From: an uncultured bacterium
Lineage (GTDB): Bacteria > Lernaellota > Lernaellaia > Lernaellales > Lernaellaceae
NCBI GenBank assembly: GCA_964511015.1
Contig: CAZEDX010000020.1
Location: forward strand, 1-59,317
Length of the DNA stretch: 59,317 bases
Reading direction: 5' to 3'
This document shows, one piece after another, positions 1-59,317 of this stretch; the stretch's first letter is position 1; the number at the start of each line of letters is the position of its first letter. A program made the position numbers and the translations under genes. A model generated the notes under the pieces. The model was given only the letters and a program-made list of their open reading frames with translations. It was not told the DNA's origin and did not search any database.

Positions 1-596
1 AACATGTCGTGCAGCAACAGCAGTTCCGCCGGCGTCCACAAACCGCGGACTGCTTCGTTGACCACATTCTGGTCGGCACCGCGATCCATCAACCAAGCCG
101 CGGCTCGCATGTCGTCGGCCGTCGTGGTGCGGAAAGAAAGGTGGCCGGTATCCTGATTCAAACCGAGCAACGCCCAGGTGGCCTCCGTTGGTGAAACCGT
201 CATATTGCGTTTCTGCAGGAGCTCCGCGAGCAAGGTGACGCACGAACCGACGGCTCGTCGCACTTCCAACGCGCCGCTGATGGCTTTCTCGTCAGCTTCC
301 TGCCGGCTGAAAATGTGCACTTCCACTTCGGGCCGCTTGGCTATCTCGGCCCAGATACCAATCTGTTCCGGACGGCTAGCGTCCAGTAGAATCAGCCGCT
401 TCACCTCGGTCAGGTTGATCTCGCTTGGCGTGCGCAACAACAGTGCGGGCCGCATGGCATCGTGGTAGGGTTCGGGGATATCTGAAACCAATTCATCCGG
501 CAAAGCCAACGCCGCGTTCGGGTAGAGCCGGCGCGCCAATACTAGACTACCGATACCGCCCCAGTCGGCGCCGCGATGTGTGACAATAACATCCAT
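1..596 (-). CDS. DHH-family phosphoesterase-like protein, 5' portion (gene runs off the window start)
   Basis: Manual minus-strand translation from ATG at 596..594 reads MDVIVTHRGADWGGIGSLVLARRLYPNAALALPDELVSDIPEPYHDAM... with no stop down to position 1. The N-terminal pattern resembles the motif-I region of DHH proteins (NrnA/RecJ-like). Plus-strand ORFs 9..194 and 178..468 are antisense to it. Confidence 0.45.
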   Translation of the reverse strand, partial: MDVIVTHRGADWGGIGSLVLARRLYPNAALALPDELVSDIPEPYHDAMRPALLLRTPSEINLTEVKRLILLDASRPEQIGIWAEIAKRPEVEVHIFSRQEADEKAISGALEVRRAVGSCVTLLAELLQKRNMTVSPTEATWALLGLNQDTGHLSFRTTTADDMRAAAWLMDRGADQNVVNEAVRGLWTPAELLLLHDM

Positions 597-634
597 GAGA
601 CTTTTCTACACTGGCGTTTTCAGAAAATCCAGAC

Positions 635-1525
635 TTATCCGCGCGGATGATGCTCGCGGTGTACCCGCTTGAGCCGTTCGCGATTGATGTGGGTGTAGAT
701 CTCGGTGGTGCTCAGGTCAGCGTGCCCGAGCATTTCCTGAACCGCGCGCAGGTCGGCGCCGTGTTCTAAAAGGTGCGTCGCGAAGCTGTGCCGCAATACG
801 TGCGGTGAAACCGGGCGCTTGATCCCGGCCGCTCGCGCATATTTTTTGATTAGCACGTGGAAATGCTGCCGCGTCATCGGTCCACCGCGGTTGGTGACGA
901 ACACGGCGTCGGACAACCGTCGGCCAAGCAGATGGGGACGGGCCTCGTCGAGGTAGCGTTGCAGCCAGTTGCCGGCGACGTCGCCCAAGGGCGTCAGACG
1001 TTCTTTGCGGCCTTTGCCCATCACGCGCAGGATGCCGATCGACAAGTCCACCGAACGTTGCGGCAGACCCACCAGTTCCGAAACCCGCAAGCCGCTGGCG
1101 TATAGCACTTCCAACATCGCGCGGTCGCGCACCCCCCCCGGGGTGGCAGTATTGGGAGCCCCGAGCAGGGCCTCGACTTCGGCGTACGTCAGCACCTTGG
1201 GCAGAGACCGTTCAAGCTTTGGAATCTCCACCAGCTCGGCCGGATTTGCCGCCAAAACGCCTTCTTCGTGAAGAAAACGTAGGAAGTTGCGAACGGCAAT
1301 CAGGTTGCGCGCGACCGTTCGCGCCGAAACACGATCTTGTGCTCGTCGGTGTATTACATAACCCAGGATTTCGGCTTCGGTCACTTTCGTCACGTCTGTG
1401 ACATGACGTTTCGTGCAGTAGGCTACGAAGCTGGACAGGTCGCGTCCGTAAGCGTCAAGCGTGTGCGGGCTGGCGCCATATTCAATCTTCTTGTGCGCCA
1501 GAAAACGGTCGACCCATTCATCCAT
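635..1525 (-). CDS. xerD: Tyrosine site-specific recombinase XerD
   Basis: 296 aa. Near-identical blocks to E. coli XerD: RDRAMLEVLYASGLRVSELVGL, MTRQHFHVLIKKYA, VLRHSFATHLLEHGADLRAVQEMLGHADLSTTEIYTH and C-terminal HHPRG. Catalytic RHRY-type residues present. Confidence 0.85.
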   Translation of the reverse strand: MDEWVDRFLAHKKIEYGASPHTLDAYGRDLSSFVAYCTKRHVTDVTKVTEAEILGYVIHRRAQDRVSARTVARNLIAVRNFLRFLHEEGVLAANPAELVEIPKLERSLPKVLTYAEVEALLGAPNTATPGGVRDRAMLEVLYASGLRVSELVGLPQRSVDLSIGILRVMGKGRKERLTPLGDVAGNWLQRYLDEARPHLLGRRLSDAVFVTNRGGPMTRQHFHVLIKKYARAAGIKRPVSPHVLRHSFATHLLEHGADLRAVQEMLGHADLSTTEIYTHINRERLKRVHREHHPRG

Positions 1526-1527
1526 AA

Positions 1528-2718
1528 CTATTGGTCCGGGAGCTGGGAGGCGAGATACTGGACAATGCCGCTAGCGATAGCGTCCGCCAAACGACGGCGA
1601 TATGCCGGGTTGTCGAGCAAAACAGCTTCTTCTGCGTTTGTGGAAAAACCGGTTTCGACAAGAGTGGCGGCGACGCTCGACCCGGCGAGTAGGACCAACT
1701 GCGATCGCCGCACGCCGCGGTCAACCGAATGCGGGCGCGACGAACGAGCGACCGCCAACAACGTGTCATGCAACGACCGGGCAAGTCGCACGGAATCCTC
1801 ATGGACTTCCGCGGCGGCGGTGACGGCAGGAGGCGGACGAACCGGGGTCGGAGTCAAGTTGCCGCCATCCGGCGGTGGAAGCGGCTCGTCGGTCGGGTAG
1901 TAAAAGGTCTCGATGCCGTTGCTGTCCGGGTTCTCGCTGGCATTTACGTGAATCGATACGAACAGATCGGCGCGCAACTCATTGGCGATCGCGGCGCGCA
2001 CATCGAGCGGCAGGTATCGATCGTCTTCGCGCGTCATAAATACCCGCACGTTGGACAGTGAGCGAAGTTGATCGCGCACCCGTAATGCCATTTCCAACGT
2101 GAGTTCCTTTTCGACCAGGCGCGGGGTAATGGCGCCGACGTCATAGCCGCCATGGCCGGGATCGAGCACAATGGTAAAAATCCGCGGTACCGGCGTTGTC
2201 TCCGCAGGCACGGTAGCGGCAGAACCGCCGAGACGGGTCAGCGCTTCGCGGGCGATCTCGGCCTCAACAGCGTCGGCGAACTGGTCGACCACCATCTGAT
2301 AGCGTTCGCGTGCTGCCGCGCTGTCGCCTAGCTTTTGTTCCAAGATTTCGCCGGCTTTGAATAGCGCCTGGGCGGCAACAGCGCTGTCGGGGTATTGCCG
2401 TTGCAAGCGATCATAAACCCGGACAGCTTCCCGCCAGTCGTTTTTCTGCTTTGACCATTGCGCCAGGCGGGAATAGGCATCGCCTGCTGCGAAAAGCGCA
2501 TCAGCCGCGCGAGGATGTTGCGAACGTTGTTCGGCATAGGACAAAAATCCGCGAATATGCCGTTCCCACTTATGCCGTTGATGTTGCGCGTGGGTATCTC
2601 GCAGAAAGTGAAGATAGTCGTTCTTTAGCCGTTGATAGGCGTTCTCGCCTTCATCGGCCGAAGCCAGGGTAGCGAGTAGCAAGACGAGAATGACAAACAG
2701 CGCCGCGACGCGTTTCAC
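1528..2718 (-). CDS. N-acetylmuramoyl-L-alanine amidase (Amidase_3 domain) with signal peptide and N-terminal TPR-like repeats
   Basis: 396 aa. N-terminal signal MKRVAALFVILVLLLATLASA, then TPR-like helical repeats. C-terminal Amidase_3 signature (IVLDPGHGGYDVGA ... VSIHVNASEN ... GFSTNAEEA). 3-nt gap to xerD, 4-nt overlap with mutS. Confidence 0.8.
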   Translation of the reverse strand: MKRVAALFVILVLLLATLASADEGENAYQRLKNDYLHFLRDTHAQHQRHKWERHIRGFLSYAEQRSQHPRAADALFAAGDAYSRLAQWSKQKNDWREAVRVYDRLQRQYPDSAVAAQALFKAGEILEQKLGDSAAARERYQMVVDQFADAVEAEIAREALTRLGGSAATVPAETTPVPRIFTIVLDPGHGGYDVGAITPRLVEKELTLEMALRVRDQLRSLSNVRVFMTREDDRYLPLDVRAAIANELRADLFVSIHVNASENPDSNGIETFYYPTDEPLPPPDGGNLTPTPVRPPPAVTAAAEVHEDSVRLARSLHDTLLAVARSSRPHSVDRGVRRSQLVLLAGSSVAATLVETGFSTNAEEAVLLDNPAYRRRLADAIASGIVQYLASQLPDQ

Positions 2719-5354
2719 TTCAATTTCTCCTGCAATCGCGACAGTATGGTGAGCGCTTCGAGTGGAGTCAGACTGGCGATGTCGAGCGCACGAATTTCTT
2801 CCTCGAGCGGCGAGAGCGCCGGCGGCCCAAATAGGTCGAGCTGGCCAGTCTGGCGTTGCTTACGCTGGCGATGAGATTCGGCAAGTCGGACTTGTCCGAC
2901 CTCGTCGAATTCCGCCTTTTCCAGATTGGCTAGCACTTCCTTGGCGCGGGAGATCACATTGTCCGGCAATCCAGCCAGACGGGCAACTTGGATGCCGTAG
3001 CTGCGGCTGGTTGCGCCAGGGACGATCTTGCGCAGGAAAAGGATCTGATCGTTCCATTCCTTGACGGCGATGTTGTAATTGACCACGCCTGGTTTGGTGC
3101 GGGCCAGGTCGGTCAATTCGTGATAGTGCGTGGCAAACAGCGTGCGCGCGCCGACTCGTTCGGCGTCATGGATGTACTCCGCAACCGCCCAGGCAATCGA
3201 CAAACCGTCGAAGGTACTTGTGCCGCGGCCAACCTCGTCGAGTACCAATAGACTGCGGCGTGTGGCATTGCGCAAGATATCGGCCGTTTCAGTCATCTCA
3301 ACCATGAACGTGCTCTGGCCGCGCGCCAAGTTGTCGGACGCGCCCACGCGCGTAAACACACGGTCCACCAGACCCACACGGCAGCGCGAAGCCGGCACGA
3401 AACTGCCCATTTGCGCCATAATGACCAGCAAGGCCACCTGGCGGATGTAGGTCGATTTGCCGGCCATGTTCGGCCCGGTGATCAGCAGCAGGCGATTGTC
3501 CCGCGTGTCAAGCAAGGTATCGTTGGGTACAAATCGTTCGTTGGTGAACAACATCTCAACTACAGGGTGGCGGCCGTCGCGGATCTCCAACACATCTTGA
3601 TCATCAACGATCGGCCGGCAGTATCCGCGCTGTTCGGCAATGCGCGCGAACGAGGTCAGCACATCGAGCCAAGCGACAACGCGCGCCGTGGTTTGGATGC
3701 GTTGCACTTGGGCGGCAACCTGCTGGCGGATCTCGACGAACAGATCGTACTCGAGTTCCTTGACCCGGTCTTGCGCGGTCAGGATCTTTTCTTCGAGTTC
3801 CTTGAGCTGCGGTGTGATGAAGCGCTCGGCATTCACCAGTGTTTGCTTGCGGTGATAGTCGGCTGGGGCCAGATGCAGGTTGGATTTGGTGATTTCGATG
3901 TAGTAGCCGAAGACACTGTTGTAGCGGATGCGTAGGTTGGCGATGCCAGTGCGCCGGCGCTCCGCTTCTTCGATCTCGGCAATCACGCTTCGCCCGGCGT
4001 GAGCGATGTGGCGCAATTCGTCGACTTCGGCTCGGTAGCCGGCCTTGAGCAGACCGCCTTCGCGCAGCGCCAGCGGCGGTTCGTCGTCGATCGACTGTTC
4101 CAGCAATTCACGCACGTCGGTCAACAAATCGAGTTCGTTGGCCAGGCGGCGATACAACGTGTTTTCGAAAGCCGCCGCCGCACTCTGCAATGCCGGGAGT
4201 TGCCGCAGACTGTTACGCAGTGCAATCAGATCCCTTGCATTGCACGAGGCCAGGCCGATGCGGCCAGCGAGTCGTTCGAGGTCGTGAATCGACTGCATCG
4301 CCTCGATCAGGTCTTCGCGCTCGCTCGGTTTGCCGAAACACTCTTCCACCGCGTCGAGCCGTTCGTTGATCGCCTCGAGACGAGTGAGCGGATAGCAAAT
4401 CCACCGGCGCAAGAGCCGCGCGCCCATGGCCGTGCGGGTCTGATCGAGCACTTCCAGCAGCGTGCCTTTGCGGCCGCCGTCGCGCATGTTCCCCGTCAAT
4501 TCGAGATTGCGCTTGGCCGCCTCATCGAGCACGAGGAACGAGTCGGCCCGGTCGATCGACAGCCGCCGCAGATGGGCCAGGTCGCGTTTCTGGGTGATCA
4601 GCAGGTAGTGCAGTGCGGCCCCGGCGGCGCCCAACGCCGGCGCCAACGGCTGATCGCTTTCGTCGGGGCGGTAGTTGTCGAACTGCTTCGCGAGTTCCTC
4701 GCGCGCTCGCTCCGGATCGAACGCGGAGTCTTCCAGGTAGCTGACAAAACGGCCGGGCAGGGCGGCGATCAACTTCTTGGCGGCCTCATCCCCCTGGCGT
4801 GACTGCGGAAAAATAAACTCTGCCGGTTCTGCGCGCACGACCTCGTCGATCAGAGATTCCAGGTCGTCGGTCTGGCCGAGGCGGAATTCGCCAGTCGACA
4901 AGTCGGTCAGGCAGAAGCCATGCGCGCCGTCGCCCAGGCCGATCACCATTAGGAAATTGTTGGCTTTCTCGTCGAGTTCTTCGGTTTCGATGACCACACC
5001 CGGGGTCACCACGCGAGTAACCGCACGTTTGACAATGCCCTTGGCCAGGCGCGGGTCTTCCATCTGGTCACAGATGGCAACCTTTTCGTTGGCGCGAATC
5101 AACTTGACGAGATACTGGTTCAGCGCAAAGTGCGGCACGCCGCACAGTGGCACCGGCGTTTCGGTGCCCTTGGAGCGACTGGTAAGGGCGATATCTAGAA
5201 TCTTGCTGGCCTTTTCGGCATCTTCAAAGAACATCTCGTAGAAATCGCCCATGCGGAACAGCAGAATGTGGTCGGGGTATTCGGCCTTGATGTCGAGGTA
5301 TTGCCGAAGCATCGGCGTCATTTTGGCGATGTTCATGGGATAGCCAACACTCAC
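2715..5354 (-). CDS. mutS: DNA mismatch repair protein MutS
   Basis: 879 aa. N-terminal mismatch-binding region (TPMLRQYLDIKAEYPDHILLFRMGDFYEMFFEDA), Walker A GPNMAGKSTYIRQVAL, and a C-terminal dimerisation tail. True start may be the internal MNIAKMTPM (about 5336). Confidence 0.9.
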   Translation of the reverse strand: MSVGYPMNIAKMTPMLRQYLDIKAEYPDHILLFRMGDFYEMFFEDAEKASKILDIALTSRSKGTETPVPLCGVPHFALNQYLVKLIRANEKVAICDQMEDPRLAKGIVKRAVTRVVTPGVVIETEELDEKANNFLMVIGLGDGAHGFCLTDLSTGEFRLGQTDDLESLIDEVVRAEPAEFIFPQSRQGDEAAKKLIAALPGRFVSYLEDSAFDPERAREELAKQFDNYRPDESDQPLAPALGAAGAALHYLLITQKRDLAHLRRLSIDRADSFLVLDEAAKRNLELTGNMRDGGRKGTLLEVLDQTRTAMGARLLRRWICYPLTRLEAINERLDAVEECFGKPSEREDLIEAMQSIHDLERLAGRIGLASCNARDLIALRNSLRQLPALQSAAAAFENTLYRRLANELDLLTDVRELLEQSIDDEPPLALREGGLLKAGYRAEVDELRHIAHAGRSVIAEIEEAERRRTGIANLRIRYNSVFGYYIEITKSNLHLAPADYHRKQTLVNAERFITPQLKELEEKILTAQDRVKELEYDLFVEIRQQVAAQVQRIQTTARVVAWLDVLTSFARIAEQRGYCRPIVDDQDVLEIRDGRHPVVEMLFTNERFVPNDTLLDTRDNRLLLITGPNMAGKSTYIRQVALLVIMAQMGSFVPASRCRVGLVDRVFTRVGASDNLARGQSTFMVEMTETADILRNATRRSLLVLDEVGRGTSTFDGLSIAWAVAEYIHDAERVGARTLFATHYHELTDLARTKPGVVNYNIAVKEWNDQILFLRKIVPGATSRSYGIQVARLAGLPDNVISRAKEVLANLEKAEFDEVGQVRLAESHRQRKQRQTGQLDLFGPPALSPLEEEIRALDIASLTPLEALTILSRLQEKLK

Positions 5355-5431
5355 CGGGTCGTCAATTCGCCGCGTACGTTAGCAAATTACCCCCGCAGCG
5401 GCAACGCAAAACGCGGCGGGAACGTGACGGC

Positions 5432-6844
5432 TCAGGCCTTCGCCAGAAAGGCGAGATACGCGAGGTACGTCGCGTATACGTCGTCCTTATGGGCAATTTC
5501 AAACGGGCTGTGCATCGACAATAGGGCCGTGCCGGCATCGAGGACAGCCGCACCATGGCGGGCAAAAAACAGCGCCACGGTGCCGCCGCCGCCTTCATCC
5601 ACTTTGCCCAGTTCTCCGGTCTGCCAAGGCACTTTGTGGTCCGATAGCAGCTTGCGGATCTCGCCGACGAACTCGGCATCGGCGTCACTGGCGGCGACTT
5701 TGCCGCGGGCGCCGGTGTATTTGGTCAGGCAAATGCCATGGCCGATCAGCGCCGCGTTTTTCTTGTCGTGCACGTCTTGCCAATCCGGATCGATCGCCGC
5801 GTTCACGTCGGCCGAGAGCACTTTTGTGCGCGATAGAGCGCGACGAATGGCGCGCTCCGAAGTCTTGCCCTCGCGGGCCAAGAGTTCGCCGATGAAGTCC
5901 AACAGAAAGCGGCCTTCGGCGCCGGTGCTACCGCTCGAGCCGATTTCCTCTTTGTCCATGAAGACCGAAACCGCCGTGCGATTGGGTTGCTTGTCGAGCC
6001 CGAGCAGCGCATGTAGACTGGCGTATGCGCAAATGCGGTCGTCCTGCCCGTAGGCGCCGATAAATGCGCCGTCGAGCCCGACATTCCGTGCCGGGCCGGC
6101 CGGCACAACCTCCAACTCGGCACTAACGAAATCGTCTTCCACCAAGCCGTATTTCTCATGGAGGAGACGCAGCACGTTGAGTTTGATGCGGTCCTTGCCG
6201 TCATCCTTGTTGCCGAGTGGATAGCCGCCGATCAACACATTGAGTTTCTCGCCCGGAATGGCGTCGGCCATTTTCTTTTCCGCCTGAGCCTTCGCTGCCA
6301 GATGGGGCAGTAGATCCAGCACCGTGAAGCAGGGGTCGTCCGCGCCTTCGCCGATGGCCACCTCGACACGAGAACCATCTTTGCGCACGACCACGCCGTA
6401 GATCGCCAACGGACGAGCCACCCACTGGTGTTTGCGGATACCGCCGTAGTAATGTGTCTTGAGCAGCGCGAGGTTGAGGTCTTCGTAGAGCGGATTCTGC
6501 TTAAGGTCGAGACGCGGCGAATCGATATGGCTGACCACCAGATTGACGCCATCTTCGACCGAGGCCTTGCCGACTCGCGCCAGACCGATGCATTTGCCGC
6601 GATAGTTCAGCAACAGCTTGTCGCCGGCTGCCGAGCCGAAATCCACAAAGCCGGCCGCGCGGGCCTGGCGCTCGATCTCGCTGACCGCTAGGCGTTCGGT
6701 TTTGGCAATATCCAAAAACGCACGATATTCGCTACAAAAAGACTCGATCTTCGCGCGAACCGCCGGGGCGAATTGATCGTGGGCCAATTGCGGATTGTGC
6801 GCCAGTTTTTTTTTGGCTTGTTCGTAAGCTTTGCTCTTCGGCAT
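5432..6844 (-). CDS. M18-family aminopeptidase (aminopeptidase 1 / aspartyl aminopeptidase-like)
   Basis: 470 aa. M18 hallmarks: LVVSHIDSPRLDLK, FMDKEEIGSSGSTGAEG, DEGGGGTVALF, LSMHSPFE. Confidence 0.7.
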   Translation of the reverse strand: MPKSKAYEQAKKKLAHNPQLAHDQFAPAVRAKIESFCSEYRAFLDIAKTERLAVSEIERQARAAGFVDFGSAAGDKLLLNYRGKCIGLARVGKASVEDGVNLVVSHIDSPRLDLKQNPLYEDLNLALLKTHYYGGIRKHQWVARPLAIYGVVVRKDGSRVEVAIGEGADDPCFTVLDLLPHLAAKAQAEKKMADAIPGEKLNVLIGGYPLGNKDDGKDRIKLNVLRLLHEKYGLVEDDFVSAELEVVPAGPARNVGLDGAFIGAYGQDDRICAYASLHALLGLDKQPNRTAVSVFMDKEEIGSSGSTGAEGRFLLDFIGELLAREGKTSERAIRRALSRTKVLSADVNAAIDPDWQDVHDKKNAALIGHGICLTKYTGARGKVAASDADAEFVGEIRKLLSDHKVPWQTGELGKVDEGGGGTVALFFARHGAAVLDAGTALLSMHSPFEIAHKDDVYATYLAYLAFLAKA

Positions 6845-6904
6845 GGTCCCCTCCGTGCCACACGGGGTTAATTGAAGGAAGCGTGGTCAGATTATCGCAA
6901 GCGG

Positions 6905-7843
6905 CTACCTTTTGCCACCCTTGCGGCCCCACAGGTTGCGCCAGAAACCGCCGCGGCCGGCCTCTTCGAGCGCCTGGCGAATTCGTGGCAATGCCTCTTT
7001 GGCCGCCTCTTCGCCAAGTTCAACAATGCGCTGCGCCGCGGTAAAATCTGCCCAGTGAATCTTGCCCACCGACGGTGTAATCACGGCGTCGGCGTCGGAA
7101 AGTTGTAGGGCGATCAGTGTCTGTTTGGTGATTTCCTGGGTGCGGAAGTAGATTTCCAGACCACGCCGCATTTCGGGCGGATGAAGCAGCTCGTGGCTGA
7201 CATTGCTGGCGATCACGATATCGGCGCCCATCTCGCGCACTACACTGACAGGCACCATATTGACCACTCCGCCGTCGATGCACTCCACGTCGCCGACCTT
7301 GATCGGCGGAAACGCACCCGGTACCGCGCTGGACGCCGCCACGGCATCGATGACCGGACCGCGGGTAAAGACGATCTGGCGAGCGTTCATCAGGTCACAA
7401 GCCACTACGGCCATGGGAATGGCCAGACCGCGGATGTCGCGATCGTCGACGAACGCACGCAACATCTCGAACAGGTCTTCCCGGTCGAGAAAGCTGGGGC
7501 GGGTTACCGAACTGCCGATAATGAGTCCGCGGCGCACGACATTCGACACCGACTCCAGGAAGCCGACGTCTTCCTCGCTGCGTTTGAGAAAATGGATTTT
7601 CGACTCGGTGAATGCCGGGTCGGTGAAGTAGCGGTTCATGCGTTCGATCAGCTTATCGACCCGCGGGGTGGCGCAGTACATGACGCCGATCAATGCGCCC
7701 ATGCTGGTGCCGGCTACCAAGTCGATCGGTACATGTTCGCGTTCGAGTACACTGAGTACACCCAGGTGGGCCAGACCGCGAGCCGCGCCGCCGCCCAAAG
7801 CCAATCCCACTCGGAACCGTCGCTTCACTTTATTGTCCGACAT
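6905..7843 (-). CDS. Patatin-like phospholipase (RssA-like)
   Basis: 312 aa. Glycine-rich oxyanion loop GLALGGGAARG, serine hydrolase motif GTSMG (GxSxG), catalytic Asp in IDGGVVNMVP. Confidence 0.8.
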   Translation of the reverse strand: MSDNKVKRRFRVGLALGGGAARGLAHLGVLSVLEREHVPIDLVAGTSMGALIGVMYCATPRVDKLIERMNRYFTDPAFTESKIHFLKRSEEDVGFLESVSNVVRRGLIIGSSVTRPSFLDREDLFEMLRAFVDDRDIRGLAIPMAVVACDLMNARQIVFTRGPVIDAVAASSAVPGAFPPIKVGDVECIDGGVVNMVPVSVVREMGADIVIASNVSHELLHPPEMRRGLEIYFRTQEITKQTLIALQLSDADAVITPSVGKIHWADFTAAQRIVELGEEAAKEALPRIRQALEEAGRGGFWRNLWGRKGGKR

Positions 7844-8342
7844 CCGGCATTGGCACCTGCCAGGTTTGGGAGTTGATGTTCGTCCAACCTACCACGCGCC
7901 AGACGCCGTCACGGCGGGCCCATTGAAGGGTAATGTTCTGAAAGGTGTAGGCCTGCCGGTCGGGCAGGTTCTGACCGAGCGAAGAGGCCCGCGTGGCCTC
8001 GCCGTTGGCGTGAAACTTCGTCGTCGCCTGATCGCCTTTGATTTCGATGCGCAGGTCGAGGAAACGCAGGTTGATGTCTTTCCAGCTATCCATGCTCGCT
8101 TGGATGATCGGCAGCCATTGTTCCTTAGTGAAACCGAAACCATCGCGGAAATCGTCGGCCATGATCGCCGAGATCGCCGCCATGTCTTGTTTCTCCACCG
8201 CCTCGCGCGCTTGAAACAGCGCCCGTTTGACGCGCGCTGTCGGGCTTAGAAAGCGGAAATAGGCGAAACCGCCGGCGAAGACGAGCAGAATGGCCAGTAC
8301 CACGATGCGATTGCGGCTCATGAGCTTAGTGACACCCCGCAC
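7830..8342 (-). CDS. Hypothetical membrane-anchored protein (NTF2/SnoaL-like fold suspected)
   Basis: 170 aa. N-terminal TM helix (IVVLAILLVFAGGFAYF) then a soluble domain. No confident family assignment. Overlaps its neighbours by 14-17 nt. Confidence 0.4.
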   Translation of the reverse strand: MRGVTKLMSRNRIVVLAILLVFAGGFAYFRFLSPTARVKRALFQAREAVEKQDMAAISAIMADDFRDGFGFTKEQWLPIIQASMDSWKDINLRFLDLRIEIKGDQATTKFHANGEATRASSLGQNLPDRQAYTFQNITLQWARRDGVWRVVGWTNINSQTWQVPMPDVGQ

Positions 8343-8547
8343 AGGAAGAGCGGGAGCAACTTGAGCAACTGCTGGCGGACGACTTGGTCACCGCGCCGTC
8401 GCTGCCGGTAGATCGGAACGCAAAGCCGGACATCAGTTTGACCACGTTGTCCGCGCCACAATGCGGACAGGTTGGCTTTGTATCGCCGCGGACCAGCTTT
8501 TCAAAGGTCTTTTCACATGCGCGGCAGCGGTATTCGTAAATCGGCAT
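8326..8547 (-). CDS. FmdB-family zinc-ribbon protein
   Basis: 73 aa. MPIYEYRCRACEKTFE ... CPHCGADNVVKLMSGF is the classic FmdB/TIGR02605 CxxC...CxxC pattern. Low-complexity Ser/Cys tail. Confidence 0.7.
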   Translation of the reverse strand: MPIYEYRCRACEKTFEKLVRGDTKPTCPHCGADNVVKLMSGFAFRSTGSDGAVTKSSASSCSSCSRSSCAGCH

Positions 8548-8559
8548 CGGTTGCCCCGT

Positions 8560-8880
8560 TTACTGCAGGCTCATCGGTGGTTTGGTCTTGCGCACCGGCT
8601 TGCCGTCGCTGGCCAGTTCGAGGTCTTCCAGAAAGCGCGCGCGACAGGCCGGGCATAAAACAAGACTGACTTCCATGTGTACCTGGTCTTCGATCGATTT
8701 CTCGTCGAGTCCCGCCAACTGTTCCAGCAACCGGTCTTTCGTGCGTTCGTCCACGTCCATGTCGGGCAGGTAACCGTCCCAGTCGGAGGTGATTTCGATG
8801 CGCACATTGTACTTGGTGGCCCCCAGCGGCAATTCCACGTTGCAACGATCGCAGTACTGGCTGGCAAACGCCGACTTCAT
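8560..8880 (-). CDS. Hypothetical zinc-ribbon protein (CxxC...CxxC), translationally coupled to selA
   Basis: 106 aa. CDRC ... CPAC cysteine pairs. ATG at 8880..8878 overlaps the selA TGA at 8879..8877 (ATGA overlap). Confidence 0.45.
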   Translation of the reverse strand: MKSAFASQYCDRCNVELPLGATKYNVRIEITSDWDGYLPDMDVDERTKDRLLEQLAGLDEKSIEDQVHMEVSLVLCPACRARFLEDLELASDGKPVRKTKPPMSLQ

Positions 8881-10298
8881 TGCTCCTCCGGCTTTCCACC
8901 AGTTAACGCTTCCACCATACTATTGTGGAAAAGCGTCTCTTCACCGTCAAGGATGGTGCGCGGATCGGCAATGATCCGGTCGTCCTCGATGCGCACGATG
9001 ATCGGTGTCGCCAGATTACGCAGCCGGGTGGTCAGGTCGGTAACCGAAGCCGTGGCCGGCCGGATCGCCAACACCGGGCCGGGCAATTCCGTAAGGGGCA
9101 GCGCGCCACCTCCTACCTGGGCCGTGCTATGGGCCAGAGAGACATCCGCTGCAGCACCAATAGCTTCGCGCAACCGGTTCGCCATGCGTTCCGCTTTTTG
9201 CTGCAACGAGGTCTCGTCCAACGACAACATGTGTAGGGTCGGAATCGCCGCGACGGCGGCATCGGGGTCGCGATACAGGCGCAACGTGGCTTCGAGCGCC
9301 GCCAAGGTCATCTTGTCCAATCGTAGCGCGCGGTGCAGTGGATTGCTTGCGCAAGCGCGGATCAGATCTCGCCGCCCGACCAGCACGCCGGCCTGCGGGC
9401 CACCCAGTAGCTTGTCGCCGCTGAAGGTAACCAGATCGAGGCCGTGGGCCACCACTTCCGCTGCGGTTGGTTCGGCCGGAAGACCGAAGCGGTCGATGCT
9501 CAGTAGCGAACCGCTGCCGAGGTCTTCGATGCTCACCACCCCTCGGCGCCGCGCCAGCTCCGCCAGTTCTGCGCCGGACACCGCGGTGGTGAAGCCCATG
9601 ATGCGGTAGTTGCTGGAATGGACCTTCAACAGCGCCGCGGTATTAGGGCCGATGGCCGCTTCGTAGTCGAACGAATGCGTGCGGTTGGTGGTGCCGACCT
9701 CCACCAGTCGGGCGCCGGACTGCATAAGCACGTCGGGGATGCGGAAGCTACCGCCGATTTCCACCAACTCGCCTCGACTGACCACGACCTCTCGGCCCGC
9801 CGCGACTGTCGCCAGAGCCAGCAAGACCGCCGCCGCATTGTTGTTGACGACCAATGCCGCCTCGGCCCCGGTCAACTCACATAACAGTCCTTCGACCAAA
9901 TCGTCGCGATGTCCGCGTTGGCCGGATTCAAGGTCGTATTCCAGATTCGAATAGCCCTGCGCGGCAAGCACGACCGCAGTCACCGCAGAGGCGGCGAGAG
10001 GCGAACGGCCGAGATTAGTGTGCACGATCACGCCGGTGGCGTTGATGACCCGTTGTAGGCGAGGCTCGGAAGCTCCCGCGGCGCGGCGGCGAATCGCCTC
10101 GTATAGGGCGGCCTGGTCGATCTGGCGGATCTGGCCGCCGAGAATGCCTGCCCGCAGGTGGTCGATCTCGTTGCGGATCGCTCGCACCACGAGCGTTCGC
10201 GGGTGTTTTTCACGCACGTCGGCCAGGGCGGGGTCGGCGATCAGTTCCCCGACAGCCGGCAACATTCTGAGCAATTGCGATTTGTCGTCCTTTGCCAT
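8877..10298 (-). CDS. selA: L-seryl-tRNA(Sec) selenium transferase (selenocysteine synthase) SelA
   Basis: 473 aa. N-terminal SelA_N region, a PLP fold with the FSGDKLLGGPQAG lysine motif, and overall SelA-like sequence throughout (INATGVIVHTNLGRS, SNLEYDL). Confidence 0.9.
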   Translation of the reverse strand: MAKDDKSQLLRMLPAVGELIADPALADVREKHPRTLVVRAIRNEIDHLRAGILGGQIRQIDQAALYEAIRRRAAGASEPRLQRVINATGVIVHTNLGRSPLAASAVTAVVLAAQGYSNLEYDLESGQRGHRDDLVEGLLCELTGAEAALVVNNNAAAVLLALATVAAGREVVVSRGELVEIGGSFRIPDVLMQSGARLVEVGTTNRTHSFDYEAAIGPNTAALLKVHSSNYRIMGFTTAVSGAELAELARRRGVVSIEDLGSGSLLSIDRFGLPAEPTAAEVVAHGLDLVTFSGDKLLGGPQAGVLVGRRDLIRACASNPLHRALRLDKMTLAALEATLRLYRDPDAAVAAIPTLHMLSLDETSLQQKAERMANRLREAIGAAADVSLAHSTAQVGGGALPLTELPGPVLAIRPATASVTDLTTRLRNLATPIIVRIEDDRIIADPRTILDGEETLFHNSMVEALTGGKPEEQ

Positions 10299-10457
10299 GG
10301 CACTGCATCTTAAGCATCCTAGGGGTGCATGGGCAAGCCATGGACGGCAAGTAGGCTTGGCGGCTCATGAAATTACACAAAGACAACAATTTGGCTGTTT
10401 CTCGGGTCCAATTCGGCGACCATCCGGCGATTGACGGGGTCTTTCGCCGTGTGATAC

Positions 10458-11036
10458 GTGTCTTTCGATTCACCAAAGGCAAAGGGGTGGACCATGGTGG
10501 ACCGCGACCAAAACGGAAATGTGAAACCGGATCTAATGACCCGGCTTCAGAAGCTCTCGGAAAAGATTCCCGGATTTAAGGACTTCCAGGCGCGCGAGAA
10601 AGTTCGCGACCGCGACAAGCTCCTGCGCGACTACGCGGCGGACAAGATCGACGAGGCCAAGGAAGCAGTGAACCGCTTCAAGCAGGTTCTCTTGGGTAAA
10701 ATGATGCTCGGGCTGCTGGCCGATGTCGACCGTCTGACCAGCCAGCTGGATCGGCTACGCGAAAAACATCGTCATGACGCTTATGGCTATTCGGGCGCGT
10801 TCGACGAAAACCGCATTCTGGAACCCGAATTGGTCAAGCTGTACGACCATGACCTGCAGATTCTGGAAAAGGTGGATGCCTTTGTCGCCGCCGGCCGGGC
10901 CCTTCCCGGTGAACAAGCGACCGAGCAGGAAATGAAAGCGGCCATCGACGCGTTACGCGTAGATTTAGCCGCGCTGTCCGAACTGATCGACCACCGCCGC
11001 GACGCCCTGACCAAGCTGGGCGGCAAGGAGGGCTGA
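10458..11036 (+). CDS. Hypothetical coiled-coil protein (partner of the downstream SPFH protein)
   Basis: 192 aa, predicted largely helical/coiled-coil. Alternative start MVDRDQ at 10494. Ends 1 nt before the SPFH gene. Confidence 0.4.
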   Translation: MSFDSPKAKGWTMVDRDQNGNVKPDLMTRLQKLSEKIPGFKDFQAREKVRDRDKLLRDYAADKIDEAKEAVNRFKQVLLGKMMLGLLADVDRLTSQLDRLREKHRHDAYGYSGAFDENRILEPELVKLYDHDLQILEKVDAFVAAGRALPGEQATEQEMKAAIDALRVDLAALSELIDHRRDALTKLGGKEG

Positions 11037-11037
11037 A

Positions 11038-12042
11038 ATGGGTTTGTTCGAAATCATTGAATACCACGACCCAACCGGCAACGAGATCTGCCACAAGATT
11101 CCGGAATCGGGCAGTGCCGAGACCCGTTTGGGCAGCCAGTTGGTGGTACGCGAGTACCAGCAGGCTGTCTTTTTCCGCGACGGTAAAGCGCTGGATGTGC
11201 TTGGTCCGGGCCGCCACACCCTGACCACGCAGAACATCCCGATTCTCGCTAAGCTGGTCAATCTGGCTTTCGACGACCGCAAGAGCCCGTTTCGCACGGA
11301 AGTTGTCTTCGTCAACACGAAGATCTTCAACGACATGAAGTGGGGCACTAAGGAACCGGTGCCGTTTCGGGATGCCGATCTCGGCTACGTACAATTGCGC
11401 GCCTTCGGTAATTTCACCATGCAGGTTAAAGATCCGCTGTTATTCGTCAACACGCTGGTAGGCGGCCGGGGCCGCTTCAGCACGGCGGACATCGGCAACT
11501 TCCTGCGCGATGTGATCGTCAGTCGTTTGAACGATCTACTCGGCGAAGTGCTGAAGTCGATTTTCGACCTGGCGCGGATGTATGACGAAATTGCCGCCGC
11601 GGCCAAGGTTCGCATGGGCGATGACTTTGCGAAGTACGGCATCGAACTCCTCGATTTCTACGTCAACGCGATCACGCCGCCTGAAGAAGTGCAGAAGGCG
11701 ATCAACGAGCGGTCGAGCATGGGCGCGCTGGGCGACTTAAATCGCTACATGCAGTTCAAAACCGCCAACGCCATCGGCGATGCCGCCAAGAACCCCGGTG
11801 GCGTAGGCGACGCGATGGGCGCGGGCCTCGGTGTCGGGTTGGGTATGGCCATGCCGCAGATGATGGCCGCGCAGATGCAGAATGCACAGAAGACGGCCGC
11901 CACACCCGCGGAAACTCAGGCGCCGGCTGGGAAGCCGGGTCCCGCCGAACGGTTGCAAAAGCTGAAGGTGCTCATGGACCAGGGGTTAATCACTCAGGCT
12001 GAGTTCGAGGCAAAGAAGAAGGAAATTCTCGCCGACATCTGA
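11038..12042 (+). CDS. SPFH/Band-7-family protein with C-terminal SHOCT domain
   Basis: 334 aa. Band_7_1-like N-terminal body, Gly/Ala/Met-rich linker, C-terminal ERLQKLKVLMDQGLITQAEFEAKKKEIL (SHOCT motif). Confidence 0.7.
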   Translation: MGLFEIIEYHDPTGNEICHKIPESGSAETRLGSQLVVREYQQAVFFRDGKALDVLGPGRHTLTTQNIPILAKLVNLAFDDRKSPFRTEVVFVNTKIFNDMKWGTKEPVPFRDADLGYVQLRAFGNFTMQVKDPLLFVNTLVGGRGRFSTADIGNFLRDVIVSRLNDLLGEVLKSIFDLARMYDEIAAAAKVRMGDDFAKYGIELLDFYVNAITPPEEVQKAINERSSMGALGDLNRYMQFKTANAIGDAAKNPGGVGDAMGAGLGVGLGMAMPQMMAAQMQNAQKTAATPAETQAPAGKPGPAERLQKLKVLMDQGLITQAEFEAKKKEILADI

Positions 12043-12110
12043 TCGTTTGATTGCACCAACGAACGGGACCGTCGACTACGGCGGTCCCTTCTTTTGTCTG
12101 ACGAAAGGCG

Positions 12111-12872
12111 TTGTCTGTGATAGACTCACTGACAATGGACACACCCGAGATGCCGCGACTTTCTGTTGTCATTCCTGCTTTCAACGAGGAACCGCGTCTG
12201 CCGGCCACGTTGGACATGCTGGAATACTACTTCGCCCGGGTAGACTATCCGGTCGAGGTGATTGTGGTGGATGACGGCAGCAGTGACGGCACGGCTGACC
12301 TCGTTCGCGCGCGAGCCGGAGGCCGGATGAATCTCCAACTCGGGCAGAACCCCGGCAACATGGGCAAGGGCGTCGCGGTGCGCCGAGGGATGACGATGGC
12401 CCGGGGCCAATATCGATTGTTCTTCGACGCCGACGGCTCGACACCAATTGAGGAAGTGGAAAAGTTCTATCCCGCGTTCGCCGCCGGCGCCGACGTTTGC
12501 ATCGGTTCGCGCGCGTTGCCCGAATCGCAGCTCGTTGTCCGTCAGCCTTGGCACCGGGTGCTGATGGGTCGCGTGTTCAACGGCATGGTTTCGACGCTGG
12601 TGGTGGGCGGTTTCCACGACACTCAGTGTGGGTTCAAGGGTTTCTCAGCCCGCGCCGCGGAACTGATTTTCTCTCGCCAGCAACTCCATGGTTTTGGTTT
12701 TGACGTCGAACTGTTATATATTGCAAAGACCCAACGGTTGACGGTCAAGGAGATCCCAGTGGTCTGGATCGACTCGCCCGCCAGCCGCGTGCGAGCGTTT
12801 CGCGACGCCCGCCGTATGTTTGTCGATCTGTTGCGCATCCGTTGTTACGCTTGGCGTGGCCGGTATCGGTAG
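12111..12872 (+). CDS. GT2-family glycosyltransferase (polyprenyl-phosphate sugar transferase-like)
   Basis: 253 aa. SVVIPAFNEE ... VIVVDDGSSDGT ... DAD motifs typical of DPM1/ArnC-like GT2 enzymes. Confidence 0.75.
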   Translation: MSVIDSLTMDTPEMPRLSVVIPAFNEEPRLPATLDMLEYYFARVDYPVEVIVVDDGSSDGTADLVRARAGGRMNLQLGQNPGNMGKGVAVRRGMTMARGQYRLFFDADGSTPIEEVEKFYPAFAAGADVCIGSRALPESQLVVRQPWHRVLMGRVFNGMVSTLVVGGFHDTQCGFKGFSARAAELIFSRQQLHGFGFDVELLYIAKTQRLTVKEIPVVWIDSPASRVRAFRDARRMFVDLLRIRCYAWRGRYR

Positions 12873-12881
12873 GCACGGAAC

Positions 12882-13541
12882 ATGACGATCAAATGGAGCT
12901 TCCTCGGACAGACTCCCTACGAACGGGCGTTGGCGCTCCAGAAAGATCTTCGTGCGCAACTCATCGAAGGTTCGGCGGTTGATTTTCTTTTGTTGTTGAC
13001 GCACCCGCCGGTGGTCACCCGCGGTTACTCCGAACGCGGCGATTCCGGCCTGCTACAACCCCGGGAGACCTTCAGCAAAGAAGGCATTCCCATCATTGAT
13101 GTCGATCGCGGCGGCAAAACCACGTATCACGGACCCGATCAACTTGTCGGCTACTTGATCTTCAACCTCACGCGGCGCGGCATAAAACCGCGGGAATTTG
13201 TAGAGACCGTGGCACATGTCCTGATTGAGGTGTTAGACAGCTACGGCATTGAGGCGACATACAACGAAGAAGATCCGGGGGTCGAGGTTGACGGTCGAAA
13301 GATCGCTTTCCTGGGTTTCAACATCCATCACGGCATTACCATGCACGGTTTTTCTCTCAATCTCGGGCGCGACTTGAAACCGTTTTCGTATATCGTGCCT
13401 TGCGGCAAAATGGGGCGGCAGATCACCTCGATGGAAGAACTCACGGGCATGAGCTTTTCCATCTTTGACGCCTACTGGCGGGTGGTGACCGTAATGGGGC
13501 ACCATTTCAACGACAATATGGAAGAAGTATTTCCCGATTGA
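12882..13541 (+). CDS. lipB: Octanoyltransferase (lipoyl(octanoyl) transferase) LipB
   Basis: 219 aa. LLLLTHPPVVTRG, RGGKTTYHGPDQLVGY, and an HGF..N/catalytic Cys region (VPCGKMG) typical of LipB. Confidence 0.85.
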   Translation: MTIKWSFLGQTPYERALALQKDLRAQLIEGSAVDFLLLLTHPPVVTRGYSERGDSGLLQPRETFSKEGIPIIDVDRGGKTTYHGPDQLVGYLIFNLTRRGIKPREFVETVAHVLIEVLDSYGIEATYNEEDPGVEVDGRKIAFLGFNIHHGITMHGFSLNLGRDLKPFSYIVPCGKMGRQITSMEELTGMSFSIFDAYWRVVTVMGHHFNDNMEEVFPD

Positions 13542-13568
13542 AGAGGCCGGAGCGAAAGGGTCGCGCAC

Positions 13569-13940
13569 ATGTTTGAGAAATACCTCCTGCTCGGCATCTT
13601 TCAGTTGGCGCTCTTTCTATTTGCCTTGCCGGTAATAGTGGGCTTTTTCGCCGGCCTGATCTGGCGCGAACGGGCGGGGCGCCGTTTATGGTCCATTACC
13701 ATCGGCCTCATGATCGCCGTCAACGTCGCCGTGTTGATCGACAAACAATCGCTGTTCTTTACCGCGCAGGTTGCCGCCGCCTTTTTGCCGTTCGAGCCGA
13801 CTATCGTGTTGAAAACAGCTATCGGAGCGGTCGGTGACACGTTGCTTGCACTGGCTTTTTACCGCTCGATCGGCCGTGGCTATCGCTCAGGGTTCGGGTT
13901 CATCACCCGCGGCCATCAATCTCAGCCTAAGAAATCGTAA
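13569..13940 (+). CDS. Small integral membrane protein (GtrA-like?)
   Basis: 123 aa with 3-4 predicted TM helices. Ends 2 nt before the carbamoyltransferase start. Confidence 0.4.
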   Translation: MFEKYLLLGIFQLALFLFALPVIVGFFAGLIWRERAGRRLWSITIGLMIAVNVAVLIDKQSLFFTAQVAAAFLPFEPTIVLKTAIGAVGDTLLALAFYRSIGRGYRSGFGFITRGHQSQPKKS

Positions 13941-13942
13941 CC

Positions 13943-15778
13943 GTGGACGAACTGATTCTCGGGCTCAATCTCAGCCATGACCGTGCCGCCGTAGTATCCT
14001 TAGACGGCCGAATAGTCGGTGGTATCGCCGAAGAGCGGCTCGACCGTCAAAAGCATTCCGTGGCCGTTTCCGCCGATGGTTCCTATCTGGCCACGGTACC
14101 GGTCCGGGCCATGCAATACGCCCTCGAGTTGGCCGGCGCGCGGCCGGAAGACTGCCGGGAAATCGTTGCCGTCGGCTCGGTCGTCTACCATCCGGAACGG
14201 CCGCTTCGCAATCTGACCGCCGCGGAGGTCGCCGCCCAACTGCCAGGTGTTGACCCGGCTCGCGTGCAGGTGATCAACCACCATTTCGCCCATGCGCTTG
14301 GCGCCTATGCGGCTTCGCCCTTCGACGAGGCGGCGGTGATGGTGGCCGACGGCGCGGGCAATGTGGTCGGCGACCGGTTGGGCTGGCGGGTCATTCCGCT
14401 GGTAGAACACGCCACGTATTATCACGCGCAAGGATCGCGTTTGCGGGAACTGAAGAAAACCTGTAGCGATCGACGCGCGATGAACAGCCTTGGCGCCATG
14501 TACCAGCTCGTCACCATGTTCGCGGGCTTTGGCATGTTCCAGGAAGGCAAAACCATGGGACTAGCTCCCTATGGTACTCCGGCGCTGTTGCCGGCCTGGG
14601 ATGACGCAGCTTCACTAGACGGGCCGCTGTCCTATCGTATTCATCCGACGTTCCAGACATTCGATATTCGCGGTCGTCTCATTCCGGCGGATTTCGTCAA
14701 ACGTTTCGGGCCGCCCCGTCACCATTCGGAGCCACTACGCGCCGTCGACAAGGATCTGGCCTATGCGGTGCAACATACGCTCGAGCGGCTGTTGATCGGC
14801 CTGGCTCGTGACCTCCGGCACGTCACGAAAAGTCGCAACCTGGTCTTGGCCGGCGGCGTAGCATTGAATTCCGTGGCCAACAAGAAGATTGCCGATGAGG
14901 CCGGATTCGAAAACGTGTTCATTGTCCCGTGTGCCGCCGACGACGGCACCGCCCTGGGCGGCGCGTTGTGGCCGTGGTTACGTGACGGTCATGCCAAGAC
15001 CTGGTCGATGAGTAACGCGGCCCTGGGCCGCACCTACAACGACGACGAGTGTCTGGCGGCACTGCGGTCACATGCTGCGGCATTGGCCTGGTCGAAGCCA
15101 CCTGATTTGGTGGAACAAGTCGCCGCCGCGTTGGCCGACGGCCAGATCATTGGCTGGTTTCAAGGCGGCGCCGAGATCGGGCCGCGCGCCCTCGGCCAGC
15201 GCTCGATCCTCTGCGATCCGCGTCACGCCGCCGACAAAGACCGCCTCAACGAACGCGTCAAATACCGCGAGGCCTTTCGACCGTTCGCACCCGTCGTACT
15301 GGCCGAGCGAGCAGGGGAGTTCTTCGACCTGGCCGGTGAGAGCCCGTTCATGTTGCTGGTGGCTAAGGTCAAGCAACCCGCCGCACTGGGCGCGGTCACG
15401 CATGTTGACGGCACCGCACGGGTGCAGACGGTCCGGCGGCAAGACCACGAACGTTTCTACCGACTCATTGGGGCTTTTGGCCGGCGCACCGGCGTGCCGG
15501 TGCTGTTGAACACCAGCTTCAACCTGGCGGGTGATCCGATCGTCGAAACGCCAGCCGACGCCATCGACTGTTTTCTGAAATCGGAAATCGATCAATTGGT
15601 GATCGGTGAAATCCTGATTGAAAAGCGGCATCCGGAACTAAGCCGTGACCTGGCGCGCAAACACCGCGAACTGATGGAGGCGCGCAAGAAGATCGCCGCG
15701 CAGGAAAACGAACTGGAAGCCATTCGCCGTAGCCGCGGCTGGCGCTTGCTGAACCGGCTGAACCAATGGCGTAGATAG
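13943..15778 (+). CDS. NodU/CmcH-family carbamoyltransferase
   Basis: 611 aa. N-terminal ILGLNLSHDRAAVVSLDGRIVGGIAEERL (Carbam_trans_N / ASKHA fold). C-terminal carbamoyltransferase domain (VLLNTSFNLAGDPIVETPADA), then a coiled-coil tail. Confidence 0.75.
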   Translation: MDELILGLNLSHDRAAVVSLDGRIVGGIAEERLDRQKHSVAVSADGSYLATVPVRAMQYALELAGARPEDCREIVAVGSVVYHPERPLRNLTAAEVAAQLPGVDPARVQVINHHFAHALGAYAASPFDEAAVMVADGAGNVVGDRLGWRVIPLVEHATYYHAQGSRLRELKKTCSDRRAMNSLGAMYQLVTMFAGFGMFQEGKTMGLAPYGTPALLPAWDDAASLDGPLSYRIHPTFQTFDIRGRLIPADFVKRFGPPRHHSEPLRAVDKDLAYAVQHTLERLLIGLARDLRHVTKSRNLVLAGGVALNSVANKKIADEAGFENVFIVPCAADDGTALGGALWPWLRDGHAKTWSMSNAALGRTYNDDECLAALRSHAAALAWSKPPDLVEQVAAALADGQIIGWFQGGAEIGPRALGQRSILCDPRHAADKDRLNERVKYREAFRPFAPVVLAERAGEFFDLAGESPFMLLVAKVKQPAALGAVTHVDGTARVQTVRRQDHERFYRLIGAFGRRTGVPVLLNTSFNLAGDPIVETPADAIDCFLKSEIDQLVIGEILIEKRHPELSRDLARKHRELMEARKKIAAQENELEAIRRSRGWRLLNRLNQWRR

Positions 15779-15827
15779 ACCAAGGGCGAGCACGAAGCCC
15801 GCCCTCGGTTTTGGTTCTCGTCTTCGC

Positions 15828-16619
15828 TTAATCCACGCCGAGCAGATCCTGGATCTTCGACTCGAATACGTTCAGATTGAGGTTCTTCTTGACGATGATC
15901 CGGTCCTGGTCGATCAACCAGTAGAACGGAATGTATCCGCCTGTATCGTTGTACTTAGAGGAAATCCGGAATCGGGAATCGGCTGCCACAATGAAGGTCA
16001 GTGTCGTATGGAGCGGCTGAATCTTGTCGTAGATGTAGTCAATCCAGTCCTGCAAATCGTCAACCGTGACTCCGCCGCCGTTGAAGTCCTCGCCGAGGAA
16101 TTGGATGACCAAGAAGCCATCGCCCTCATCCTTGTATTCCTGGTACAAACTCTCCAGCACGGGAGAGTCATCAGCACAGTACGGTCACCACATGGCGCTC
16201 ATGTCGAACAGAATGACCTTACCTTCTAGTTCGGCGTCATACAGGTTGAACGTTGTGCCGTCGCTGGCCGTGGCTTCGAAATCGGCCATCATGTCACCGA
16301 CCTCGGTGCCGATTTCGACGGTGTCGTCATCCGACGAATCGTCATCGACCGAAGTGTCGTCGTCGACCGAAGTGTCGTCATCGACGTTCGTATCGTCGTC
16401 CGTACTGGTGTCATCGTCGACAAACGTGTCATCATCCACACTCGAGTCATCGTCTACGAACGTATCGTCGTCAGAAGCGTCGTCGTCAAGAATGGCGTCG
16501 TCATCGGTGTCACCACCATTGTCGTCGTCATCGTCGCCACCGGAATCACAGGAAGCCGCGATCGTTAGTCCAGCTAGCGACAGAAAGAAGAGGAACAGGA
16601 AAAAGAATCTTAGGCGCAT
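15828..16619 (-). CDS. Selenocysteine-containing TlpA/ResA-like thiol:disulfide oxidoreductase lipoprotein (in-frame UGA = Sec at 16187..16185)
   Basis: ORFs 16185..16619 and 15828..16160 are in the same frame, separated only by TGA plus 8 sense codons. Read-through gives ...KVILFDMSAMW-U-PYCADDSPVLESLYQEY..., the thioredoxin-family xxFWAxWCxPC redox motif with Sec in the first Cys position. N-terminus carries a signal peptide and lipobox (LTIAASC) then a ~100-aa poly-Asp linker. A SECIS-like hairpin lies downstream of the UGA. selA is in the same window. Confidence 0.7.
16149..16168 (-). promoter_or_regulatory. SECIS-like hairpin 16 nt downstream of the in-frame UGA
   Basis: mRNA reads UGA-CCGUACUGUGCUGAUG-ACUCUCC-CGUGCU-GGAGAGU. 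That is a perfect 7-bp stem with a 6-nt apical loop containing G and U, at bacterial-SECIS-like spacing. Confidence 0.5.
16300..16545 (-). repeat. Imperfect tandem codon repeat encoding a poly-Asp (D-rich) low-complexity linker
   Basis: Repeated gtcgtcatcgac-type units. Translation is DDDDDNGGDTDDDAILDDDASDDDTFVDDDSSVDDDTFVDDDTSTDDD... Confidence 0.7.
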
Positions 16620-16942
16620 TTGTATTTTTCACCCCCTTCCCACATTAGGGTTGCGCCGAAGCGCTTTTAGAATTCGCGACACTTTTGCCTACAAACGTGG
16701 TCAGAGTCAATGGGTGACACACAATAGGTAGTCGCCCGCATCCCTGAAGACTGTGGACAACTTGTGAACAAACGGGAACGGCACAAAAATGGCTGAAAAA
16801 CAAGGAAAAATTGCGGCGTATGCGATTTGTCTTTGTAATTCAACAAGATACAGAACAGCGTTCAAGGCGAATATGAGCTTGCACTGCTAACAAAAAGCGT
16901 CATAAAACTATCCACAATTCTCAGCTGGAAAGGAGCGGACCG

Positions 16943-17797
16943 ATGCCGGAACTAGCGGCGGTAAACGGACAAATCACGAAAATCGATCAAGCACAAATCA
17001 GCATCAATGACCGCGGCTTGGTGTTCGGCGACGGCGTTTACGAAGTCATCGCCAGTTATCAGGGAAAGTTCTTTCTATTCGACGCGCACCTCAAACGTCT
17101 GCGTCGCTCGCTGGACGCAATTCGTTTGGAATACGTGCCGGTTGAACCGATCGCTCAGCAGATTTGCGAGCTGTTCGACAAGTGCGCCATGCCGCGGGCC
17201 AAGGTCTACCTGCAGATCACGCGTGGTGCTGCGCCACGTGACCATGCCTTCCCGGTACCGCGTCCGGAACCGAACGTCATCATCACCGTGCGCGAAGTCC
17301 ACGAGGTCGAACCTACCAAGCTCGAGCGCGGCGTGAAGTGCATCACCTGGCGTGATATCCGTTGGGGGCGGGTGGATATCAAGACCACGAATTTACTGCC
17401 TAACTGTTTGGCAAAACAGGCTGCGTTGGACGCTGGTTGCTTCGATGCGCTGTTTGTTAGCGATGACGGCATCGTGCGCGAGGCGAGTTCGGCCAATCTT
17501 TTTGCAGTGAAGAACGGCGCATTGTGGACCCACCCGACCGACGAACATATTCTGCCGGGCATCACTCGCGCAAAACTGGTGGAACTGGCCCACGAACATG
17601 CAATCGAATTGCATGAAGAAAAATTCGACGTGCGGTTCCTGCTGGCGGCGGACGAAGCGTTTATCACCGGTACCACCACTGAGGTGCTGCCGGTCACCCA
17701 GATCGACGGTCACACAATTGGCAAAGGCGCGGCCGGTCCGCTGAGCATGCGAATGTTCAAACTTCTGACCGATTGGGTGATGAACAACCTGGGCTGA
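16943..17797 (+). CDS. Class IV aminotransferase (branched-chain amino acid / D-amino acid aminotransferase)
   Basis: 284 aa. Typical class-IV fold-type motifs (RGLVFGDGVYEVI, the PLP lysine region, TGTTTEVLPV). RBS GGAAAGGAG upstream. Confidence 0.75.
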   Translation: MPELAAVNGQITKIDQAQISINDRGLVFGDGVYEVIASYQGKFFLFDAHLKRLRRSLDAIRLEYVPVEPIAQQICELFDKCAMPRAKVYLQITRGAAPRDHAFPVPRPEPNVIITVREVHEVEPTKLERGVKCITWRDIRWGRVDIKTTNLLPNCLAKQAALDAGCFDALFVSDDGIVREASSANLFAVKNGALWTHPTDEHILPGITRAKLVELAHEHAIELHEEKFDVRFLLAADEAFITGTTTEVLPVTQIDGHTIGKGAAGPLSMRMFKLLTDWVMNNLG

Positions 17798-17802
17798 ACG
17801 GT

Positions 17803-19188
17803 TTACTGTTCCGTGATCAAGACATCGATGCGCGTATTGCGCGCCCGACCCTCGGGCGTGCCATTTGGCGCCACCGGCACATCCGAACCCATGCCGATGG
17901 CCACCATGCGCGAAGCGTCGACGCCTCGTTGATAGAGGTATGCGAGCACCGCATCGGCGCGCGCTTGCGTCAGCTTCTGGGCGTCAGCGATGTCCGTCGC
18001 AACATGGCTTTCGATTTGGATCTTGACCTTCGGGTACTGCTGCAAAATCGCCGCCAGCTCGTCGAGCATCGCTTGATCGTCAATGGTTAAGACGGCGCTC
18101 TGTGCGCTGGCAAACGAAACCGGACGGGGCAGCACGAACCAGTCGCGCAGCATTAGCACGCCACTCGGACGGCGTACTATGACCGGATGCGAGACACCTT
18201 CCGGATCAGTGTAGGTATCCGGCGGCGGCGACGGCGGCAGCGGTGGCGCTGGAGCCACAGGCGGCAACGGCAGCGTCGCGGGCGGTGGAGGCGGTCCGTG
18301 CCTCAGTTTCGGATAGGAGAATGACACACCGGCGATGACCCGGTAGGTTGGACTGCCGATGGCCGTCGTGATGCCGAGTCCGCCGGCTAGGTGGAAATTG
18401 ATGCCGACCGGCGTATAGAAGCGGGCGCCCGCCAACGCTTCCAACGGTGCGCCGGCTTCGATACCATCGATTTGGTAGTCGACCGTCTTGCCGACAAACT
18501 CCCCGGTCAGGCCGAACCATTTTGCGATCGCGGCATGAACGCCGAAGCCGCCAAATACTTGACCCGCTGGTTCCAGGTCTTCCGGCTGACCCATGTAGCG
18601 GTAACCGACATTCATCACGAAATTGACCAGGCTCACGCGTTTGTCGAGAATCAGCGCAACCGACAAATTGGTCGCGTCCGCGCCAACATAGTAGTCAGGG
18701 TCGCCGGTTGCGAAAGAGCCCAGCACCACCAGGCCCAAGCCGACCGAGCGCGGTTCATTGTGTAGAAAGCGGATTTTCGCGCCGGCAAAAGCGTCGCCGA
18801 GCGCAGTACCTGACTCATCCTCGGTTTCCGACAAGCCAGAGATGCGGAAGGAGTCCAGATCCTGGCCGGCTACCATGTTGTAGCTACCGCCGGCCATCAG
18901 ATCCATCACCTCGAACAAACCGACCGCGCCATAGAACTGCGCAGCGCTGAGGCTGTCCACTACATTCAAGGTTTCGTCATAGTCTTCATATTCGAAACGC
19001 AGTGGTCCGCCGGCGGCATTGGCTTGCATGCCGAGTGCGAACTGCCCAAAGGCGAGGGGATCGCTGACATACAACGAGAATAGATTCTGCGGTCCCATGG
19101 CCGGCTGGACGTTCTGGATGTCGATGGCCCACGCTACCGATGCCGTCAACAACACCAGCAACGGAACCAGGATGAGGGCGCGTTTCAT
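17803..19188 (-). CDS. OmpA-family outer-membrane protein with Pro-rich linker
   Basis: Start refined to MKRALILVPLLVLLTASVAWA (signal peptide, RBS GAGGAG). ORF-track start 19308 is an upstream extension. N-terminal beta-rich domain, a PPPPPATLPLPPVAPAPPLPPSPPP linker, and a C-terminal OmpA_C peptidoglycan-binding domain (TDIADAQKLTQARADAV...NTRIDVLI). Confidence 0.7.
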   Translation of the reverse strand: MKRALILVPLLVLLTASVAWAIDIQNVQPAMGPQNLFSLYVSDPLAFGQFALGMQANAAGGPLRFEYEDYDETLNVVDSLSAAQFYGAVGLFEVMDLMAGGSYNMVAGQDLDSFRISGLSETEDESGTALGDAFAGAKIRFLHNEPRSVGLGLVVLGSFATGDPDYYVGADATNLSVALILDKRVSLVNFVMNVGYRYMGQPEDLEPAGQVFGGFGVHAAIAKWFGLTGEFVGKTVDYQIDGIEAGAPLEALAGARFYTPVGINFHLAGGLGITTAIGSPTYRVIAGVSFSYPKLRHGPPPPPATLPLPPVAPAPPLPPSPPPDTYTDPEGVSHPVIVRRPSGVLMLRDWFVLPRPVSFASAQSAVLTIDDQAMLDELAAILQQYPKVKIQIESHVATDIADAQKLTQARADAVLAYLYQRGVDASRMVAIGMGSDVPVAPNGTPEGRARNTRIDVLITEQ

Positions 19189-19202
19189 CCGTTTCTCCTC
19201 GT

Positions 19203-21488
19203 CTAGCGCTTGCGCCGCAGGGCGAACATAGTCAAAAGGGCAAAGAGCATCGGCAGCGCATTCGGCCAGTTGCCGTGTGCGCCGGAGCCAATACCACACT
19301 CGCCGCAAAGCTCTTCATCATCATCGTGGCCAATGTCGGGACAGCAGGTAGGCAGGTTGAGCATCTGCTGCGACGAACCACGGCCGCCGTTTGAGTCAAG
19401 CACCGTGAGAGTCACGGTCGCCGTGCCGTCGCCGCGGTAGTAGTGCGTAACATTTTTGCCCACGCCGGTGTAACCGTCACCGAAATCCCAGTAGTAACGG
19501 AGCGTAGCTCCTTCGGGATCAACCGAAGACGAGGCGTCGAAATCCCAGAGGCGGCTGTCGTCTGTTGTTTGTGCCGCGTCGAAATCGGCCGTCGGAGGCT
19601 GGTTGTCGACTTTGGGTCGTGCGGTAAACATGGTACGCACCTGGTTTTCCTGCGGCACCGGAATAGCGTCGTCTACCGATTCCGCGCCATCAACCGGCGC
19701 TTGCACGTACAACACAACGCGGCCATTTTCACCGAGGCCGACGTCCTTGATCGATACCGTCTGGCGCTTGTTTTCGTTGATGATTTCGTAGCCAGTGGAA
19801 ATGCCCGGCAGATAGAATTCAAGGTTAGCCGTCATGCCGGTCGGCAATCCGTTGACCACCGTGATCTGGGCGATTTCGGTTTTGCCGTCGTTGTTCGATT
19901 CCACCTTCCAGAAGTTGCCGGCCGGGATGCTCTGCCGGTTATCCACCTCATCCATGTAGTTGAGACTGGTCAGCACGTCGCCGGCGGCCTCGACCACTCG
20001 GTAACCGTCGTAGGCGCCCGGGATATCGCACGCCGAACCGAACGAAGTGGTCTGCACGAAGGTAATTGCGTCTTCGGCAACGAGGTCTGACACTTCATTG
20101 TCATCGCGATCGACGATGCGATCGCCGGCCTGGAACGACCAGATCCAATCGAAATGGTTGTGACCGAGGAAGATATAAGGCACGTGATAGCGGAGGCAGA
20201 GGCGGAGAAAGGTCGTGCCGGTATTTTGCTGAGGTGTCTCGTTTTCGATGCCGTCATAGATGTTCGAATCCCAAACGTTGGACTCGTAGTTCCAGTACTC
20301 GGTGCCGTCACCGGCGATCGGGTTTGTTGGGTAGGGTTTGTTGGCCGCGTACGGACCGCGCGGGTCGTGGTGCATGAACACGAGCGGTGTTTTGCCTTCG
20401 GCTTCGGCGTCGGCCAGCACATTGGCGACCCAGGCCATCTGTTCTTCGCTTAGGAAGCCACCCCAGTTGTCTACCGGCGAGGCCACGATCAACTTGCCGG
20501 TCTCACGACGCAACGGAGTACCGTCGTAGCTGTTCATCATCACGAAACGGAACTGCCCGACATCGAAGCTGTAATACAAGGGGCCCAGGGTGCGCGCGTA
20601 ATACTCGAGGTTGTCCTGTTTGACCTGGGTTTGCCAGTTCCACCAAGCGTAACCGTCGTGGTTGCCCGGAGCGAGGAACAGCGGGATCTGTGTCCGTTCC
20701 AACACGTGATACGACCACGCCAGTTCGTCGACAATGTTCAAACCCGAAGTCATGTCGCCGGTAAACACGGCGAAATCCGGTTTGAGTAAGGCGAATTCAT
20801 TGTAGATCTGGGTTTCCACCAGGTCCATGCCGATGCGCGTCTGGCCGGCGGTAGGATAGTCATGGTTGTTCAGCTCGTTCTCAAGGCTGTTCGAGCTGAT
20901 ATCGCCGGGCTGAGCATCGGTGAAATGGACGAACTTCAGCGCGCCGCCCATATCTTTCTTCACGCGCACCGACCCTGGCTGAACGTCGACGAACGCCACG
21001 GTCGCCACCTGCAGATGATAGGTGTCGTCGGGAATGCCGTCCGGAATTTCGCAGGTTAGTTGGTAAGTCAGCGAATCGACATCAAACAACACTTCCGCCA
21101 CCGCCAGGTCATAGTTCTGCGCTACCGTATCGCCGACCGTCGCATAGTCGTCGTACGGATTGGCAAACTGGGTGGTCAGACGGATTTGCCACTGGTTCGG
21201 ATCGAGATAGGCCTCGGGGTCATCAAACTTGACAATGACCGTCAGCGTGTCGCCCGGCTCGACGAAAGCGGGAAAGCCCAGCACCGGGTACACTAGGTAG
21301 GCGATGCGCTTGGCAATCGGATCAGTGCTGTTGGGCACCAATGACGAATAGTAGAGTCCGGGCGCGTTGGTAATGTTGTACGGCCAACCCATCAGGCTGT
21401 GGAGGCTGTCCGCTTGCGCGGACACCGTCAGCGTGAGAAGAAGAGCGAGCAAGACCAGCGACCGAGTGATGGAACTGCGCATAAACAC
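19203..21488 (-). CDS. Secreted calcineurin-like metallophosphoesterase with PKD domain and a Cys-containing C-terminal tripartite sorting signal
   Basis: 761 aa. Signal peptide. Metallophosphoesterase motifs (GDMTSG, GNHD, GHNH). PKD domain (RYYWDFGDGYTG). C-terminus is CCPDIGHDDDEELCGECGIGSGAHGNWPNALPMLFALLTMFALRRKR, i.e. Cys/Gly, then a hydrophobic helix, then a basic tail. Confidence 0.7.
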   Translation of the reverse strand: MFMRSSITRSLVLLALLLTLTVSAQADSLHSLMGWPYNITNAPGLYYSSLVPNSTDPIAKRIAYLVYPVLGFPAFVEPGDTLTVIVKFDDPEAYLDPNQWQIRLTTQFANPYDDYATVGDTVAQNYDLAVAEVLFDVDSLTYQLTCEIPDGIPDDTYHLQVATVAFVDVQPGSVRVKKDMGGALKFVHFTDAQPGDISSNSLENELNNHDYPTAGQTRIGMDLVETQIYNEFALLKPDFAVFTGDMTSGLNIVDELAWSYHVLERTQIPLFLAPGNHDGYAWWNWQTQVKQDNLEYYARTLGPLYYSFDVGQFRFVMMNSYDGTPLRRETGKLIVASPVDNWGGFLSEEQMAWVANVLADAEAEGKTPLVFMHHDPRGPYAANKPYPTNPIAGDGTEYWNYESNVWDSNIYDGIENETPQQNTGTTFLRLCLRYHVPYIFLGHNHFDWIWSFQAGDRIVDRDDNEVSDLVAEDAITFVQTTSFGSACDIPGAYDGYRVVEAAGDVLTSLNYMDEVDNRQSIPAGNFWKVESNNDGKTEIAQITVVNGLPTGMTANLEFYLPGISTGYEIINENKRQTVSIKDVGLGENGRVVLYVQAPVDGAESVDDAIPVPQENQVRTMFTARPKVDNQPPTADFDAAQTTDDSRLWDFDASSSVDPEGATLRYYWDFGDGYTGVGKNVTHYYRGDGTATVTLTVLDSNGGRGSSQQMLNLPTCCPDIGHDDDEELCGECGIGSGAHGNWPNALPMLFALLTMFALRRKR

Positions 21489-21773
21489 CCCGCTACCGGA
21501 AATGGTTCAAGATAACACACAATTGCGTTGGGGAAGTATAAGTGGACCCTTGGCGAAGTGTCAAGGCAGCGATGAACGCCGTTGGGAACTTTTTGGTGCC
21601 GAGCCAAACCGGTTGGGATGGCGATTTTGAAACCCTACCAACTCGGAAAATTGCGCCGTGGGATCGTCCCCACAACCAGACCAACAGTGAGGGCCGTCCT
21701 TTCCAAACATAGCCGTTGATTATTAGCGCTCTCAGACAGGTCGACCCTCTCTTTCGAACTTGTGCGAATGGGC

Positions 21774-21802
21774 TTGACAAAGTTGACCATTTCGATTATC
21801 AA
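21774..21802 (+). promoter_or_regulatory. Sigma-70-like promoter for rplU-rpmA
   Basis: TTGACA (21774..21779), 17-nt spacer, TATCAA (21797..21802), about 40 nt upstream of the rplU ATG. Confidence 0.45.
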
Positions 21803-21842
21803 TCACGCCCTCTATAGCCGATTTCGGCAGGAGGAACGTTTT

Positions 21843-22154
21843 ATGTACGCGGTGATTGAAGCCGGCGGGCAGCAGTTCAAGGTGCAGGAAGGCGAAACCC
21901 TGCGCATTGAAAAACTGGATGGCAATGTCGGCACCAAAGTGGAAATCGACAAGGTGCTTTTTGTTCGTACCGATTCGGTGATCAAAATCGGCGCTCCGTA
22001 CGTGCAGGGCGCCAAAGTGGTCGGGGAAATCGTGTCGCAGGAACTTGGTGACAAAGTGGTCATTTTCAAGTTCAAGCGCCGCAAGGGCTATCACACGAAG
22101 CGCGGTCACCGTCAGCACTACACCAAGCTCAAGATCTCCCAGATCCTGGTGTGA
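21843..22154 (+). CDS. rplU: 50S ribosomal protein L21
   Basis: Refined ATG at 21843 with [37 protein letters not shown]... is canonical L21. The ORF-track start 21762 is an alternative-start extension. Confidence 0.9.
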
Positions 22155-22167
22155 GAGGAGCGGAATC

Positions 22168-22452
22168 ATGGCGCACAAGAAAGCAGGCGGCAGCAGCAGG
22201 AACGGACGTGACAGCCAGGGCCGGCGCTACGGCGTCAAAGTCTATGACGGCGAGCTGGTCAGCGGCGGCACTATTATCATCCGGCAGTTGGGCACCGTGA
22301 TTCACCCGGGGCACAATGTCGGCGTGGGCCGCGATTACACCTTGTATGCCAAGGTCGATGGCCGCGTGAAGTTCAATCATTGGGGTAAGGAGCGCAAACG
22401 CGTTTCGATCATCCCGGTGAAACCGCAGTCCGAAGAAACCCCGTCCAACTAG
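22168..22452 (+). CDS. rpmA: 50S ribosomal protein L27
   Basis: [29 protein letters not shown]... is canonical L27. RBS GAGAGGAG. The ORF-track start 22045 is an extension overlapping rplU. Confidence 0.9.
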
Positions 22453-22471
22453 CTTCCTTCGATTACAATAA

Positions 22472-23569
<1,098 letters not shown>

Positions 23570-23571
23570 AC

Positions 23572-24645
23572 ATGCGCTACGCGGTTGTTATGGCAGGCGG
23601 CACGGGAACGAGATTCTGGCCCGAGAGCCGGAAGGCCGTTCCCAAACAACTGCTGCGCCTGGGCAGTCCGTTTTCGTTGCTCGAACGCACGATCCAACGT
23701 ATTGAGTCGCTGATTCCGCCGGCCCAGGTGCTGGTGGTTACCAGCGAAAATCTGCGCGATAGCATTCGACCGCACCTCTCGGGAACGCCCGACGCGAATC
23801 TGCTGTTCGAACCACTACGTCGCAGTACCGGCCCGTGCGTGGCCCTGGCGGCGCGCGTATTGCTGGATCGCGATCCGGAAGCGGTCATGGTCGTCCTGGC
23901 TGCCGATCACCTGATTCAACGCGAAGATGAGTTTCGCGCCATTTTGTCCGCCACCATGGACCTGGCCGCCGCGGAAGAGGTGTTGATCACGCTGGGAATA
24001 TCGCCGGTCTATCCGGAGACCGGCTACGGCTACATCGAGATGGGGCCGGAACTCGGGCGTTGTGATGGCCGCGCCTATTACCGGGCGGCCGGTTTTCGTG
24101 AAAAGCCGTCGACCGAAACGGCGGTCGAATACCTGGCGGCGGGCCGGTTCTTGTGGAACTCGGGGATGTTTGTATTTCGCGCCAACACCCTATGGCACGC
24201 TGTTCAGCGGCACATGCCGGAAGTCGCGCGCGTGCTGGCTCACGTCGACGGCCGCGACGAGCCGGAACAGATCCAAAAAGCGATCGACGAGATCTATCCC
24301 GGCTTGCCGGCGGTCAGCATCGATATCGGCGTTATGGAAAAGGCGGAGAATATTGTTGTATTCCCGGCAGACATCGGCTGGAGCGACGTCGGCTCTTGGA
24401 CGACGCTTCGTAGTCTGCTGCCTGCCGACGCTCATGGCAATGTCGCGCATGGCGACAACCTGACGATGCACGCCAGCGAGAACATCATCTATGCCCGCGA
24501 TGGTATTGTCGTGGCGATTGGAGTGGAGAATCTGATCATTGTCCACACGCCGGACGCCACGCTTGTGGCGCGCCGCGATGATGCGCAAGGCATCAAGCGC
24601 ATTTTCGACGAGTTGGAGAAACAAGGTTTGGATCGCTACACTTGA
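23572..24645 (+). CDS. manC: Mannose-1-phosphate guanylyltransferase (NTP_transferase)
   Basis: 357 aa. MRYAVVMAGGTGTRFWPESR is the classic ManC/CpsB N-terminus. Left-handed beta-helix C-terminal region. Confidence 0.8.
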   Translation: MRYAVVMAGGTGTRFWPESRKAVPKQLLRLGSPFSLLERTIQRIESLIPPAQVLVVTSENLRDSIRPHLSGTPDANLLFEPLRRSTGPCVALAARVLLDRDPEAVMVVLAADHLIQREDEFRAILSATMDLAAAEEVLITLGISPVYPETGYGYIEMGPELGRCDGRAYYRAAGFREKPSTETAVEYLAAGRFLWNSGMFVFRANTLWHAVQRHMPEVARVLAHVDGRDEPEQIQKAIDEIYPGLPAVSIDIGVMEKAENIVVFPADIGWSDVGSWTTLRSLLPADAHGNVAHGDNLTMHASENIIYARDGIVVAIGVENLIIVHTPDATLVARRDDAQGIKRIFDELEKQGLDRYT

Positions 24646-24809
24646 ATCGCCGAAACCGACGGCGACAAGTGAGCCTCGGTCATTCCCGTAAATCGATGTA
24701 CTGCCCCCAAAAAAATCTCAACCTTGTTCTACTTCGGCTGATCTTCGATTAAGTGGTTGTTTCACACGACCAAATAGGGGACGGAAAAAGAACAACAATA
24801 GGGGGATAC

Positions 24810-25418
24810 ATGAAAGCAACTGACTTCGATCTTAGCAAGGAACTGCGTCTTGATCCCGAGACCGGAGTTGCCGTATTTCGCGGTAACCGGCTTGTGGTTT
24901 TAGACGCAGGCGCACTCGGACTTTTGCGCCAACACATCCTGGAACGGTTAGGCTTCGAGACCGCGCGGGAAATCTTCTTCCGTTTCGGTTACCAACACGG
25001 GTATTCCGACTTTTTGCAGATGAAGCTGGCGTACCAGTTCGACTCCGAAATGGACTTGCTGGCCTCCGGTCCGGTCATTCACACTTGGGAAGGGATCGTC
25101 AAGGCGACTCCCACCGAAATCCGTTTCGATCGCCAAACGGGTGAGTTCTATTTCACGGGCGTTTGGACGAACTCGTACGAAGCGGAACAGTTCATTTCCT
25201 ACAACCATCCGGCTCAAGAGGCTGTTTGTTGGTCGTTGACTGGCTATGCTTCCGGCTGGAGTACAGCATTTTTCGGCCGGCCGTTGCTGGCGACCGAACC
25301 CCTGTGTATGGGCAAGGGTGATCCGCATTGCAGTTGGCTGATTCAGCCTGTGGACGCGTACGGAAAAGAAGCGGACCCGTTCCGGAAAGTGTTGAACCAG
25401 ATGCAGGGGGAGAAATAA
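24810..25418 (+). CDS. Stand-alone XylR-N/V4R (4-vinyl reductase-like) sensory-domain protein
   Basis: Refined ATG at 24810 (RBS AGGGGGA). Resembles the effector-binding A domain of XylR/DmpR-type regulators, but lacks the AAA+ and HTH modules. Confidence 0.5.
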   Translation: MKATDFDLSKELRLDPETGVAVFRGNRLVVLDAGALGLLRQHILERLGFETAREIFFRFGYQHGYSDFLQMKLAYQFDSEMDLLASGPVIHTWEGIVKATPTEIRFDRQTGEFYFTGVWTNSYEAEQFISYNHPAQEAVCWSLTGYASGWSTAFFGRPLLATEPLCMGKGDPHCSWLIQPVDAYGKEADPFRKVLNQMQGEK

Positions 25419-25419
25419 C

Positions 25420-25611
25420 ATGGCAGAAAAACTCATGATGTACTACAAGTATATTGGCGACAAACTCGGGCTGGAGGGAAAAATGAAACTGGCCGCGGCC
25501 ACAAAAGTACCCTCCGCCAAGGCGGCGATGGAACCTGATTCGGAAGCCAACATCAAGATGTTTCGCGCCGCGCTTCAGACCATCACCGGCGAGAGCCCGC
25601 CGTGCTTCTAA
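25420..25611 (+). CDS. Small hypothetical protein (63 aa)
   Basis: Starts 2 nt after the V4R gene stop. Followed by a strong hairpin terminator. No family recognised. Confidence 0.3.
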   Translation: MAEKLMMYYKYIGDKLGLEGKMKLAAATKVPSAKAAMEPDSEANIKMFRAALQTITGESPPCF

Positions 25612-25636
25612 CGACGCGGACAGCCCAAAAAGAATA

Positions 25637-25659
25637 AGGGGCCTCCTCGGAGGCCCCTA
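25637..25659. terminator. Bidirectional hairpin terminator between the small ORF and tRNA-Lys
   Basis: AGGGGCCUCC-UC-GGAGGCCCCU is a perfect GC-rich inverted repeat lying between convergent genes. Confidence 0.55.
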
Positions 25660-25669
25660 TCGCTTAGGC

Positions 25670-25742
25670 TAGATCTGCGGGGACTCGAACCCCGAACCAA
25701 CGGATTAAGAGTCCGCTGCTCTACCGATTGAGCTACAGATCC
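25670..25742 (-). tRNA. tRNA-Lys (anticodon CUU)
   Basis: 73-nt cloverleaf on the minus strand: GGAUCUG-UA-GCUC-AAUCGGUA-GAGC-A-GCGGA-CUCUUAA-UCCGU-UGGUU-CGGGG-UUCGAGU-CCCCG-CAGAUCU-A. Anticodon loop has U33, CUU, A37. CCA is not encoded. Position 1-72 is a G-U pair. Confidence 0.8.
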
Positions 25743-26207
25743 GCGGCGGATTCTACACACGGTTCGCTTCGTGTCAAGCTGATTTTTCCCGTCAGTTTAC
25801 GTGGATGACTCGGCCCGACAATCGCGCGTCGGCCACCAACCGCGAAGGCAAATGGATGTGTGTTCCGGGGTCAACGAGTCCTTCGCATCGTTCCTGATCG
25901 CTTTCTGTTGTCCGTCCAGCCGGTGTCCAGATTCCACGAATCGACAGCGTTGAGAAATCGCGCTACCGCTGATTTTTCAGCGGTCTCACTATTCGCTCAA
26001 GTAAGAAAAAACAGAAGGAATTCAAATGATTCACAGCAAATAGAACAAAAACTCAAAATGCCATTTCACAGCTCAACATTTTGCTAAGGATCTACAACAT
26101 ATTGATATATAAGACGATTTAGAATTTTCAATAGTTGGCCCGTGAATTGCTAATACACAGCTCGGCGATTAAAACTAGGCTCTCGGGAGCCGAGACACGG
26201 AGGAAAA

Positions 26208-27176
26208 ATGAAAGCGGTTTGGATCCTCTCCTTCCTGAGTCTCGCAGTCATTCTTTCCGGCTGTGACGTTATTGAAGACATCATCGCCGGTGAAACGGCG
26301 CGCACCATCACCATTCAGCAAGACCTTTTGAATCAGACAACCGAGCGGGCGGCGAGAGGTGTCGACCTGGCGGGCAACGTGGTTGTCACGTCGGGACAAT
26401 CGGGGTCTCTTGCCCCCGTGTCGGTAGGAGACTTGGCCGATGCGATCGACGTGGCGACCGACGGCATGGGTCCGGTGCAGTTCTTCCTGGTCGCCTCGGT
26501 CAGCAACCGCTCTTCTTCGGCAGTAACGATCACCTTCTCGATGTATCCGGAAAACGATTCGTCCGCTCAAGCTGAGATCGTCAGTTTCTCCCTGGGGGCG
26601 TATCAGGCAGCCGGATTCGACACGGCAGTTCTCTCCAACGCCTCGACGGCGCAGATTCACCAGAATCTCAAGTCGGTATTTGATCTGGTCGACGAGGACT
26701 ACACCGTGGTGCCGGTGGTGACCGTGCAAGGCGGCGACGCGAACGGCGTATTGATCAACCAGTATCGCATTTGGACCCCGCCAACCTATCTGCGACGCGA
26801 CACGTTGGCGGGAGACTCGCTACCGGGCGCCGTGGAAATCGACCGCGTGTACGATACCAAACTGCAGGGCGCAATCACCAACGAAGGCTCCGCCCAGACG
26901 CTGGTCCGGATCTATCTAACCGAAGCTGGAGCCGACCAAGAGGCGGTGGACGCCGGTCTGGTGGCGGAAACGATTCTCTCTCCCGGGCAGACGATCCTTG
27001 GCCAAGACATGGTGCTGGAAGGCGCGGAGGACAAGGTTTCCGCCGCGTTCGACAGCTTCGCCGACGGCGCCGATGTCTACTACAGCCTCGTCATGATGAG
27101 CACGAATCAGATCGATGTGTCCAGCGACGACCTGCAACTTTACGCGAAAGTCGAAGTGCACGCGGACATTTTCTGA
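26208..27176 (+). CDS. Hypothetical lipoprotein
   Basis: 322 aa. Signal and lipobox MKAVWILSFLSLAVILSGC. RBS GGAGG. Preceded by an unusually AT-rich 250-nt region. No family recognised. Confidence 0.5.
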   Translation: MKAVWILSFLSLAVILSGCDVIEDIIAGETARTITIQQDLLNQTTERAARGVDLAGNVVVTSGQSGSLAPVSVGDLADAIDVATDGMGPVQFFLVASVSNRSSSAVTITFSMYPENDSSAQAEIVSFSLGAYQAAGFDTAVLSNASTAQIHQNLKSVFDLVDEDYTVVPVVTVQGGDANGVLINQYRIWTPPTYLRRDTLAGDSLPGAVEIDRVYDTKLQGAITNEGSAQTLVRIYLTEAGADQEAVDAGLVAETILSPGQTILGQDMVLEGAEDKVSAAFDSFADGADVYYSLVMMSTNQIDVSSDDLQLYAKVEVHADIF

Positions 27177-27286
27177 CGCCCCAAGCGTTTCTTCCCCTCC
27201 ATGCGCCGAGTCATACATGCTCGGCGCTTTCCTTTTTTTCCCCACACGTTCTTGATTTCTGCCGCGGGCGCCGCCAGAATCCCCGC

Positions 27287-27952
27287 ATGTCCAATACGAA
27301 ACGCCTCTGGCTGGAATTCGCCATCCTTACCGCCGCGACGCTGGCCGCAGTGCGACTGCTGGCCTTGTTGAACGTGTTCTATCCGCGATGGGCTTCGCTG
27401 GGCGCCACGTTGTTGTGTCTGTTCTTTTTTTGGGTGCCGATAGCACTGATCGCCGTGCGCAAGTTGCCGACAGCGGACTACGGCTTCGACCTGCGGAATT
27501 GGCGAAGCGATATCGGGCGTGGTCTGTTGATCTCCATGGCGATCCTGCCGGCGTTCGCGGTCGGTTACTGGCTCTGGTGGGGCGTGCTCCTGCATCGGCC
27601 GATCCACCCGGGTCTCGGCGCGCCGCTGTTCATTCAGATCGCTGTGCAACTGCTCGCCATTGCCATTCCGGAAGAGGTTTTCTTCCGTGGCTATCTGCAA
27701 ACCCTCGTCGCCCAGGCCTGGCCGGCCAAGAAGCCGTGGCCGCTGGTCGGCGTGGAGGGACCGGCGATCGTCGTAGTTGCCGCCGTGTTTGCCCTGTCGC
27801 ATCTCGACCGCTGGGCGCCGACGCGTTTGTCGGTCTTCTTCCCCGGCCTGTTGTTCGGCCTGCTGCGCGCGCGTTCGAAGTCGCTGGTGCAGCCGGTTGT
27901 CGTGCACACCTTGGCCAATCTCACTATGGTTTTTCTGCAAGGGCGTGGATAG
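27287..27952 (+). CDS. CPBP-family intramembrane metalloprotease (CAAX protease/Abi domain)
   Basis: Refined ATG at 27287; the ORF-track 393-aa form has an Arg-rich spurious extension. Multi-TM protein carrying all three CPBP motifs: EEVFFRGY (EExxxR), FALSH (FxxxH), HTLANL (HxxxN). Confidence 0.75.
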   Translation: MSNTKRLWLEFAILTAATLAAVRLLALLNVFYPRWASLGATLLCLFFFWVPIALIAVRKLPTADYGFDLRNWRSDIGRGLLISMAILPAFAVGYWLWWGVLLHRPIHPGLGAPLFIQIAVQLLAIAIPEEVFFRGYLQTLVAQAWPAKKPWPLVGVEGPAIVVVAAVFALSHLDRWAPTRLSVFFPGLLFGLLRARSKSLVQPVVVHTLANLTMVFLQGRG

Positions 27953-27955
27953 GGG

Positions 27956-28993
27956 CTAGTTGGACACGCCCCGCATGCGCATGAAGATCTTCACCAGATC
28001 GGGATCGAACTGCGTGCCGGCGTTGCGTTCAATAATGCCCAGTGCACGGGATTCGCTCAGGGCGGGGCGGTAAGAGCGGTCGGAGGTCATCGCGTCGTAA
28101 GCGTCGCAGATGGTCATGATGCGCGCGCCAATGGGAATTTGCTGTTCCTTCAGCGAATCCGGATAGCCGTTGCCGTCGTAGAACTCGTGGTGGTGGCGGA
28201 TCATCTTCGATATCCGTTTGAACTGCGGCACCTGCTCCACGATCTTCTGGCTGATCAGCGGATGCGTCTTGATCAGATCGTATTCGTCGCTGGTGAGCTG
28301 ACCCTGTTTGTTCAATACCGATTCGGTGATGCCGATCTTGCCGATGTCATGGAACAGCCCGGCTAGGTGGATTTCTTCGATATCGAACGAGGAGAAGCTA
28401 AGCACCTGCGCCATCAACGAAGCGTTGTCCGCCACACGCCGGCTGTGGCCTTCGGTGTACTTGTCCTTCGCTTCCAACGCGCTGACCAGCGACCGGATCG
28501 TGGAAATGAGTAGCTGCTGCTTCTCCTGGTTGCGCAGACGCAGCGAGAGGGTTTTCTCCTTGATCTGCTTTTCCATATCCATCTGTAGGTCACGGCTGCG
28601 GCCGATCAGCTTGCGTTTCTCGATGGCGCGGTTCACCGAAAGCAACAACTCATAGCTATGGAACGGTTTGCCGATCAGGTCGTACACTCCGGCATCGATC
28701 AGCCGCCGCACCAGTTCGAGTTCCGGGTGGGAGGTCAGCACGATTACGTCGACGCCGTAGCCGGCTTCGCCGATGTAGGTCAAGAGGTTGAAGTTCTCGT
28801 TGCCGCCTAGATGCGAATCCGTGATCAGCAGATCTACCTGTTCGCGGTCGAGAATCTGCGTGGCTTGATCGGTATCCAACGCCTCGAGAACGTCGTAGCC
28901 GGCGGAATTGAGTACGTTTTTAAGGGTATCCAATAAAGGCTGTTCGTCGTGAATCAGTAATATTTTTTCGCCAACGCGTGTTCCGTTTCGCAT
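27956..28993 (-). CDS. Response regulator with REC and HD-GYP (c-di-GMP phosphodiesterase) domains
   Basis: 345 aa. REC domain (ILLIHDEQPLL...DLLITDSHL), HD-GYP domain with HDIGK and HHEFYDGNGYP. Confidence 0.8.
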   Translation of the reverse strand: MRNGTRVGEKILLIHDEQPLLDTLKNVLNSAGYDVLEALDTDQATQILDREQVDLLITDSHLGGNENFNLLTYIGEAGYGVDVIVLTSHPELELVRRLIDAGVYDLIGKPFHSYELLLSVNRAIEKRKLIGRSRDLQMDMEKQIKEKTLSLRLRNQEKQQLLISTIRSLVSALEAKDKYTEGHSRRVADNASLMAQVLSFSSFDIEEIHLAGLFHDIGKIGITESVLNKQGQLTSDEYDLIKTHPLISQKIVEQVPQFKRISKMIRHHHEFYDGNGYPDSLKEQQIPIGARIMTICDAYDAMTSDRSYRPALSESRALGIIERNAGTQFDPDLVKIFMRMRGVSN

Positions 28994-29115
28994 CCTTGCT
29001 CCATCGCCCCAGTATCATCATATCTCATCCGTCCCGCATAGACAATGATCGGCAAAATCAGTGAAATTCATGAGTCGGCAATCGGCAGGCAAGGAAAGAT
29101 GGGGGGTAATGGCTT

Positions 29116-30126
29116 CTAACCACCTATTCTCATTGAAGAAATTGTTTCTTCGTCGACAGGTGCATCCGTAAATGCCTCCTGGCTCACCAAGTCGCCACGA
29201 ACCACCCGTAAGGCGGGATTCTCCCGCGGTTTGCCATAGCGAGCCATGAACCGGAACGCCAGGCCTACGTGCGCCAGGTCGGTGGAATGGACGATAACCG
29301 CCGCCGGGCCGGCCCAGTTTGCCGGTTCGAGGAAGATCCCGGCCGAGTGGCGAAACCGCTCGAGCAGCCGGTTCTCGTTTTCGTTGCGGCTGACGATCAG
29401 CTTGGCGCCGCCGCCGAGGTCGAAATGCCGACCGATGGTGAGCAGTTCCAGATCTTCGTCGCAGATGGTTTCATGTTCGCGCAGCAGTTGTGCCAGGCGG
29501 CGGGCATAACCCGGGTCGGTCAAGAGACAGCCACCGGCCGAGCCCGGCGGGTCGGGAATGCCTAGTCGGGCTGCCAGTTCCATTTGCGGCTGGCGGCTGC
29601 GGCCGGAGAAGTCGAAGAGCTGTTCGCGGTCGATCAGGCCTTCTTGTTCCGGAATGGTCGGCGCCATGTGCTTGGCCGACAACGGCCGCAGCAACCGGCC
29701 GCGCAAACCGCTATGTTTTTCAATCGCCGCCAGCGTGTCCCGCCGCTGGCTCATCGGCCGCTGGCCAAGCACTTCGCCCGTCACCACGAAATCGAAGCCT
29801 TCCGCTGCCATGATCTCGCCCGCGCGGCGCAGCATGAAGATCTTGCAATCGACGCACGGGTTGAGGTTTTTACCGTGCCCGTAGATCGGCGCGCGAATAA
29901 CCTGCACGAACTCCGGTCCGAGCAGCAGTTCGCGCACCGGCACTTCGAGCACCCGCCGCCAGTAGTCCAGCCCGCGTTCGCTGGCGCCGCGCGACACCGG
30001 GCGGATAAACGGCGCGGTGAAGTGCAGGCCGAGCACCTCGACGCCGAGGTTCTTGATCACCTTGGTGGCCAGCACGGAATCCAGCCCGCCGGAAAACATG
30101 GCAATCGCGCGCGCGGTTCGACTCAC
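29116..30126 (-). CDS. ThiI-type tRNA sulfurtransferase PP-loop domain protein (no THUMP domain)
   Basis: 336 aa. PP-loop SGGLDS. ThiI-like catalytic block NPCVDCKIFMLRRAGEIMAAEGFDFVVTGEVLGQRPMSQRRDTLAAIE. Confidence 0.6.
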   Translation of the reverse strand: MSRTARAIAMFSGGLDSVLATKVIKNLGVEVLGLHFTAPFIRPVSRGASERGLDYWRRVLEVPVRELLLGPEFVQVIRAPIYGHGKNLNPCVDCKIFMLRRAGEIMAAEGFDFVVTGEVLGQRPMSQRRDTLAAIEKHSGLRGRLLRPLSAKHMAPTIPEQEGLIDREQLFDFSGRSRQPQMELAARLGIPDPPGSAGGCLLTDPGYARRLAQLLREHETICDEDLELLTIGRHFDLGGGAKLIVSRNENENRLLERFRHSAGIFLEPANWAGPAAVIVHSTDLAHVGLAFRFMARYGKPRENPALRVVRGDLVSQEAFTDAPVDEETISSMRIGG

Positions 30127-30130
30127 GATC

Positions 30131-30868
30131 TCAGTCCTTCACGAAATGGATGAACACTTCCTGGTTGCCTTTCGGGCCGCGGATCGGCGAAAGAACCTGG
30201 CCGGTCGCCCGCAGGCCGATCGCCGACCCAAACGCCGCGATCTTGTCCACACAAGCCACCACGGCCGCCTCGTCGCGCACTACGCCGCCTTTGCCAACCT
30301 GTTCCCGGCCCGCCTCGAACTGCGGCTTGACCAGCGCGACGATTCGCCCGCCCGGCCGCACATGCGGCGCCACCGCCGGCAAGATTAGTTCCAGCGAAAT
30401 GAAGCTGACGTCGATCACCGCGCCGTCGAATTGCGTTCCGCCGAAGGCGTCCGGCTTCAAATGACGGGCGTTGGTCCGTTCGATAGCGGTCACCCGCGGA
30501 TCGTTGCGCAACCGTAGGTCGAGTTGACCGTAGCCCACGTCCACCCCGGTCACGTGTTTTGCGCCTCGCCGCAACAGAAGATCGGTAAAACCGCCGGTGG
30601 ATTGGCCGATGTCGAGCCAGTTCTCGCCGGTCGGGTCGATCCCAAACCCTTCGAGCGCGCCGGTGAGCTTTTCCGCTCCGCGGCTGGCGTATTCCGGCCC
30701 TTGTTTGACACGAAGGTCTGACTCGATATCGATGGCGACGCCGGGCTTGCCCGCTGGTCGGTTGTTCACCAACACCGCGCCGGCCATGATCAGCGCCTTG
30801 GCCTTTTCCCGCGTGGGGGCCAACCCGCGTTCGCACAACAATTGGTCGAGGCGCATCTTGGTCGGCAT
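30131..30868 (-). CDS. tlyA: TlyA-family 16S/23S rRNA (cytidine-2'-O)-methyltransferase
   Basis: Refined ATG at 30868 (MPTKMRLDQLLCERGLAPTREKAKALI is the S4-like N-terminus). FtsJ-type MTase motifs (DIGQSTGGFTD, DVSFISL). ORF-track start 31108 is an Arg-rich extension. Confidence 0.8.
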   Translation of the reverse strand: MPTKMRLDQLLCERGLAPTREKAKALIMAGAVLVNNRPAGKPGVAIDIESDLRVKQGPEYASRGAEKLTGALEGFGIDPTGENWLDIGQSTGGFTDLLLRRGAKHVTGVDVGYGQLDLRLRNDPRVTAIERTNARHLKPDAFGGTQFDGAVIDVSFISLELILPAVAPHVRPGGRIVALVKPQFEAGREQVGKGGVVRDEAAVVACVDKIAAFGSAIGLRATGQVLSPIRGPKGNQEVFIHFVKD

Positions 30869-30870
30869 GA

Positions 30871-32757
<1,887 letters not shown>

Positions 32758-33021
32758 CTACTCCTCGGACTCGTTGAGATCAGCGGCGAACGGCTTGAGG
32801 GTGGCGCTGCCTTCTTTGGCCAGCAGCACCTCGATCTTGCGTTCTGCCGCCGCCAACACTTCCGCCAGCTTCTTGGAAATGACCATGCCTTCTTCGAAGG
32901 TCTTCACCGCCTCTTCCAGCGGCAGTTCTCCGCTCTCCAACGCCTGAACGAGTTCTTCCAAACGAGCAAGCTGCGCTTCGAAGTTCTCGGCGGAATCCTT
33001 GGTCTTGGTCGCCTTGGCCAT
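32758..33021 (-). CDS. xseB: Exodeoxyribonuclease VII small subunit
   Basis: Refined start MAKATKTK. FEAQLARLEELVQALESGELPLEEAVKTFEEGMVISKKL is the XseB helical hairpin. Located directly upstream of dxs, as in many bacteria. Confidence 0.75.
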   Translation of the reverse strand: MAKATKTKDSAENFEAQLARLEELVQALESGELPLEEAVKTFEEGMVISKKLAEVLAAAERKIEVLLAKEGSATLKPFAADLNESEE

Positions 33022-33172
33022 CGGCCCTCCCAGCATCACGTCCGCGGGCGATTCTGACATTGCCGCGTGGGTGGGTCAACAATGAGATGACCGGAACACC
33101 GCGGTCAGGTCTTGTCGACGACAAACGGCAGCGGCGCGTCCAGCGGCAGATGGAACAGGGGGACTGTCCGTC

Positions 33173-35470
33173 TTATGGGACCGGCGAAACCTCCGTCGGC
33201 ACCGCGATGGGTTGGCCCCATTTGGTGGGGCGCGCCGACATGACGAATTCCAGGATACCGCCCTCGGCAATCTGCGCATGCCGCAAGACCGGCGACCGGA
33301 GCGGTTCGCCGTTCAACGTCACCGATTCGACGTAAACGTTGCGCGGCGAGTTGTTTCGCGCGACGACGCGCAGGGTGCCCCGTGAAAGTTCCATGGTCAA
33401 CTCGGTGAACAACGGGCTGCCGATGACGTAGAGATCGCTGCCGGCCAACGGCATTAACCCCATGGCCGAAAAAATATACCACGCGCTCAGCGTGCCGGCG
33501 TCGTCGTTGCCGTCCAGACCGTCAGGCCGATCGCTGTATTTGGTGTCCATGACCCAACGCACCCATTTCTGCGTCAGGTCCGGCCGGCCGGCCAACGCAA
33601 ACATATACGGCGCGAAGATGTCGGGTTCGTTGCCATGCCAGTAGTACACCGGCGGGAACATGGTTTGCGCCTCGCGAGTGGCCTGCCGGAAGAAGGCGTT
33701 GAGCCGGCGCACGAAGCGGTCCGGCGAACCGTGCGCGTCGATCAGCCCCGGCATGTCGTGCGGCGCGTACCAGGACCATTGGTAGGCCGTGCCCTCGACA
33801 TACGGCTGGCCGAACACCCACTTCGGATAGAACGGCTCGTGGAACGATCCATCGGCGTCGCGGCCGCGTAAAAACCGAGTCTCGCGGTCCCACAGGTTGC
33901 GCCAGTTGCGGCTGCGCGCGGCGAACAGCCGGGCATCGTCATCACGGTTCATCAACGCCGCCCAGCGCGACAAGGCGAAATCGTCCCACGCGTATTCGAG
34001 CGTGAGGGTGGCGGCGCCGGGGTGGCGGTCGGCCGGCACATAGCCGCGGGCGATGTAGTGGCTGATCCCGCGCCGCGACGGATGTGGGATCTCGCCCAAC
34101 GCCTGCGCACGGCAGTAGCGCCAGGCCGTCTCGACGTCGAACCCGCGGTGGCCGGCGATCTTCTGATAGGCTTCCGACAAGACGATATCCGCACTCGCGC
34201 CGACCATGCATTCGGTGTCGCCATCGCCCAGCGGCCACATCGGCATGGCGCCGCCTTGCTCGGCCATCCAGACCAGCGATTGCATCATGTCGTTGCTCTC
34301 GCTCTGCGCGAGCAGGAACAAGAGCGGATGCAGCGTGCGGAAGGTGTCCCACAGCGAGAAGTTGGTGTAGTACACCCGGTCCGCGGCGTCGTGAATCCGG
34401 CCGTCAAAACCGAAATACCGGCCGTTGTTTTCGGACCACTGGTTGGGCATCAGATAAGCGTGGTACAGCGCGGTGAAAAACATGCGCCGCTGGGCGAGGG
34501 TGGCCCCCGCGATCTGCGCCTTGTTCAGCACGGCGCGCCACTGAGTCGCACACCGCTCGCGGACGGTGTCGAAGTCGCACGCGGCGACCGGTCCGCCCAG
34601 GTTCGCGCGGGCCTGCTCGATGCTCTGGTAGCTGATGCCAACCCCGATCACCAACGGCTCGTTTTCGTCCTCCGCGAAGCCCGCCAGCGCGCCGATGTCG
34701 TCGCCGTTTTCGCTCGTCGAACCGTCGCGAATCACCCCGTCGCGCCAGGTGGCGAAACTCGTCGGCGGACGCGAAAACCGCATGGCGAAATACACCACGA
34801 AACCACCGTGCGGCTCGGCCAGTTCACCGATCAGATGCAACTGGCCGCTGACCTCGCCCGCGACGGGGTCGAAGGTCAAGGCGGCGTCTCGCACGCGCCC
34901 GTTCGGAATGACGTGGCTGGGGTTGATGACCACGTACGGTTTTGCGCCGCGCCGCCAAGTGTAACGGTGATAGGCGGCGTAGCGCGCGGTGGTCAATTCG
35001 GCGAAGGTGCCGCTCCGCTGCAGGTAGACCGCGTAATAGCCCGGTTCGGCCTTTTCGCCGGTATGCGAATAGCGCGAACGGTAATCCTTTTCGCTGATCT
35101 TCCGCGCGGGCCGGCCGTCGATCGGCATCAGCGCCAGCGCGGCCAGATCGGAAATGCCGGTGCCGTGCAAATGTGTATGCGAGAAACCGCGAATTTCGGG
35201 GTCGAGATAGTAGTATCCGGCGCAGTGGCTGAAGCCTGGATTCAGCCCGTACATTGTCGTGTCTGGACTGAGCTGGAGAAAGCCAAACGGTAAGGTGGCG
35301 CCTGGGTAGGCGCTGCCGGCGTGATAGCCCAATCCCCCGGTCCCGATGAAGGGATCGACCGATGAATTCGGCTCGAATGCCCCCTCACCTGCGGGCTCTT
35401 GCGCGAAGGCAATAGCCGCCACCAGAATCTGGATTGCGGAGAGGAGTAGAACGGCCGTTCGAATGTGCAT
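33173..35470 (-). CDS. GH92-family alpha-mannosidase (alpha-1,2-mannosidase-like), secreted
   Basis: Refined start MHIRTAVLLLSAIQILVAAIAFA (signal peptide). GH92 hallmark VDPFIGTGG. About 765 aa, consistent with the family. ATG overlaps the GH1 stop by 1 nt (TGATG). Confidence 0.8.
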   Translation of the reverse strand: MHIRTAVLLLSAIQILVAAIAFAQEPAGEGAFEPNSSVDPFIGTGGLGYHAGSAYPGATLPFGFLQLSPDTTMYGLNPGFSHCAGYYYLDPEIRGFSHTHLHGTGISDLAALALMPIDGRPARKISEKDYRSRYSHTGEKAEPGYYAVYLQRSGTFAELTTARYAAYHRYTWRRGAKPYVVINPSHVIPNGRVRDAALTFDPVAGEVSGQLHLIGELAEPHGGFVVYFAMRFSRPPTSFATWRDGVIRDGSTSENGDDIGALAGFAEDENEPLVIGVGISYQSIEQARANLGGPVAACDFDTVRERCATQWRAVLNKAQIAGATLAQRRMFFTALYHAYLMPNQWSENNGRYFGFDGRIHDAADRVYYTNFSLWDTFRTLHPLLFLLAQSESNDMMQSLVWMAEQGGAMPMWPLGDGDTECMVGASADIVLSEAYQKIAGHRGFDVETAWRYCRAQALGEIPHPSRRGISHYIARGYVPADRHPGAATLTLEYAWDDFALSRWAALMNRDDDARLFAARSRNWRNLWDRETRFLRGRDADGSFHEPFYPKWVFGQPYVEGTAYQWSWYAPHDMPGLIDAHGSPDRFVRRLNAFFRQATREAQTMFPPVYYWHGNEPDIFAPYMFALAGRPDLTQKWVRWVMDTKYSDRPDGLDGNDDAGTLSAWYIFSAMGLMPLAGSDLYVIGSPLFTELTMELSRGTLRVVARNNSPRNVYVESVTLNGEPLRSPVLRHAQIAEGGILEFVMSARPTKWGQPIAVPTEVSPVP

Positions 35471-36780
35471 CACCGCCTCGCCAAATCCATCGTTTCCATG
35501 TCCCACGGATACTGGTCAAACCATTCCGCGCGAAGGGCATTGGCGCGCGCAATCTCGCCGTAAAAATGCCCCGACGGTTTTATCGTCCGGGCCATGGTTT
35601 GCGGATCGAACGAAATTAGTCCGAACTTCGGCAACCAGCCGTCTTCCCACTCGAAATTGTCGAGCAACGACCAGTAGAAATACCCCCGTACATCGGCGCC
35701 TTCGGCGATGGCTTCGTGCACCTGGCGTAGGTGCTCCAGAAGGTAGGCGCAGCGCCACGGGTCGTCATCGGTCGCCAGCCCGTTTTCGGTGATGTAGATC
35801 GGTTTGCCGAAGCTGGCCAGGCGCAGCAGATTTCGCTTCAAACCGGGGGGGTACGGCGCCCAGGCGGTTTGCGTCATCCGGTGTTTCGGACCAGCGTTCT
35901 CGGTGGCCAACGGCCAGGTGAACTTGCACCGGCTTTGGTTGTAGTAGTTCAGGCCCCAGAAGTCGATCGAACCGGCCAGGCCGGGCAGGGTTTTACCGTC
36001 GCCCAACGGCGGGTAACGCACCCCCGTGCGTACCCCCTCAATGATAAACGCGTTGTAGAGCCAATCGTGCTGCGCCGCGGCCAGGCGATCGAGGCGGCTA
36101 GATTCGTCATACGGTGTATAAAACGGCATGTTTTTGACCAAACCGATGCGCGTTTCCGGACTCGCTTCTTTGAGCGTGCGATAGGCGATGGCGTGCGCTG
36201 CCAGCAGGTTCTGCATCACCTTCCGGAACGCGAGTAGACTCTTGGTTCCCGGGGCGAAGTAGCCGAACAAAAAGCTCATCATCGCGTAAATCGCCGGCTC
36301 ATTGATTGTGTTCCAGAATCGCACGCGCCTGCCGTAGCGATCGGCGAGCAGCCTACAGTAGCGCTCGAAGTAGGCCAAATTCCGCTTTTCGACGAAGCCG
36401 CCGCGGTCGGCAAACCACGCCGGCAAGGTGAAGTGGTGGACGGTCACAAACGCCGTCAGCCCACGCTGTTCGAGCGCGTTGAGAACCGCGTGGTAATGCA
36501 TGATCGCTTCGTCGTCGTACTCGCCCGGACGCGGCTCGATGCGCGCCCATTCGATCGACAGCCGGACGGCGTTCGTGCCTAGCGCGCGGCACAGGTCGAA
36601 GTCCTCCGCAAAACGGTGGTAATGGTCGCACGCGCGGCCTGATTTTTCGTTGCGTTGGATATGCCCCGGCGTCTGCTCGTAGACCCACCAATCGGAGTGG
36701 ACGTTGTCGCCCTCCACCTGGTGCGCGGAGGTGGCCGTGCCCCAGAGAAAACCCGAGGGAAAAGACAGCGTGGAAGCCAT
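35470..36780 (-). CDS. GH1-family beta-glucosidase/beta-glycosidase
   Basis: Refined start MASTLSFPSGFLWGTATSAHQVEGD (GH1 N-terminal signature). Acid/base TINEP and nucleophile YITENG present. Confidence 0.8.
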   Translation of the reverse strand: MASTLSFPSGFLWGTATSAHQVEGDNVHSDWWVYEQTPGHIQRNEKSGRACDHYHRFAEDFDLCRALGTNAVRLSIEWARIEPRPGEYDDEAIMHYHAVLNALEQRGLTAFVTVHHFTLPAWFADRGGFVEKRNLAYFERYCRLLADRYGRRVRFWNTINEPAIYAMMSFLFGYFAPGTKSLLAFRKVMQNLLAAHAIAYRTLKEASPETRIGLVKNMPFYTPYDESSRLDRLAAAQHDWLYNAFIIEGVRTGVRYPPLGDGKTLPGLAGSIDFWGLNYYNQSRCKFTWPLATENAGPKHRMTQTAWAPYPPGLKRNLLRLASFGKPIYITENGLATDDDPWRCAYLLEHLRQVHEAIAEGADVRGYFYWSLLDNFEWEDGWLPKFGLISFDPQTMARTIKPSGHFYGEIARANALRAEWFDQYPWDMETMDLARR

Positions 36781-36791
36781 GTTTCCGCCCC

Positions 36792-39470
36792 TCATTCGGT
36801 CACGGTGAAAGTGCCGGCGGACACCTCGTCGCGCAGCCACAGGTTGCCGGTTGCGTTGTCGTAGAACCAGCCCGCCGCGGCGGCGTTCCAGTCGTCGTAG
36901 GTGCCGTATTCGGTGAGCGCGCCAGACGGCCCGACGACCCCCGTCGGCTCTCCACCGCCGTAGGTGGCCGGCACCGCGCGCAGCGAGTAGACACGCGTCG
37001 CGGGCGAACCGCTGATCATCACGCTGAAACCGCCGGTATCCTGCGACATGGCGAACGAAGTTCCATCAACCAATTCGAACGAACTCGAGCCGAACGGATA
37101 GACTTCTATCCACAGTACATCCGCCATATCAATGTGGTCGATTACCTCCGGGTTGTCGGTCGGCCAGAGGGTCTCGACGCTGGCATCGAGCAAAGGAATG
37201 ATTGCGCCGGCTCGGGCGTATACCGGAATGTAATCTTGCGGCGCCGCCTGGTCATAGAAGGCGGCACCGTCGTGCACCGTGTTGTCCCAGTAATTCACCC
37301 AACGACCGGTCGGGAAGTAGACCTCACGCGTCGTTGCGCCCTGTTCATAGACCGGCGCCACCAGCAGCCACTCGCCCAGCAGGTAGTCGAAGTCGCGTCC
37401 GTAGGTGTCTGGGTCATCCATGAAATGCAACGGCAGCATCCGCATGATCGGATGACCGGTTTGGGTTGCTTTCAACGCATAAGCCTTCAAGTACGGGAAC
37501 AACCGGGTGTGGATGACGGCAAATTTCCGGAACAGCGGTTCGATCCAGTCCGGGTAGGCTTCCCAGATATCCGCCGTGCCGTTCCGTGGTCCTTCGAACA
37601 CCGGGCGGAACGCGGAAGCTTCGGTCCAGCGCGCAAAAAGTTCGGGATCGTCCGTGCCGTAGCTGGAAAAGCCGCCATCGTTCGAACCGTAGTACGGGAA
37701 CCCGGCGGTGCCGATCGTCAGGCCTTGCACGATGTCAGCCGGTAGGCCCAATTCGAAGTTCCAGTCGGATTCCATGTCACCCGGCCAGAAGTAGTTAATG
37801 TGTACCTGTTCGCCCCAATACGCCGTGCGTACGCTGGAAATGCCTAGATTCTGGCCGTCCTCGGTCTGGTTGTATTCTTGTGCCAATTCCCAGAACAACT
37901 GGTGATAATTGAATTTGTAGTCGTGCATCGCGGTGTTCGGGTCGCCGTAGCCGCCCAGGCCGAACGCGCCGGCCGGCCACAGGCCGATGGTGTCGGCGCC
38001 GATGTACTCTCCGCCGTCCATCTTGAAGCCCTGCACGCCCATTTCCATGACGTTGCGCGCCAGGTCCTGATACCAGGTGTAAGCGTCGGGGTTCAGGAAG
38101 TTGACCATCGCGCCATTGTCGTGCCACCAGGGGTATTCCCAGAGGAAGCCGAGAATCGAGACCAGATAGCCGCTCTCCTTCGCAAAGTCGAACTGCGCCG
38201 AGTTGTCTTCGATCATGCCCGGCACCTCGATGGTGCACGTTTTGTTCACGAATTCGGCTGTCCACAGATAGAAGGCGTAACCCTGGTCGTGAACGTAGTC
38301 GATGACCGCTTGCGGGTCGACGAATTGGCAGCCCGACGGGCAGGCCGCGAATTCGAAGGTGCTGTAGCAGGTCTGCCACGGCGCATCGACCATGATCGAC
38401 GAGGTCGGAATGCCGTGTTCGCGCAGCGCGTCGGCGTCGGCATAAACCTCACTCTCGGAGTTGTTGACGTTGCGCCAATGCAGGTAGCCGAACAGATAGT
38501 CGGGGTTCATCGGCGGCCGGCCGGTTTCGCCGGTGTACAGTTCGATCACGCGCAGCGGATCGGGCCCCCAGAAGATGTGCGTCTTAAGTTCAGTGGTGCG
38601 GTACTTGTAGCCGTAGGCCTGGTTCGAACCGTCACCCATGTCGAAATAGCCATGGCCCTTTTCTTCGACGAACAGGCCGTAGCCGCGTGAAGAAATGTAG
38701 AACGGCATCGGCGCATGGTTCTGGATCTGATCGCTCAGATCCATACCCAACCCAATGAACACCGTGCGCAAGAAGCCGCGCGAATCGATCGTGTTGTGCT
38801 GCATGCCGAGGCCGAAGAAATGCTCGTCGTCTTCCAGATCGTACACGCCCGTCTGATAGGTCAGGTCTTCCTCGTTGGGCACGGTGGCAATAAATTCCAG
38901 ATGGTCGTCGGCCAGCTTGCGGAAACTCAGCACGAGGTTTTTCGCGCCGCCTTCGCCGGACACCGGTTCGGCGATAACCGTCACGTCGGTCTGATCGCCA
39001 TTCTGTACGTAGTCCGCCACGCGCACGGCGCAGTACCAATCGCCCAGATCGCCGCCGACCTGGAAAGCGTGCGCGCGGAAGGGCATCGGCGAAACATTCA
39101 ATCCGCGCCCGGCAGGGTTGGCGGCCGGAGTGCTCAACAATGTCTGCTCCTCCGGGCCGACGATTTCCATCTGGTACGGATCGATCTGAATGTGGACGGT
39201 CATATCGCCGGCGTCGATCTCGATCGTCTGCGGCAAAGCGGTATCGTCGTCGGCGTCATCATCGGCCGTGTCGTCATCGGCACTGTCATCATCCGCGCTG
39301 TCGTCGTCGACATCGTCATCGTTGTCGTCTTCGGCGTCGTCATCGGCATCATCATCGGTTTGATCGTCGGCGGCATCGTTGTCATCGTCGCCAGACGAAC
39401 ACGCGCCCGCCAGCAGGAGGAAGGCAACCATCAGTAGCAACGGGCCAAGGGCCGAACGAAAGGTCAGCAT
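36792..39470 (-). CDS. GH31-family alpha-glucosidase/alpha-xylosidase lipoprotein with poly-Asp linker
   Basis: 892 aa. Signal and lipobox LLLAGAC followed by about 55 aa of D-rich linker. GH31 nucleophile region VQGFKMDGGEY (compare YicI FKTDFGE). Confidence 0.7.
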   Translation of the reverse strand: MLTFRSALGPLLLMVAFLLLAGACSSGDDDNDAADDQTDDDADDDAEDDNDDDVDDDSADDDSADDDTADDDADDDTALPQTIEIDAGDMTVHIQIDPYQMEIVGPEEQTLLSTPAANPAGRGLNVSPMPFRAHAFQVGGDLGDWYCAVRVADYVQNGDQTDVTVIAEPVSGEGGAKNLVLSFRKLADDHLEFIATVPNEEDLTYQTGVYDLEDDEHFFGLGMQHNTIDSRGFLRTVFIGLGMDLSDQIQNHAPMPFYISSRGYGLFVEEKGHGYFDMGDGSNQAYGYKYRTTELKTHIFWGPDPLRVIELYTGETGRPPMNPDYLFGYLHWRNVNNSESEVYADADALREHGIPTSSIMVDAPWQTCYSTFEFAACPSGCQFVDPQAVIDYVHDQGYAFYLWTAEFVNKTCTIEVPGMIEDNSAQFDFAKESGYLVSILGFLWEYPWWHDNGAMVNFLNPDAYTWYQDLARNVMEMGVQGFKMDGGEYIGADTIGLWPAGAFGLGGYGDPNTAMHDYKFNYHQLFWELAQEYNQTEDGQNLGISSVRTAYWGEQVHINYFWPGDMESDWNFELGLPADIVQGLTIGTAGFPYYGSNDGGFSSYGTDDPELFARWTEASAFRPVFEGPRNGTADIWEAYPDWIEPLFRKFAVIHTRLFPYLKAYALKATQTGHPIMRMLPLHFMDDPDTYGRDFDYLLGEWLLVAPVYEQGATTREVYFPTGRWVNYWDNTVHDGAAFYDQAAPQDYIPVYARAGAIIPLLDASVETLWPTDNPEVIDHIDMADVLWIEVYPFGSSSFELVDGTSFAMSQDTGGFSVMISGSPATRVYSLRAVPATYGGGEPTGVVGPSGALTEYGTYDDWNAAAAGWFYDNATGNLWLRDEVSAGTFTVTE
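39236..39392 (-). repeat. Codon-level tandem repeat encoding a poly-Asp linker in the GH31 lipoprotein
   Basis: Translation SSGDDDNDAADDQTDDDADDDAEDDNDDDVDDDSADDDSADDDTADDDADDDT. The DNA is built from gtcatc/gtcgtc units. Confidence 0.7.
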
Positions 39471-39673
39471 TGTTTTTCTCCCGCATCTGGAAAGACCAGC
39501 CGGTTACCGAGGGCACATTAATACCAAAGAAGCGGGTAGGGCGTCGATATGGCGGAAGAGGAAATCCAGTTTTTTAAAACAGAAATGACAAATGGCACTC
39601 CTATAAATTTCTGGGCAAGAGCACAGCATGCGGTGAGACTACCGCGATCACGTTCAAGCGGACGGTAGCGGGT

Positions 39674-39898
39674 TTGTTGCCTACTATTGTGCGTTCGTTC
39701 AAATCGGCGGCAACGAAATACATTCGATCGACATTTGGTATTGACAGCGCTTGGCGACGCGGCTTCTATGAGCACGTTGTTCGTGGCGATGACGTTCTCT
39801 ATCGTCTTTGTGAATACATTTCCCACAATGCGGCCAACTGGGAACACGACGAATTTCGTCCGATTGATTTATGGGGACTGTATGGGCGGAACGGCTAG
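39674..39898 (+). pseudogene. 3' fragment of an IS200/IS605-family (RAYT-like) Y1 transposase
   Basis: 74-aa ORF with a TTG start. LPTIVRSFKSAATKYIRSTFGIDSAWRRGFYEHVVRGDDVLYRLCEYISHNAANWEHDEF matches the C-terminal half of TnpA(IS200)/RAYT proteins (wqR.fyehvir...eYI..Np..W). No HUH N-terminal half is present upstream in frame. Confidence 0.45.
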
Positions 39899-39906
39899 TG
39901 TCCACT

Positions 39907-40458
39907 CTACCTTTCCCCCACGATCCCGACGCCTTCGAGCTCTTTCAGCACGCGCTGCGTTTCCGCTTTGCTATTTGTCTTGAACACCCGCACTGAGCCG
40001 CTGCGCCAGTTCAGGTCGATTACGCGCATCACACCGCCGGTGTGGTCGAACAGATCGACACCCGCGTTGGCCCGAACTTCCGCCAGCGAACACAACATGT
40101 CGCCTTCGCGCTTTCGCAGCACACCCTGTGCCAGATCGGCCACCAGAATATTTTTGACCTCGTCCCAATTCTGGCGCCGGCGGCGCAGATAGGCTTTCAG
40201 GCAGAGAATAGCCACGGTCAGGAAAAAGGCGAACAGCAAGACCAGCACCAAACCGGCGATTAACGCGGCGTTTTCGCCAGGTTTGTAGAACGTGGTCAAC
40301 ACAATCACGCTCCAGACGCCCGCGAACAGCGCCAGTCCGCCGGTGATGCAGGCCGCTAGCCCCACGTCAAGGGTGTGGCGGTAGAGGAAAAATATCTCGT
40401 TGGACGCGCGGCGGATTTCATAGCCCGATTCCTGGGCCAGGACCTGGCTGTCAGTCAT
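39907..40458 (-). CDS. Hypothetical membrane protein
   Basis: 183 aa with two predicted TM helices. No family recognised. Confidence 0.4.
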   Translation of the reverse strand: MTDSQVLAQESGYEIRRASNEIFFLYRHTLDVGLAACITGGLALFAGVWSVIVLTTFYKPGENAALIAGLVLVLLFAFFLTVAILCLKAYLRRRRQNWDEVKNILVADLAQGVLRKREGDMLCSLAEVRANAGVDLFDHTGGVMRVIDLNWRSGSVRVFKTNSKAETQRVLKELEGVGIVGER

Positions 40459-40740
40459 GGTCGGCTCATTTGATGGTGGTTGGCTCTTAAAGGTTAGCAG
40501 TCATGACCTCGATAAACAATGGTTCGTCGCGCCTGGCCTGACCATTCATCCTCGTGGCGTTGATTAGGCATCACTACTGAAACTATGATTTCAAAAACGG
40601 CTTTTGGACAAGCTAAGTTATTGATTTTATGAGGATTGCCTTCAGTTCGAAAATCGAGCTTGTCGGCATGGTGAAAACGGTGTGCAAAACAAGTCGGACT
40701 GCAAGAGATTGGTTTAATCGGGAGTAGATGGAGCGAATAG

Positions 40741-40954
40741 TGTACAAGACACGTTCCCATTTTGGACAAGAGTTTGTTACAGGGAAGGTTGCACCGTTGC
40801 CGCGGGCAACATCAGCGCCGACCAGTTGTTCGTCGACCAGGCCAACGGCGACTATCACCTGCAAAACGGCAGCCCCTGCATCAACGCCGGAGTCGACCCG
40901 ATTCCCGACTACCTGGGCGAAGAATACGCAAGTTATGTCAACTGGGTTTTCTAA
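40741..40954 (+). pseudogene. C-terminal remnant of a right-handed parallel beta-helix (pectate-lyase-like) protein gene
   Basis: A frame open from 40741 to TAA at 40952..40954 encodes ...GCTVAAGNISADQLFVDQANGDYHLQNGSPCINAGVDPIPDYLGEEYASYVNWVF*. This is the characteristic C-terminal tail of beta-helix proteins. No start codon or upstream body is present. Confidence 0.4.
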
Positions 40955-41120
40955 GGCGATTCCCGGCCTTACGGGGCAGGGTGGTATATCGGCCTCGACG
41001 ATGGATGATATAGTGGTACGGCCTTCACCGGCCTTGTGAGCCCGTCTCGATTCCCATTGACACTCGTCCGACGTGGCCGTAGCATGTGCGGCGCTTTTTC
41101 GATACGGGAGATAATACGCA

Positions 41121-41933
41121 GTGGCCAAGAAGTACAAGATCACCAGAAAGCAAATCAAGCAGGACGACAAGTTCGTCGCCGCCCTGAAAGACGTAACCCG
41201 CAAGATCGTGAACAAGACGACCGGCCAGGAGGCCTCGGAATTCGATTGGCCGCGGATTTTACTGCTCACGGCCATTGGGTTGGCGGTGGTAATTCTCATC
41301 ACCGGCGCGGTCTTTAGCATTATGCACTACCGGCATGGCAAGGCGGAACGCCTGATAGCCCTGGCCGACACGATCTATCGCGCCCCGGTGGTGACAAAGG
41401 CTGAATACGATTCCGATCCGACCTACCGCACCATGGGCGCCTATACCGACGCGAAGAAAAAGTGGTCCGACGCCGCCGAGCGCTACGAAGCCGTCGTCGC
41501 GGCGTATCCGAGCTCCGAATTCGGTGTGCTTTCGCTGTTGTACCTCGGCAATTGTTACTACGAGCTGGGTGAATATCAGGAAGCCACCGCGCGTTACGAG
41601 GCCTACGTGAAGAAGGCCGGCAACGGCGCGCCGTTCGCCCCGTTGGCCCGTCAGAGCATCGGTTACGCGCAGGAAGCAGCGAACAAACTCGACGACGCGG
41701 AAAAGACCTTTCTGGCGCTCTCCGGCGAAGAGGGTTCGGCTATCGCGTTGTTGAGTCTGTTCGATCTAGCCCGGATCTACGAAGAGAAGAAGGATCTGCC
41801 CAAAGCCCTGGAAACCCTGAAAAAGGCCGCGGCGTCCGAGGCCATGAGCAGCCCGGAATTCTTCCAGCTCAAGCGGAAGATCGAAGGAAAGATCAAGGCC
41901 CTCGAAGCGGCGAGCGGAGCCGCGGTTTCCTGA
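41121..41933 (+). CDS. YfgM-like TPR-repeat membrane protein
   Basis: 270 aa. One TM helix, then TPR-like repeats. Immediately followed by bamB, as with yfgM-bamB in E. coli. Confidence 0.6.
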   Translation: MAKKYKITRKQIKQDDKFVAALKDVTRKIVNKTTGQEASEFDWPRILLLTAIGLAVVILITGAVFSIMHYRHGKAERLIALADTIYRAPVVTKAEYDSDPTYRTMGAYTDAKKKWSDAAERYEAVVAAYPSSEFGVLSLLYLGNCYYELGEYQEATARYEAYVKKAGNGAPFAPLARQSIGYAQEAANKLDDAEKTFLALSGEEGSAIALLSLFDLARIYEEKKDLPKALETLKKAAASEAMSSPEFFQLKRKIEGKIKALEAASGAAVS

Positions 41934-43138
41934 TGACCTTTCGCCGCGCCATCGCGCTCGTTGCACTCCTGGCGCTGGCCCTCGGCGCTCTTGGCTGCCG
42001 CGTCAGCAGCACGGTCGTCGTGCCGGTGTCACCCGATCAACCCGCAGTCCAAGGTCCGACGCCTCTGCGCACCCTCTGGGCCCGCACGCTCATGGACCCG
42101 CGCACGCAGGACATCTGGCGGCCGATGCAATACGCGATTCCCACGCCTGATGGCGACCGCGTTTATCTCGGCAACACCAACCACGTGTTCTACGCCTTCA
42201 ACGCCAAAAACGGCGAGATCTTGTGGTCCTTCAACACCGCCGGACCAGTCGAATGTGGCGCCGTGGTATCGGGCGAACGTGTCGTCTTCGGCGACGGTGA
42301 CGGCCGCATCTACTGTGTCAATCGCGCCAACGGCCGCCTGTTCTGGACCTACCAGGTTCAAGGACAGGTGCTTGGTTCGCTGGCCACCAACGGCAATCTG
42401 GTGTTCATCCGCACTACCCATGAACGCCTCTACGCTGTAACGCTCGCCGACGGCAAATGGAAATGGATGCAGTCGCGCGAATTGCCTCCGAACTTCACCA
42501 TTCGTGGCGTCGCTTCGCCGCTGGTCGACGGCGACCGCGTCATCGCCGGCTTCGCCGACGGCTACCTGTTCGGCTTCAACACCGCCGATGGCTCCGAAGT
42601 CTTCAAGACGTTGCTCCAAAAAGGCGAGCGCTTTACCGATGTTGACGCTACCCCGCTAATCGACGGCGAATACATGTATGTTGCCAGCTACGGCGGCACC
42701 TTCTATTGCCTAAGCCGGCGTGAGGCGGCGATCCAGTGGACGAACCGGATAGGGAGCGTGAACCGCGCCGCCGTATCAGGCGACCGGGTTTTCCTGTCCG
42801 ACGATTCCGGCTTCGTACACGCCCTGAACAAACGCACCGGGGAGAAGCTTTGGTCCTTCGATTTGCGCGAGTTCGACCAGGCGCAATCGCTGGCCAGCGG
42901 ACCGCGACACCAGCTCAAAGTTGCGACCGCGCCGCTGCCGTTCCACGGCGTGGTGCTGACCGCCAGTTCGAACGGCTATTTCTACGCTCTCGACGAAGCC
43001 ACCGGTAAACCGGTGTGGCACTACTGGCCGGGATACGGCATAACCACGGCTATGGTCCGTGACGGCGAGAAGATCTTCGTTCATTCGAACGGCGGTAACC
43101 TTTATTGCTTGGCTAGCAATTTACGGTTTCACCAGTAA
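41933..43138 (+). CDS. bamB: Outer-membrane protein assembly factor BamB (PQQ-like beta-propeller lipoprotein)
   Basis: 401 aa. Lipoprotein signal LALGALGC. Repeated PQQ-like blades (YAFNAKNGEILWSF, YCVNRANGRLFWTY, YALDEATGKPVWHY). Confidence 0.7.
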   Translation: MTFRRAIALVALLALALGALGCRVSSTVVVPVSPDQPAVQGPTPLRTLWARTLMDPRTQDIWRPMQYAIPTPDGDRVYLGNTNHVFYAFNAKNGEILWSFNTAGPVECGAVVSGERVVFGDGDGRIYCVNRANGRLFWTYQVQGQVLGSLATNGNLVFIRTTHERLYAVTLADGKWKWMQSRELPPNFTIRGVASPLVDGDRVIAGFADGYLFGFNTADGSEVFKTLLQKGERFTDVDATPLIDGEYMYVASYGGTFYCLSRREAAIQWTNRIGSVNRAAVSGDRVFLSDDSGFVHALNKRTGEKLWSFDLREFDQAQSLASGPRHQLKVATAPLPFHGVVLTASSNGYFYALDEATGKPVWHYWPGYGITTAMVRDGEKIFVHSNGGNLYCLASNLRFHQ

Positions 43139-43240
43139 CAATCACTGGAAATAGGGCAGATTATTGAGCTTTTCTGGAAAGACTTGCATAATGCGAATAG
43201 TTACATAATATGTCTTATGCGCTTAATATGCATTTGAGAC

Positions 43241-44113
43241 TCATTGAGCCGGGGTAGCTTCCACACCCTCAACAGTGGGCTTTTCGTAGCCAAAACCGGT
43301 TACGCCAAAGGCCGCTGAGATACCTTTTTCTATCAACTCCGCATCAACTTCTGACGGTTGGTTGGTGAATTCGGTCAGAATCCGCCAGGCGGTTGTCTTA
43401 TCTTTCTTTGCGTGGACTGGATAAAGATACGTATAGAGCTGCCGCATATCGGCCTGCAACGCCAGCGCAGCTAAGCGATTCTGTTTCGCTTTGTCCGGCA
43501 AAGCCTGCCATTGCGCCATCCGTTTGAGAACGCCGGAGGCAAACAGCGTCCGCGTGAATTGCCGGACCTTGGCTGCCGCCGTCGGATCGCCGGACTTCCG
43601 CCAATCCTGCAAGGCCTTCTCGAGCAGCGCCGATGCACCCGGAGTTTCCTCGTCGGCGAATGCCAGCAACGGCCGCACGACTACGGTGGCCCGTTCTGCA
43701 CGCTCGGCGTGAGACATGGCCAGTTCTGCCTTGGTCTTCGGTTCTAGCAGCGCATCTAAGTGGTACAACATTGCCCGCAGCAATGTACGGCGCAAAATCA
43801 CCGCCGGAATGGCCGGATACTCCGCCACCTGACCTTCCTTGATCGCATCCTCCGCCTTGAAATTTAGCGCCATATTGTCTTCGAACCGGTCGGTGTACGC
43901 GACCACCCTCGCCGTCTTGCTGTCATACAATAACTGCACTTTGGACCACGGCACCTCACGGGCCACCAGTGCCCGGTCGAGTTTGGCGATTTGGTCGGCC
44001 GCGTGCTGTAGATCCGCCACGCTCAGGCCGCGCGGAATGGTCAGCAGAAACAACACAACGAACACCACAACAACCACACCACAGAAAATCGCCATTTTGA
44101 CTGATGTGCGCAT
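43241..44113 (-). CDS. Hypothetical membrane-anchored protein, translationally coupled to apbE
   Basis: Refined start MRTSVKMAIFCGVVVVVFVVLF (TM anchor), whose ATG overlaps the apbE TGA (TGATG). ORF-track start 44320 is an extension running into apbE. Confidence 0.45.
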   Translation of the reverse strand: MRTSVKMAIFCGVVVVVFVVLFLLTIPRGLSVADLQHAADQIAKLDRALVAREVPWSKVQLLYDSKTARVVAYTDRFEDNMALNFKAEDAIKEGQVAEYPAIPAVILRRTLLRAMLYHLDALLEPKTKAELAMSHAERAERATVVVRPLLAFADEETPGASALLEKALQDWRKSGDPTAAAKVRQFTRTLFASGVLKRMAQWQALPDKAKQNRLAALALQADMRQLYTYLYPVHAKKDKTTAWRILTEFTNQPSEVDAELIEKGISAAFGVTGFGYEKPTVEGVEATPAQ

Positions 44114-45138
44114 CAGTTCTCCATTCTTTTGATCTGGACTCGTTGGGCGAAATTTGTGCTCATGTGTTCGCGGCCCGCCGTATCGATGATCAAAGCCGCA
44201 TATGCCGGATATTTTTCGGCCAGCATCGCCAATCCTTCTTGTGGCCCTAACACGAACACCGCTGTTGCCAACGCGTCGGCCAACGCGGCATGAGGCCCAA
44301 GAATGGTCACACTTTGGCACAAGGGTGCCGGTCGTCCGACACGCGGATCGATAATATGATGGTAGCGGACTCCACCACGCATGACAAAGCGCTCGTAGTC
44401 ACCGGAGGTGGCGACCGCCAGATCGCCCATCACCCGCAGCACGGCGTAATTCTCGCCCGCCAAACGCCGTGGGTGGCGAATCCCGATGCGGAATGGTTTT
44501 CCTAAGTGCGAACCGATAGCGATCATATCGCCGCTCGCGTCAACGATGGCATTGGCGACGCCGTGTGTGCGCATCACCTGTGCCAAGATATCCGCCAACC
44601 AGCCCGGTGCGATCGCGCCCAAGCCAACGCTCATGCCGGTCTGATCCAGAAACGCCGTGCGCGTGGCGACGTCAAGATGCAGATGCCGATAGCCGACCAA
44701 TTTCAACGCCGCGGCGATGTCTGCCTCGGTCGGCAATGCCGCTTCCGGATTCTTCAGATTCCACAGATGGCTAGCGCTGGCAAAGGTGACATCGAAGGCG
44801 CCGCCGGAGGCTTCCGCCACCTGTTGCGCTAGTTGCAATACGGCGAATACCTCCCGGCTTATGGCCACCGGCTCTTTGCCCGCGGCGGCATTGATGCGTG
44901 ATAAGTCGGATTGTGGCGAGTGTGGATTCACCAGTGCAACCACGCGATCGACTTCCGCCCGGGCGGCGGCAATCGCCTCTTCCGCCACTGCGGTTTCAGC
45001 GCCGTAGATCTGCACACCGAATGGCGCCCCGATCAGCGGCCAAGTTCGGCTGATGACTTCCTCTTTCTCCGGTGGCGCTTTCGGCGTACATGTCGCCACC
45101 AGCGTACACAACAACAAGACGGCGATCACGCACCTCAT
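44113..45138 (-). CDS. apbE: FAD:protein FMN transferase (ApbE family) lipoprotein
   Basis: 341 aa. Lipoprotein signal LLLCTLVATC. ApbE-family blocks (SRINAAAGKEPV, GAFDVT, GLGAIAPGWLADI, VDASGDM, HIIDPRVGRP). Confidence 0.8.
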   Translation of the reverse strand: MRCVIAVLLLCTLVATCTPKAPPEKEEVISRTWPLIGAPFGVQIYGAETAVAEEAIAAARAEVDRVVALVNPHSPQSDLSRINAAAGKEPVAISREVFAVLQLAQQVAEASGGAFDVTFASASHLWNLKNPEAALPTEADIAAALKLVGYRHLHLDVATRTAFLDQTGMSVGLGAIAPGWLADILAQVMRTHGVANAIVDASGDMIAIGSHLGKPFRIGIRHPRRLAGENYAVLRVMGDLAVATSGDYERFVMRGGVRYHHIIDPRVGRPAPLCQSVTILGPHAALADALATAVFVLGPQEGLAMLAEKYPAYAALIIDTAGREHMSTNFAQRVQIKRMEN

Positions 45139-46130
45139 GGGGTGCCCTTATCGTCGGCTAGCGCCTTGGCGATCAACTCCGCCGCCTGCTCTATCACTTC
45201 GCGTTTGGCGCCGGACATTGGTTCGAGGAATGCCGTGTGACGGTCGTAGAGGAACAGCCGTCCGCCGCAGCCGGTCAGCATTTGATCGAACCGCGGCAGC
45301 CAGGCGGTGGTAGCCAGTTCGCCCGGCGTGCGCAGGATCAGTCGCGGTAGATCGTCGAAAAACACCAACGCGACGTCGCCGTTCTGCCGGCGCAGCACTT
45401 CATCAACCAACAACCGGTATTCGATACGCTCGGTAGACGCCAGGCCCATCAGCACGAGCCGCCGTCCGCCCGCCGCGATGGTGTGAAACGGAGTGGCGGC
45501 GAAATCGAGAATTTCCTGCCACCGTCCTTCGCCGGCGTCACGCAAAGCCGGGTCGAACGCTTGTACGCGGTTGTCGATCAGCGGATGAACCGCCTGGCGG
45601 ATGGCGAACGGTTCGAGTTGCACCGCCAGAAAAACAAAAAACCAACTACGCCACGGCTCATCGAGTTCTTCCGGGCGGGACCGCACCGCGTGCGCAAGTA
45701 GGAGATCGGTTTCATGTTTAGCGCCCAAGTGCGAAAGCAGTAACGCGCTGCTGGATTCACCACCGGGATCGTGGATCAGCCGTACGCCCGCCGCCCGCAG
45801 CCGTGCCGCATGAACCGGGTTCAAATGATGATGATCCACCCACTCGACATGGCCCAATCCCGGGCGCAGTAAGACCTTGGTTATCGATTCGAGATCGGGG
45901 TCGACCAACGGCAGGCAAGCGCAGTGCAGGTTCCGCCATTTCGCGTTCGGGTCGGTCAGCGCAGGGATCGCAAACAGTTGCCCGGTTCGCCCTTCAGGCG
46001 TGAAGAGCATGGTGTTACAATGAGGCAAGGCTCTGGCCCAGATAACTGCGCTGACGATGCCGTCAACGGTGGCGGCCGCCACTACCGCGGCGCGGTTGTC
46101 GGCTACCGGCACCAGCACGCCGTCGCTCAT
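45135..46130 (-). CDS. Hypothetical protein with DHH-like motif
   Basis: 331 aa. VDHHHLNP (DHH motif) and TVDGIVSA (motif-I-like with a single Asp). 4-nt overlaps on both sides. Family assignment is tentative. Confidence 0.35.
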   Translation of the reverse strand: MSDGVLVPVADNRAAVVAAATVDGIVSAVIWARALPHCNTMLFTPEGRTGQLFAIPALTDPNAKWRNLHCACLPLVDPDLESITKVLLRPGLGHVEWVDHHHLNPVHAARLRAAGVRLIHDPGGESSSALLLSHLGAKHETDLLLAHAVRSRPEELDEPWRSWFFVFLAVQLEPFAIRQAVHPLIDNRVQAFDPALRDAGEGRWQEILDFAATPFHTIAAGGRRLVLMGLASTERIEYRLLVDEVLRRQNGDVALVFFDDLPRLILRTPGELATTAWLPRFDQMLTGCGGRLFLYDRHTAFLEPMSGAKREVIEQAAELIAKALADDKGTP

Positions 46131-47557
46131 CTCCGTTCCAACCCCCGCAGGTAGTCGATGGTCTTTTGCGGCAGACCACCGAAGCCGCCGTTCGACAGAA
46201 ACACCACCTGGTCGCCGGGTCGCATCAGCTCGCGCAACTGCGTCGAGGCCGTGTCGTAGTCCGGCGCGTAGCGTGCATCCTTGCCCTGCCCGGCCAATTC
46301 GCGTACCAACCGTTCGACGTCAAGCTTGTCCGCCGGCAGCGTGCCGCCTTTGGCGAAGACCTCACATAGGATAACAACATCGGCTCCGCCGAAGGCCTGC
46401 GCGTATTCCGTTTGAAAAATATTGCGCCGCGAGGTGTTGCTGCGCGGTTCAAAGACCGCAATGACCCGCCGACCTGGTCGGGCCACGCGCAGGCTTTCCA
46501 GGGTAACGCGCACGGCGGTCGGGTGATGGCCGAAATCGTCGATCACCAATACACCGGCTGCTTCACCGCGCACTTGTTGCCGCCGTTTGACCCCGGCGAA
46601 AGTCGCCAGCCCTTGCTGCACATCAGCCAGCGGCAGACCGAGATGATCGGCCAGCACCAAGGTGGCCAGAATGTTCTTCAAGTTGTAGCCGCCGACGATT
46701 TGCGTCTCAAACAAGCCATATTCAGTGCCGCGCGCGAACACTCGAGAAGTCATGCGATCCGAATACATGCTTTCGATTTTTCCGGTCCAGTCTGCCGGCC
46801 GGTCGACAGCATAGGTCACCACCCGGCATTTCGCGCCGGCGCACAACTCGTTCACCGTTGGACAGTCGATACCGGCAATGAGGAGTCCTTCAGGCGGCAG
46901 GCTTTCGACCAGCAACGAGAAGGCGTGACGCACCGCCGCGAAATCCGGGTAGATATCGGCATGGTCGAATTCGACGTTGCCCAGAATCGCGATGTCTGGC
47001 CGGTAGCGCACGAACTTGGCGATTTTGTCGAACCAGGCCGTGTCGTACTCGTCGCCCTCAACAATGGCCAGGCGGCCCTGCCCGACGTGGTAGCTGGCGT
47101 CGGTGTTCACCAACACGCCGCCCACCAGATAGGTCGGATCAAGTCTGGCCGTCGTCGCGATCCATGAAGCCAGCGCGGTGGTGGTGGTTTTGCCGTGTGT
47201 GCCGCAGACCGCTACGGTCGTGCGTTCGTTGAAGAAAAACAGGCGCAACGCCTCGGGCATCGATACATAAGGCACGCCCGAGGCGATTGCGGCATCACCC
47301 TCGGGATTGCCCTTGCTGATCACGTTGCCGATTACGATCAGATCAGGGCGCGGTTCGAGGTGTTCAGGCAGATACCCTTGCATGATCGGAATACCGAGTG
47401 CGTCAAGTTGGTCGCTCATAGGCGGATAGACGTTTTGATCGGAGCCGGTCACATACAGGCCTTTGGCCTTGAGCATACCGGCGAGGCTGCCCATGCCCGC
47501 GCCACAAATGGCAACCAGATGAACGTGGCGGATCTGGGCCGGATCGATGTTCTTCAC
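46127..47557 (-). CDS. mpl: UDP-N-acetylmuramate:L-alanyl-gamma-D-glutamyl-meso-diaminopimelate ligase (murein peptide ligase)
   Basis: 476 aa. N-terminus IRHVHLVAICGAGMGSLAGMLKAKGLYVTGSDQNVYPPMSDQLDALGIPIMQGY closely parallels E. coli Mpl. Mur ligase ATP motif GTHGKTTTT. Confidence 0.8.
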   Translation of the reverse strand: MKNIDPAQIRHVHLVAICGAGMGSLAGMLKAKGLYVTGSDQNVYPPMSDQLDALGIPIMQGYLPEHLEPRPDLIVIGNVISKGNPEGDAAIASGVPYVSMPEALRLFFFNERTTVAVCGTHGKTTTTALASWIATTARLDPTYLVGGVLVNTDASYHVGQGRLAIVEGDEYDTAWFDKIAKFVRYRPDIAILGNVEFDHADIYPDFAAVRHAFSLLVESLPPEGLLIAGIDCPTVNELCAGAKCRVVTYAVDRPADWTGKIESMYSDRMTSRVFARGTEYGLFETQIVGGYNLKNILATLVLADHLGLPLADVQQGLATFAGVKRRQQVRGEAAGVLVIDDFGHHPTAVRVTLESLRVARPGRRVIAVFEPRSNTSRRNIFQTEYAQAFGGADVVILCEVFAKGGTLPADKLDVERLVRELAGQGKDARYAPDYDTASTQLRELMRPGDQVVFLSNGGFGGLPQKTIDYLRGLERR

Positions 47558-48630
47558 CGTGGTAACTCCGTAACGACCGCGTCATGTACCTGCGGTCGCA
47601 ATTCTTGATGGATCTGGTTTTCGCGTGTTGGGTGGACGCGATTGGTCAGTAGAATGATCGTCAGTTCCCGTTCCGGATCGCACCAGGCGCTGACGCCGGT
47701 GAATCCCAGGTGGCCGAAGGTCATGGGTCCCAGGTAACGCCCCGCCGCCGACTGTTCGCCGCTGGGAGCGTCGAAACCCAACCAACGTGTTCGCATCGGC
47801 GGCGGCGCCTTCCGCGACAGAAACGCCGCCATGGTATCGGATTGGAATATCCGCCCGGATCCCGCACGCGCCAGACGAAATTCCTCCATGACGGCTGCCA
47901 CTCCCGCTGCTGTCCCGAACAAACCGGCCTGTCCCAGACAGCCGCCGGCAGCCCAGGCGTTTTCGTCGCTTACCTCACCGACCAGAACGCGCCGGCGCCA
48001 TGGGCAGTCTTCGGTCGCCGCGATGCGCAGGCCGGGCTGTGGATCGACCTGAAGAAAAGCCAGTTGATCACCGGCCAGCGGTTGCAGGATTTCACGCGTG
48101 ACAAACCGGTCGAGCGGTTCGCCGGTCACCGCCTCGACGGCAAAACCGATCAGGGCAAAACCGACATCGCTGTAAAGCTCGCGCGTGTTGGCCGGGTATT
48201 CGGCGGATTCATTCAGATGCAGGCGCCGCAGCGATTCCCTGGCCGCAGGCGTATTCGGCACAGCGTCGTCGACCCGTTCGAAGAACGGCCGCCAGGCTGC
48301 GGCACCGCTGGAGTGTGCCAGGAACGCGCGCAATGTCGCTTCGGCCAGCGGCGAACGCAGCTCGGACAAGTAGCGTCCAAGCGGTTCGTCCAAGCACATC
48401 ATACCGCGTTGCACCAGCAGCATAACCGCGGGAGTGGTAGCTAGAATCTTGGTCAGACTGGCAAGATCAAACCAGGTGTCGATGTCGACCGGCAGCGGTG
48501 CATCGAAGCGTGTTACTCCGTGCGCGGTGTAGTGGACAGTTCGGCCTGCCTGATCGACTCGCAACACGGCGCCCGGCAGGCGGCGCGGTGCGACAGCGGC
48601 ATCGAGCAGACGCGCCGGGCCGGTCAGCAT
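47554..48630 (-). CDS. Serine hydrolase, beta-lactamase/PBP (AmpH-like) family
   Basis: 358 aa. SxxK (ASLTKIL), YSD (YxN-like) and HLGFTGVS (K/H-T/S-G) motifs. Confidence 0.7.
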   Translation of the reverse strand: MLTGPARLLDAAVAPRRLPGAVLRVDQAGRTVHYTAHGVTRFDAPLPVDIDTWFDLASLTKILATTPAVMLLVQRGMMCLDEPLGRYLSELRSPLAEATLRAFLAHSSGAAAWRPFFERVDDAVPNTPAARESLRRLHLNESAEYPANTRELYSDVGFALIGFAVEAVTGEPLDRFVTREILQPLAGDQLAFLQVDPQPGLRIAATEDCPWRRRVLVGEVSDENAWAAGGCLGQAGLFGTAAGVAAVMEEFRLARAGSGRIFQSDTMAAFLSRKAPPPMRTRWLGFDAPSGEQSAAGRYLGPMTFGHLGFTGVSAWCDPERELTIILLTNRVHPTRENQIHQELRPQVHDAVVTELPR

Positions 48631-49556
48631 ACGCCGGCCGCCAAAAATCGCACGCGGTGCGCGCGCGAGTCCAGTTCGACCGGCACGCCCAGCGGCACCA
48701 AGCGGTTGTGCCCCTGGTGGCCGTATTCGACGCCGGCCAGAATCGGCACGCCGAGGCCGCCCAGGCAGTCGAGCAGCAGATCCAGCAACGTCGTGTCTTC
48801 CACATCAGGGCCGAAATCGCCGCATACCACGCCGGCAACGCCGTCGAGGTGTCCGCCGAGGCGGAGCGAGGTCAGCGCGCGGTCGATGCGGTATGGCGCC
48901 TCGTTGATATCTTCGATCAGCAGAATTGCGCCGCGAAGGTCGGGCAGCCGGCGCGAAACCGCCATGTGGCACAGAAGTGTCAGATTGCCGCCGGTAAGCC
49001 AACCGGTCACTGTTTCTTTGCTAGAGCTGGCGGCATGCCGCGCCATCAACGGCGGCGGCGGTGTGGTGCGCGTCAAGGTGTCGAAATAGACCACTCGTTG
49101 GGTGGGGTCCATGGTTGTGGTTTGGTGGCTGGCCATCATCGGCCCGCTGAAGGTCACCAGGTGGCAGCGCCGCCACAGGTCAAGTTGCAACGCGGTAACG
49201 TCGGAGAAGCCGACAATGACCTTGGGGTGCTTCTGCAACCGTTCGCACTCGAGCCGGTCGAGCATCCGCAGCGAACCGTAGCCGCCGCGCGCGGCCACGA
49301 TAGCCTTGGTTTCCGGGTCGTTGATGGCGGTCTGCAGAATGGCCAGGCGGTGTTCGTCATCGCCGGCCAGATAACGGTACTGGCGGTTCAGGTCTTCCGG
49401 CAAGCGCACATCGAACCCTTGCGCGCGCCAGATCGCCGCTCCTTCTTGTAGCAGTTGTTCGTCAAATGGGCCGGCGGGCGCAACCACGGCGATGGCATCG
49501 CCGGGGCGCAGTACCGGCGGTCGGATCATACGTAGCAGATTGGTTGCGGTAGTCAT
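48624..49556 (-). CDS. ldcA: LD-carboxypeptidase (muramoyltetrapeptide carboxypeptidase, S66)
   Basis: 310 aa. LRPGDAIAVVAPAGP N-terminus, GGYGSLRML (Ser nucleophile region), and a C-terminal Glu/His region typical of LdcA. Confidence 0.75.
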   Translation of the reverse strand: MTTATNLLRMIRPPVLRPGDAIAVVAPAGPFDEQLLQEGAAIWRAQGFDVRLPEDLNRQYRYLAGDDEHRLAILQTAINDPETKAIVAARGGYGSLRMLDRLECERLQKHPKVIVGFSDVTALQLDLWRRCHLVTFSGPMMASHQTTTMDPTQRVVYFDTLTRTTPPPPLMARHAASSSKETVTGWLTGGNLTLLCHMAVSRRLPDLRGAILLIEDINEAPYRIDRALTSLRLGGHLDGVAGVVCGDFGPDVEDTTLLDLLLDCLGGLGVPILAGVEYGHQGHNRLVPLGVPVELDSRAHRVRFLAAGVC

Positions 49557-49631
49557 GAGCTACTTGTTCCGTCCGTTTGCCGTCGGCATTGATCGGCACT
49601 GAATTGTCTGGTTGCCCAACGGCGATTCTAG

Positions 49632-50498
49632 TCAGGGCTGGCCCTCGCGACAAGCATATAGTTGGTCGGCCAAATAGCTTGAGCGTACCAGCGGCGCCGA
49701 AGCAACGTGCGTAAAACCCAGTTCGCCCGCTCGTGCGCCCCACGCCGCGAACTCCTCCGGGGTCACATAACGAGCCACCGGCAAGCAGACGCGGCGCGGC
49801 TGCAGGTACTGGCCGATGGTCACCGCCTGCACGTTGGCCGCGCGCAAATCGCGCAACAGCGACCAGACCTCATCTTCTTGCTCGCCCAGACCAAGCATGA
49901 AGCCGCTTTTAATCAGGGTATCCGGCCGGCGACGTGCCATTTCGGTCAACACCGCCAAACTGCGCACGTAATTCGCCGCCGGGCGCACGTCGGCATACAA
50001 GCGCGCCACTGTCTCCATATTGTGGTTGAAAACATTGAATGGTGCGTCGTCCAGCGCGGCCAACGCCTCCGCGCTGCCCTGAAAATCCGGCGTCAGAATC
50101 TCGATCGAAGCCTCCGGCAGCACCTGCCGTATCGCACGCACTGTGGCGACGAAGTGGTCGGCTCCGCCCAGCGGCAGGTCGTCGCGCGTAACGCTGGTCA
50201 AGACAACATGCCGCAACGCCAATTCGGCCGCCGCCGCCGCGACCTTCGCCGGTTCCTCTGGGTCGAGCGGCCGCGGCACGCCGTTTTCGACATTGCAAAA
50301 CCGGCAACCGCGATTGCAAACATCGCCCATCAACAAGAATGTGGCGGTCGGCCGCGCAAAACATTCGGCCAGATTGGGACAACGCGCTTCTTCGCAGACC
50401 GTGTGTAACCTCAGGCCGCGCAGCCGCGCCTTGACGCGATGAATTTCCTCGGCACGACGCTTCGGCCGGCGCACCCATGGCGGCAATCGTTCGCTCAT
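49632..50498 (-). CDS. lipA: Lipoyl synthase
   Basis: Refined ATG at 50498. CEEARCPNLAEC auxiliary cluster and radical-SAM CNRGCRFCNV cluster. ATG overlaps the recG stop (ATGA). Confidence 0.85.
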   Translation of the reverse strand: MSERLPPWVRRPKRRAEEIHRVKARLRGLRLHTVCEEARCPNLAECFARPTATFLLMGDVCNRGCRFCNVENGVPRPLDPEEPAKVAAAAAELALRHVVLTSVTRDDLPLGGADHFVATVRAIRQVLPEASIEILTPDFQGSAEALAALDDAPFNVFNHNMETVARLYADVRPAANYVRSLAVLTEMARRRPDTLIKSGFMLGLGEQEDEVWSLLRDLRAANVQAVTIGQYLQPRRVCLPVARYVTPEEFAAWGARAGELGFTHVASAPLVRSSYLADQLYACREGQP

Positions 50499-52579
50499 CC
50501 GGCTCTTTTCCCGCCGAGCAGCCCGCCCCAACGCTGGGTGACGACCATCCGCGTCCAGACGTGCTCCGGCGCCCGCAGTTCAGGGTCGCGCGCCAGTATT
50601 TCACCGGCAGCTTCCCGGGTGGTTTCCAACAAGGCTAGATCATTCATGCTGAATGCGGCAAAACGCAAGGGCGGCGCACCGTGCTGCCGCATCCCGAGCA
50701 GTTCGCCCGGCCCACGCAAACGCAGGTCGGCCTCGGCCACTACGAAACCGTCATTTTCGCTTGCCAGAATCGCCAGGCGGTCGGCGGCCATGGCAGTGCA
50801 GTCATCAGCATGGACCAATAGGCACAAACCCGCCGCCGCGCCGCGCCCAACGCGCCCGCGCAACTGGTGCAATTGGCTCAGGCCGAAGCGTTCGGCGTTT
50901 TCGACCACCAGCGCCACCGCCTGCGGCACATCGACGCCGACTTCGATAATGGTGGTGGCGACCAGCACGTCGATTTCGCCACGGCGAAACGCGTCGATGG
51001 TTTCTTGCCGGGCGCCGGTCTTCATCCGCCCATGCAAGACCGCCAGCCGCATCCCGGCCAGTGGTCCGGCCGCCAATTCGTCGGCCAAGGAGGTGACGCT
51101 GCGTATTTCGTCATCCGCCGCCGCCAATCGCGGACAGACGACATACGCTTGCCCGCCGCCGCTCAGATGTTCCGCTAAGCGGCGGTAGGCTTCCGCCCGG
51201 CGCGCATGCGGCATAATCTCGGTCGCGACGACGCCGCAGCCGGCCGGACGTTCATCAAGGCGCGAGACGTCGAGATCGCCGAATACAGTCAGCGCCATGC
51301 TGCGCGGAATCGGCGTGGCTGACAACACCAATACATCGGGGCTTGGTCCTTTGGCCACGAGACGTGCGCGCTGTCCGACACCGAATTTGTGCTGTTCGTC
51401 AACCACCACCAGTCCGAGGCGTGAGAAGTTGACGCCGCCGGTCAGCAGCGCATGTGTGCCGATGACGACCGCATCGAGTCCGAGCGCAATCCGTTCTTCC
51501 CGCCGGCGTCGTTCACGCGTGTCGAGACCCGAGACGACCAAGGCCGTGTGCACGCCCAGCGGCCCCAACACTTGCTGGAAACGGGCGTGGTGCTGCTGCG
51601 CCAGCACTTCGGTCGGTGCCATGATTGCGGTCTGGCAACCGTTCGCCGCCGCAACAAAGGCGGCCAGCATTGCCAACACGGTTTTGCCGGAACCGACATC
51701 GCCATGTACCAGCCGGTGCATCGGTGCCGGACGCGCCATGTCAGATAGAATCGCATTCACACATTTGTCCTGACCGGCGGTCAGCGCGAACGGCAACGCC
51801 CGGCGAAATGCGGCCAGGTCGGCGCGCACAAGATTAAAAGCGATGCCGTCGTCGGCCTCTGCCAGCCGGCGCCGCAAGAGCACGCCCAATTGGAAAATCA
51901 GCATCTCTTCGAAAATCAGGCTGGCGAGCGGCGGTTGATGAGGATCGAGCAGGGTGTCGGGATCCGCATCGTCGGGCGGCAGGTGCAGTTGGTGCAGCGC
52001 CTGTTCGACCGTCAGCAGCGAACGCTCCTTGGCCAAGGCTGGCGGCACACCGCCTACCCAACCGGCGGCGCATTCCCTCAAGGCACGGGTCATGAGTTTG
52101 CGCCAAGTGCGCTGCCGCATACCCTCGGTTTCGCTATAGACCGGCAGAATGCCCCGTGGCGGTTCCTCGGGCGAGACCACCGAGGCCTCCGGATTCTGCA
52201 TCTGGAGCTCATCGCGGTACATCTTGGTCAGACCGGTGACCAGCACTTGGTCACCGCGCGCGATATCCTGTCCGCCGAAGCCGAACCAGACCACCGGCAG
52301 TTCGCCGGAGTCGTCTCGCACGCGAATCACCCGGCGCCGCAACCAGCCTCGCCCGCCCTGGTTGGCCGCACGCACGACTTTACCGCACACGGTGGCGCGA
52401 TCGCCCTCGTGCAGGTCGGCGATGGGGGTGATGGACCGGCGATCCTGGTAGGCCAGCGGCAAGGTCATCAGCAGGTCTTCGATGGTGCGGATGTCCTTGC
52501 GCAGCAGCATGGCCGCCATGCGCGGACCGACGCCCGGCAGGCTTTCCACCGGTTGAAGATGATCGCTGCGATAGTCCAT
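50495..52579 (-). CDS. recG: ATP-dependent DNA helicase RecG
   Basis: 694 aa. Wedge/OB N-terminal domain, helicase motifs GDVGSGKT, DEQHKFG, SATPIPRS, QLRGRVGRG. Confidence 0.9.
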   Translation of the reverse strand: MDYRSDHLQPVESLPGVGPRMAAMLLRKDIRTIEDLLMTLPLAYQDRRSITPIADLHEGDRATVCGKVVRAANQGGRGWLRRRVIRVRDDSGELPVVWFGFGGQDIARGDQVLVTGLTKMYRDELQMQNPEASVVSPEEPPRGILPVYSETEGMRQRTWRKLMTRALRECAAGWVGGVPPALAKERSLLTVEQALHQLHLPPDDADPDTLLDPHQPPLASLIFEEMLIFQLGVLLRRRLAEADDGIAFNLVRADLAAFRRALPFALTAGQDKCVNAILSDMARPAPMHRLVHGDVGSGKTVLAMLAAFVAAANGCQTAIMAPTEVLAQQHHARFQQVLGPLGVHTALVVSGLDTRERRRREERIALGLDAVVIGTHALLTGGVNFSRLGLVVVDEQHKFGVGQRARLVAKGPSPDVLVLSATPIPRSMALTVFGDLDVSRLDERPAGCGVVATEIMPHARRAEAYRRLAEHLSGGGQAYVVCPRLAAADDEIRSVTSLADELAAGPLAGMRLAVLHGRMKTGARQETIDAFRRGEIDVLVATTIIEVGVDVPQAVALVVENAERFGLSQLHQLRGRVGRGAAAGLCLLVHADDCTAMAADRLAILASENDGFVVAEADLRLRGPGELLGMRQHGAPPLRFAAFSMNDLALLETTREAAGEILARDPELRAPEHVWTRMVVTQRWGGLLGGKRAG

Positions 52580-52594
52580 GGCCCCGCGGACGGG

Positions 52595-53332
52595 CTATTG
52601 CGGCTGCTTCGGACGATGTGGCCGGCGGCGCCCACGCCAATGCTTGCGCCGTCCGGTGCCTGCCGGCCCGGCTCCTTCGTTCTTGTGATGCGGCGACTGT
52701 CCCTGAACCGGCGAACGTTCGCCACCCTCACGCGGCGGACGCGGACCACGGTACCCCTCGCCGCCTTCGCGCGGTTTCGGCGCATCACCCAACGGCCCGC
52801 TGCCGGCATTGAACGCCAAATGATCGCGGTCTAAGGTTTCCTTGCCGCTTTCGGCCGGTGCCGGCTTTTTGGGAGGACGCTGCGGTTGCGGCAACGGCCG
52901 CCGAATCGACCGATGCTTATTTCGCTCGACGCGCAAGCGGTCGAGTTGCGACCGTGTTTCCTGGCGCACCTTGCGTTCCTTGTCGCCGAGCAAATCGGCG
53001 ATCACTGGCGGCGGAGGCGGCAGTTCGCCGCGATCGGGGTTGAGCGCCTGGTCGCCGGCGATCAGAACATCAAGGTTTTCGATCAACCGCAGCGCCTGCT
53101 CCATCGTTTGGCGGCGATTGTTCGGATCGAAAGTTTCGAAGCCGCTGAAGACATTGCGTAGATCGTGCAAGGCGAATTCGGCGGCAATGCGCAGATCCTT
53201 GCGCCGCAACAGGCGAACGACCTGCTCGCGTACCTGCGCGCCGAGATCGGCATGCCGGCGCTGGGCCGGGTCGTCGAGCTGTTCGGTGATCATGTCCCGC
53301 AAGCGGGCGATGGTGATCTTGAAGTCATCCAT
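52595..53332 (-). CDS. Hypothetical protein with structured N-terminal ~120 aa and a disordered Pro/Arg/Gly-rich C-terminus
   Basis: 245 aa. No family recognised. 16 nt upstream of recG, 8-nt overlap with the radical SAM gene. Confidence 0.4.
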   Translation of the reverse strand: MDDFKITIARLRDMITEQLDDPAQRRHADLGAQVREQVVRLLRRKDLRIAAEFALHDLRNVFSGFETFDPNNRRQTMEQALRLIENLDVLIAGDQALNPDRGELPPPPPVIADLLGDKERKVRQETRSQLDRLRVERNKHRSIRRPLPQPQRPPKKPAPAESGKETLDRDHLAFNAGSGPLGDAPKPREGGEGYRGPRPPREGGERSPVQGQSPHHKNEGAGPAGTGRRKHWRGRRRPHRPKQPQ

Positions 53333-54245
53333 CGATTTGCCTCCATCCTTGCCTCAAGCCAAGGCGTTGCAGCATGCGCTCGGTGCGTCGTTTTTCGCCC
53401 GCATGCAGGTGTCGTTGCAGCCCTTTTTTATCATGCGCGCGATACGCTGGAAAGTATTGAGTCATCAACGCCAGCGGCACGTCCGGGCCGAACCGGCGCC
53501 GAATGCCTCGCAGTACCAACCGCGATTCGTCAAGACGTTCAGGCAACACCAGATGGCGAATCAAGACGCCCCGCGTCGCCAGACCGTCAGGGCCAATTTG
53601 CAGCGGGCCGGCATGATCGAGCATCCAGCCTACGGCCCGCCAGGCGACGGCCGGCAGTCGGCTCGCACCGGAAATGGACCGCGCGGTGCGAGGCGAAACG
53701 TATTTGATATCGGGCAGCCAGATTTCGACAAACGTCGAAACCAATTCCAACGTTGCAATTCGTTCGAAGCCGTTGGTATTGGCCAGCACCGGAATGGTCA
53801 GTCCGCGATCGCGCGCCACATAAACCGCTGCGGCGATCTGCGGCCAATAGTGCGTCGGATTGACCAGGTTGATGTTGTGCACGCCTTGTCTTTGCAGGCG
53901 CAACATCCGATCGGCCAGCGTGTCGACAGTTAGGGTTTCACCGACGCCTTGTTGGCTGATTGGCCAGTTTTGGCAGAATACGCACTTCAGCGTGCAATGG
54001 CTAAGGAAAACCGTGCCGGAGCCTTGCTCGCCGCTGATCGGCGGTTCCTCGCCGCGATGGACATTGGTGGAGGCGACTTCCGGCAACAGTTTCGCGCCAC
54101 AAGCGCCCCGTTCGCCTGCGGTGCGGTCGGCGCCGCATTCACGTGGGCAGACCCGGCAGCCGGACAACAAGGCATAAAGCCGCCGCACGGCCGCGAGCGA
54201 AGAAGATGCCTGGCCGCGGTCAGAACTGGTAGAACTGGGTCGCAT
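53325..54245 (-). CDS. Radical SAM protein, PflX/YjjW-like activase family
   Basis: 306 aa. N-terminal CRVCPRECGADRTAGERGACG (PflX-type Cys motif) and CTLKCVFCQNW (CxxxCxxC radical-SAM cluster). Confidence 0.7.
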   Translation of the reverse strand: MRPSSTSSDRGQASSSLAAVRRLYALLSGCRVCPRECGADRTAGERGACGAKLLPEVASTNVHRGEEPPISGEQGSGTVFLSHCTLKCVFCQNWPISQQGVGETLTVDTLADRMLRLQRQGVHNINLVNPTHYWPQIAAAVYVARDRGLTIPVLANTNGFERIATLELVSTFVEIWLPDIKYVSPRTARSISGASRLPAVAWRAVGWMLDHAGPLQIGPDGLATRGVLIRHLVLPERLDESRLVLRGIRRRFGPDVPLALMTQYFPAYRAHDKKGLQRHLHAGEKRRTERMLQRLGLRQGWRQIDG

Positions 54246-54843
54246 CGATGTGCTTATAGCGGTCAGCTTTGAGTCGGCGAATCGCCAGATCGCGCAACAG
54301 TACTCGCTGACCGTCCAGATCGTCGGCGGGAATCTGTTTAAGGCGTTTGACGATTAGCTTGGTAGCCGCCGGCGGGTGGAAAACATAACCCCGGGTGAAA
54401 CACCAACCGCCTTGGAACGGAATCAGCCGCGCCTCGAACACCTGGCCCTTGGTAAAAGCGGCCGGCAGTTCGTCGGCCACGAAGTACTTTTTCTTGGTCA
54501 TCAGATCGCGCAAATATACGCCGTTCTTCTTGGTTTTGCGCACCAGAAAAAGATTGTGCACGCCTTCGGCAAAACCCTCGTAGACCGCCAGATCCTCCGG
54601 AGAAAGCTTTTCTCGCCGGCGGTCGACAAACGTGTGCAACAAGGTCTTGCCGGTTGGGGGCAAAATACGCTCAAAAAGAAACCAGTCGAGAAAGCGGTCG
54701 AGGTGGGCTTCGAACGACTCCTCGGTGTCCGAGATACGCCCCAAGGCGGCGAAGTATTCCACTCGCGCGGCAATCAATTCGCCATGGAACGACTCGTCCG
54801 CAAAGCGTTGCAGTTCATCCAGATACGCTTCGATGGTCATCAC
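54220..54843 (-). CDS. Hypothetical protein (207 aa) between pyrC and the radical SAM gene
   Basis: No family recognised. 4-nt overlap with the pyrC stop. Confidence 0.4.
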   Translation of the reverse strand: MMTIEAYLDELQRFADESFHGELIAARVEYFAALGRISDTEESFEAHLDRFLDWFLFERILPPTGKTLLHTFVDRRREKLSPEDLAVYEGFAEGVHNLFLVRKTKKNGVYLRDLMTKKKYFVADELPAAFTKGQVFEARLIPFQGGWCFTRGYVFHPPAATKLIVKRLKQIPADDLDGQRVLLRDLAIRRLKADRYKHIDATQFYQF

Positions 54844-56123
54844 TTACCCGTGAACACGATTTTGCCGTCGACGATCGTATGGCGGACGCGGCCCGGCAGT
54901 TCCCAGCCGACGAAGGGGCTGTTCTTTGACTTCGACCGGATCACCTCTTCGTTGTAAACAAAGGTATGGTCGGGGTCGAAGATGCAGACATCGGCCGGCC
55001 GGCCGGGGGCCAGCGTACCTCCCGGCAGGCGCAGTACGCGCGCCGGCGCGGCGGTGAGCATCTCGATCACGCGCGACAGCGACAGCACACCCGTGCGGAC
55101 CTGCAACAGCGCCAGCCCTAACGCGGTTTCCAGACCGATCATGCCATTGGCGGCCTTGTCGAACTCGATCTGCTTCAGCAGGATGCCGTGCGGAGCGTGG
55201 TCGGTGGCGATGGCGTCGATCGTCCCATCGGCCATTCCCTTGAGCAGCGCCGCACGGTCGGCGCGCGTGCGCAGCGGCGGAGCGACCTTGCAAGTCGTTG
55301 CATAGTCACCAACATCTTCGTCGACCAAGGTGAAATGATGTGGTGTCACTTCGCAAGTGACCGGCACCTTCTTTTTCTTGGCCCAGCGTATCAGTTCGAC
55401 CGACGTCCCGCTGCTCACGTGTTGGATGTGCAATCGGCAACCGGTCAATTTGGCCAACAGAATGTCGCGCGCCACGATCACCTCTTCGGAAACCCCGGGA
55501 ATGCCTGGCAGACCGAGTTCGGTGCTGGTGAAATCCTCGTGCATGGCGCCGTCGGCCACGAGGTTCTCGTCCTCGGCGTGCACGAGCACTGGCATGTCGT
55601 ATTGGTGCGCGATTTCGAAAATGCGCCGTTGCATCTCGGCGTTCATCACGCAATGGCCGTCGTCGGAATAGCCGACCACGCCCGCGCTCTTGAGTTCCCC
55701 CAGGTCGGCCATCGCCTGTCCCTGCAGACCGATGGTGGTGGCCCCGATTGGATAAACACGGCACAGCGCATCGCGGGCTTTGGCCAGAATGTAGCCGGTC
55801 ACCGTCTGGTTGTCGTTGACCGGATTGGTGTTGGCCATGCAGATGATCGATGAGAAACCGCCGGCCACCGCGGCCTGTGAACCGGTCAAGATCGTTTCCT
55901 TTCCTTCATAACCCGGCTCGCGCAGATGCACGTGCATGTCGATCAGCCCCGGCGTTACTACGCAACCGGAAGCATCGATCACCCGGCCGCGACTCCTTGC
56001 TGGCCGGCCCTTTTTGTGTGGCACGATCTTTTCGACGACCTTGCCGTCGAGTACGACGTCATACAGGCCGTCCAGGTTCTGCGCCGGGTCAATCACCCGA
56101 CCGCCGGCAATGATCGTTTTCAA
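54840..56123 (-). CDS. pyrC: Dihydroorotase
   Basis: 427 aa. [14 protein letters not shown] metal-binding signature, amidohydrolase fold. Sits directly after pyrB with a 4-nt overlap. Confidence 0.8.
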
Positions 56124-57043
56124 CTTCCACCCCCGGTGACCAGGTACAGCAGCGCCATGCGCACCGCCACGCCGTTGGTAACCTGGTTCAGAATGCGCGA
56201 CCGTTCGGAATCGGCCACGAGCGGGTCAATTTCCACCCCCCGGTTGATCGGACCTGGGTGCATAATGAATGCGTCTTTCTTAGCCAGCCGCACTCGTTGT
56301 TCGTTCAGACCGAAGAAGCGACTGTATTCGCGCGAGCTGGAAAACAGCGGCCGTCCCTGCCGTTCGAGCTGAATGCGCAGCATCATGATGACGTCGACGC
56401 CACGCAATGCGTCCTCGATGGTCGGGGTCAGCGTAACCCCCAATCGCTCGATCCCCGGCGGGATCATGGTCGCCGGTCCGGAAACGCGCACCTTAGCGCC
56501 CATCCGGGTCAGGCCATGAATGTTTGAACGGGCCACGCGGCTGTGCGCGATATCGCCAAGAATGGCCACTTCCAGCCCCGCCAATCCCCCTTTTTCGTCG
56601 CGGATCATCAGCATGTCGAGCAAGGCCTGGCTGGGATGCTCATGGGCGCCGTCGCCGGCGTTAATCACACCCGGTTTGATCATTTTGGCCAGCATGTGCG
56701 GCGCGCCAGCGCTGCTGTGGCGCACGACGATCACGTCCGGATGCATCGCTTCGATGTTCTTGACCGTGTCGATGAAGGTTTCGCCTTTGCCGACCGAACT
56801 CTCCGCCGCCACGAAGTTGACCGTGTCGGCGCTGAGGCGCTTGGCCGCGATTTCGAAGCTGGTGCGCGTTCGGGTCGATTTCTCGTAGAACAGATTGACC
56901 ACCGTGTGACCTTGGAGCGTGGGCACCTTCTTCCGCTTGCGTGTCGCAATGTCGCGGAAGCTGTCGGCGGTGTCCAGAATCAGGTTGATTTCTTCCACGC
57001 TCAGGTCTTTCAAGCCGAGGATGTCTTTGCGGTTCAGTTTCAT
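56120..57043 (-). CDS. pyrB: Aspartate carbamoyltransferase catalytic subunit
   Basis: 307 aa. STRTR carbamoyl-phosphate motif ([11 protein letters not shown]), HPxQ (HPSQAL), HPGP ([13 protein letters not shown]). Confidence 0.9.
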
Positions 57044-57606
57044 GACTGCCCCTCCTCCGGCTCCACGTTCAAGAACACTTCGACCTTGTCGGCGCGGCTC
57101 CTTTTCTCGCCGACATGCACCGTGACTTTTTCATCACGATCGGTGTCTAGCACCTGGCCGACGAAATCCGGTTGGATCGGCAACTCCCGATGGCCACGAT
57201 CGACCAGCACCGCCACCCGAATGCAGGACGGCCGACCATAGTCCATCACCGCGTCCATCGCCGCGCGGATGGTGCGACCGGTAAACAGCACATCGTCAAC
57301 CAGCACAATGCATTTGTCGGTGACATCGAAATCAATTTCGGTCTTCATCAACACCGGCTTGTGACCGGAAGAAATGTCGTCGCGGTAGAGGGTGATGTCG
57401 ATCATGCCGACCGGCACGTTGATTCCTTCGGAATCCTTCATCTGCTGGGCGATGCGCATAGTGGGACCCACACCCCCGGCACGGATACCGATCAGCGCGA
57501 TGCGTTCAAGATCGCCGCCGCGCTCAAGAATTTCCGCCGCAATACGATGCAACGCCCGCTCAATACGGTCGGGGGTCATCACCGTTCGTCGATGGACTAG
57601 CGACAT
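57040..57606 (-). CDS. pyrR: Bifunctional pyrimidine operon regulator / uracil phosphoribosyltransferase PyrR
   Basis: Refined ATG at 57606 gives 188 aa. Aligns with B. subtilis PyrR ([40 protein letters not shown]). ORF-track start 57690 is an extension through the putative promoter. Confidence 0.8.
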
Positions 57607-57661
57607 GTGAGCATCCCGGTGAGTTGATAAGGGAAAATCTTGACTTTTCGAGCCGGTCGCG

Positions 57662-57690
57662 ATCTTAACACCGCCAATATGTAGAGTCAA
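57662..57690 (-). promoter_or_regulatory. Putative sigma-70-like promoter for pyrR-pyrB-pyrC
   Basis: On the minus strand, TTGACT (57690..57685), 17-nt spacer, TAAGAT (57667..57662), about 55 nt upstream of the refined pyrR ATG. Confidence 0.35.
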
Positions 57691-57768
57691 TCAGTTCGCC
57701 GTGCCCCCACCGCTGGTAGCAACCACTTTTACCAATCGGCACCAAAGCTCGGTATTTACGTTGTTTTT

Positions 57769-58881
57769 TCAGGCAGATAGGGGCCCTTTGCGGTCGGCCG
57801 ACTGCAACACGTGGTCGAGTTGACCTTCCCGCAATAGGCGGATGAACACGTCAACGACTTCAGGCAGGAAGTGGGCGCCCTTTTCTTCCTCGAGTCTGCG
57901 CACCGATTGGTCGATGTCCATGGCGTCGCGGTAAGATCGGTCGCTGGTCATTGCGTCGAAGGCATCCGCCACGGTCAGAATGCCTGTGAGCAGGTCCAAT
58001 TGTTCGGCGCGCAGACCCCGGGGGTAACCGCGTCCGTCGGGCCGTTCGTGGTGCTTGCGAATAATATCGATTTCCCATTCCAGAAAGCGCAGCGGCTCGA
58101 GAATCTGGGCGGCGATTTCGGGATGCCGTCGCATAGCCAGCCATTCCTCTTGTTCCAGCTCGCCGGGTTTGTCGATGTACGAGATCTCGACGACCAGTTT
58201 GCCGATATCGTGCAGCATGCTCGCGCGGCGCAGGATCTTCAGATCGCGTTTGGACAGGCCCATCGTCTCGCCGATGATCAGCGAATAGCGGGTCACCCGT
58301 TCCGAATGGCCGGCGGTCTTAGGGTGCTTGGCTTCGATGGTCCGGGTTAGCGTACTCATCACACTGACGTAAATCTCCTCCATCTCCCGCGATTTCTGTT
58401 CCAACTCGCGATTTTTCTGTTCGAGCTCGAGTATCTTCTCTTCCAGCCGATCGACCAGCTTCTGGCTGTAGGCCTTGAGATAGTGACGCTGATCGGAATC
58501 GGTGACTTCGTCGCGGTGTCCGCCCAGGTACTGCTCAATGGCGTCGACAAAGGTGTCGGGATTGATTGGCTTCTGCATATAGCCATCGCAACCGGCAACT
58601 AGGCTTCGTTCGCGGTCGCCCTTCATGACATTCGCCGTCAGCGCGACGATCGGAGTATTGGCCAGGGCTTCGATGGCTTTGATCTTGGTGGTCGCTTCGT
58701 AACCGTCCATTCCAGGGATGTTGATGTCCATGATGATCAGATCAGGCTTTTCCTCAATCGCCACCCGGACACCGGCGATGCCGTCTTCAGCTTCAAGAAC
58801 AACGTAACCGGCGCTCTCCAACAAACGGCGCACCAGCAGCTTGTTCTCGAAGTTGTCCTCGATATAGAGAATCCGTTTCAT
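57769..58881 (-). CDS. Response regulator with REC, coiled-coil and HD-GYP domains
   Basis: 370 aa. REC (ILYIEDNFENKLLVRRLL...DLIIMDINIPGMDG), HD-GYP (HDIGK, HHERPDGRGYP). ATG overlaps the upstream histidine kinase stop. Confidence 0.8.
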   Translation of the reverse strand: MKRILYIEDNFENKLLVRRLLESAGYVVLEAEDGIAGVRVAIEEKPDLIIMDINIPGMDGYEATTKIKAIEALANTPIVALTANVMKGDRERSLVAGCDGYMQKPINPDTFVDAIEQYLGGHRDEVTDSDQRHYLKAYSQKLVDRLEEKILELEQKNRELEQKSREMEEIYVSVMSTLTRTIEAKHPKTAGHSERVTRYSLIIGETMGLSKRDLKILRRASMLHDIGKLVVEISYIDKPGELEQEEWLAMRRHPEIAAQILEPLRFLEWEIDIIRKHHERPDGRGYPRGLRAEQLDLLTGILTVADAFDAMTSDRSYRDAMDIDQSVRRLEEEKGAHFLPEVVDVFIRLLREGQLDHVLQSADRKGPLSA

Positions 58882-59317
58882 CCGGTTTTGACCTTTGTTG
58901 TCGTGTTCATGGCGGCAGGATCTTGAATCAACGGGATCGCGATGTGGAACGTAGAACCGACGCCCTCTGTACTTGTCACCCAGATCCTACCGTTGTGCAT
59001 CTCAACAAACTTCTTGCTGATCGTCAATCCAAGTCCGGTGCCGCCTTGCGCGCGAGCCGTGCCGGAGTCAAGTTGCTGGAATTGTTCGAACGCCTTTTCG
59101 ATCTTGTCCTGCGGAATACCGACCCCGCAGTCGGTTACGGCGACATAGAAGAGGCTGCGATCAGCCTTGCTCGAAAGCGTGATCTGTCCCTTTTCGCTGA
59201 ATTTGATGGCGTTGCTGACCAAATTGAGCAGCACCTGCTTGATGCGGATCTTGTCGGCGTAAACTGTCGGCAAGTGCGTTTCTAGCTGGGTGACGATCTT
59301 CAGCGGCTTTTCCTTGA
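58878..59317 (-). CDS. Sensor histidine kinase, C-terminal HATPase_c portion (gene runs off the window end)
   Basis: N-box/G-box motifs (VLLNLVSNAIKF, DCGVGIP, GGTGLGLTISKKFVEMHNGRIWV). The frame is open to the window edge. Confidence 0.6.
   Translation of the reverse strand, partial: KEKPLKIVTQLETHLPTVYADKIRIKQVLLNLVSNAIKFSEKGQITLSSKADRSLFYVAVTDCGVGIPQDKIEKAFEQFQQLDSGTARAQGGTGLGLTISKKFVEMHNGRIWVTSTEGVGSTFHIAIPLIQDPAAMNTTTKVKTG

What the first reader, a model, noticed from the sequence alone, without database searches (positions are those of the whole stretch)
15828..16619. Hidden selenoprotein: a TlpA/ResA-like thioredoxin-fold lipoprotein with Sec (UGA) in its W-U-P-Y-C redox motif and a SECIS-like hairpin
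ORFs 16185..16619 and 15828..16160 are in the same frame. They are separated only by TGA (16187..16185) plus 8 sense codons. Joined, they read ...GKVILFDMSAMW-[TGA]-PYCADDSPVLESLYQEYKDEGDGFLVIQF... This matches the thioredoxin-superfamily thiol:disulfide oxidoreductase active site (xxFWAxWCxPC) with the stop in the position of the first redox Cys. That is the typical location of Sec in bacterial redox selenoproteins. Sixteen nt downstream the mRNA forms a perfect 7-bp stem (ACUCUCC/GGAGAGU) with a 6-nt apical loop CGUGCU. That spacing and loop content resemble a bacterial SECIS element. The selenocysteine synthase gene selA lies 6 kb away (8877..10298), so the organism decodes Sec. A standard gene caller would report two fragments or a pseudogene.
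Basis: partly seen in the sequence, partly recalled or inferred. Interest (0 to 1): 0.85.

Follow-up and report, generated by a model that had tools for sequence, protein, structure and literature searches.

The report
Missed selenocysteine gene: TlpA-like lipoprotein
The two "fragments" are one gene for a membrane-anchored, exported thioredoxin-fold redox protein whose active-site cysteine is replaced by selenocysteine encoded by UGA; it is real, missed by standard annotation, and belongs to an already known class of bacterial selenoproteins.

Summary
Window 15828..16619 (- strand) is one 263-codon gene with an in-frame TGA (16185..16187) in the motif W-U-P-Y-C.

- **Sec/Cys column:** Cys-containing homologues carry W-C-x-x-C there. 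Thirteen other homologous genes from unrelated metagenomes carry TGA, never TAA or TAG, at the same column.
- **Independent assemblies:** two assemblies, 98.8% and 93% identical at nucleotide level, keep the TGA. Codons downstream of it show purifying selection (22 synonymous vs 3 non-synonymous changes).
- **Hairpin:** it spans 16148..16169 (8 bp, loop CGUGCU, 23 nt between UGA and loop, -10.7 kcal/mol) and meets every published bacterial SECIS criterion. It recurs in register in 11 Sec forms with compensatory changes. It is absent in two Cys forms, one at the syntenic locus.
- **Genetic code and machinery:** TGA is the normal stop in 22 of 36 Pfam-supported genes. An intact selA lies 5.5 kb away. 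selB, selC and selD are not in the window.
- **Protein:** lipoprotein signal peptide, poly-aspartate tether, then a TlpA/ResA-like domain.
- **Organism:** probably related to Candidatus Lernaellota.

UxxC TlpA/redoxin/Prx-like selenoproteins are already catalogued, so this is a new member of a known kind. Function and selenium incorporation remain inferred.

The parts
15828..16619 (-). Complete selenoprotein gene. It has 263 sense codons including Sec145, with ATG at 16617..16619 and TAA stop at 15828..15830.
   Evidence: frame; Pfam across the junction; family alignment; purifying selection after the TGA.
16548..16619 (-). Signal peptide with lipobox: MRLRFFFLFLFFLSLAGLTIAAS|C24.
   Evidence: Read from the sequence. 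Full-length relatives all have a hydrophobic N-terminus ending in [AG]C followed by the acidic region. No signal-peptide predictor was available.
16320..16547 (-). Poly-aspartate low-complexity tether (residues 25-100) with imperfect 18-nt / 6-aa repeats of the VDDDTS type.
   Evidence: Relatives carry similar D-rich linkers, many scored as PF18884 bacterial TSP3 repeat. That Pfam family was not detected in the window protein itself.
15831..16319 (-). TlpA/ResA-like thioredoxin-fold domain (residues 101-263).
   Evidence: AhpC-TSA and Redoxin, residues 107-248; ResA 4nmu, 1.8e-20; invariant C46, C49 and P132 in domain numbering.
16185..16187 (-). Sec codon UGA (residue 145), at the position of the N-terminal active-site Cys.
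   Evidence: it aligns with Cys in Cys forms and with TGA in 13 other genes.
16176..16178 (-). Codon of the resolving Cys148 of the U-P-Y-C motif.
   Evidence: invariant column.
16148..16169 (-). SECIS hairpin. The 5' arm is GACUCUCC (16162..16169), the loop is CGUGCU (16156..16161) and the 3' arm is GGAGAGUU (16148..16155).
   Evidence: -10.7 kcal/mol; consensus criteria; covariation; absent in Cys forms; 0.9% background.
8877..10298 (-). selA, selenocysteine synthase. It marks the Sec-decoding trait on the same contig.
   Evidence: PF03841 4e-158, full length; TIGR00474 equivalog, 608 bits against cutoff 268.

Best explanation
Window 15828..16619 (- strand) is a single gene for a selenocysteine-containing, TlpA/ResA-like thiol:disulfide oxidoreductase.

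Decoding. During translation, the UGA at 16185..16187 is decoded as Sec by SelB bound to Sec-tRNA(Sec). SelB is recruited by the hairpin 16148..16169, which lies inside the coding sequence with 23 nt between the UGA and its apical loop CGUGCU.

Localisation (inferred). The product is exported, lipidated on Cys24 and held away from the membrane by an acidic linker of about 75 residues.

Catalysis (inferred). The thioredoxin-fold domain carries a U145-P-Y-C148 redox centre. By analogy with ResA, CcmG, TlpA and Etrx proteins, Sec145 attacks a disulfide (or sulfenic/sulfoxide-derived species) in an extracytoplasmic substrate. Cys148 then resolves the mixed selenylsulfide. The oxidised Se-S form is re-reduced by a CcdA/DsbD-type membrane electron shuttle. 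The substrate is unknown.

Shown here: the reading frame, the Sec/Cys column, conservation of TGA, conservation and covariation of the hairpin, purifying selection downstream, and selA. Inferred: actual Se insertion, lipidation, the direction of electron flow and the partners.
For: - Frame and motif.
- Pfam AhpC-TSA and Redoxin are above threshold and span the junction.
- A full HMMER scan found a small family of 29 representatives. The full-length members are D-rich lipoproteins with W-C-x-x-C. Nine are roughly 100-aa fragments that start just after the motif.
- DNA of those fragments and of three more metagenome loci shows TGA at the identical column in 13 further distinct genes: L001, L002, L003 (three genes), L006-L010 and L035-L037. 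None has TAA or TAG there.
- Alignment A1 has invariant C46(U), C49 and cis-Pro P132.
- Independent assemblies L033 (98.8% nt identity) and L034 (93%) keep the TGA. In the 118 codons after the TGA, L034 differs by 22 synonymous and 3 non-synonymous codons, and L033 by 5 and 0.
- Loci with the same neighbours (class IV aminotransferase upstream, carbamoyltransferase downstream) have Sec (L035, L037). The Ca. Lernaella stagnicola locus (OmpA, aminotransferase, 121-aa ORF, LplA/B) has Cys.
- The hairpin has a 6-nt loop with G at position 2 followed by U, an 8-bp stem, 23-nt spacing and -10.7 kcal/mol. All four bSECIS criteria quoted from PMC13188914 Fig. 2A are met.
- The in-register hairpin has -5.4 to -10.7 kcal/mol in 11 Sec forms, against -0.6 and -0.2 in two Cys forms.
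- Covariation: pair 22-37 is A-U in 5, U-A in 4 and G-U in 1; pair 21-38 is C-G in 4 and G-C in 3. None of 500 shuffles reaches the observed covariation score. At the serine codon in the 3' arm, the choice between AGU and UCN, which is silent at protein level, tracks the partner base in all nine sequences where that pair is Watson-Crick.
- Only 0.9% of TGAs in the window have such a hairpin.
- TGA is the ordinary stop in 22 of 36 Pfam-supported genes.
- An intact selA lies on the same contig.
Against: - No Rfam SECIS family matches, even at E <= 10. Those models are specific to particular genes and lineages.
- selB, selC and selD are absent from the 59-kb window, so the full machinery is unverified.
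- The four core pairs of the stem (CUCC/GGAG) never vary and overlap conserved codons (xCU-CCC...GAG). Part of the hairpin conservation is therefore confounded with protein conservation.
- Only 11 sequences support the covariation.
- Three more distant Sec forms (L008-L010) do not share the in-register hairpin, although they have other hairpins.
- No neighbouring ccdA, dsbD or ccm gene hints at a partner.
- There is no experimental evidence for Se insertion.
Confidence: 0.9

Rival explanations
1. The gene is a pseudogene or a real truncation: a nonsense mutation destroyed a former Cys (TGT/TGC to TGA) and the downstream part is no longer translated.
For: TGA is one substitution away from TGY, and TGA is the normal stop codon here. 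Gene callers split the gene into two pieces.
Against: The same TGA occurs in 13 other, widely diverged homologues at 31-58% amino-acid identity. The downstream 118 codons show 22 synonymous against 3 non-synonymous differences at 93% nt identity. The domain stays alignable to its end across the family.
Confidence: 0.02
2. The TGA is a sequencing or assembly error in this contig.
For: A single-base difference from Cys (TGA against TGT or TGC). No read-level data were available.
Against: Two independent assemblies from other samples, L033 (GCA_020047475.1) and L034 (ERZ926545), carry the same TGA. So do 13 homologues from ENA, JGI and Logan assemblies.
Confidence: 0.01
3. UGA is read through but not as Sec, for example by near-cognate Trp-tRNA or Cys-tRNA, or because the organism reassigns UGA (genetic codes 4 or 25).
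For: Only selA, not the whole Sec pathway, is seen in the window. Insertion of Cys at Sec codons under selenium limitation is known from other systems (own knowledge).
Against: TGA terminates 22 of 36 Pfam-supported genes, so there is no reassignment. A conserved, covarying hairpin with bSECIS geometry is present in the main group of Sec forms and absent from the two Cys forms examined. An intact selA has no known role outside Sec synthesis.
Confidence: 0.04
4. There are two separate products: a 144-aa acidic lipoprotein, and an independent 110-aa protein started at GTG 16160.
For: This is what automatic gene callers report.
Against: The split would cut a thioredoxin fold inside its active-site motif. 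The 8 codons between the TGA and the GTG (PYCADDSP) are conserved and include the invariant resolving Cys. No Shine-Dalgarno sequence precedes the GTG. In the homologues, the first start codon after the TGA lies at varying distances.
Confidence: 0.01

Closest known systems
Predicted bacterial UxxC thioredoxin-fold selenoproteins. [quoted passage not shown] Sources: PMC13188914 Table 1, PMC9312934, PMC1088965.
   Same: The Pfam domains are the same (PF00578 and PF08534 above threshold). The UxxC motif has Sec in place of the N-terminal Cys. Cys-containing homologues exist. The SECIS lies within the coding sequence.
   Different: The representative accessions could not be fetched, so direct sequence relatedness was not measured. 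This protein has a lipoprotein signal and a long poly-Asp tether. No NCBIfam model, selenoprotein-specific or otherwise, reaches its cutoff. Its closest relatives form a small family of 29 representatives at 50% identity clustering.
ResA / CcmG(DsbE) / TlpA / Etrx extracytoplasmic thiol:disulfide reductases
   Same: The best solved-structure matches are of this type: ResA 4nmu at 1.8e-20 and S. pneumoniae Etrx-type 2yp6 at 5.4e-18. The active-site motifs align, and there is a conserved cis-Pro and a membrane anchor.
   Different: Sec replaces Cys. The scores are far below the NCBIfam cut-offs for ResA (39 against 170 bits), DsbE (22 against 123) and TlpA (21 against 230). No cytochrome c maturation, ccdA/dsbD or msr genes are adjacent.
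E. coli fdhF-type bacterial SECIS / bSECIS consensus model
   Same: It is a hairpin inside the ORF just downstream of the UGA, with a small apical loop carrying G then U near its 5' side. The spacing is within 16-37 nt and the energy is below -7.5 kcal/mol.
   Different: There is no sequence similarity to the Rfam SECIS families. No bulged U is evident. The loop consensus is CGNGYU on a CUCC/GGAG stem.

Membership tests
Bacterial selenoprotein gene (Sec-UGA recoding) | In-frame UGA aligned with Cys in homologues (a Sec/Cys pair) | tested here: met
   W-C-x-x-C in at least 7 full-length homologues aligns with W-[TGA]-P-Y-C.
Bacterial selenoprotein gene (Sec-UGA recoding) | UGA-containing homologues in other organisms, with conservation on both sides of the UGA | tested here: met
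   13 further distinct genes, always TGA; 22 synonymous against 3 non-synonymous codon differences downstream.
Bacterial selenoprotein gene (Sec-UGA recoding) | bSECIS element: 3-9 nt loop, 4-16 bp stem, G in the first two loop positions, 16-37 nt from UGA to loop, MFE <= -7.5 kcal/mol (PMC13188914 Fig. 2A) | tested here: met
   6-nt loop CGUGCU, 8 bp, 23 nt, -10.7 kcal/mol. Covariation is shown.
Bacterial selenoprotein gene (Sec-UGA recoding) | Sec machinery in the genome (selA, selB, selC, selD) | tested here: inconclusive
   selA is present and intact. No tRNA-Sec, selB or selD is found among the window's ORFs. The rest of the genome was not available.
Bacterial selenoprotein gene (Sec-UGA recoding) | Selenium actually incorporated at the UGA | not testable with these tools
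   This needs 75Se labelling or mass spectrometry.
Rfam bacterial SECIS families | A covariance-model match | tested here: not met
   Searches (gathering thresholds; E <= 10) give no bacterial SECIS hit at 16148..16187. The only SECIS_1 (eukaryotic) hit, at 16273..16340, has E = 8.1 and is noise.
TlpA-like / redoxin thioredoxin-fold family (PF08534, PF00578, cd02966-type) | Domain model above the curated threshold | tested here: met
   AhpC-TSA 46.7 bits (cutoff 26) and Redoxin 44.4 bits (cutoff 26.6). ResA structures down to 1.8e-20.
TlpA-like / redoxin thioredoxin-fold family (PF08534, PF00578, cd02966-type) | W-C-x-x-C active site and a conserved cis-proline | tested here: met
   W45 is nearly invariant; C46 (U here), C49 and P132 are invariant.
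ResA / TlpA / DsbE orthologues sensu stricto | NCBIfam subfamily or equivalog score above cutoff | tested here: not met
   ResA 39.1 against 170 bits, DsbE 21.6 against 123, TlpA 21.1 against 230.
ResA / TlpA / DsbE orthologues sensu stricto | Genomic association with cytochrome c maturation or ccdA/dsbD genes | tested here: not met
   None is present among the Pfam-annotated window genes or in the neighbours of L042, L035 and L037.
Peroxiredoxin (AhpC/TSA sensu stricto) | Peroxidatic Cys in the PxxxT/SxxC context | tested here: not met
   The sequence reads FDMSAMW-U-PYC, a thioredoxin-type WCxxC motif with no PxxxT/S. The 'peroxiredoxin' names that JGI gives to relatives reflect only the Pfam hit.
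Bacterial lipoprotein | Signal peptide ending in a lipobox with an invariant Cys | tested here: inconclusive
   The N-terminus MRLR-(hydrophobic)-IAAS|C fits the lipobox pattern as I recall it (PROSITE-type). The feature is conserved in relatives. No dedicated predictor was run.

The most novel reading that the evidence does not exclude
These genes may form a distinct, so far uncatalogued subfamily of cell-envelope selenoproteins, largely confined to Lernaellota-like uncultured bacteria. The architecture is a lipid anchor, a poly-Asp (TSP3-like, possibly Ca2+-binding) tether, and a TlpA-like U-x-x-C domain. The subfamily would have its own conserved SECIS (CUCC-CGNGYU-GGAG), which forces the peptide motif [ST]-P-[VG]-L-E-S. 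It would show frequent Sec/Cys switching at one syntenic locus and tandem amplification (three Sec paralogues in a row in L003).
Probability: 0.4. Interest if true: 0.4.

Novelty: new member of a known kind. Interest (0 to 1): 0.3.

Why it matters
Public records hold this gene only as unnamed fragments. The 110-aa piece is present, while the 144-aa piece is not in the protein collection as an exact sequence. Correcting it adds a selenoprotein to a poorly known candidate phylum. The description of Lernaellota (PMC9324843) contains neither 'selenocysteine' nor 'selenoprotein'.

The Sec and Cys forms found at syntenic loci, together with the Sec-specific hairpin, give a clean natural example of how a SECIS constrains the coding sequence. 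They could also serve as a test set for selenoprotein finders. None of this changes the current understanding of Sec decoding or of TlpA-like proteins.

Tried and rejected
- **Single-sequence word-indexed search:** it found only the gene's own 110-aa fragment, so it was uninformative.
- **The search of protein representatives:** I used the 118 residues after the TGA instead.
- **Rfam at gathering and permissive thresholds:** no bacterial SECIS match. I treat this as uninformative, because bSECIS elements are diverse (PMC13188914).
- **Genome-contig scan:** it returned only distant generic TlpA-like genes at 27-45% identity. The window's genome is apparently not a species representative in that collection.
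- **Alignment A1:** it was too diverse for the metagenome scan. The narrower alignment A2 worked.
- **DNA alignment A3:** it placed a codon gap inside the 3' arm of the hairpin and was discarded in favour of the ungapped 42-nt alignment A4.
- **Promoter and terminator scan:** nothing found.
- **Scan of all in-frame TGAs and all bSECIS-like hairpins:** no second selenoprotein candidate in the window.
- **Peroxiredoxin assignment:** rejected, because the peroxidatic motif is absent.
- **Structure prediction:** not attempted, because the tool does not accept the joined, edited sequence.

Full report
**Observation**

On the - strand, ORF 16185..16619 (144 aa) and ORF 15828..16160 (110 aa) share a frame. 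They are separated by TGA (16185..16187) plus eight sense codons. Read through, the 263-residue product is MRLRFFFLFLFFLSLAGLTIAASC-(about 75 residues rich in Asp)-TVEIGTEVGDMMADFEATASDGTTFNLYDAELEGKVILFDMSAMW-U-PYCADDSPVLESLYQEYKDEGDGF...LLGVD.

Sixteen nt after the TGA there is a hairpin with arms GACUCUCC and GGAGAGUU: seven Watson-Crick pairs plus a closing G-U, and loop CGUGCU. It spans 16148..16169. It appears in the MFE and centroid folds and has -10.7 kcal/mol on its own.

**Fold**

With U replaced by C, the protein passes the Pfam gathering thresholds for AhpC-TSA (46.7 bits) and Redoxin (44.4 bits). The matches cover residues 107-248, so they span the TGA. A profile of the family matches solved ResA, Etrx and TlpA-type structures best (4nmu at 1.8e-20), and the family's wC-x-x-C aligns on ResA's WCKPC. 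The scores against the NCBIfam models for ResA, DsbE and TlpA are far below their cut-offs. The protein is therefore TlpA/ResA-like but not an orthologue of any of them. It lacks the peroxidatic PxxxT/SxxC motif, so it is not a peroxiredoxin.

**Comparative evidence for Sec**

- A full HMMER scan with the 118 residues after the TGA found only 29 cluster representatives.
- The full-length ones (for example P0003, P0004, P0006, P0008, P0009, P0014, P0019, P0022) have the same architecture: lipoprotein-type N-terminus, poly-Asp linker, thioredoxin-fold domain. They read ...DSSAMWCPPC......AAWCPGC... and so on, placing Cys exactly at the TGA column.
- Nine representatives are fragments of about 100 aa that begin just after the motif. 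Their contigs show that each is preceded, in frame, by W/Y-[TGA]-x-x-C and an open upstream frame.
- A metagenome scan added three full-length genes with the same architecture and the same TGA.
- In total 14 distinct genes, counting the window, have TGA at this column and none has TAA or TAG.
- Alignment A1 has C46 (U), C49 and P132 (the likely cis-proline) invariant.

**Not an error or a pseudogene**

Two independent assemblies of close relatives retain the TGA: L033 (98.8% nt identity) and L034 (93%). In the 118 codons downstream of the TGA, L034 differs at 22 synonymous and 3 non-synonymous codons, and L033 at 5 and 0. The downstream frame is therefore under purifying selection. TGA is the ordinary terminator in 22 of 36 Pfam-supported genes in the window, which excludes a reassigned genetic code.

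**SECIS**

The published consensus (PMC13188914 Fig. 2A) requires a 3-9 nt loop, a 4-16 bp stem, G in the first two loop positions (usually followed by G or U), 16-37 nt between UGA and loop, and MFE <= -7.5 kcal/mol. The window element has a 6-nt loop C-G-U-G-C-U, 8 bp, 23 nt and -10.7 kcal/mol, so it meets all of them.

- The same hairpin, in the same register, occurs in 11 of the 14 Sec genes, with energies of -5.4 to -10.7 kcal/mol. Its consensus is a CUCC/GGAG core with loop CGNGYU. Two Cys forms, one of them at the syntenic locus (L042), have essentially no structure there: -0.6 and -0.2 kcal/mol.
- On the ungapped alignment A4, 83% of cells pair, against 37-53% for slid registers.
- Three pairs show compensatory changes. 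Pair 22-37 is A-U in 5, U-A in 4 and G-U in 1. Pair 21-38 is C-G in 4 and G-C in 3. Pair 20-39 is A-U in 6 and G-C in 1.
- None of 500 shuffles reaches the observed covariation score.
- At the serine codon in the 3' arm, the silent choice between AGU and UCN follows the partner base: UCU with AGU, ACU with UCN.
- The Sec forms of this main group are restricted to Val or Gly (GUG or GGG) at the loop codon, whereas the Cys forms have S, K, Q, A, I or V there. This looks like an imprint of the RNA element on the protein.

Several limits apply. The four core pairs are invariant and overlap conserved codons. The sample is small. The three more distant Sec forms (L008-L010) use different hairpins. 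The Rfam SECIS models do not match.

As a background figure, 0.9% of TGAs in the window are followed by a comparable hairpin. This is the only one embedded in a long open frame on both sides.

**Sec machinery and organism**

selA (8877..10298, -) is intact: TIGR00474 at 608 bits and full-length Pfam SelA. No tRNA-Sec, selB or selD lies in the window.

The closest named SelA (62% identity) is from Candidatus Lernaella stagnicola. It sits on a contig of 218,941 bp, the same length as the contig that carries the syntenic Cys form L042. The gene order is shared: OmpA, class IV aminotransferase, this gene..., 121/123-aa ORF, LplA/B. L035 and L037 (Sec forms) share the aminotransferase and carbamoyltransferase neighbours.

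I infer that the window comes from an uncultured bacterium related to candidate phylum Lernaellota. The description of that phylum contains neither 'selenocysteine' nor 'selenoprotein'.

**Mechanism**

Shown: the gene structure, the recoding signals and the fold. Inferred from established knowledge of ResA, CcmG, TlpA and Etrx proteins: the protein is exported, lipid-anchored at Cys24 and held on an acidic tether. Its U145-x-x-C148 centre acts as an extracytoplasmic reductase. Sec is the attacking nucleophile and Cys148 the resolving residue. The centre is recycled by a CcdA/DsbD-type shuttle. No neighbouring gene identifies a substrate.

**Comparison with known families, and novelty**

UxxC selenoproteins with PF00578, PF08534 or cd02966 domains are listed among predicted prokaryotic selenoprotein families. 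[quoted passage not shown] By those reviews' own rule (same domain plus same Sec motif means same family), this gene is a new member of a known kind.

Some features are possibly subfamily-specific: the lipoprotein and poly-Asp architecture, the restricted family, the shared SECIS, and the fact that no NCBIfam model captures it. I could not compare directly with the catalogued representative accessions.

**Verdict**

Confidence that this is a genuine Sec-encoding gene is about 0.9. Interest is modest (0.3), because the class is known and the decoding mechanism is canonical.

Noticed in passing
L003 896..1588, 1679..2566, 2677..3309 (also in L004 and L005): Three paralogous genes of this family lie head to tail. 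Each has its own in-frame TGA at the W-U-x-x-C column and its own in-register hairpin, so this is a tandem array of three selenoprotein genes. The 131,948-bp contig has the same length as the longest contig listed for a SelA homologue (P0077), which suggests selA is on the same contig.
   Followed up: partly
Sec and Cys forms therefore alternate at one conserved locus.
   Followed up: partly
P0012 (239 aa): One homologue reads SSAMW-R-R-Y-C, with Arg at the Sec/Cys column. CGA and AGA are each one substitution from TGA, so this may be a mutated former Sec codon or an error. Its DNA was not examined.
   Followed up: no
window 16323..16502: The acidic linker is built from imperfect tandem repeats of 18-nt period (VDDDTS-type). 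Relatives' linkers are often scored as PF18884 bacterial TSP3 repeat, but the window protein itself does not hit that model.
   Followed up: partly
L034 5600..5725: In the 93%-identical relative, similarity to the window stops inside the acidic linker. The upstream frame shows no signal peptide. The cause may be an assembly break in the repeat or a rearranged 5' end.
   Followed up: no
window 33173..39470 (-): A run of three glycoside hydrolase genes (GH92, GH1, GH31). This fits the saccharolytic lifestyle described for Lernaellota (PMC9324843).
   Followed up: no
window 17803..19308 (-) and 19203..21488 (-): An OmpA-family protein with a proline-rich linker lies next to a PKD-domain metallophosphoesterase. 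The OmpA neighbour is conserved next to the aminotransferase in Ca. Lernaella (L042).
   Followed up: no
window 27956..28993 (-) and 57769..58881 (-): Two response-regulator/HD-GYP-type (HD_5) proteins are present. The second follows a histidine-kinase ATPase fragment at the window's end.
   Followed up: no
L008, L009, L010: A more distant Sec subgroup (AAFW-U-G/T-x-C) lacks the in-register hairpin but has other hairpins downstream of the UGA. L010's loop is CGUGA with 20-nt spacing. L009 has a 7-bp stem with loop GGA at 29-nt spacing.
   Followed up: partly

What the first reader, a model, noticed from the sequence alone, without database searches (positions are those of the whole stretch)
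19203..19360. Cys-containing C-terminal tripartite sorting signal (MYXO-CTERM-like) on the PKD/metallophosphoesterase
The last ~45 residues are ...CCPDIGHDDDEELCGECGIGSGAHGNWPNALPMLFALLTMFALRRKR. This gives conserved Cys with a Gly-rich patch, a hydrophobic helix, then a basic cluster at the extreme C-terminus. It is the architecture of exosortase/myxosortase-type C-terminal sorting domains. It is not a PEP-CTERM (no PEP motif) and resembles the Cys-dependent MYXO-CTERM class, which is processed by CPBP-family intramembrane proteases. A CPBP-family protease with all three catalytic motifs lies 6 kb away (27287..27952).
Basis: partly seen in the sequence, partly recalled or inferred. Interest (0 to 1): 0.65.

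Follow-up and report, generated by a model that had tools for sequence, protein, structure and literature searches.

The report
Myxosortase-type sorting tail outside myxobacteria
The last ~35 residues of a secreted phosphoesterase are a cysteine-containing sorting tag of the MYXO-CTERM kind, and its likely processing protease (a myxosortase-family enzyme) lies 5.8 kb away; the system is already known, but here it sits in a genome that appears to belong to the uncultivated candidate phylum Lernaellota, not to the myxobacteria.

Summary
ORF 19203..21482 (-) encodes a 759-aa protein: signal peptide, metallophosphoesterase, PKD domain, then CGECG, an 8-residue spacer, 17 hydrophobic residues and RRKR.

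- MYXO-CTERM (TIGR03901) is the tail's best hit, but below cutoff (16-17 bits vs 20). The closest ortholog passes (24.8).
- One Cys is invariant and a second near-invariant across 15 relatives.
- A profile of these tails retrieves unrelated proteins, three of which pass the MYXO-CTERM cutoff.
- Target orthologs and Mrt homologs co-occur wherever this could be checked. The 6-kb proximity is not conserved, so it is not itself evidence.

New points:
- MutS identity and gene order place the organism with Candidatus Lernaella (phylum Lernaellota), outside the lineages where the system was described.
- The target forms a conserved operon with a distant full-length TraB homolog, echoing TraA/TraB.

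Not resolved: whether other proteins in this genome carry the tail.

Verdict: a new member of a known kind, of moderate interest.

The parts
19203..21482 (-). Target gene: a 759-aa secreted metallophosphoesterase-PKD protein with a C-terminal Cys-containing sorting tail
   Evidence: Translation. Pfam Metallophos and PKD_4. Identical to database protein P0001.
21411..21482 (-). N-terminal signal peptide MRSSITRSLVLLALLLTLTVSAQA, with a likely AQA|D cleavage site
   Evidence: Read directly from the sequence. No signal-peptide predictor was available.
20154..20801 (-). Calcineurin-like metallophosphoesterase domain (residues 228-443)
   Evidence: PF00149, 39 bits against cutoff 21.5.
19368..19604 (-). 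PKD domain (residues 627-705)
   Evidence: PF18911, 70.1 bits.
19293..19307 (-). Signature motif CGECG (C726, C729). C729 is the invariant Cys, the predicted site of lipid modification, with cleavage just after it.
   Evidence: C18 of the tail (= C729) is invariant and C15 (= C726) is >=90% conserved in 15 relatives. The TIGR03901 match starts at C726.
19218..19268 (-). Hydrophobic membrane-spanning segment WPNALPMLFALLTMFAL, including the lineage-typical WPNALP start
19206..19217 (-). Cytoplasmic basic cluster RRKR at the extreme C-terminus
27287..27952 (+). Myxosortase-family CPBP intramembrane glutamic protease (221 aa, P0027), the predicted processing enzyme
17803..19188 (-). Operon partner (461 aa): signal peptide, ~290-aa beta-rich domain, Pro-rich linker and OmpA peptidoglycan-binding domain. 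It is a distant full-length homolog of TraB.
   Evidence: PF00691 OmpA. NF033763 TraB is the top hit in all four partners, at 82-130 bits, aligned over the N-domain and OmpA. There is a 14-nt gap with a GAGGAG RBS here, and a start/stop overlap in four ortholog loci.

Best explanation
The tail is a MYXO-CTERM-type C-terminal sorting signal, and the 221-aa CPBP protein encoded at 27287..27952 is the myxosortase that processes it.

Proposed pathway, by analogy with the Myxococcus xanthus TraA/MrtX model:
1. The precursor is exported by Sec through its N-terminal signal peptide.
2. It stays tethered in the inner membrane by the C-terminal hydrophobic segment, with RRKR in the cytoplasm.
3. The invariant Cys of the CGECG motif is modified, probably lipidated by an unidentified enzyme.
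4. The myxosortase cuts just after that Cys and removes the membrane helix.
5. The lipid-anchored phosphoesterase is moved to the outer membrane and cell surface. There the co-translated TraB-like beta-barrel/OmpA protein probably acts as its outer-membrane partner.

Shown here: the tail architecture and its conservation, its similarity to MYXO-CTERM, the family membership, catalytic motifs and fold of the protease, the co-occurrence of the two genes, and the conserved operon with the TraB-like gene.

Inferred only: lipidation, the cleavage site, the export route and surface location, and any physical link with the partner.
For: Tail:
- It is tripartite and sits at the extreme C-terminus.
- One Cys is invariant and a second near-invariant in 15 relatives (14 orthologs at 39-63% identity plus one 29%-identical homolog).
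- TIGR03901 is the best NCBIfam hit (16-17 bits), 9 of 15 ortholog tails hit it, and the closest ortholog passes at 24.8 against cutoff 20.
- The tail profile retrieves four unrelated proteins at their extreme C-termini at E<=1e-3 in 1.84 billion proteins. Three of them pass the curated MYXO-CTERM cutoff.

Enzyme:
- NF040914 myxosortase-core score is 105.6 (cutoff 100), and nine homologs of 35-56% identity all pass (100.5-126 bits).
- The CPBP catalytic residues are invariant.

Co-occurrence:
- Same contig in the window.
- Same contig for ortholog P0002.
- Same assembly and sequencing run at matching coverage (11.9x vs 11.1x) for P0003 and P0034.

Literature:
- The author of TIGR03901 states that the model is short and lineage-dependent. 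He says true members are recognised by position near the C-terminus and an invariant Cys, often two (10.1101/2023.06.07.544157).
- MrtX cleaves MYXO-CTERM in a Cys-dependent way, in vivo and in E. coli (PMC11980579).

The TraB-like partner in a start/stop-overlapping operon parallels TraA/TraB.
Against: - The window protein's own tail scores below the curated cutoff. Some ortholog tails do not hit TIGR03901 at all (P0003) or lean to JDVT-CTERM (P0012, 18.8 bits against cutoff 27).
- The hydrophobic segment carries conserved Pro residues, whereas MYXO-CTERM is described as lacking Pro and charged residues there.
- No second tail-bearing protein was found in the window or in about 175 kb of relatives' DNA. 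This has little power, because M. xanthus has only 35 such proteins in a genome of roughly 9 Mb (my knowledge), about one per 260 kb.
- The Mrt-core score clears its cutoff by only 5.6 bits, and the protein fails every subfamily model.
- Mrt-target proximity is absent from three of the four ortholog loci that show this operon and downstream synteny.
- No biochemical data exist for this lineage.
Confidence: 0.75

Rival explanations
1. The tail is an ordinary, unprocessed C-terminal membrane anchor. It simply holds the phosphoesterase on the periplasmic face of the inner membrane, the cysteines form structural disulfides, and the CPBP gene nearby is unrelated.
For: The tail is subthreshold for every curated sorting-signal model. 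No other tail-bearing gene was seen in about 235 kb. The CPBP gene is not conserved next to the target. Four Cys within 17 residues (CCPD...CGECG) could pair as disulfides.
Against: A plain anchor does not need an invariant Cys at a fixed distance before the helix across 39-63% identity orthologs. The profile of the tail retrieves bona fide MYXO-CTERM proteins. A myxosortase-core enzyme is present in every genome or assembly where this could be checked.
Confidence: 0.12
2. The tail and the Mrt form a dedicated one-enzyme, one-substrate system of the JDVT-CTERM/MrtJ type. In that case the Mrt is not a general housekeeping sorting enzyme with many substrates.
For: Only this protein family carries the tail in all clade DNA examined. 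4 of 15 ortholog tails give weak JDVT-CTERM hits, the best at E=4.6e-4. Enzyme and substrate are within 6-7 kb in two genomes (window).
Against: JDVT pairs are immediately adjacent two-gene units. Here housekeeping genes (L21, L27, Obg, ManC, a tRNA) intervene, and linkage is lost in three of the four ortholog loci with this operon. The window tail has no JDVT-CTERM hit. The MrtJ model scores 58.4 against cutoff 75, whereas Mrt_core passes. The amount of DNA surveyed is too small to show that there is a single substrate.
Confidence: 0.15
3. The tail is a substrate of a different sorting enzyme, such as an exosortase, rhombosortase or archaeosortase-like protein, encoded elsewhere in the genome.
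For: There are weak PEP_CTERM (13.6-15 bits, cutoff 16) and, in one ortholog, GlyGly-CTERM (12.6 bits, cutoff 15.5) hits. Both cover only the helix and basic end.
Against: There is no PEP or GlyGly signature motif. Those weak hits do not include the Cys motif. None of the window ORFs scanned hit an exosortase or rhombosortase model: 10 ORFs were scanned against both NCBIfam and Pfam, 10 against NCBIfam only and 25 against Pfam only. The conserved feature is the Cys, which is the hallmark of the myxosortase-processed classes.
Confidence: 0.04

Closest known systems
MYXO-CTERM / myxosortase MrtX of Myxococcus xanthus (TIGR03901; NF040593; Guo, Haft & Wall 2025, PMC11980579)
   Same: Signal peptide plus a C-terminal Cys motif, helix and Arg/Lys cluster. 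The enzyme is a CPBP glutamic intramembrane protease with the conserved myxosortase core. The cargo is a predicted surface hydrolase, as many MYXO-CTERM proteins are.
   Different: The tail has C-G-x-C-G rather than the GCGC typical of the family, and a conserved Pro-containing WPNALP start to the helix. It scores below the curated cutoff. The enzyme is 221 aa and fails the MrtX model (108.7 bits against 180). The host lineage appears to be Lernaellota, not Myxococcota.
MrtP of Bradymonadales (NF040674) and MrtC of Chondromyces (NF040594)
   Same: MrtP is the best-scoring full-length model (151.8 bits). The size matches MrtC (221 aa).
   Different: It fails both cutoffs (250 and 195). It matches MrtP in two separate stretches and, at 221 aa against a 354-position profile, it cannot hold MrtP's ~100-residue central domain.
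JDVT-CTERM / MrtJ two-gene systems of beta- and gammaproteobacteria (NF033191, NF033192)
   Same: A Cys-containing tripartite tail processed by a myxosortase-like CPBP, possibly with few substrates.
   Different: JDVT has a single Cys and a near-invariant DP before the helix, and its enzyme and substrate genes are adjacent. Here there are two Cys and no DP, the genes are 5.8 kb apart or unlinked, and the MrtJ model is not passed.
TraA/TraB outer-membrane exchange pair of M. xanthus (NF033763 for TraB)
   Same: A MYXO-CTERM-type cargo gene is followed by an overlapping or abutting gene for a protein with an N-terminal beta-rich domain (TSP3 repeats in some orthologs) and an OmpA domain. TraB is the top NCBIfam hit for the partner, with alignment spanning nearly the whole profile in one ortholog.
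   Different: Scores of 82-130 bits are far below the 700-bit TraB cutoff. The cargo is a metallophosphoesterase-PKD enzyme, not a PA14-type TraA receptor. There is no evidence of membrane exchange.
Eukaryotic/archaeal Rce1 CAAX protease (MmRce1, PDB 4cad) and S. aureus SpdC (6u0o)
   Different: Sequence identity is only 16%. The substrate is a membrane-spanning tail in the periplasmic orientation, not a cytosolic CAAX box.

Membership tests
MYXO-CTERM sorting domain (TIGR03901.2) | HMM score at or above the curated cutoff (20 bits) | tested here: inconclusive
   The window tail scores 15.7-17 bits, below cutoff. The closest ortholog P0002 scores 24.8 (pass) and P0029 scores 19.6. 9 of 15 tails hit the model. 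The model's author states that it is short and lineage-dependent, and that membership needs review and lineage-specific models.
MYXO-CTERM sorting domain (TIGR03901.2) | Located at the extreme C-terminus, with a signature motif, then a hydrophobic helix, then an Arg-rich cluster | tested here: met
   CGECG, 8 residues, WPNALPMLFALLTMFAL, then RRKR and the stop.
MYXO-CTERM sorting domain (TIGR03901.2) | Invariant Cys in the signature motif, often with a second nearby Cys | tested here: met
   C729 is invariant and C726 is >=90% conserved in 15 relatives.
MYXO-CTERM sorting domain (TIGR03901.2) | No Pro or charged residues in the transmembrane helix | tested here: not met
   P740 and P744 lie at the N-terminal edge of the hydrophobic segment. 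ALP / WPNALP is conserved in the closest orthologs. No charged residues are present.
MYXO-CTERM sorting domain (TIGR03901.2) | N-terminal signal peptide on the same protein | tested here: met
   MRSSITRSLVLLALLLTLTVSAQA|D, read from the sequence. No predictor was run.
MYXO-CTERM sorting domain (TIGR03901.2) | Several unrelated proteins per genome carry the domain (3-73 in the described species) | tested here: inconclusive
   Only the target family carries it in the 59-kb window and in about 175 kb of relatives' loci.
MYXO-CTERM sorting domain (TIGR03901.2) | Co-occurrence with a myxosortase in the same genome | tested here: met
   Same contig in the window. Same contig for P0002. Same assembly and run at equal coverage for P0003/P0034. 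The genomes of P0005 and P0006 could not be assessed.
MYXO-CTERM sorting domain (TIGR03901.2) | Cys-dependent C-terminal cleavage, and surface anchoring | not testable with these tools
   This needs biochemistry. It has been shown only for M. xanthus TraA/MrtX (PMC11980579).
Myxosortase family (NF040914 Mrt_core) | Score at or above the curated cutoff (100 bits) on the conserved core | tested here: met
   P0027 scores 105.6 bits. Nine homologs score 100.5-126 bits.
Myxosortase family (NF040914 Mrt_core) | CPBP catalytic motifs EExxxR, FxxxH and HxxxN | tested here: met
   E129, E130, R134, F168, H172, H207 and N211 are invariant in 20 sequences.
Myxosortase family (NF040914 Mrt_core) | Rce1-like multi-helix membrane fold | tested here: met
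Named myxosortase subfamilies MrtX / MrtC / MrtP / MrtZ / MrtJ / MrtS | Equivalog or exception model cutoff | tested here: not met
   Scores against cutoffs: MrtP 151.8/250, MrtC 115.5/195, MrtX 108.7/180, MrtZ 67.1/325, MrtJ 58.4/75, MrtS 75/130.
PEP-CTERM / exosortase | Pro-Glu-Pro signature motif and TIGR02595 cutoff (16 bits) | tested here: not met
   There is no PEP motif. The score is 13.6-15 bits, over the helix and basic part only.
JDVT-CTERM / MrtJ | NF033191 cutoff (27 bits), a single Cys, a DP motif, and an adjacent MrtJ gene | tested here: not met
   The window tail has no hit. The best ortholog scores 18.8 bits. There are two Cys and no DP, and the enzyme is 5.8 kb away or unlinked.
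TraB (NF033763), for the operon partner | Curated cutoff of 700 bits | tested here: not met
   Scores are 82-130 bits. The alignment does cover the N-terminal domain and OmpA (residues 19-561 to profile 17-498 of 522 in L089). The partner is therefore a distant homolog, not TraB.

The most novel reading that the evidence does not exclude
Candidatus Lernaellota, a candidate phylum known only from metagenomes, has its own lineage-specific version of the myxosortase sorting system. It comprises a short, unnamed Mrt subfamily and a CGxCG/WPNALP tail variant that current annotation models miss. The system is coupled to a TraAB-like two-gene cassette whose cargo is a surface phosphoesterase and not a kin-recognition receptor. 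That would mean the MYXO-CTERM/TraB module is older or more mobile than the 'myxobacteria-specific' label implies. It would also mean that TraB-type proteins are general outer-membrane partners for myxosortase-sorted cargo.
Probability: 0.35. Interest if true: 0.55.

Novelty: new member of a known kind. Interest (0 to 1): 0.4.

Why it matters
MYXO-CTERM and myxosortase were described as confined to Myxococcota and the Bradymonadales, and the tag has been called myxobacteria-specific. A clear instance in a genome that groups with Candidatus Lernaella would extend the system's range.

It would also show that the curated tail model under-calls divergent lineages, since this tail is not called by the current model (it scores below the curated cutoff). 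It adds a roughly 220-aa Mrt form that no subfamily model covers.

The conserved pairing of the cargo with a TraB-like protein gives a second, simpler context, an enzyme instead of a recognition receptor. That context could be used to ask what TraB-type partners do for myxosortase-sorted proteins.

None of this changes the known mechanism. It is an extension of it, not a surprise.

Tried and rejected
- Genome scan: the single genome-contig scan with the full protein was swamped by generic PKD-domain matches from many phyla. It gave neither the source genome nor orthologs.
- Exact look-up of the window protein's contig found nothing. Cluster look-ups carried no organism names. The rest of this genome could therefore not be surveyed.
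- Search for further tail-bearing ORFs: a heuristic and a tail HMM run with all filters off over about 235 kb of clade DNA found only the target family. I treat this as uninformative, not negative.
- P0099, a 3073-aa hit with 20 matches to the acidic-CGxCG part of the profile, is a junk translation of repetitive DNA ('LLCGDCRAGVEQSFSARP' repeats). I discarded it.
- The unrelated tail-bearing hits P0101 and P0103 sit on contigs of 0.7-3 kb. Their downstream genes are not TraB-like: P0103's is a tandem paralog, and P0101's is an unrelated Cys-rich protein fragment. They say nothing about this lineage.
- I considered gene proximity of Mrt and target as evidence and rejected it. The Mrt's conserved neighbours are the RR-HD regulator, ThiI/NFACT-R, FtsJ and DXS. 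The target's conserved neighbours are the TraB-like gene, an aminotransferase and a carbamoyltransferase. The two blocks are adjacent only in the window and its closest relative.
- No T2SS genes were seen in the window, so the export step could not be examined.
Full report
**Observation.** It has:
- a signal-peptide-like N-terminus, MRSSITRSLVLLALLLTLTVSAQA;
- a calcineurin-like metallophosphoesterase domain (PF00149, residues 228-443);
- a PKD domain (PF18911, residues 627-705);
- a tail reading CCPD, HDDDEEL, CGECG, IGSGAHGN, WPNALPMLFALLTMFAL, RRKR, stop.

Three other stop-to-stop frames in the window met the filter (hydrophobic stretch plus basic end; Cys was not tested), and all are overlapping spurious frames or lack the pattern, so this is the only genuine gene with it.

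**Is the tail a conserved feature?** A homolog search found about 15 orthologs at 39-63% identity. All full-length ones end in the same kind of tail. In an alignment of 15 tails (14 orthologs plus one 29%-identical homolog), one Cys is invariant, and a second, three residues upstream, is conserved in at least 90%. The rest of the tail is only 21-57% identical to the window's. The upstream CC pair is not invariant. Selection therefore acts on the CGxCG cysteines at a fixed position before the helix, which a plain membrane anchor would not need.

**Curated sorting-signal models.**
- Against NCBIfam, the window tail's best hit is MYXO-CTERM (TIGR03901) at 15.7-17 bits, with a cutoff of 20. PEP-CTERM is second at 13.6-15 bits (cutoff 16), and it covers only the helix and basic end.
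- Nine of the 15 ortholog tails hit MYXO-CTERM. The closest ortholog (P0002, 63% identity) passes at 24.8 bits and another reaches 19.6.
- A few orthologs lean weakly to JDVT-CTERM (at most 18.8 bits, cutoff 27) or hit nothing.
- The author of TIGR03901 states that the model is short and lineage-dependent. He says true members are recognised by being near the C-terminus with an invariant Cys, often two (preprint 10.1101/2023.06.07.544157). Those criteria are met.
- One described trait is not met: the absence of Pro from the helix. The closest orthologs share a WPNALP start to the hydrophobic segment.

**Does the tail occur on unrelated proteins?** A profile of the 15 tails was searched against 1.84 billion representative proteins and gave 11 hits at E<=1e-3. 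Six are orthologs or their fragments. One is a junk translation of repetitive DNA. Four are unrelated small proteins, matched at their extreme C-termini, with GCGC- or CxC-type tails. Three of these four pass the curated MYXO-CTERM cutoff at 26.5, 32.5 and 35.2 bits. The tail of this family is therefore linked by profile similarity to bona fide MYXO-CTERM domains.

**The protease.** The CPBP gene starts at the ATG at 27287 and encodes 221 aa.
- It passes NCBIfam's myxosortase-core model NF040914 at 105.6 bits (cutoff 100), and nine homologs of 35-56% identity all pass.
- When that model was built, it found only Myxococcota and Bradymonadales proteins among about 14,000 representative proteomes.
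- The protein fails every named subfamily model (MrtP 151.8/250, MrtC 115.5/195, MrtX 108.7/180, MrtZ, MrtJ, MrtS). It therefore represents an unnamed short form.
- The CPBP catalytic residues (E129, E130, R134, H172, H207, N211) are invariant in a 20-sequence alignment, together with an FFPGLLFG-LR block.
- Sequence searches and Foldseek searches of PDB failed.

**Linkage and co-occurrence.** In the window the two genes are 5.8 kb apart on opposite strands, separated by housekeeping genes including Obg and ManC, plus a tRNA. The locus of the closest ortholog has the same layout. In the genome of P0003, the Mrt homolog P0034 is on another contig of the same assembly and sequencing run, at matching coverage (11.9x and 11.1x). 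The loci of P0005 and P0006 have no CPBP within 10 kb.

The Mrt's own conserved neighbours are the RR-HD regulator, ThiI/NFACT-R, FtsJ and DXS (window 27956-32757). Proximity is thus not evidence. Co-occurrence holds in three of three assessable cases.

**The operon partner.** Fourteen bases after the target's stop, behind a GAGGAG site, starts a 461-aa gene (17803..19188). It encodes a signal peptide, a conserved beta-rich domain of about 290 aa, a Pro-rich linker and an OmpA domain. In four ortholog loci its start overlaps the target's stop, and three of them carry added TSP3 repeats.

The top NCBIfam hit for all four partners tested is TraB, the outer-membrane exchange protein. The alignment reaches across the N-terminal domain and OmpA: residues 19-561 align to profile positions 17-498 of 522, at 129.9 bits, in one ortholog. 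That is far below the 700-bit cutoff. The partner is therefore a distant homolog, not TraB.

In M. xanthus, TraA carries a MYXO-CTERM tag and its ORF overlaps traB (PMC11980579). The parallel supports the sorting-signal reading and suggests that the partner acts with the mature cargo at the outer membrane. That last step is inference.

**Organism.**
- The window's MutS is 84, 74 and 75% identical to MutS proteins on contigs of the same lengths as those carrying target orthologs P0002, P0003 and P0005, so presumably the same contigs.
- It is 72% identical to a 'Myxococcales bacterium' MAG protein from the same sequencing run as Mrt homolog P0035.
- It is 70% identical to Candidatus Lernaella stagnicola.
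- Identity then drops to 58% or less for assorted Desulfobacterota-type MAGs.
- Candidatus Lernaella belongs to the candidate phylum Lernaellota, formerly FEN-1099.
- The gene order SelA, patatin, M18 peptidase, MutS, one further gene, integrase is shared with the Lernaella contig.
- The paper that named the phylum does not mention CTERM signals or sortases.

The placement rests on one marker plus synteny, so I hold it at about 0.8.

**Mechanism.** The working model for M. xanthus is as follows:
1. Sec export.
2. Tethering by the C-terminal helix.
3. Modification of the invariant Cys.
4. Cleavage by the myxosortase.
5. Transfer to the cell surface.

The components that can be seen in sequence are all present here. 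Lipidation, the cleavage site and the export route are inferred.

**What remains open.** I could not reach the rest of this genome. No further tail-bearing gene appeared in about 235 kb of clade DNA. M. xanthus has 35 such proteins in a genome of roughly 9 Mb (my knowledge), about one per 260 kb, so this absence carries little weight. It leaves a dedicated single-substrate system as a live alternative.

**Verdict.** This is a new member of a known kind of system, with three modestly new aspects: a host outside the described range, an Mrt that fits no named subfamily, and a TraAB-like cassette with an enzyme as cargo.

Noticed in passing
window 17803-19188 (-); L081 12295-14004; L083 12295-13665; L089 12298-13989; L096 12289-13980: The gene downstream of the target encodes a signal peptide, a beta-rich domain, optional TSP3 repeats and an OmpA domain. 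Its best curated match is TraB (82-130 bits, cutoff 700), aligned nearly full-length in one ortholog. Its start overlaps the target's stop in four loci. This gives a TraA/TraB-like cassette with a phosphoesterase as cargo.
   Followed up: partly
window 2718-5354 (MutS) and 635-10298; L091, L092: MutS identity (70% to Candidatus Lernaella stagnicola, then a drop to 58% or less) and the shared SelA-patatin-M18-MutS-integrase gene order place the window with candidate phylum Lernaellota (FEN-1099). Related MAGs are labelled 'Myxococcales bacterium' in NCBI.
   Followed up: partly
window 27956-32757 (-); L085, L087: The Mrt gene's conserved neighbourhood is a convergent response-regulator/HD-domain gene, then ThiI/NFACT-R, FtsJ-like and DXS genes. 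This arrangement is kept in relatives even where the target is elsewhere. A second RR-HD paralog sits at 57769-58881.
   Followed up: partly
window 26208-27176 (+): A 322-aa predicted lipoprotein (MKAVWILSFLSLAVILSGC...) lies directly upstream of the Mrt gene and has no Pfam or NCBIfam match. A family-less gene of similar size (317 aa) lies in the same interval in L083, separated from the Mrt gene by the FokI-domain insertion.
   Followed up: no
L083 3693-5075: In the closest relative, a gene with a FokI cleavage domain is inserted between the Mrt gene and the lipoprotein gene. It is absent from the window.
   Followed up: no
window 24753-25418 (+) vs L081 6170-6805 and L089 5770-6399: Next to ManC the window has a XylR_N/V4R-domain protein (221 aa), on the same strand as ManC. 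Relatives have a gene of similar size (209-211 aa), also on ManC's strand, recorded as ATC_hydrolase. The two were not compared directly.
   Followed up: no
window 33173-39470 (-): A run of glycoside hydrolase genes (GH92-like, GH1 beta-glucosidase, GH31-like alpha-xylosidase/glucosidase). This is consistent with the polysaccharide-degrading lifestyle inferred for Lernaellota.
   Followed up: no
window 25670-25742 (-): A single tRNA gene is the only Rfam match in the window at gathering threshold.
   Followed up: no
L093 21-793; L094 16-944: Tandem small Cys-rich secreted proteins from bioreactor-type JGI metagenomes each end in a GCGC, helix and basic tail. They were retrieved by the tail profile, and their organism is unknown.
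   Followed up: partly
L091 1-2344: The Candidatus Lernaella stagnicola contig carries a Cas9 gene at the point where synteny with the window breaks, just beyond the Band_7 gene.
   Followed up: no
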